Virus record (IMG/VR): IMGVR_UViG_3300009036_000501
Origin: an uncultured virus (IMG/VR IMGVR_UViG_3300009036_000501)
Taxonomy: Duplodnaviria > Heunggongvirae > Uroviricota > Caudoviricetes
DNA length: 20,000 nucleotides
Reading direction: 5' to 3' (one strand)
The notes under the pieces were generated by a model. That model was given only the letters and a program-made list of their open reading frames with translations. It did not search any database and was not told where the DNA came from. The position numbers and the translations under genes are program-made. Below are positions 1 to 20,000 of this stretch, in pieces; within the stretch, counting starts at the first letter, position 1; each line of letters begins with the position of its first letter.

Positions 1-1
1 A

Positions 2-214
2 TCAGCTGTTATCGTAGCTAGTGACCAAGAAAAAGCATGTACTCAACTAGAAGATCACTTCCGTCAGGAAAGATTTGGAAAAGAAGGTGAAGAAAATTTT
101 CACCCCGACCACCCAGAAGTTTTCTCATATAGTGTTGTATCTAAAATAAAAGCGGCAACAGATGAAGAGCCTAGCTTAAAATACATTAATTATGGTGGAG
201 AAGGATCTAGATAA
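2..214 (+). CDS. 3' end of a hypothetical protein (partial, starts upstream of the window)
   Basis: Frame 2 is open from the window start (SAVIVASDQEKACTQLEDHFRQERFG...YGGEGSR) to TAA at 212-214, directly followed by a strong hairpin. Confidence 0.7.
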   Translation, partial: SAVIVASDQEKACTQLEDHFRQERFGKEGEENFHPDHPEVFSYSVVSKIKAATDEEPSLKYINYGGEGSR

Positions 215-219
215 CACAC

Positions 220-266
220 ACATAAATGAAAGGGAGTACCAAGAAGGTACTCCCTTTCATTTATGT
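220..266. terminator. Intrinsic terminator-like hairpin with a 21-bp perfect stem, possibly bidirectional
   Basis: ACATAAATGAAAGGGAGTACC-aagaa-GGTACTCCCTTTCATTTATGT is a perfect inverted repeat 5 nt after the stop codon at 214. Confidence 0.8.
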
Positions 267-309
267 ATTTACCAAAAACATTCCGGAACAGAGAAGGAAA
301 TACATATTA

Positions 310-338
310 TTGATTCGTCTCCTGGCACATGGTAGAAT
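310..338 (+). promoter_or_regulatory. SigA-type promoter of the methyltransferase gene
   Basis: TTGATT (310-315), 17-nt spacer, TG-n-TAGAAT (333-338, extended -10), upstream of RBS GAGGAG (364-369). Confidence 0.6.
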
Positions 339-375
339 GGTGTATGTATTTTACTATGTATGTGAGGAGATAAAT

Positions 376-2979
376 ATGAGAGATACATCATTCAAGTTTA
401 TAGATTTGTTTGCTGGTATAGGAGGTTTTCGTACAGCTTTTGAAAGACTGGGCGGTCAATGTGTTTTTTCTTCAGAAATAAACCCTTTTGCACAACAAGC
501 CTATAACATATTGCATGGGGAAGTACCAGCGGGAGATATACGACAAGTACAGGCAGATGATATCCCTGATTTCGATTTGCTATGCGGAGGCTTTCCTTGT
601 TTTGCTGCAGGTGAATTGGTCACTACATCTATGGGTATGAAGCCCATCGAAGATATAAAAAAGGGTGACTATGTGCTAACACATAAAAATCGGTTTAGAA
701 AAGTAGTTATGCCTATGGTGAAACACAAACAAGGAATCTTCCGGTTAAGTGTTTTGGGAAGCCCGAGCACTTTTGTTACTGAAGAGCACCCATATTATGT
801 ACGTCGTTATACCAGAGTTTGGAATAATGATAAGAGGACATATGAAAGAGTGTGGGGGCCCCCTGAATGGAAAGCTGTCAAAGATTTAACCAAAGAGGAT
901 TATGTTGGGTTTGCCACAAATAAAAAGGCAGAGAACATAAAGAACTTAACTGCTGAGCAGTGTTGGCTTTTAGGGCGATATGTCGCAGATGGGTATATCC
1001 GCAATTATGCACGAAAAGGGAGACAGAACTCACATCATCATATTGTCACCTTCTGCATTGGAAAACACAAACTTGATAATTTTCGACAACGAGTGACTGA
1101 GTATTCTCTAGGTGTGACAGAAGAAAAAACTTCATACAAATGCAGAATCATAAACGAACACTTTATGAATCTGTGTATTGAGTGTGGGCGAGGCGCGCAC
1201 AATAAACAAATTCCTGGATACATCATGGATTTACCTGAAGATCTCCTCCAGCATTTTTTAGATGGGTACATATCTGGGGATGGGGATGTGAACAAAAATA
1301 ACGTGATAAAAGCCACAACTGTTAGCAGACAACTAGCCTACCAAGTATCCCAGGCAGTGCAAAAAGTGTATAAAAAGCCTTGTAGCATTATCAAAGTAAA
1401 AACGGCTGATCAAAAAGTTATTGAGGGACGAGTAGTGAATCAATCTGATTACTTTCAGATACGATTCAAGACCACTCCTTCCAACCGAGATAGATCTAAA
1501 TATCTTGATGATATGCTTTGGTGCCCCGTGAAAGATCTAACTTGGATTCCTAATTATGACTCCGTAGTCCACAACTTCGAAGTTGAAGAAGACAATAGTT
1601 ATGTAGTCAATAACTGTGTCGTACACAACTGTCAGGCCTTCTCCTTTGCTGGCAAGAGGCTCGGATTTGCCGATGAAACTAGGGGTACCTTGTTTTTTGA
1701 AATAGCCCGCATAGCAGAAGCTAAGAAACCGAAGTACCTATTCCTAGAGAACGTGAAAGGTCTGGTGAACCACGAAAAAGGACGTACTCTAGACACAATT
1801 GTCAGGACTCTATCGGATCTGGGATATTCTGTAGACTTTGAAGTGATAAACTCAAAGTACTATGGCGTTCCTCAAAATAGAGAACGTATCTATATTGTAG
1901 GTGTGTTGGATGGGGAAGTAAGCCCATATGTTGTCTCAAAGAAGAAGTCCATTATATCGGCAGCAAAGAAAAGACAAAATGAGTATGGGGATATACGGTC
2001 TTTCAACTTTGCATGGCCTACAAATTCCGAGGTCACTACATCTGTACGTGATATTATGGAAGACAATGTTGATGACATCTTCTATATGACTGAGGACAAA
2101 ACTGAAAAATTGATAGATGTGTTGACAAACCGAGGGTACTTTTCTGAGGAACGTCTTGGCAGGATGGAAATGGTGGGATTGTTACATTACCGTGGCACAG
2201 ATCAAACACGGCGTGTATATGATGCGAATGGGTTGGCTCCTACATTGACGGCACATAGTGGTGGAAGTACAGAACCGAAGGTTCTATATTCAGAAGATAT
2301 CATGGAGTTTTCCATGGGTGATGGCATAACCTGTTGTGTGGATGCTAGTTACTCCAAGGGGGTTTCACCCAATTGTGTAGGCAAGGGTAGGCGTACTCAT
2401 ATTGTGGAACCTAATAGTGCAAATCTCACACCTAAGTGGAAGATACGTAAACTTACACCGGTGGAGTGTTTCAGACTCCAGAGCTTTCCCGAGTCCAGCA
2501 TTATCAAATTAAAACAATCCGGCATCAAAAACACTCAGCTATACAGAATGGCGGGGAACTCAGTAACAGTAAATGTCATACAAAGTATTGGAACTAATAT
2601 AGTCCATTTATCTAATGGGAGTTCACCTGTACAAGAGTGCCTGCCGTTAGAACCTCAGACCTCTATGACATGCGAATATGAGAAAAATGAACATGAAAGA
2701 CGAGTTTCCAAGGCCCCATCTGATGTGACTGAACAATGTGGTTCATTTACTCAACTCATGTTTAAGTATATTAAACACACTAAGATAGTGGAAAGAAAAA
2801 CAACGACAGATTTATACAATGACGTCAAGAGTTTTGCAAATGAACTAAATATTTCAGATCCTGGTTTAAGCAACCCTATATATTTTGGCACTATTATGAA
2901 GATAAAATCTGAAGAATTAGCCAATTTAGGTATACGTGTCAATAAAAGCAAGAAGCATTGGTCAATAACTCGGCCATAA
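376..2979 (+). CDS. dcm: Intein-containing C5 DNA (cytosine-5)-methyltransferase, orphan, similar to multispecific Bacillus phage MTases
   Basis: Motif I FIDLFAGIGG; motif IV GGFP|CQAFS (split by the intein); motif VI LENVKGL; motif VIII PQNRERIY; motif IX RKLTPVECFRLQSF; motif X LYRMAGNSV. Start moved from 226 to ATG 376 because of RBS GAGGAG and because 226 lies inside the terminator hairpin. Confidence 0.95.
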   Translation: MRDTSFKFIDLFAGIGGFRTAFERLGGQCVFSSEINPFAQQAYNILHGEVPAGDIRQVQADDIPDFDLLCGGFPCFAAGELVTTSMGMKPIEDIKKGDYVLTHKNRFRKVVMPMVKHKQGIFRLSVLGSPSTFVTEEHPYYVRRYTRVWNNDKRTYERVWGPPEWKAVKDLTKEDYVGFATNKKAENIKNLTAEQCWLLGRYVADGYIRNYARKGRQNSHHHIVTFCIGKHKLDNFRQRVTEYSLGVTEEKTSYKCRIINEHFMNLCIECGRGAHNKQIPGYIMDLPEDLLQHFLDGYISGDGDVNKNNVIKATTVSRQLAYQVSQAVQKVYKKPCSIIKVKTADQKVIEGRVVNQSDYFQIRFKTTPSNRDRSKYLDDMLWCPVKDLTWIPNYDSVVHNFEVEEDNSYVVNNCVVHNCQAFSFAGKRLGFADETRGTLFFEIARIAEAKKPKYLFLENVKGLVNHEKGRTLDTIVRTLSDLGYSVDFEVINSKYYGVPQNRERIYIVGVLDGEVSPYVVSKKKSIISAAKKRQNEYGDIRSFNFAWPTNSEVTTSVRDIMEDNVDDIFYMTEDKTEKLIDVLTNRGYFSEERLGRMEMVGLLHYRGTDQTRRVYDANGLAPTLTAHSGGSTEPKVLYSEDIMEFSMGDGITCCVDASYSKGVSPNCVGKGRRTHIVEPNSANLTPKWKIRKLTPVECFRLQSFPESSIIKLKQSGIKNTQLYRMAGNSVTVNVIQSIGTNIVHLSNGSSPVQECLPLEPQTSMTCEYEKNEHERRVSKAPSDVTEQCGSFTQLMFKYIKHTKIVERKTTTDLYNDVKSFANELNISDPGLSNPIYFGTIMKIKSEELANLGIRVNKSKKHWSITRP
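598..1629 (+). mobile_element. Intein with LAGLIDADG homing endonuclease (344 aa)
   Basis: N-terminal block A CFAAGELVTTSMGMKPIEDIKKGDYV; block B VTEEHPYY; LAGLIDADG-like blocks WLLGRYVADG and FLDGYISGDG; blocks F/G VHNFEVEEDNSYVVNNCVVHN followed by Cys+1. Excision restores GGFPCQAFS. Confidence 0.95.
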
Positions 2980-3017
2980 ACAAAAAGAGGGGGACCGCCA
3001 GTTGGGCGATCCCCTTC
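2978..3017 (-). terminator. Intrinsic terminator with its U-tract on the - strand; may also end the MTase transcript
   Basis: The - strand reads GAAGGGGATCGCCCAACTGGCGGTCCCCCTC followed by TTTTTGTTT. Confidence 0.75.
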
Positions 3018-3080
3018 GTCCGTTCGTGTAAAATGTAAAGAGTGTTGTGAGTGTCGCAGCAACTGTGTCAAGGTTGCTAC
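2980..3080 (-). ncRNA. Putative ~100-nt small RNA convergent with the methyltransferase gene
   Basis: Bounded by a consensus - strand promoter (3087-3116) and a - strand terminator (2978-3017). It has a 5' hairpin GTAGCAAC-cttgacaca-GTTGCTGC and a C/A/U-rich middle, and contains no RBS-led ORF. Confidence 0.55.
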
Positions 3081-3086
3081 ACTTTT

Positions 3087-3116
3087 ATTATATCACACGG
3101 ACACGCGTCTTGTCAA
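3087..3116 (-). promoter_or_regulatory. Consensus SigA promoter on the - strand
   Basis: On the - strand: TTGACA (3116-3111), 18-nt spacer ending in TGA, TATAAT (3092-3087). Both hexamers are perfect and the -10 is extended. Confidence 0.8.
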
Positions 3117-3168
3117 GTGCAGTATGCTTTCAGGTCAATTGTTAACGTCGCGAAAATAGTGTTAGTTA

Positions 3169-3198
3169 TTGACGAATTTTTGTATGTAATGCTATGAT
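3169..3198 (+). promoter_or_regulatory. SigA-type promoter, divergent from the sRNA promoter
   Basis: TTGACG (3169-3174), 18 nt, TG-c-TATGAT (3193-3198). Confidence 0.6.
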
Positions 3199-3219
3199 GA
3201 CATGAAGGAGATGATGAAA

Positions 3220-3432
3220 TTGAGTATTCAATTAGGTGCAATTAAACTAGAAGTGTTGGAAACGAGTGTGGAAATTTCAGGTATCGGATACACGCATAAG
3301 GTTCATGGACTGCCCGATCATGATTATTGGGTGTTTGCACGCCCTAAGTTCGAGGACGGCAACATTTTGCATATTATCGTCTACAATCCCAGCACTCACA
3401 GAAGTAATAAAGTACTAGTAACCAGTCAGTGA
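3220..3432 (+). CDS. Small hypothetical protein (~70 aa)
   Basis: ORF with its own promoter and RBS AAGGAG (3205-3210). TTG 3220 is the best-spaced start (alternatives ATG 3202/3211/3214). No recognisable motif. Confidence 0.6.
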   Translation: MSIQLGAIKLEVLETSVEISGIGYTHKVHGLPDHDYWVFARPKFEDGNILHIIVYNPSTHRSNKVLVTSQ

Positions 3433-3451
3433 GTGAATTCAGACTAAATTA

Positions 3452-3481
3452 TTGTGTATTACACTTCAGACAGTATATAAT
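3452..3481 (+). promoter_or_regulatory. Possible SigA-type promoter
   Basis: TTGTGT (3452-3457), 18 nt, TATAAT (3476-3481), upstream of RBS AGGAG (3501-3505). Confidence 0.45.
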
Positions 3482-3513
3482 TGGAAATAAATACATGTCT
3501 AGGAGTGTCGTAT

Positions 3514-4668
3514 ATGCAAAATATGTTGCTTAATTTACGTAGTCTACAACAAATAAATACTCGCATTTCGGAGAAATCCACCGAAATAAAACAAACCAAA
3601 GCATTTTACACCCAACTGTTTAGCGAAAATTTGCAAGAACTTACGTCTTTGCTAGGTGGACTAAAGAAAATGCGAGACTTGCATACTCGCTCTGCTGAGT
3701 CACTTTATCCTTTACAGTCTGGGTTGTTTGATCTATCGCATATCCAGGAACTCACACGATCTCTTTCAGATGAGATTGATCATCTGACTCAGCAAGCGGA
3801 AGTTAGTATGAATGAACAAAAGGGCACAGAGAAATTGGCAAACCTCCACGAAGAACTGGAACGCCTAGGGAATGAGCAGGTCAATCTGGAAAAGGCATTG
3901 GTTCAAGGTTTTTGGGACTTGTCTGATAACCTGAAGTCTGTACAGTACGAAACAGCCGATATGTTTGCTGTACACTATGATGTCCTTACACACATCTTGG
4001 TAACTGAACATTCTGTTTCACCTGTTGATGCTGCTGACATTGTAAACCTTGTCACTCACTACGTGAAGGGTAAAAGTGAATATAGTTCTAGCAGTGTCGA
4101 ATTAGTAAGAGTGGAAAAAAGTAAGGTCGGATCTTCTTTCGGATTAGGGGAAGACCCTTTTGAAGTGACCGTGAATGGTCACACACTACAAAAATTTGAT
4201 CTTGATAAAACAATCGACAAAAAGAAAAACCACATGATCATCTCCGGTACAGTTGACGTGCAGATAGAAGGGGATGTGTCATGTGTTCTTGATGAGGACG
4301 CAGGTGTTTTCGCTACGAAAGACCAGCATTGGATTCTTCAAGGATATACTTTACAAAATTATATTGCCGTGGCTACAGCACATGTAGAATTTGTTTTTGA
4401 TATGGACAGATGTTTGGAATCGTCTGATATTGATCTCCGACAAGAAGAAGTGAAATTTACGCTTCCAGTGCTAAAGATCGAACCATGTGTAAATTCAGAC
4501 ACTCTCAACCTTTTGGTAAAGATGTTAATGGAAGAAGTCCAAAAAGTTGATGTTGAAGAACTAGCGTGGGGAACAATATTAAGTGAAGTGGTATCAAAGG
4601 ATATTGAAGATTCACTTAAATCTGACATCGAAGATATGGCGAAAGAAATAGAATTTACAGTGAGCTGA
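3514..4668 (+). CDS. Acidic hypothetical protein with N-terminal coiled coil (~384 aa)
   Basis: Long ORF with RBS AGGAG 8 nt before ATG 3514. The N-terminal third is helical with heptad-like L/E/Q/K patterning, and the C-terminal half is acidic with beta-like segments. Family not recognised. Confidence 0.85.
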   Translation: MQNMLLNLRSLQQINTRISEKSTEIKQTKAFYTQLFSENLQELTSLLGGLKKMRDLHTRSAESLYPLQSGLFDLSHIQELTRSLSDEIDHLTQQAEVSMNEQKGTEKLANLHEELERLGNEQVNLEKALVQGFWDLSDNLKSVQYETADMFAVHYDVLTHILVTEHSVSPVDAADIVNLVTHYVKGKSEYSSSSVELVRVEKSKVGSSFGLGEDPFEVTVNGHTLQKFDLDKTIDKKKNHMIISGTVDVQIEGDVSCVLDEDAGVFATKDQHWILQGYTLQNYIAVATAHVEFVFDMDRCLESSDIDLRQEEVKFTLPVLKIEPCVNSDTLNLLVKMLMEEVQKVDVEELAWGTILSEVVSKDIEDSLKSDIEDMAKEIEFTVS

Positions 4669-4678
4669 ATACTTTTTT

Positions 4679-4705
4679 AAAGAGGTGGCATATGCCACCT
4701 CTTTT
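4679..4705. terminator. Intrinsic terminator
   Basis: AAAGAGGTGGCATATGCCACCTCTTTT, a perfect palindrome with a U-tract, 10 nt after the stop codon at 4668. Confidence 0.8.
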
Positions 4706-4713
4706 CCTATTTA

Positions 4714-4743
4714 TTGACAGGCCTGTACATATCGTGATAAACT
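4714..4743 (+). promoter_or_regulatory. SigA promoter of the nucleotide-metabolism operon, overlapped by TGTACAT repeats
   Basis: TTGACA (4714-4719), 18 nt, TG-a-TAAACT (4738-4743). TGTACAT occurs at 4724, 4743 and 4764. Confidence 0.65.
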
Positions 4744-4790
4744 GTACATATTAAAACAAGGTATGTACATGATATAAGGATGTGGATATA

Positions 4791-5411
4791 TTGCAACCTG
4801 GACTATTTGTTGTGTTTGAGGGACCAGAAGGAGCCTCGAAAGGAACACAATCCCAACTATTTGCGGATTATTTACAGGATAAAAAAATCCCATACATACA
4901 CACACGAGAGCCAGATGGCCCTATTCGTAGTGTTTTGCTTGATCCTGCAAATACGGGAATGATACACGATGACACAGAAGTGTTGTTGTACGCTGCTTCA
5001 CGCGTTAACAAATTTTTAACCGAAATAAAACCTGCGCTTGAAGAAGGAAAAGTTGTGGTATGTGATCGTTACCTTGAGTCCTCTCTCGCATATCAGGGTT
5101 ATGCTGGTGGAGTGGATCTAGCGAAGATACTGAGCATCCATGACGCTTTTATAAATGATAGCAGGGTGACTCTGTTGTTTGACATTTCTTATGAAACAAG
5201 CAGGAAAAGGTTGGGGACACGGGGAGAAGCGCTAGATAGGCTCGAGATGAAGTCAGAAGTATATCACAGAAAAGTTATTGATGGTTATAGGAAACTAGCC
5301 AAAGATTACTCTCACATTAAGCGTATAGATGCGAATCAAACAATTGATCAAGTACATTCAGAAGTGTTGAGTTTATTGACTCCACTACTGGAAGAAAGAG
5401 GGATGTTATGA
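4791..5411 (+). CDS. tmk: Thymidylate (dTMP) kinase family protein
   Basis: LFVVFEGPEGASKGTQ (variant P-loop), TREP, EVLLYAASR, IKPALEEGKVVVCDRYLESSLAYQG, DRLE, IDANQTIDQV. Start is TTG 4791 (RBS AAGGA at 4776-4780) or GTG 4782. Confidence 0.92.
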   Translation: MQPGLFVVFEGPEGASKGTQSQLFADYLQDKKIPYIHTREPDGPIRSVLLDPANTGMIHDDTEVLLYAASRVNKFLTEIKPALEEGKVVVCDRYLESSLAYQGYAGGVDLAKILSIHDAFINDSRVTLLFDISYETSRKRLGTRGEALDRLEMKSEVYHRKVIDGYRKLAKDYSHIKRIDANQTIDQVHSEVLSLLTPLLEERGML

Positions 5412-5923
5412 GTAAACGAGTAATTATATCTCTCATTTCTCCACCTGGAGGTGGGAAAACAACTATACTTAAGCATTTGTCCGAGCATCACCAATTGCCC
5501 ATACTGAGTTCGGGAGATATAGCGAGGCAAATGCAGAGGGATACAGAAACGAATTTCCTAATACAAGGGGGATTTGCTCCTGAAGAAGAGATGAGACGCA
5601 GACTCTTAGAATCCATTGAGACATTATTTGTCTCTAGCAACGTGATACTGGCTGATGGGTTCCCGAGATTCGTTGACCAGCTGAATTGGTTGGAAAACTC
5701 TCTAGATGGCGTGGATATTGTATTGTACCACTTGGATGTGCCATTGGACAAATGTAGAGACAGACTGCAGTCTCGCAATCGTTCTGATGACAATGAAGAA
5801 ACTATAGAGGCAAGATTCAAACAATATACTGAACAAACAGAGCCAATTGTCACTTCGCGACATCTGCGACGGTACAATTATGATTTTGTGACTCAAGTAA
5901 TTCTTGCGGCAAAGAAAAATTAG
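5408..5923 (+). CDS. adk: Adenylate kinase/UMP-CMP kinase family nucleoside monophosphate kinase (short-LID type)
   Basis: P-loop SPPGGGKTT, LSSGDIAR, DGFPR..Q, short lid RNRSDDNEETIEARF..Y...TEPI. ATGA overlap with the tmk stop codon. Confidence 0.85.
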   Translation: MSKRVIISLISPPGGGKTTILKHLSEHHQLPILSSGDIARQMQRDTETNFLIQGGFAPEEEMRRRLLESIETLFVSSNVILADGFPRFVDQLNWLENSLDGVDIVLYHLDVPLDKCRDRLQSRNRSDDNEETIEARFKQYTEQTEPIVTSRHLRRYNYDFVTQVILAAKKN

Positions 5924-5936
5924 GAGGTTTAATACA

Positions 5937-6938
5937 ATGCAAATGTGCTATCTTGCAGGTGCTATCGATATGGTTATTCCAGAACAGGCTAGAGGTTGGA
6001 GAGACAATGTCTCTAAAGTGTTAAACGATCATGGCATCCACACTTTTGATCCAGCTTCTGCTTTTAATCTATCTCGTAAGGATAGCGAGACATGGTTGTC
6101 CAAAACAGATATGGTTATCAAACTAAACAACATGGCCTTAGACAGTTCCGAGATTATGCTGGCCGAAATGGAATTTAATTGCCAGCATACAGGCACTACC
6201 CGCGAACTTATTCGTGCCAGTGAACAAGATGGGAAGCTTGTTGTGGTGTGGAACTCAAGCGAGTATACTCCCCTATATCTCACAGATATCCCCAATCTTG
6301 TTATCAAATCTACACTGGCAGAGTGTGTGGAATATATTATCGAAAAAATAACAGGGGTCGCTCCTAGTCCCGACGTATGCCGTTCTGTATTGGAAACTAA
6401 AGTGGACAAACCTGCCATTAAAGTTATGCTGACTGAAAAGCATCCTTTAATGATCGCAAAAGAACGTGGTGAAATTTCCGATATTGATCCTTCAATGCTG
6501 TTATTCAAGAAACACAGCGATGATACTGGGTATGACATTATGTGCACTGAGAACGTGACAGTACCTCCAGGGGGAAAAGTACAAGTGCCAACACATTTGG
6601 CTATCCAGCCGCCAAAAGGTTACTGGTATCGTTTGGTTGCTAGATCCTCAACATTCCATGTCCATGAGATGCTGGTGGTAGAAGGCATCATCGATACACA
6701 ATTCCGAGGTGTGTTGTACTGCAACATTCAGAACATGAGCAATGAGACTAAGACAATCCGTGCTGGTGATTCTGTGGCCCAACTGATATTCCATGAGATC
6801 GTAGGCGAACATTGGGATGTGTCAGTGCACGACTCTCTGGATGCTACGGATCGTGGTGAAGGTGGATTCGGAAGTACAACTGCTTCTAAAGACTTTATCG
6901 TGGAGATGTACCAAAAATACGCTTCCGTGACGGTTTAA
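5937..6938 (+). CDS. dut: Fusion: N-terminal nucleoside 2-deoxyribosyltransferase/N-glycosidase-like domain + C-terminal trimeric dUTPase
   Basis: N-terminal domain: YLAGAI, WR, FDP, SSEIMLAE, TGTTRELIRA. C-terminal dUTPase motifs: TGYDI, ARSS, GIIDTQFRG, GDSVAQLI, DRGEGGFGST. RBS AGGAGG before ATG 5937. Confidence 0.88.
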   Translation: MQMCYLAGAIDMVIPEQARGWRDNVSKVLNDHGIHTFDPASAFNLSRKDSETWLSKTDMVIKLNNMALDSSEIMLAEMEFNCQHTGTTRELIRASEQDGKLVVVWNSSEYTPLYLTDIPNLVIKSTLAECVEYIIEKITGVAPSPDVCRSVLETKVDKPAIKVMLTEKHPLMIAKERGEISDIDPSMLLFKKHSDDTGYDIMCTENVTVPPGGKVQVPTHLAIQPPKGYWYRLVARSSTFHVHEMLVVEGIIDTQFRGVLYCNIQNMSNETKTIRAGDSVAQLIFHEIVGEHWDVSVHDSLDATDRGEGGFGSTTASKDFIVEMYQKYASVTV

Positions 6939-6958
6939 CGTACCGATTGTTCTTTTTT

Positions 6959-6996
6959 GAAAAGGGGGATTCCCAATGTGGGGATCCCCCTTTTTC
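6959..6996. terminator. Intrinsic terminator, probably bidirectional
   Basis: GAAAAGGGGGATTCCCA-atg-TGGGGATCCCCCTTTTTC downstream of the dUTPase stop codon. Confidence 0.85.
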
Positions 6997-7124
6997 TGGT
7001 TAAATATTGTAATTATTGTGGGTATGTATATATACATGATTTAATAAGAATATAAGTTGATATTAAGTGGCAGATAGAGTGATATAGTAGGACATAATGA
7101 ACTAACGAAAATATACTGTAATGA

Positions 7125-7153
7125 TTGTACTAAAATACAGTGTATGCTATAAT
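7125..7153 (+). promoter_or_regulatory. Probable main promoter of the transfer operon
   Basis: TTGTAC (7125-7130), 17 nt, TG-c-TATAAT (7148-7153). The -35 is flanked by the inverted repeat ACTGTA (7115-7120)/TACAGT (7136-7141). Confidence 0.65.
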
Positions 7154-7199
7154 GGCGATAGTAGTTCATACGAATGTGTGGAAGGAGATGATAAAGCCA

Positions 7200-7856
7200 A
7201 TGATGGGCCACACACATTTCACATTCGGTGCATTATTCGCAGCTGTCGCTGTCAACACTGGGCATGCGGAACCGACAGTGGCCTTTTTTCTTGGCTCATT
7301 AATAGGTTCACTAGCTCCAGATTTAGATCACCCGCAGGCAATGTTGTCCAAAAAAATACCATTGAGTGGAGCGACAATAGGATTTCTCAGGCATAGAACG
7401 CTAACGCATTCTTTGGTTGGACTGGCTATAGCCTATTCTATAGGGAAATACTTAGTACCCCTACTCCTAAGCAAGTTATGGTCTTTATTGATGACAAGCT
7501 TACCTGGGCAAGTAGACACATTGCTCCAGATCCAAGACCTAAGTGCTACATACTTCGGATCCGGATTTTTGTGGGGGTTCATGCTGGGATATATCAGTCA
7601 CATTTTTATAGACTTGTTCAATCCCATGGGTGTCCAACTATTTTATCCCTTCGAGTTTCTGCCGAATAGAGGATGGGTTAATCCACCTTTTGGTCTTGGG
7701 ATAGGAACGGGCACTATTTGGGAACTGATGTTTGCAGTAGTGAGTTTGCTCATTACCACATACGTTAGTCCCATGACCGGTTTATCTGTGGGTATATTAG
7801 TCTTTATATTCTGGTACCTCATAGGGAAACCCGGTCTTCCAAGATATAGACTTTAG
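7200..7856 (+). CDS. YdjM-family membrane-bound metal-dependent hydrolase
   Basis: MMGHTH, GSLAPDLDHP, HRTLTHSL, GYISHIFIDLFNPMGVQLFYP, with several hydrophobic helices. RBS AAGGAGATGA lies 8 nt before ATG 7200. Confidence 0.88.
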   Translation: MMGHTHFTFGALFAAVAVNTGHAEPTVAFFLGSLIGSLAPDLDHPQAMLSKKIPLSGATIGFLRHRTLTHSLVGLAIAYSIGKYLVPLLLSKLWSLLMTSLPGQVDTLLQIQDLSATYFGSGFLWGFMLGYISHIFIDLFNPMGVQLFYPFEFLPNRGWVNPPFGLGIGTGTIWELMFAVVSLLITTYVSPMTGLSVGILVFIFWYLIGKPGLPRYRL

Positions 7857-7874
7857 TTAGGAGGATGTAGAACA

Positions 7875-8735
7875 ATGTTGCGTATCAATCCAAGAGTAAT
7901 ACCAAGGATAATAGCTTGGCTATTGCTAGTATTTATTGCAGGTGCTCTGTTGATTAATATTCTAGGCGGGAAGGAACAGGTGACTGAAGAGTCCCAGTCC
8001 AATCTCGATGATCAGATCTCCAGCATCGCGGTAGCTTTTACCAAGCAATGGATGACTCTAGAAGAGAAAGAAACACCTGATGTATTCCGGAAGAGAATCG
8101 AACCTTATGTAACACCTGCCCTACTAACTAATCAAGCCGGTAGGACGAATGTTACTAATGTAACGAGTCAACGGGTCATTGACGCTTGGATGAAGTCTTA
8201 CACGAAACTCGATGCTACTCATTTCACAGCAGATGTAGTGGTTTATGTATCCTCTAACAACATTAAGGCCTATAAAGTGGTAAATGTCCCACTGGCACTT
8301 AATGCAGAAACCAATCAGCTTGTCGTGAATGAAAGACCGAGTTTTTCACCAGTGATAGCCACTAGTGATGTGGGAAGCATGGACTTTGGTAAACAAGTGA
8401 ATGTAGCTAACACAGATCAATTAAGAGTAACACTTTCCAATTTCTTCCAGAAGTATCTTGGTTCTTCAGATCCTGCTGAGTTATCGAACTTCCTAATGGA
8501 TAGTTCCAAAAACACCATTATGCCGAAAGGTGGATTGGTGGAATTTAAAAACATAGTAACCATGCAGACATTCTTAATGGGGTCTGCAACCGAAGAATCA
8601 ACTGTTAAAATGTATTTGGCTAGAGTAACGGTAGCTACACAAGATGTTTTCTCTAACAGTGTGGTGGAGTCCGACTACAGCTTGATGATACAAGAACAAG
8701 GTGATAAATACCTGATACAGAAAATATCGCCTTAA
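7875..8735 (+). CDS. tcpC: Conjugation protein TcpC/ConB family (VirB8-like)
   Basis: Single N-terminal TM segment followed by two NTF2-like repeats (AVAFTKQWMT...VNVPL...VVNERPSF; LSNFFQKY...YSLMIQEQGDKYLIQKI). First position in an MPF_FA gene cluster; RBS GGAGG. Confidence 0.8.
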   Translation: MLRINPRVIPRIIAWLLLVFIAGALLINILGGKEQVTEESQSNLDDQISSIAVAFTKQWMTLEEKETPDVFRKRIEPYVTPALLTNQAGRTNVTNVTSQRVIDAWMKSYTKLDATHFTADVVVYVSSNNIKAYKVVNVPLALNAETNQLVVNERPSFSPVIATSDVGSMDFGKQVNVANTDQLRVTLSNFFQKYLGSSDPAELSNFLMDSSKNTIMPKGGLVEFKNIVTMQTFLMGSATEESTVKMYLARVTVATQDVFSNSVVESDYSLMIQEQGDKYLIQKISP

Positions 8736-8756
8736 CTAAACCTAGGAGGAATTATT

Positions 8757-9125
8757 ATGACTACTCAAAAAATGTTGAAAATTGTAATGATTGCCCTGAT
8801 GGCGCTTGTTATTGGACTCTCCTTTGCGGCACCTAATGTGGCACTTGCAGATGGTTTTACAGATGCTCCGACTAGCTTGACAGACACTAGCGGAACAGGA
8901 ACAGACAGTCCGGTAGGTAAACTTGGTGGATGGGTAGCTCAACAATTGATGTACCTCTACGCTTTGATGGTAGCTGTAGTTTCCATCGTCTTTGTTGTTA
9001 AACACGAATACAGCAAACTGGTGGCGTTCTTGGTAATTGCGATCATCGTTGCTATCCCTATCTTCGCACCAAACGTAATCCCATCCATCGCTGAGTCCAT
9101 CTCCAAAGCGATCACAGGAAAATAA
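8757..9125 (+). CDS. Small T4SS membrane protein at the ConC/TcpD position, VirB2 pilin-like
   Basis: Signal-peptide-like N-terminus ending VALA-DG, followed by two hydrophobic helices separated by KHEYSK. Lies between tcpC and tcpE. Confidence 0.6.
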   Translation: MTTQKMLKIVMIALMALVIGLSFAAPNVALADGFTDAPTSLTDTSGTGTDSPVGKLGGWVAQQLMYLYALMVAVVSIVFVVKHEYSKLVAFLVIAIIVAIPIFAPNVIPSIAESISKAITGK

Positions 9126-9128
9126 GTT

Positions 9129-9166
9129 TAGCATTAATTGGCAACCTTCGGGTTGCCAATCTGCTA
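9129..9166 (+). other. Intergenic RNA hairpin with cUUCGg tetraloop
   Basis: ATTGGCAACC-TTCG-GGTTGCCAAT (9137-9160), extendable by TAGCA/TGCTA. No U-tract. Confidence 0.7.
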
Positions 9167-9197
9167 TCTACATAACGTGCTTGAGGAGGTAAATAGT

Positions 9198-9941
9198 GTG
9201 TCGAACAAGAGAGTTGGACCTTTCAGTAGTTACAAAAGCTTATTCAAAATACAACACGTTATTTACAAATTAGGAAACATAAGACTCTGGGGTTTTGGGG
9301 TCAGTTTTGACCAGTTGATCACTGGTGCTGTCGTAGCAGCCTTTTTGATGGCTCTCTATGCTATATTCCCTTTGCTAAATTACTTTTTCATTAATAAGTG
9401 GATAGTTATAGTTGTCGCTTTTTTAGCTTCCATGTGGGCGAGCGCAAGGTACGAATTAGGCGGTAAGTCAATCCTCATGTGGACAATAGGAATAATTCTT
9501 TGGTCTGTAAGAGGTAAATACACCGCGCGTGGTCGTACTATTAAAAAGCCACGGTACAAGAAAGAAGGAATATACTTTTATGCGTCATCCCGTCGTGTAG
9601 AAACAACGAGCACAGGTGCTCAAAGGTGTGTAACACCTGCAGTGATTAGCTACGATCAGTTAGAGCATATAAAGGTTTCAGGTGCACACAAACTTCGCAT
9701 AGATCCAAGCGGCAAACATATAAAAATAACTCCCCTACGACAGGCTAAGAAAAGTGCCATAGTGGATGGAGAGATGATCCTCTTACCTAAGAAAAAGATA
9801 AGCTCTTTGACAACCCCTGATGTTCCGATCATCATAGATAACACACTCATTATTTCCCAACCAGCATCCTCTCCAAAAAAGGTAGTGAAACACAAACCAA
9901 AATATGGGATGGCGCTGTTTGTGGAAGAAAACAATTCGTAA
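9198..9941 (+). CDS. tcpE: Conjugation membrane protein TcpE/ConD family (VirB3-like) with C-terminal extension
   Basis: SYKSLFKIQHVIYKLGNIRL..VSFDQL N-terminus, two TM helices, then GGKSI. Immediately upstream of VirB4. GTG 9198 follows RBS GGAGGT. Confidence 0.75.
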   Translation: MSNKRVGPFSSYKSLFKIQHVIYKLGNIRLWGFGVSFDQLITGAVVAAFLMALYAIFPLLNYFFINKWIVIVVAFLASMWASARYELGGKSILMWTIGIILWSVRGKYTARGRTIKKPRYKKEGIYFYASSRRVETTSTGAQRCVTPAVISYDQLEHIKVSGAHKLRIDPSGKHIKITPLRQAKKSAIVDGEMILLPKKKISSLTTPDVPIIIDNTLIISQPASSPKKVVKHKPKYGMALFVEENNS

Positions 9942-9969
9942 ACAATCTAATTTAGGCGGTGAATGTACA

Positions 9970-12444
9970 ATGAAGTTTCCAATAATCTTCTGGCAACAAA
10001 ACATTATATTTGACAACAAGCGAAGAGCTTTCGCTGTCTATAAATTGCCACTGATAAATTATGCTCTGTTATCTATAAACGATAAGATTGGCGCGATGTA
10101 CAATCTGAGAGAATTAGTGTACAATGCGCAAGGAGAATACCATATTTTGTCTCTTTGTCGTGATTTTGATATCGGAACATATGAGGAACAGCTTAGCAGC
10201 TTGCAAAGGGATGATCTCAAGACTACAGATCAATCTCTACCTCAGGAATTCAGAGACCATGTAGTCGCAACATATAATGGACTGTCAAATAGGAAGCCGT
10301 GGAATCGGCACCTATACATCTTAAAGCAAATACCGCTTAAAAACGTGTTGTTGCAAGTCAAAAGCTTGCATCACCTAAAATCCAACGTGCGAGGATTGGC
10401 TAGTTCCCTAATAGATATGTTCGTGCCGTCTGAGCCAACCATCCCAGAGCAATTGTTAGAAGCAGCTATGATGCAGGAAGATACAATCGCACAAGATATT
10501 CGGAATGGTATGGGGGGACAACGGGCTGATTCTAAAGATATTGAGTGGATGATCAGACATAACCTTTTCCGCTCACTTGGTGAACCTGAAGTTACTTCGG
10601 ATTGGGCTCCTGCTTCGGTTGTAGAAGTAGCAGGTACTGGTAAAAAACTCATTCCTATGAAAAATGAGATAGTTTCCCACATAGATGACACCTTCATGTA
10701 TGAAGGATTAGATCATGTGAAGATAGATCATGTGGATGGGGAACACAAAGGTAAAGAATCCTACCAAGCCTTTTTAGCTCTCACGAATTATCCCGAACAT
10801 TTACGTTTTCCAGGGTTAGAGTTCTACCAATGGTTGGACGAATTCTCTTTCCCAGTTGACATCAGTATTAGGCTGAATAGTTATGAAAGCAAACATGCAC
10901 AAATGAAATTGTCAGGAAAGATGAAAGAGTTGCAAGATCAAAAAGAACAACACGCCAACTCTACGACAGGTGTACCCCTACATATTCATGAGAATGAGTA
11001 TAAAGGTAAAGACTTGGAAGGCAAAATTAAAAGTGGAATGCCATTACTGGATGTGACAACGGTCTTTTGTATAGCAGCATCAGATAAAGAGACCCTGGAA
11101 AAGCGTGTAGATGAAGTAATGGGATGGTATCGTCCAAGACAGTTCAAATTGGTACGGACACCTGGAGATCAGAAAAAGTTCTTTTCCACCTTTATACCGA
11201 CATACGATGTGAAATTGAAAGAGCACACTGTGGCCATGGATCCTGAATTCTTCGCTTCAGGCATGATGAACGCATCTAAACAAATTGGTGATCCGAAAGG
11301 ATTCTACTTGGGGGATAATGTCAGTGGCTCAATGGCTCCTGTACTCATGCACCCTCTACGAGGGCCAAGATTGCTCAATAGATCTGCGGCTCTAGGCATA
11401 TTAGGTACACTTGGAGGCGGTAAGTCAGTAACTAGGAAGTATATCTTGTATGCGGCAATGACTATATGGGGAGCTAAGGTCATTTCGATTGACCCCAAAA
11501 ATGAGGATTTCTGTTTCTCCCTCATACCCGAAATAGCGAAAAACATGAAACAAGTAGACCTTGGTCCAGGATCAAGCATCACTATTAATCCATTTCACAT
11601 AAGTCCTGTGGAAGCAACCTCGAGATCGATAGTCACAGACTTGCTGTTCATGCTTTTAAATGCCGAGAGTGACGACAAAGAAGTACGACAAATGGCTATA
11701 CACAAAGCACTTGGGTATGTAATGGAAAAAACACGATCTGAGAGACATATGGATGCTGTAATTGAAGCACTAACGCGAGTGAACTCAGAAGAAGGCCTAG
11801 ATACGGGGATAAGGGATGAAGCCAATAGATGTAAGTTGTTGCTGGAATCCTTCAAAGAACTGAATTATTCTAGTCTGTTGTTCTCCAAAGAGAGTAATAT
11901 TGATGCCTCTGCTCAACTGACAGTATTCAACTTCGCAGGTCTTCCATTGCCAGCAGACAAAAATTCAAAAATGTCAAATTCCGAAAAATTTGGTGCTGCT
12001 ATCCTCTACCTAGTAACATCGTTCTCTCGAGAAGTGCTGATGTCCAAAGAATACAGAAGTCTGTTGAAAATTCTGTCGATTGACGAAGCTTGGAAAATGA
12101 TGATGACTCCAGAGGGAATCCGATTGATCACAGAGATTATACGTATGGGTCGGTCGATGGGTATTATGCCTATCATTGCAACTCAGAATGCCAATGACCT
12201 AAGCGGAACAGATATTCGAAACAATCTAGGAATGATTATGATGTTCCGTAATCCTGACAAAACGGAAATAGAGCAGTGTCTTGAAATGATCGGACTAGAT
12301 AAAGAAGACGAGCACTTAAAAGAACGTATACCAAACTTCAAATCTGGTCAATGCATATTCCGAGATATAGAGGGACGTATAGGAGAGATCCAAGTACGAC
12401 CTCGGCCTGGCAGATTGTTGGATGTATTTAATACATCTGTGTGA
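9970..12444 (+). CDS. virB4: VirB4-like conjugation ATPase (TcpF/ConE family)
   Basis: MKFPI N-terminus, Walker A GTLGGGKS, IDPKNE, Walker B SIDEAW, RMGRS, ATQN, GQCIFRDIEGRIG. About 824 aa. Confidence 0.93.
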   Translation: MKFPIIFWQQNIIFDNKRRAFAVYKLPLINYALLSINDKIGAMYNLRELVYNAQGEYHILSLCRDFDIGTYEEQLSSLQRDDLKTTDQSLPQEFRDHVVATYNGLSNRKPWNRHLYILKQIPLKNVLLQVKSLHHLKSNVRGLASSLIDMFVPSEPTIPEQLLEAAMMQEDTIAQDIRNGMGGQRADSKDIEWMIRHNLFRSLGEPEVTSDWAPASVVEVAGTGKKLIPMKNEIVSHIDDTFMYEGLDHVKIDHVDGEHKGKESYQAFLALTNYPEHLRFPGLEFYQWLDEFSFPVDISIRLNSYESKHAQMKLSGKMKELQDQKEQHANSTTGVPLHIHENEYKGKDLEGKIKSGMPLLDVTTVFCIAASDKETLEKRVDEVMGWYRPRQFKLVRTPGDQKKFFSTFIPTYDVKLKEHTVAMDPEFFASGMMNASKQIGDPKGFYLGDNVSGSMAPVLMHPLRGPRLLNRSAALGILGTLGGGKSVTRKYILYAAMTIWGAKVISIDPKNEDFCFSLIPEIAKNMKQVDLGPGSSITINPFHISPVEATSRSIVTDLLFMLLNAESDDKEVRQMAIHKALGYVMEKTRSERHMDAVIEALTRVNSEEGLDTGIRDEANRCKLLLESFKELNYSSLLFSKESNIDASAQLTVFNFAGLPLPADKNSKMSNSEKFGAAILYLVTSFSREVLMSKEYRSLLKILSIDEAWKMMMTPEGIRLITEIIRMGRSMGIMPIIATQNANDLSGTDIRNNLGMIMMFRNPDKTEIEQCLEMIGLDKEDEHLKERIPNFKSGQCIFRDIEGRIGEIQVRPRPGRLLDVFNTSV

Positions 12445-12469
12445 TTTAATTAACTTGGAGGTGAAAAAC

Positions 12470-15400
12470 TTGGACAGTCTTAGAAAGCATAAGAAGGCCA
12501 CAGCGGCCTTCTTGACCTTCATACTCTTGATCACTTTTCTTATCTTCCCGCCCAATGCAAAAGCAGCAGAAGATAAGAGTAAGGCAAATGGTGAAAACAC
12601 CACATCCAGTGTTTTCTGGTCTTCAAAAGATATGTTGGGATCTGTACCTCCCAACACATTGATATTACATGAACAATATCCTAATACCTTCTCAAGATAC
12701 AGTTTGGATGCACCCCTCAATCTCAAAGTATATGACAAGACTCCGTGGTGGAAACCCAATGTAGTTAAACGGGTGGAAGATGCTGCGAACACTTGGTCTC
12801 TGACTAGAATACTCACAGTTATCGCGGATTTTGGCTTTAGTTTGGTCAAGCTCATGACGACAATCTCCATCTATGTGATTCAGATTTCAATGGGGGCACA
12901 GTGGTCTAGTGCGCTATTTTCCCTCTTTGGGGCGATAGCAAAGGTCATAGGTGTCACGCTCGTGACTAAGAATCTATTTTACTTAGCGATGATCTGTTTA
13001 GGTGGTTACTTAGTATTCCAAGGTCTAATCAAGAGAAAACTTGGTACAACATTAAGTGAGACAGCACTAAGCATAGCTTTACTGGCATTCACCATAATAT
13101 TTATCACTAACCCAGGAAAAGTCATGGGTGGTGTAAACTCAGGTACCGATCTCATAGGAACTTGGATATTGCAAATAGCTGTTTCTCAAGATAGTACTGA
13201 GAATATCAATAGTGCTATAAAAGATGACAACTATGTGACAAATAATAACATTGACAACCAAGTTACTGCCAGCACCAGTTTGTCTGATCTGAAAAATGCC
13301 GCTATAGTGCAAATAACTAATAAATTGTGGGCGCTTCAAGTACGTGCGCCATGGGATATACTACAGTTTGGTCAACTCGATGTAAATGTCAATGACCCAC
13401 AAAAGATACGTGAAGATGGTGGAGTAAAAATACATGAGTATGAAATCGATGCAATACTGAAAATCCTAGAAAATAACTCTGTTGAAATTGGTGACGGTGT
13501 ATCTTCAGATAAACCAGATGCGCAGAAACTGAAAGAAAAAGGTATAGCGGCTGGAGAAAGTTGGGGTAATGCTATACTGGGCCTGAGTGCAGGAGAAGGT
13601 GAATTGCGTTCCATCCTAGTCAGTGTGTTAGGCAATAAAGGAACTGGCGAAGGTAAAGGAGAAGCAGTCTCGATGCATAATGGCGCTGTAGAAGCACTAA
13701 ATGACGGAGGAACAAAGATATTCGTAGTATTGATACTGCTCATAACTACAGCACTAACTACATTCTTCATTTGTACAATCGCTCTAGGATTGTTCTTAGC
13801 ACAGTTGATCGTATTGATAGCAATGGTTGTGGGACCTTTTGTCTTGATGTTGTCTGCACTGCCACAGTTTGGGCACAGATACATCAAAAACTGGGGGCTA
13901 ATTACACTAGGCGCTTTCGGAACCAAGATTATATACTTTACTCTAATGGCAATAATGTTCTTGCTAATTTCCACACTTATGACTCTAGCTTTCGACATAA
14001 ACACACTGGGGTTGGATGAGCAAACAAAGAGCCAGCTTAACATGTTTTCTCCTGATGGCACAACATCCTTACTACTTGTCCAAGTTCTTGTCATACTTGT
14101 CATGTATGGTCTATCCGTGTTCAGGAAAAAGATGTTCCAAAAGAACACTTCCGGCACATTTGGCGTAGCGGGTGCACTCATACACAACACAGCAAGTGGC
14201 GGAAACTGGGGCCAAAGCATGAGTGTAGTACGAGAATCCATGCAAGGGCAGTCATATGGACAATATGTCGTTGGTAGTAGAGAAAACCGTAAGTTTAATA
14301 AAGATATGGGATTCAATAACAATCGCCAATTAAACAAAGGAAATGATGCTGATTCACGTAGAGATGATGAAAACACATATGGATCCTCTGCTGATGAGAA
14401 ACAAGGAACAGGAAATGAATCTTTGCAGAATAATGGAGAGAATGTGCAACAACTGGGACAAGGCGAAGGTAATCCCGACTACACAGATGAGAACGGCGCA
14501 GATGCTCCAGGTGCAGGGGGTACATCACCTAACAATAAGGACACTGATGACTATGAATTTAACAACGGAGCCAATGCTAGTGAAGGTTCTGGGTCACAGA
14601 AAGAGAATAGGCTGAACTGCCCTATCAACGGAGCCACATGTAGTAATGAATCTGTTGCCTATGGCAGTGGTAGTTCAATGTGTTCTGTAACCGGCAAAGT
14701 TTGCCCATACAGAAATATGGCAGAAACTGAGCACTACAGTCAAATGATGCAACTGCGACGTCAACGAAATGCTAGCAATACAACCGACTCAGTAGCAGCA
14801 AGTAACGGGCCGAGGAGGAACGCTGGAAGCAGTACGGAAGGTACAAATACACCAACAAACTCTGGAGAAACTCAGTACCCCAATAACACTCGCATGCGGT
14901 CCGTACAAGAGAACGGAGAAGGAACTCAACAACCGAACAACACTCGTGTACGATCTGTACAGGATGGGGATACAGGTATTGACGGATCTGGACGTGGCGT
15001 GGTAATATCCGAGGGTACAGTTAATGGGGTTAATATTGTTGGTTCACGTAGGAACACGTATAGTGATGAAGATGATCATGATTTCGATGACTCCCGTTCC
15101 TCAGATGAATTCCTGAGTTCCCGTGGAAGAAGTCATAATAGCATATCCATAACCGGTGGCAATGTGAATGCAGAGAACATTTTTGTTGCAGATCAAGCTA
15201 CCGTACACCAAGATGGATCCGTTTCTGCTAGTCCGAATAGACGAGATTATACAGGTAATGACGAGGTCGCCGCTACACGCGAATCCGCAAAACCTCAGTC
15301 GCCAGCTCGTGATCAGGATAAACAAAATACATCCAAGAAGGCAAAAGAAAACACAACTGACAAGTCAGCAAACAAAAAACCTGCGGGAGGGAATACAGAA

Positions 15401-15625
15401 CCTCCAAAACCACCTGTACAGCGTAGTAGCAACAAAACGGAAGATAAACCGCAACAAAGCAAGAATAACTCATCTTCTGGCAAAGATCAGTCACCACAGC
15501 CACCTAGAGGAGTAAGAGTTAACCCACAGTCAACAAATGAAGGATCAAGACAAACTGACAATGACTTTATCCCTGGTGACCGTGGCTTAGGCCGTGGTCC
15601 TGGACCCGGATCGAGTCAAGAATAA
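12470..15625 (+). CDS. Polytopic T4SS membrane protein (VirB6-like, TcpH/ConG family) with a long disordered C-terminal tail
   Basis: Signal peptide (AKA-AE), multiple TM helices, PWDILQFG motif, then ~480 aa rich in N/S/G/D/Q. Follows VirB4. TTG 12470 follows RBS GGAGGTGA. Confidence 0.8.
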   Translation: MDSLRKHKKATAAFLTFILLITFLIFPPNAKAAEDKSKANGENTTSSVFWSSKDMLGSVPPNTLILHEQYPNTFSRYSLDAPLNLKVYDKTPWWKPNVVKRVEDAANTWSLTRILTVIADFGFSLVKLMTTISIYVIQISMGAQWSSALFSLFGAIAKVIGVTLVTKNLFYLAMICLGGYLVFQGLIKRKLGTTLSETALSIALLAFTIIFITNPGKVMGGVNSGTDLIGTWILQIAVSQDSTENINSAIKDDNYVTNNNIDNQVTASTSLSDLKNAAIVQITNKLWALQVRAPWDILQFGQLDVNVNDPQKIREDGGVKIHEYEIDAILKILENNSVEIGDGVSSDKPDAQKLKEKGIAAGESWGNAILGLSAGEGELRSILVSVLGNKGTGEGKGEAVSMHNGAVEALNDGGTKIFVVLILLITTALTTFFICTIALGLFLAQLIVLIAMVVGPFVLMLSALPQFGHRYIKNWGLITLGAFGTKIIYFTLMAIMFLLISTLMTLAFDINTLGLDEQTKSQLNMFSPDGTTSLLLVQVLVILVMYGLSVFRKKMFQKNTSGTFGVAGALIHNTASGGNWGQSMSVVRESMQGQSYGQYVVGSRENRKFNKDMGFNNNRQLNKGNDADSRRDDENTYGSSADEKQGTGNESLQNNGENVQQLGQGEGNPDYTDENGADAPGAGGTSPNNKDTDDYEFNNGANASEGSGSQKENRLNCPINGATCSNESVAYGSGSSMCSVTGKVCPYRNMAETEHYSQMMQLRRQRNASNTTDSVAASNGPRRNAGSSTEGTNTPTNSGETQYPNNTRMRSVQENGEGTQQPNNTRVRSVQDGDTGIDGSGRGVVISEGTVNGVNIVGSRRNTYSDEDDHDFDDSRSSDEFLSSRGRSHNSISITGGNVNAENIFVADQATVHQDGSVSASPNRRDYTGNDEVAATRESAKPQSPARDQDKQNTSKKAKENTTDKSANKKPAGGNTEPPKPPVQRSSNKTEDKPQQSKNNSSSGKDQSPQPPRGVRVNPQSTNEGSRQTDNDFIPGDRGLGRGPGPGSSQE
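14864..14970 (+). repeat. Two degenerate ~54-bp coding repeats
   Basis: GETQYPNNTRMRSVQEN and GEGTQQPNNTRVRSVQDG in the VirB6-like tail. Confidence 0.7.
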
Positions 15626-15633
15626 TAACTGAC

Positions 15634-15671
15634 GTGGGGGAAGGGGCGTATGTGTCCCTTCCCCTCATTTA
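15634..15671 (+). terminator. Intergenic hairpin (weak terminator or attenuator)
   Basis: GTGGGGGAAGGGGCG-tatg-TGTCCCTTCCCCTCAT followed by TTA, between the VirB6-like gene and the wall hydrolase RBS. Confidence 0.5.
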
Positions 15672-15686
15672 TAGGGAGGGATATGC

Positions 15687-17681
15687 ATGGGAGATAACGA
15701 AGATCGTCAGGACGGAATTGGCATTACTCTGGCAAAACGAGCCTTGAAGTATTACAAGTCCATAGGGATTGTCACTATTGCATCTGTAACTGCCATATTC
15801 ATCATAGGCATAATTTTTCTCATAATACTAACATCATCGCAAAAAATACCTGACTTGGAGAAATTGAAAAAGAGTACTTACATGTCCCTAGAACCAACCG
15901 CTCTTGCTTTGAAAGAGATACCTTCAGATCAGATGGAAATATTCAGGGAGGGGCAAAAAAATTATAATATTCCATGGACTGTGCTAGCTGCAGTGTCCAA
16001 AAACCGGACTAAGTTCGGAAAAGAGATATATAGAAACACTTATGGAGTATTTGGATTGGATTCGGTCTGGTGGAGTGGTCCGGGATCAAAAAAATATAGT
16101 TTAGATCCTGAGGGAAATATAGCAAACAAAGGAAACGGTAAAAACGAATACGACATTCCAGACAACTTAGATGACATCGATGCGGCATATGCGGCATGCG
16201 AGCAACCTAGACCTTACCCGAATCCGCCAGGAACCCTGTGGACACGATCTGACGCATATTGGAGTGAACCCTCTCCCCCAGCAAATACTACTTCTAGTAC
16301 TGCTGGGACATCAAGTAATACCACTGTGTCAGCAAACAATACTTCATCGACACCCGTGGTAAGACTAGCGAGTACAACCTCAACAAGCACCTCTGGGACG
16401 TCAAGTAAGCCCAAGCCGTGCAACATACCGGCTCCAGTGTATACGGCAGATCCAAAAGACGACAGAGATGCAACAATGGCAGTTGCCAAGTACTTAGTAG
16501 ATCATAATTTCTCTGAGGATCCTCGAGGAGCACTACAAGACCTGCTTGGCCGTAGAGTTGTAGCCAACATCGTTATCATACAAGCGACAAAATATGGTGT
16601 TTTGGTAGACGCATCCACTTTGCCCAACATGTCCTTTGAAGACAACCAAATCCCAGCTAAGTACATCCCTATATATCAGGCCGCAGCGGAGAAGTTCAAC
16701 GTACCTTGGACTCTTCTAGCTGCTCATCACAGGGTAGAGACCAGATTTTCAACACACCGACCAATGGTTTCTTCTGCTGGGGCAGAGGGGCACATGCAAT
16801 TCATGCCGTGTACGTGGGTAGGTTGGTCGGCACCAGGATGTAAAGGTTCCAACGGTAAGGGCGATATTCCTTCCGCAGATAAAACAAGTCCCGAAGCTAT
16901 ATCGAGATATGGCGGGTATGGTTTAGATGCGAATGGAGATGGGAAAGCCGATATGTGGAATATAGAAGATGCCATTTACTCAGCGGCATCGTACCTATCA
17001 AGAAATGGAGCATCTAGTGGAGATTTAAGAAAAGCCATATATGCTTATAACCATAGTGAAACTTATATACAAAACGTATTGTACTTCAAAAACACTTATG
17101 ACAATGGATATGTAGCTGTTGATGAGAACTCTGGGTTTAACGGAACTTCAAACCCCTACATCATATGGCCTGTGGATCAGTCCAAATCCACTTTGTCTAG
17201 CCCGTATTACTACCGATTCCACCCAGTCGATCTAGTTTACAAATGGCATAGGGGCATAGACATTGCAAGATCAAATCGTTCGGCTCCATCGCCTTCTATT
17301 ATGGCTATAGCAGATGGACGTGTGGTGTGGTCCGATGTAGGATTCGCAGGTTCAGGATACGGTGGTCTTGGCAATTCGGTTGCCATAGATCATGGGAATG
17401 GAATATATTCCCTGTATGCACATATGGTTCCGGGCAGTGTACGTGTTCAAGCGGGACAAAATGTAAGACAAGGAGATATACTAGGAACCATGGGTATGTC
17501 TGGAAAAGTAAGCGGTATACATCTCCATTTTGAGATACACATTGGATCTCCAAAACATATTGAGGGATCGACTATGTTCTTGAATCCGCAATGTGTATAC
17601 AAGGCACTTTCAGGCAATCAGTCAGGTGACTGGAGGTCAACCCTTAACTCACTTGGTGCAGACAGACTGCAAAAATGCTAA
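15687..17681 (+). CDS. Conjugative cell-wall hydrolase (VirB1-like): TM anchor + degenerate SLT + lytic transglycosylase + M23 peptidase
   Basis: SLT motifs VPWTLLAAHHRVETRF, SSAGAEGHMQFMP.TW, DANGDG, DAIYSAASYL, AIYAYNH. M23 motifs HRGID, YAH and HLHFE. An earlier copy reads IPWTVLAAVSKNRTKF. Confidence 0.9.
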   Translation: MGDNEDRQDGIGITLAKRALKYYKSIGIVTIASVTAIFIIGIIFLIILTSSQKIPDLEKLKKSTYMSLEPTALALKEIPSDQMEIFREGQKNYNIPWTVLAAVSKNRTKFGKEIYRNTYGVFGLDSVWWSGPGSKKYSLDPEGNIANKGNGKNEYDIPDNLDDIDAAYAACEQPRPYPNPPGTLWTRSDAYWSEPSPPANTTSSTAGTSSNTTVSANNTSSTPVVRLASTTSTSTSGTSSKPKPCNIPAPVYTADPKDDRDATMAVAKYLVDHNFSEDPRGALQDLLGRRVVANIVIIQATKYGVLVDASTLPNMSFEDNQIPAKYIPIYQAAAEKFNVPWTLLAAHHRVETRFSTHRPMVSSAGAEGHMQFMPCTWVGWSAPGCKGSNGKGDIPSADKTSPEAISRYGGYGLDANGDGKADMWNIEDAIYSAASYLSRNGASSGDLRKAIYAYNHSETYIQNVLYFKNTYDNGYVAVDENSGFNGTSNPYIIWPVDQSKSTLSSPYYYRFHPVDLVYKWHRGIDIARSNRSAPSPSIMAIADGRVVWSDVGFAGSGYGGLGNSVAIDHGNGIYSLYAHMVPGSVRVQAGQNVRQGDILGTMGMSGKVSGIHLHFEIHIGSPKHIEGSTMFLNPQCVYKALSGNQSGDWRSTLNSLGADRLQKC

Positions 17682-17694
17682 AGGAGGAACACAC

Positions 17695-18447
17695 ATGAGC
17701 GAAGAGAAATCTAAGTTTTCTGTTTCAGATAAGGTGAAAGTAGGACTTGTCGTGGGGGTGATTGGTATAGCCATTATAGTGAATCAGGTGCTATATAACA
17801 CATCTGCCCCTCCAATGGACACCATTACTCCAGAGCCTCAGAAGGGGTCTCAGCAGATAATAGATAATAATATAGCCAAACAACAAGCCGAATTGGAACG
17901 ACAGAAAAAATTACAGGAGTTGAATGTGGAGAAAGAGAGCGAGCTAACCCTCGACTCTCTCCTCCCTGATGGTACGAACATTATGGTAGTGAGCCCTAGT
18001 CCTGAAGCCGTTGGGAAAGGAAGCCTGACATATTTGATAACAAAAGGAAAGACCGACACTCGGCATGAGATAACTTGGCAGGGTAACAGTTTTGCCTATG
18101 CAACACCAACATCAACAGATCCATTATATCTATCCTCTATGTTCGCGTCCTATCTGTTAAATCGTGATTCAGTGCAACTTGGGTCCTTAAAGTCCTATAT
18201 AGATGCTGAGTTGTTGAAATATACTTCTGATCCCAGTATGTTGGTGGTGAAAGATAAGACAATGACTAGTATGTCCTTCAGTCTACGCGAGAGCCAATTA
18301 GTGGTTGACTACATATTGGCAGATCATGTCGATGGGACAGATGACGAGATATTTGTGGATATGGGTGTATATCTTGAATTCAAGGGTAACAAATGGATTA
18401 TAACTGATGTAGACATCAGAAAAGAGGGTGATCAATTTGGCATATAG
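17695..18447 (+). CDS. Membrane-anchored hypothetical protein of the transfer operon (YddI-like position)
   Basis: RBS AAGGAGG before ATG 17695. One TM helix (VGLVVGVIGIAIIV), a short coiled coil, and a C-terminus LEFKGNKWIITDV typical of NTF2-like folds. Confidence 0.75.
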   Translation: MSEEKSKFSVSDKVKVGLVVGVIGIAIIVNQVLYNTSAPPMDTITPEPQKGSQQIIDNNIAKQQAELERQKKLQELNVEKESELTLDSLLPDGTNIMVVSPSPEAVGKGSLTYLITKGKTDTRHEITWQGNSFAYATPTSTDPLYLSSMFASYLLNRDSVQLGSLKSYIDAELLKYTSDPSMLVVKDKTMTSMSFSLRESQLVVDYILADHVDGTDDEIFVDMGVYLEFKGNKWIITDVDIRKEGDQFGI

Positions 18448-19045
18448 TATTGTCATAGACTACACCAATGATTTGAGTATCGGAAACTTTCTGAATTCAG
18501 AAACATGTTCAGATATAGGAATAAATGCGGTGCAGGTTAACTCTGTCGATATGCTGTCTCGGGCACTGACAGAGTATAGGCCGAATGCGATTGTATTGAG
18601 TACCAGTACGACCAGTGTGTCCGATATGCATGCTTTAATAACAGGAAATGTAGGACAATATAACTACATTATATGCACGGGCGAAATAAAGAATAAAAAA
18701 GATAAGCAACAATTGAAATTATTGCAAGAAGAATATAACTGTAATATAATAGGAAGTGTAGTGACAGACTTGTTGATGCTCAATAGTCTCATCACATGTA
18801 TTGGTGATGTCACCCATGTACCACATAATTCTCACACACCACAAATAGTGGAGGACGTATTTTACAAAGAAGAACCGTATAAAGAGGCGCCAATATCTGA
18901 TATAGAGGTCACTTCTACAGAGCACGAAGCTATAGAAGGACATGCACTAGTTTCCCCACAAGTGCCAGAATACAAAGAAGAAGCACAACCAAATTTACCA
19001 TCTAGATTCGTGAATAATGACGATGACGATGATGTGGAATTTTGA
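18437..19045 (+). CDS. Hypothetical protein with degenerate receiver-like domain and acidic tail
   Basis: VQVNSVDMLSRALTEYRPNAIVLS resembles REC beta2-alpha2-beta3 without the phospho-acceptor Asp. Ends NNDDDDDVEF. TTG 18437 follows AGAGGGTGA. Confidence 0.7.
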   Translation: MAYSIVIDYTNDLSIGNFLNSETCSDIGINAVQVNSVDMLSRALTEYRPNAIVLSTSTTSVSDMHALITGNVGQYNYIICTGEIKNKKDKQQLKLLQEEYNCNIIGSVVTDLLMLNSLITCIGDVTHVPHNSHTPQIVEDVFYKEEPYKEAPISDIEVTSTEHEAIEGHALVSPQVPEYKEEAQPNLPSRFVNNDDDDDVEF

Positions 19046-19073
19046 ATAAATAGCATTGAGGAAGGTGTTATAT

Positions 19074-20000
19074 ATGTCGAAAAAGACTTGCATTCTAGCT
19101 ATTAATAAGCCCGAGATAGAAAATTGGATGCATGGAGTGGACAGAGAGGGTAAACTAGCGACATTCCCAATCTGGGAAGATCTGCATGTACTAGATATAT
19201 TGCAGGATTCTCGTGATGTCATTCCAAGTATAGAAAATAACAACCCAAGTATACTGTTTATCTCCAACTTGCTGGGTTCTACCGAAAGCCTAAAGATGCT
19301 GTTGAAACGGTGCAGACAATCCTACCCACAAGTTCGTGTAGTCTTCTTGTTGTGGGGCAGTGAAAAAAATGTACAAGAACTGATTCACTTTTCTTTACAG
19401 CACACTATCACGACGGACTTAATTACCAAAGTTACAGCGAAGATGATCAATAATATTCTAAGTGAATCTCTAAGTCTCGAGGAAGCGGAAGGGCTGAGAG
19501 ACCCACAATATAAGTATGTGGAACAGGAAGAGATACCACAAAAAGCTTTACCTGAGGCGAAGGAACCACGTAAATCTTTCTTTCCGAAAAAAGGTACAGC
19601 ACCTGATCATAAAAAATCTGCAAAAGATAGACTCTCGTTTGATGCCTTGACCAGTAAACTGAGAGGAAACAAGGGCAATGATGTCCCACCGAAAGTGATG
19701 ATAGAGCAAGGGAAACAAGGTGAAGAAACATTAAGCACAGAGGCTGTTCAAGCACCTTTGTCTCCAGAATATGTAGGAGAGACACCGACTGTATCCGGAC
19801 CCGTTGAAACAGTGAGGGTGCCAATATCGGAACCTGCTCCTACACACACTCAAGTACAAAAACCAAAACCCGTACCGGAGCCAATTCCAGTACCAAAACC
19901 TGCACCAGAGCCAATTCCAGTGCCTAAACCTGCACCAGAGCCAATTCCAGTGCCTAAACCTGCACCAGAGCCAATTCCAGTGCCTAAACCTGCACCAGAG
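19074..20000 (+). CDS. Partial protein: degenerate receiver-like N-terminal domain + Pro-rich repeat linker (possible CpaE/TadZ/ParA-like protein)
   Basis: Absent from the ORF track because it has no stop codon in the window. Open from ATG 19074 (RBS GGAAGGTG): MSKKTCILAINKPEIENW...SIENNNPSILFISNLL...LLKRCRQSYPQVRVVFLL... Confidence 0.8.
   Translation, partial: MSKKTCILAINKPEIENWMHGVDREGKLATFPIWEDLHVLDILQDSRDVIPSIENNNPSILFISNLLGSTESLKMLLKRCRQSYPQVRVVFLLWGSEKNVQELIHFSLQHTITTDLITKVTAKMINNILSESLSLEEAEGLRDPQYKYVEQEEIPQKALPEAKEPRKSFFPKKGTAPDHKKSAKDRLSFDALTSKLRGNKGNDVPPKVMIEQGKQGEETLSTEAVQAPLSPEYVGETPTVSGPVETVRVPISEPAPTHTQVQKPKPVPEPIPVPKPAPEPIPVPKPAPEPIPVPKPAPEPIPVPKPAPE
19863..20000 (+). repeat. 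30-bp coding tandem repeat (PKPAPEPIPV), at least 4.6 copies
   Basis: Unit CC(A/T)AAACCTGCACCAGAGCCAATTCCAGT(A/G) starts at 19863 (degenerate), 19893, 19923, 19953 and 19983 (truncated by the window edge). Confidence 0.95.

Follow-up and report, generated by a model that had tools for sequence, protein, structure and literature searches.

A stretch of 20,000 nucleotides from an uncultured member of the Caudoviricetes (IMG/VR IMGVR_UViG_3300009036_000501; this whole stretch is called the window below) raises the question of why two nucleotide kinases and a fusion protein with a dUTPase domain should be encoded together, next to T4SS genes. Two metagenome DNA sequencing runs, and no RNA run, are listed for the sequence. 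The initial annotation, made from the letters alone, proposed a free-standing module for nucleotide-pool remodelling or defence, possibly directed at phages containing hmU or U. Our analysis agrees that a non-canonical nucleotide is probably handled and the dNTP pool remodelled; the nucleotide is most likely a purine, 2-aminoadenine (Z), and not hmU or U. The operon likely serves as the nucleotide-pool arm of a Z-DNA module, as known from phages, placed here beside T4SS genes.

Three co-directional open reading frames form one transcription unit and encode, in order, a thymidylate kinase (Tmk), an adenylate-kinase-like NMP kinase and a fusion of an NDT-fold domain to a dUTPase domain. The unit consists of the following features:

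4679..4704, plus strand: intrinsic terminator of the preceding unit (a 395-aa ORF), with an 11-bp stem, 6 GC pairs and a T-rich tail; it forms a perfect 13-nt inverted repeat
4714..4743, plus strand: sigma-70-like operon promoter, TTGACA, 18 nt, TAAACT, with a TG extension (10/12 matches)
4723..4777, no strand: candidate operator, three (C)TGTACAT(AT) copies spaced by 19-21 bp, which overlap the leader as well as the -10 element
4782..5411, plus strand: tmk, dTMP kinase homolog (TIGR00041 match)
5408..5923, plus strand: short-form NMP kinase gene (Pfam ADK match)
5937..6938, plus strand: fusion gene, with an N-terminal NDT-fold and a C-terminal dUTPase domain
5937..6401, plus strand: DmtZ-like N-terminal domain of NDT/DNPH1 fold (AlphaFold2 (AF2) model, Foldseek, conserved residues)
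6402..6938, plus strand: linker, then a DutZ-like domain of trimeric-dUTPase fold that has a C-terminal helix specific to the clade (Pfam dUTPase, Foldseek)
6960..6999, plus strand: intrinsic terminator at the end of the operon; its arms of 16 nt are 94% complementary and enclose a 3-nt loop (hairpin 6960-6994), followed by TTTTT

The ORF coordinates confirm the tight coupling reported initially: the ATG of the NMP kinase gene shares ATGA with the tmk stop (5408-5411), and the 13-nt gap before the fusion gene contains AGGAGG. For tmk, an in-frame TTG at 4791, with AAGGA 9 nt before it, is the more likely start. The promoter-like site and the two terminators also bear out the description of a self-contained transcription unit. 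As a class, such promoter-like sites are not enriched between 3000 and 8000 (16 vs 13.6 ± 3.2 expected). Four of the seven TGTACAT matches of the window fall within 4724-4770, two of these being both strands of one palindromic site, while the count across the window is not above chance (7 vs 4.6 ± 2.4). A repressor may bind these repeats.

The three-gene order recurs in two related loci, L008 and L009, which gives a positive outcome to the synteny check proposed in the initial annotation. Both loci keep the methylase, an ORF, tmk, the NMP kinase gene and the fusion gene, and their proteins are 52-76% identical to those of the window. L008 also has a PurZ-type gene upstream and continues past the fusion gene into YdjM and T4SS genes, in the same order. 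In different sequence, L008 repeats the arrangement in which a terminator and a promoter with an inverted repeat precede the three genes and a second terminator follows them; its equivalent promoter is TTGACT-17-TACAAT, and an equivalent hairpin stands at the operon end. In addition, the kinase, the fusion and the PurZ-type protein each have reported homologs on a contig of 31,038 nt and on one of 175,240 nt, and the identical lengths suggest that all three share the same two contigs.

The first enzyme of the operon is a Tmk homolog, scoring 137.9 bits against TIGR00041 (cutoff 83.25), with 37% identity to E. coli Tmk and with the DRY motif and LID kept. The motif deviations noted in the initial annotation are real in this protein. 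Its P-loop is GASKGT, compared with GSSKTT in L008 and L009 and GAGKTT in E. coli, so that Ser replaces Gly before the P-loop Lys in all three orthologs and the window protein reads K-G-T, not K-T-T. Judging from its context, Tmk would supply dTTP to the Z pathway.

The second enzyme matches Pfam ADK (65.5 bits, cutoff 26.8) and falls below every NCBIfam adk equivalog cutoff (best 75 bits vs 152-426). Since it passes only the broad model, its sequence identifies it as an ADK-family NMP kinase and not a housekeeping Adk. It looks active, retaining the P-loop, all catalytic Arg residues and a Gln aligned with E. coli Q92, and it is without the long LID. Among phages, the closest relative is encoded by the adk gene adjoining dut in the PurZ phage vB_BpsS-140 (37% identity, E 1e-27). 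The genomic context leads us to propose that the putative substrate of the kinase is dZMP. Speaking against this role, 204 phage records have a PurZ-type match and five a kinase match, and vB_BpsS-140 is the only one on both lists.

In the product of the third gene, an N-glycosidase-like domain of NDT/DNPH1 fold is fused to a dUTPase domain of the trimeric kind, as was first described, and Foldseek searches with AF2 models now confirm this. The N-terminal domain is sub-threshold against Nuc_deoxyri_tr2 (19.1 bits, cutoff 30), and its model (pLDDT 93.8, pTM 0.89) best matches NDTs, MilB, RCL/DNPH1 and BcmB, with TM 0.54-0.66. The model of the whole fusion (pLDDT 91.0) matches dUTPases through the C-terminal domain (E 1e-13). 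Residues 190-314 score 78.8 bits against Pfam dUTPase, and the Dut domain lies under the housekeeping Dut cutoffs (92.7 vs 102.55 and 67 vs 103 bits for TIGR00576 and NF001862). A tblastn search of phages with the N-terminal domain gave one weak, uninformative match, to a gene of Moorella phage MTATph1 that stands alone, flanked by the terminase and portal genes. Two scans of genome contigs with the fusion as query gave no relative, and the plasmid collection has no DNA match to 4600-7100.

The fusion is collinear from end to end with DmtZ-DutZ (gp53) of Arthrobacter phage Wayne (27% identity, E 2e-28), and can be aligned with its counterparts in phages Immaculata and Hiyaa as well; by sequence, it is a DmtZ-DutZ homolog. 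DmtZ-DutZ has been characterised as the Wayne fusion (306 aa) and, in Gordonia phage Ghobes, as split DmtZ and DutZ (Poubanne et al., Nucleic Acids Res 2026, PMC12884076). DutZ converts dATP, dGTP and dUTP to dNMPs and is still efficient on dUTP, while DmtZ cleaves dAMP to adenine or loads the Z base to form dZMP (PMC12884076). Mutagenesis or modelling of Ghobes DmtZ identified Tyr6, Asp12, Pro57, Asn77 and Glu103 as key residues: Tyr, Asn and Glu form the catalytic triad, Asp gives dAMP specificity, and Pro also matters (PMC12884076). Matched by motif spacing and aligned with the Wayne fusion, these correspond to Y5, D11, P39, N64 and E90 here, which are kept in four of four close relatives and in 53-55 of 55 further fusions; the specificity residue Asp11 is invariant.

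The Dut domain can be seen to have motifs I, II, III and V, and D196, G198, D200, R236, S237, S238, D253, Q282, R306 and F311 are invariant. Four substitutions are specific to this clade (A197T, G255Q, R279S/A and G315T, compared with 54-55 of 55 other fusions), which upholds the earlier remark on motif deviations for this enzyme as well. The motif-IV Arg is Ser or Ala in this clade and Arg in 55/55 other fusions. Such changes may have altered or weakened the activity of the Dut domain.

The operon does not stand alone, as had been supposed, but forms the downstream part of a longer block. The following genes surround it:

L007:2774-3904 (the locus's own contig, outside the window), same strand as the operon: PurZ-type synthetase, 376 aa, PurA family
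226..2979, plus strand: C5 cytosine DNA methyltransferase with an intein (PF00145, 281 bits; Hint, LAGLIDADG and intein-splicing matches)
7140..7856, plus strand: YdjM-family membrane hydrolase, the first gene after the operon (PF04307, 100 bits; L008 ortholog at the same place, 64% identical)
7875..17681, plus strand: Firmicute-type T4SS genes (Pfam matches; L008 orthologs in the same order)

The gene order is a family-A polymerase gene (252 bits), two small ORFs, the PurZ-type gene, a small ORF, the C5 methylase gene, two ORFs, tmk, the NMP kinase gene, dmtZ::dutZ and the T4SS genes. The PurZ-type gene and polA lie 6.1 kb and 8.5 kb upstream of the fusion gene, on the same strand and contig. 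Since the end of the PurZ-type gene lies 160 bp ahead of the first letter of the window, this gene was invisible to the initial annotation. The methyltransferase orthologs of L008 and L009 are without residues 128-463. No family was found for the 395-aa ORF upstream of the operon, for which Atlas gave low scores only; its resemblance to the corresponding ORF of L008 covers 62 N-terminal residues only. For the polymerase fragment, a DpoZ identity was considered and not assigned, as the PDB search ranks Klenow and Bst first.

The PurZ-type protein carries FGSCGKG in place of WGDEGKG of E. coli PurA, with Ser at the essential Asp (Asp13), and this motif aligns with FGSTGKG of PDB 6FKO. Its best PDB matches are 6FKO/6FM0/6FM1 (E 2e-45), which are filed as adenylosuccinate synthetase and which we take to be phiVC8 PurZ. 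The protein also matches phrog_1211, '2-aminooxy adenylosuccinate synthetase' (7.5e-66), and in a tree it groups with phiVC8 PurZ (support 100/99), not on the actinophage side. Thus, it has the Ser for Asp13, the short (~360 aa) form and the clustering with phage PurZ by which PurZ is recognised. PurZ-type genes are widespread in bacterial contigs, many of them fused to Nudix; among viral contigs, the PurZ query found one distant locus. The present contig did not turn up in searches of these viral contigs with PurZ and with Dut-domain patterns, which carries little weight in a partial collection. Homologs of DatZ, MazZ and DUF5664 were not recognised in the 24 kb examined.

In all ten loci that extend far enough upstream, the Dut or fusion gene is preceded on its own strand by a PurZ-type gene. 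The distance between them is 45 bp to 1.4 kb for seven loci (L001-L006 and Wayne, L017) and 6 to 9.5 kb for the other three (the present contig, L008 and vB_BpsS-140); L003-L006 were retrieved through Dut-domain patterns, not through PurZ. Published work associates DmtZ-DutZ with the PurZ0 clade, where dutZ is present in 98/98 phage genomes and dmtZ in 85, fused in 77 (PMC12884076).

On the other side of the operon, Pfam matches from 7875 onwards confirm the T4SS neighbourhood noted initially. The genes encode a TcpC/ConB-like protein, a small membrane protein, a TcpE/ConD-like protein, a VirB4/ConE-like ATPase (AAA_10), a ConG-like membrane protein of 1067 aa and a CwlT-like SLT+M23 hydrolase, the Con, Tcp and CwlT names following ICEBs1/pCW3 usage. 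Homologs of the ATPase occur in 980 plasmid records and four phage records, and a partial collection of viral contigs returned nothing. A relaxase or coupling protein was not found in the 24 kb examined, nor were tRNA genes or Rfam matches in the window, the L007 contig or L008.

Taken together, these genes suggest a pathway in which the DutZ domain would hydrolyse dATP to dAMP and dUTP to dUMP, and would also turn dGTP into dGMP, on which PurZ acts. The DmtZ domain would then cleave dAMP to adenine and deoxyribose 5-phosphate, or move the sugar phosphate to the free Z base to give dZMP, so that both domains would remove adenine nucleotides from the DNA precursor pool. PurZ, with host PurB, would convert dGMP to dZMP, which the adenylate-kinase-like enzyme would phosphorylate to dZDP. 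Tmk would phosphorylate dTMP derived from the dUMP released by DutZ, and in this way the operon would feed both partners of the Z:T pair. The altered pool would finally be used by the element's own polymerase. The first two steps are modelled on those shown for homologs in print, the PurZ step draws on signature residues and published work, and the later steps we infer. Several points count against this reading. A module that destroys dATP should harm a host carrying the element permanently and should need tight control, which is only hinted at by the operator-like repeats. Further points of this kind are the Dut-domain substitutions, the phiVC8-side PurZ beside a fusion linked in print with PurZ0, the lack of recognised DatZ, MazZ and DUF5664 homologs in the 24 kb examined, the Klenow- and Bst-like polymerase fragment, the many PurZ-type genes of bacterial contigs, the single phage record shared by the PurZ-type and kinase matches, and the K-G-T of Tmk.

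Could the operon simply supply dNTPs for the replication of the element? In that case, a dUTPase, a thymidylate kinase and an adenylate kinase of the ordinary type carried by many large phages and plasmids would be joined by an NDT domain used for salvage, and the PurZ-type gene would be unrelated. The score of Tmk above the dTMP-kinase equivalog cutoff, the largely kept Dut motifs, the efficient dUTP hydrolysis by characterised DutZ (PMC12884076) and the presence of Dut genes in 87 plasmid records, mostly from Bacillus, agree with this explanation. None of these 87 plasmid matches extends over the N-terminal domain of the fusion, however. The invariant Asp11, the kinase and Dut scores under the housekeeping equivalog cutoffs, the constant position of a PurZ-type gene upstream and the published association of the fusion with PurZ0 phage genomes (PMC12884076) also argue against it, and we regard ordinary dNTP supply as unlikely.

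Two further explanations place the operon in the conflict between elements and hosts. One, put forward in the initial annotation, is an anti-phage defence that destroys dUTP, hm-dUMP or other phage precursors and starves base-substituted phages. In its favour, glycosidases for hmdUMP and hmCMP are among the NDT-fold enzymes, and structures of such enzymes occur among the matches of the N-terminal domain. In PADLOC-DB 2.0, Tmk alone matches the candidate model PDC-M51B (4.9e-15) and the kinase matches VakA weakly (7e-4), but the fusion has no match. Moreover, the characterised homolog acts on dATP, dGTP, dUTP and dAMP, working on dATP and dAMP for its own replicon (PMC12884076), the neighbours are replication and Z-pathway genes, and no other defence genes occur in the 24 kb examined; defence is thus highly improbable. 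The other explanation is that the kinases and the fusion are counter-defence cargo of a conjugative element, refilling or reshaping dNTP pools in recipients with dNTP-depleting defences, without any Z-DNA. The operon lies directly upstream of T4SS genes and has beside it an orphan C5 methylase gene, which is typical of anti-restriction functions, but this reading leaves the PurZ-type gene, the element's own polymerase and the dAMP-specific DmtZ residues unexplained and has no tested precedent in the literature searched, which makes it improbable too, if slightly less so than defence.

If the Z-DNA reading is preferred, the nature of the element has to be considered. It is possible, though doubtful, that a conjugative element and not a phage makes Z-substituted DNA, with its own polymerase, PurZ, DmtZ-DutZ and two kinases being switched on with the transfer genes, so that replicated or transferred DNA would escape the restriction enzymes of the recipient. 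A large phage or phage-plasmid uniting a Z genome with a T4SS is a close second.

The T4SS genes resemble the conjugation modules of ICEBs1, Tn916 and pCW3 (Tcp), which have the same order of TcpC, TcpE, AAA_10 ATPase (VirB4-like), large membrane protein (ConG-like) and wall hydrolase (SLT+M23). In contrast to those modules, the ATPase here is only about 27% identical to its nearest plasmid examples, and the relaxase and coupling protein are missing from the DNA examined. In the literature searched, neither a Firmicute conjugation module beside a Z-DNA pathway nor natural Z-DNA outside phages is described.

Bacillus phage vB_BpsS-140 (MH884512) has the best phage match to the PurZ-type protein (41%) and an adjoining adk-dut pair (L011), the adk product being the 37% identical relative of the kinase. 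It differs in being a 55-kb tailed phage without a T4SS, in having a dut gene without a DmtZ domain and, as far as the L011 locus is concerned, in having no tmk beside this pair. With the PurZ-DatZ-MazZ(-DpoZ) cluster of phiVC8, cyanophage S-2L and Acinetobacter phages, the locus shares a PurZ-type synthetase with the Ser signature, whose closest structural-database relative is found there and which falls in the phiVC8 tree clade, and a family-A polymerase nearby. Unlike that cluster, it has no recognised DatZ or MazZ, so dATP removal would fall to DmtZ-DutZ, and two kinases are added. A preprint ascribes later phosphorylation in phages of this type to host GMP kinase (bioRxiv 10.1101/2025.10.22.683976), and the literature searched leaves dZMP phosphorylation to enzymes of the host or to phage proteins that are 'uncharacterized'.

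A close counterpart is Wayne DmtZ-DutZ, with the same order of NDT-like and trimeric Dut-like domains over the full collinear length, the same DmtZ Tyr, Asp, Pro, Asn and Glu, and a PurZ-type synthetase and PolA gene upstream in both. The low identity, the longer linker, the extra C-terminal helix and the four Dut-domain substitutions distinguish the present protein. Compared with both Wayne and Ghobes, tmk and the NMP kinase gene precede the fusion in one operon, the PurZ partner is on the phiVC8 side of the tree and not the actinophage side, and the element is of Firmicute type and carries a T4SS. The new features are the two dedicated kinases, the pairing of a phiVC8-side PurZ with DmtZ-DutZ, the four clade-specific Dut changes and the T4SS context. 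The locus offers a candidate dedicated dZMP kinase and a Tmk co-transcribed with DmtZ-DutZ, enzymes of interest for producing Z-containing DNA in Gram-positive hosts, and its remodelled Dut active site, in a lineage with a phiVC8-side PurZ, is useful for understanding how dUTPases turned towards purines. It also joins a Z pathway physically to conjugation genes. If a conjugative element does make Z-DNA, it would be the first non-viral Z-DNA replicon, pointing to a wider occurrence of modified genomes and to a new anti-restriction strategy by which plasmids and ICEs, as mobile DNA, evade restriction.

The operon consists of three closely spaced genes on the + strand, set between two hairpins, with the following layout:

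4679-4704: strong hairpin terminator of the preceding gene
4714-4743: promoter-like site, TTGACA-18-TAAACT with a TG extension
4782-5411, + strand: tmk, a dTMP-kinase homolog, its likelier start being an in-frame TTG at 4791
5408-5923, + strand: NMP kinase, 171 aa, its ATG overlapping the tmk stop as ATGA
5937-6938, + strand: fusion gene, 333 aa, preceded by 13 nt that include AGGAGG
6960-6994: hairpin with 16-nt arms, followed by a T-run

The C-terminal half of the fusion protein matches the Pfam dUTPase family (residues 190-314, 78.8 bits), and its N-terminus gives a sub-threshold match to an NDT-like Pfam model. AlphaFold predicts both the full-length fusion (pLDDT 91.0) and its N-domain alone (pLDDT 93.8, pTM 0.89) confidently, and in Foldseek searches the C-domain retrieves trimeric dUTPases (E about 1e-13) and the N-domain nucleoside 2'-deoxyribosyltransferases, MilB, BcmB and RCL/DNPH1 (TM 0.54-0.66). 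An alignment of 59 fusion-type proteins gave a conserved N-domain pattern of Y5, A7, I10, D11, P39, N64, G86, E90 and A94. The initial annotation had called this gene an NDT-fold domain joined to a dUTPase, and since the models and the Foldseek matches assign exactly these two domains, the call was right. A profile search of 1.84 billion representatives returned 509 proteins at E ≤ 1e-30, and most of the best 150 of these are 275-330 aa long and match through both halves. Among phages, tblastn gave 110 records with a single match spanning at least 80% of the fusion; the 25 records listed are all Arthrobacter or Streptomyces phages, and in two that were inspected the fusion gene lies just downstream of DNA polymerase I and a gene named 'PurA-like' or '2-aminooxy adenylosuccinate synthetase'.

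Poubanne et al. 2026 (PMC12884076) describe an NDT-Dut-like protein from Arthrobacter phage Wayne as the bifunctional enzyme DmtZ-DutZ of the pathway that replaces adenine with 2-aminoadenine (Z) in DNA. Hydrolysis of dATP, dGTP and dUTP to the monophosphates is ascribed to its Dut-like half, and that of dAMP to adenine to its NDT-like half; dutZ is reported in 98/98 PurZ0 phage genomes, dmtZ in 85/98 and the fused form in 77/98 (PMC12884076). The key residues given there for DmtZ of phage Ghobes, Tyr6, Asp12, Pro57, Asn77 and Glu103, have their counterparts in Y5, D11, P39, N64 and E90 of the window fusion, and column counts show each of the five in 4/4 close relatives and in 53-55 of 55 further fusions. 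The Wayne protein (gp53) is collinear with the window fusion from end to end (27% identity, E 2e-28). By these sequence comparisons, the fusion appears to be a divergent new member of the family published in February 2026.

The window's own contig was recovered at greater length in a metagenome scan (L007; window position = L007 position minus 4064), which also returned two related loci, L008 and L009. On L007, a 376-aa PurA-family gene (PF00709, 146 bits) ends 160 bp before window position 1, and a family-A DNA polymerase (252 bits), truncated by the locus end, lies farther upstream. The PurA-family protein carries FGSCGKG, compared with WGDEGKG in E. coli PurA, and this Ser-for-Asp change is the discriminator between PurZ and PurA in PMC12884076. 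The protein also matches phrog_1211 (7.5e-66). Its best solved relatives are 6FKO/6FM0/6FM1 (E 2e-45), which are filed as adenylosuccinate synthetase, which we take to be phiVC8 PurZ, and which outrank archaeal PurA, S-2L PurZ and 7VF6. In a maximum-likelihood tree of 28 rows, with E. coli PurA as root for drawing only, it groups with six close relatives (support 100/100) inside a clade (100/99) that it shares with phiVC8 and Acinetobacter-phage PurZ, Bacillus phage vB_BpsS-140 and numerous Nudix fusions; a separate clade (95/85) contains the enzymes of Arthrobacter and Streptomyces phages. If this actinophage clade is the PurZ0 of the paper, the clade labels in so small a tree being our own reading, the element would pair a PurZ-side synthetase with DmtZ-DutZ, a pairing absent from the accessible text of PMC12884076.

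Many metagenomic PurZ-type proteins (P0171-P0263; 43-46% identical to that of L007, about 510 aa) carry a fused Nudix domain (PF00293), and some are encoded on contigs several hundred kb in size; P0166, P0237, P0252 and P0266, which were inspected, retain the Ser signature. PurA-family genes about 30-35% identical to the L007 PurZ occur on an Agrobacterium rubi plasmid (L015) and in 35 other plasmid records, these records being from Rhizobium, Agrobacterium, Ralstonia and Burkholderia. The Agrobacterium plasmid protein, 537 aa long and extended at its N-terminus by a P-loop segment, forms a long branch beside E. coli PurA.

In 10/10 loci that reach far enough upstream, the Dut or fusion gene is preceded on its own strand by a PurZ-type gene (L009 begins too far downstream to be counted). 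The two genes are 45 bp to 1.4 kb apart in seven of these loci, namely phages Hiyaa, Immaculata and Wayne and the viral contigs L003-L006, which were picked by Dut-domain peptide patterns and not by PurZ, and 6 to 9.5 kb apart in the other three (L007, L008 and vB_BpsS-140). The synteny of tmk, an adk-like gene and an NDT-dUTPase, which the initial annotation proposed to seek elsewhere, was found in L008 and L009. The former has the whole order (PurZ, small ORFs, methylase, ORF, tmk, NMP kinase, fusion, YdjM, TcpC, small membrane protein, TcpE, ATPase, ConG-like, CwlT-like), with protein identities of 36-76%, and the latter keeps the methylase-to-fusion stretch. For kinase, fusion and PurZ alike, homologs are recorded on contigs of 31,038 and 175,240 nt, and the equal sizes alone suggest two further copies of the block. 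The family is rare, with three fusion relatives at 55-62% identity and, the window's own included, six kinase entries at E ≤ 1e-10 and seven PurZ clusters at 76% identity or more.

The NMP kinase clears only the broad Pfam ADK model and falls below every NCBIfam adenylate-kinase cutoff. It is 34% identical to E. coli Adk, keeps the P-loop, the NMP-site and catalytic arginines and the DD pair, and is without the long LID; it also keeps the Gln aligned with E. coli Q92, which presumably reads the adenine N1/N6 edge. Only 5 of 50,697 phage records match it. The best match (37% identity, E 1e-27) is the 'adk' situated immediately ahead of dut in vB_BpsS-140, a phage that is also the source of the best phage match to the L007 PurZ. 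Because an adenine-type NMP kinase is here co-transcribed with a dAMP-destroying enzyme, it makes most sense as a putative dZMP kinase. Phosphorylation of dZMP has been assigned to host GMP kinase (bioRxiv 10.1101/2025.10.22.683976) or left to 'uncharacterized phage proteins' (PMC12884076). Tmk shares 37% identity with its E. coli counterpart and scores above the equivalog cutoff; Ser replaces Gly before the P-loop Lys in 3/3 orthologs, and the window Tmk alone among the three has K-G-T instead of K-T-T. Characterised DutZ enzymes are described as still efficient in converting dUTP to dUMP (PMC12884076), and starting from the dUMP made by DutZ, Tmk could complete the route to dTTP, which pairs with Z.

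In the Dut domain, four proteins of T4SS-linked elements have in common A197T and G255Q (A and G, respectively, in 54/55 other fusions), G315T (G in 55/55) and a C-terminal helix after motif V, and in place of R279, which is R in 55/55 other fusions, they have S, S, S and A. This is the position of the motif-IV Arg, a phosphate-binding residue in trimeric dUTPases. Since its loss is consistent and all else is conserved, the alignment points to a Dut active site that was remodelled rather than decayed in these elements, and the loss is the main ground, at the sequence level, for caution.

Promoter-like sites as a class are not enriched (16 vs 13.6 ± 3.2 in shuffled sequence), and an independent transcription unit is therefore argued from position and conserved layout. 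L008 repeats this layout, with a terminator on either side and TTGACT-17-TACAAT, between the arms of an inverted repeat, ahead of the three genes; its sequence differs from the window throughout. In the window, three operator-like TGTACAT repeats, 19-21 bp apart (4723-4777), overlap the operon promoter, and the equivalent site of L008 (8797-8845) carries the inverted repeat CCCCATGCA...TGCATGGGG, with the same layout and a different sequence. These repeats hint at tight repression, for which the cost that a dATP-destroying module would impose on a resident element also argues.

Downstream of the operon follow YdjM, TcpC, a small membrane protein, TcpE, a VirB4-like AAA_10 ATPase, a 1067-aa membrane protein and an SLT+M23 hydrolase (Pfam), which make up a Firmicute-type conjugation set. 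The ORFs, terminators, promoter-like site and Pfam neighbours thus confirm the compact three-gene + strand unit beside conjugation genes that had been described initially. The other ORFs of note in the window are:

226-2979: C5 cytosine methyltransferase with an intein (Hint, LAGLIDADG and splicing-domain matches)
3481-4668: ORF between methylase and tmk, 395 aa; at the equal position in L008 (7617-8720), 367 aa
12422-15625: the 1067-aa membrane protein, ConG-like
19056-20000: ORF running past the window end, ending in tandem Pro-rich repeats (PEPIPVPKPA, several copies)

The intein is inserted at the catalytic GGFPC motif, between P and C, and its insertion is recent, since the L008 and L009 orthologs are without residues 128-463. 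The 395- and 367-aa ORFs resemble each other only in a 62-residue N-terminal stretch (27% identity, E 6e-5), and this slot diverges fast. The ConG-like protein matches neither Pfam nor PHROG models; roughly its last 450 residues form a low-complexity tail rich in Asn, Ser, Gly and Gln, and over residues 21-841 it shares 36% identity with its L008 ortholog; the ORF at 19056-20000 likewise has no Pfam or PHROG family match.

As to what the element is, ConE/VirB4-like homologs turn up in 980 plasmid records and only 4 phage records, the T4SS genes adjoin the Z block, co-directional and syntenic in two diverged elements, and contigs with family members reach 239 kb for assemblies of this element and 456 kb for a relative. 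For these reasons we favour a large plasmid or ICE; a phage or phage-plasmid is possible. One contig is labelled as a rotifer assembly, and we take it for bacterial DNA within that assembly. A full-text search, which covers few subscription journals, found no account of a Z pathway in a conjugative element or of a dedicated dZMP kinase; its matches were incidental, mostly author names or left-handed Z-DNA.

The initial annotation had proposed handling of hmU- or U-type nucleotides, or defence, and the defence reading is not supported. The operon is instead best described as a putative new variant of the known Z-DNA pathway and a candidate for Z synthesis. What is new in it, compared with that pathway, is the addition of two kinases, the phiVC8-side PurZ partner, the altered Dut site and the T4SS context.
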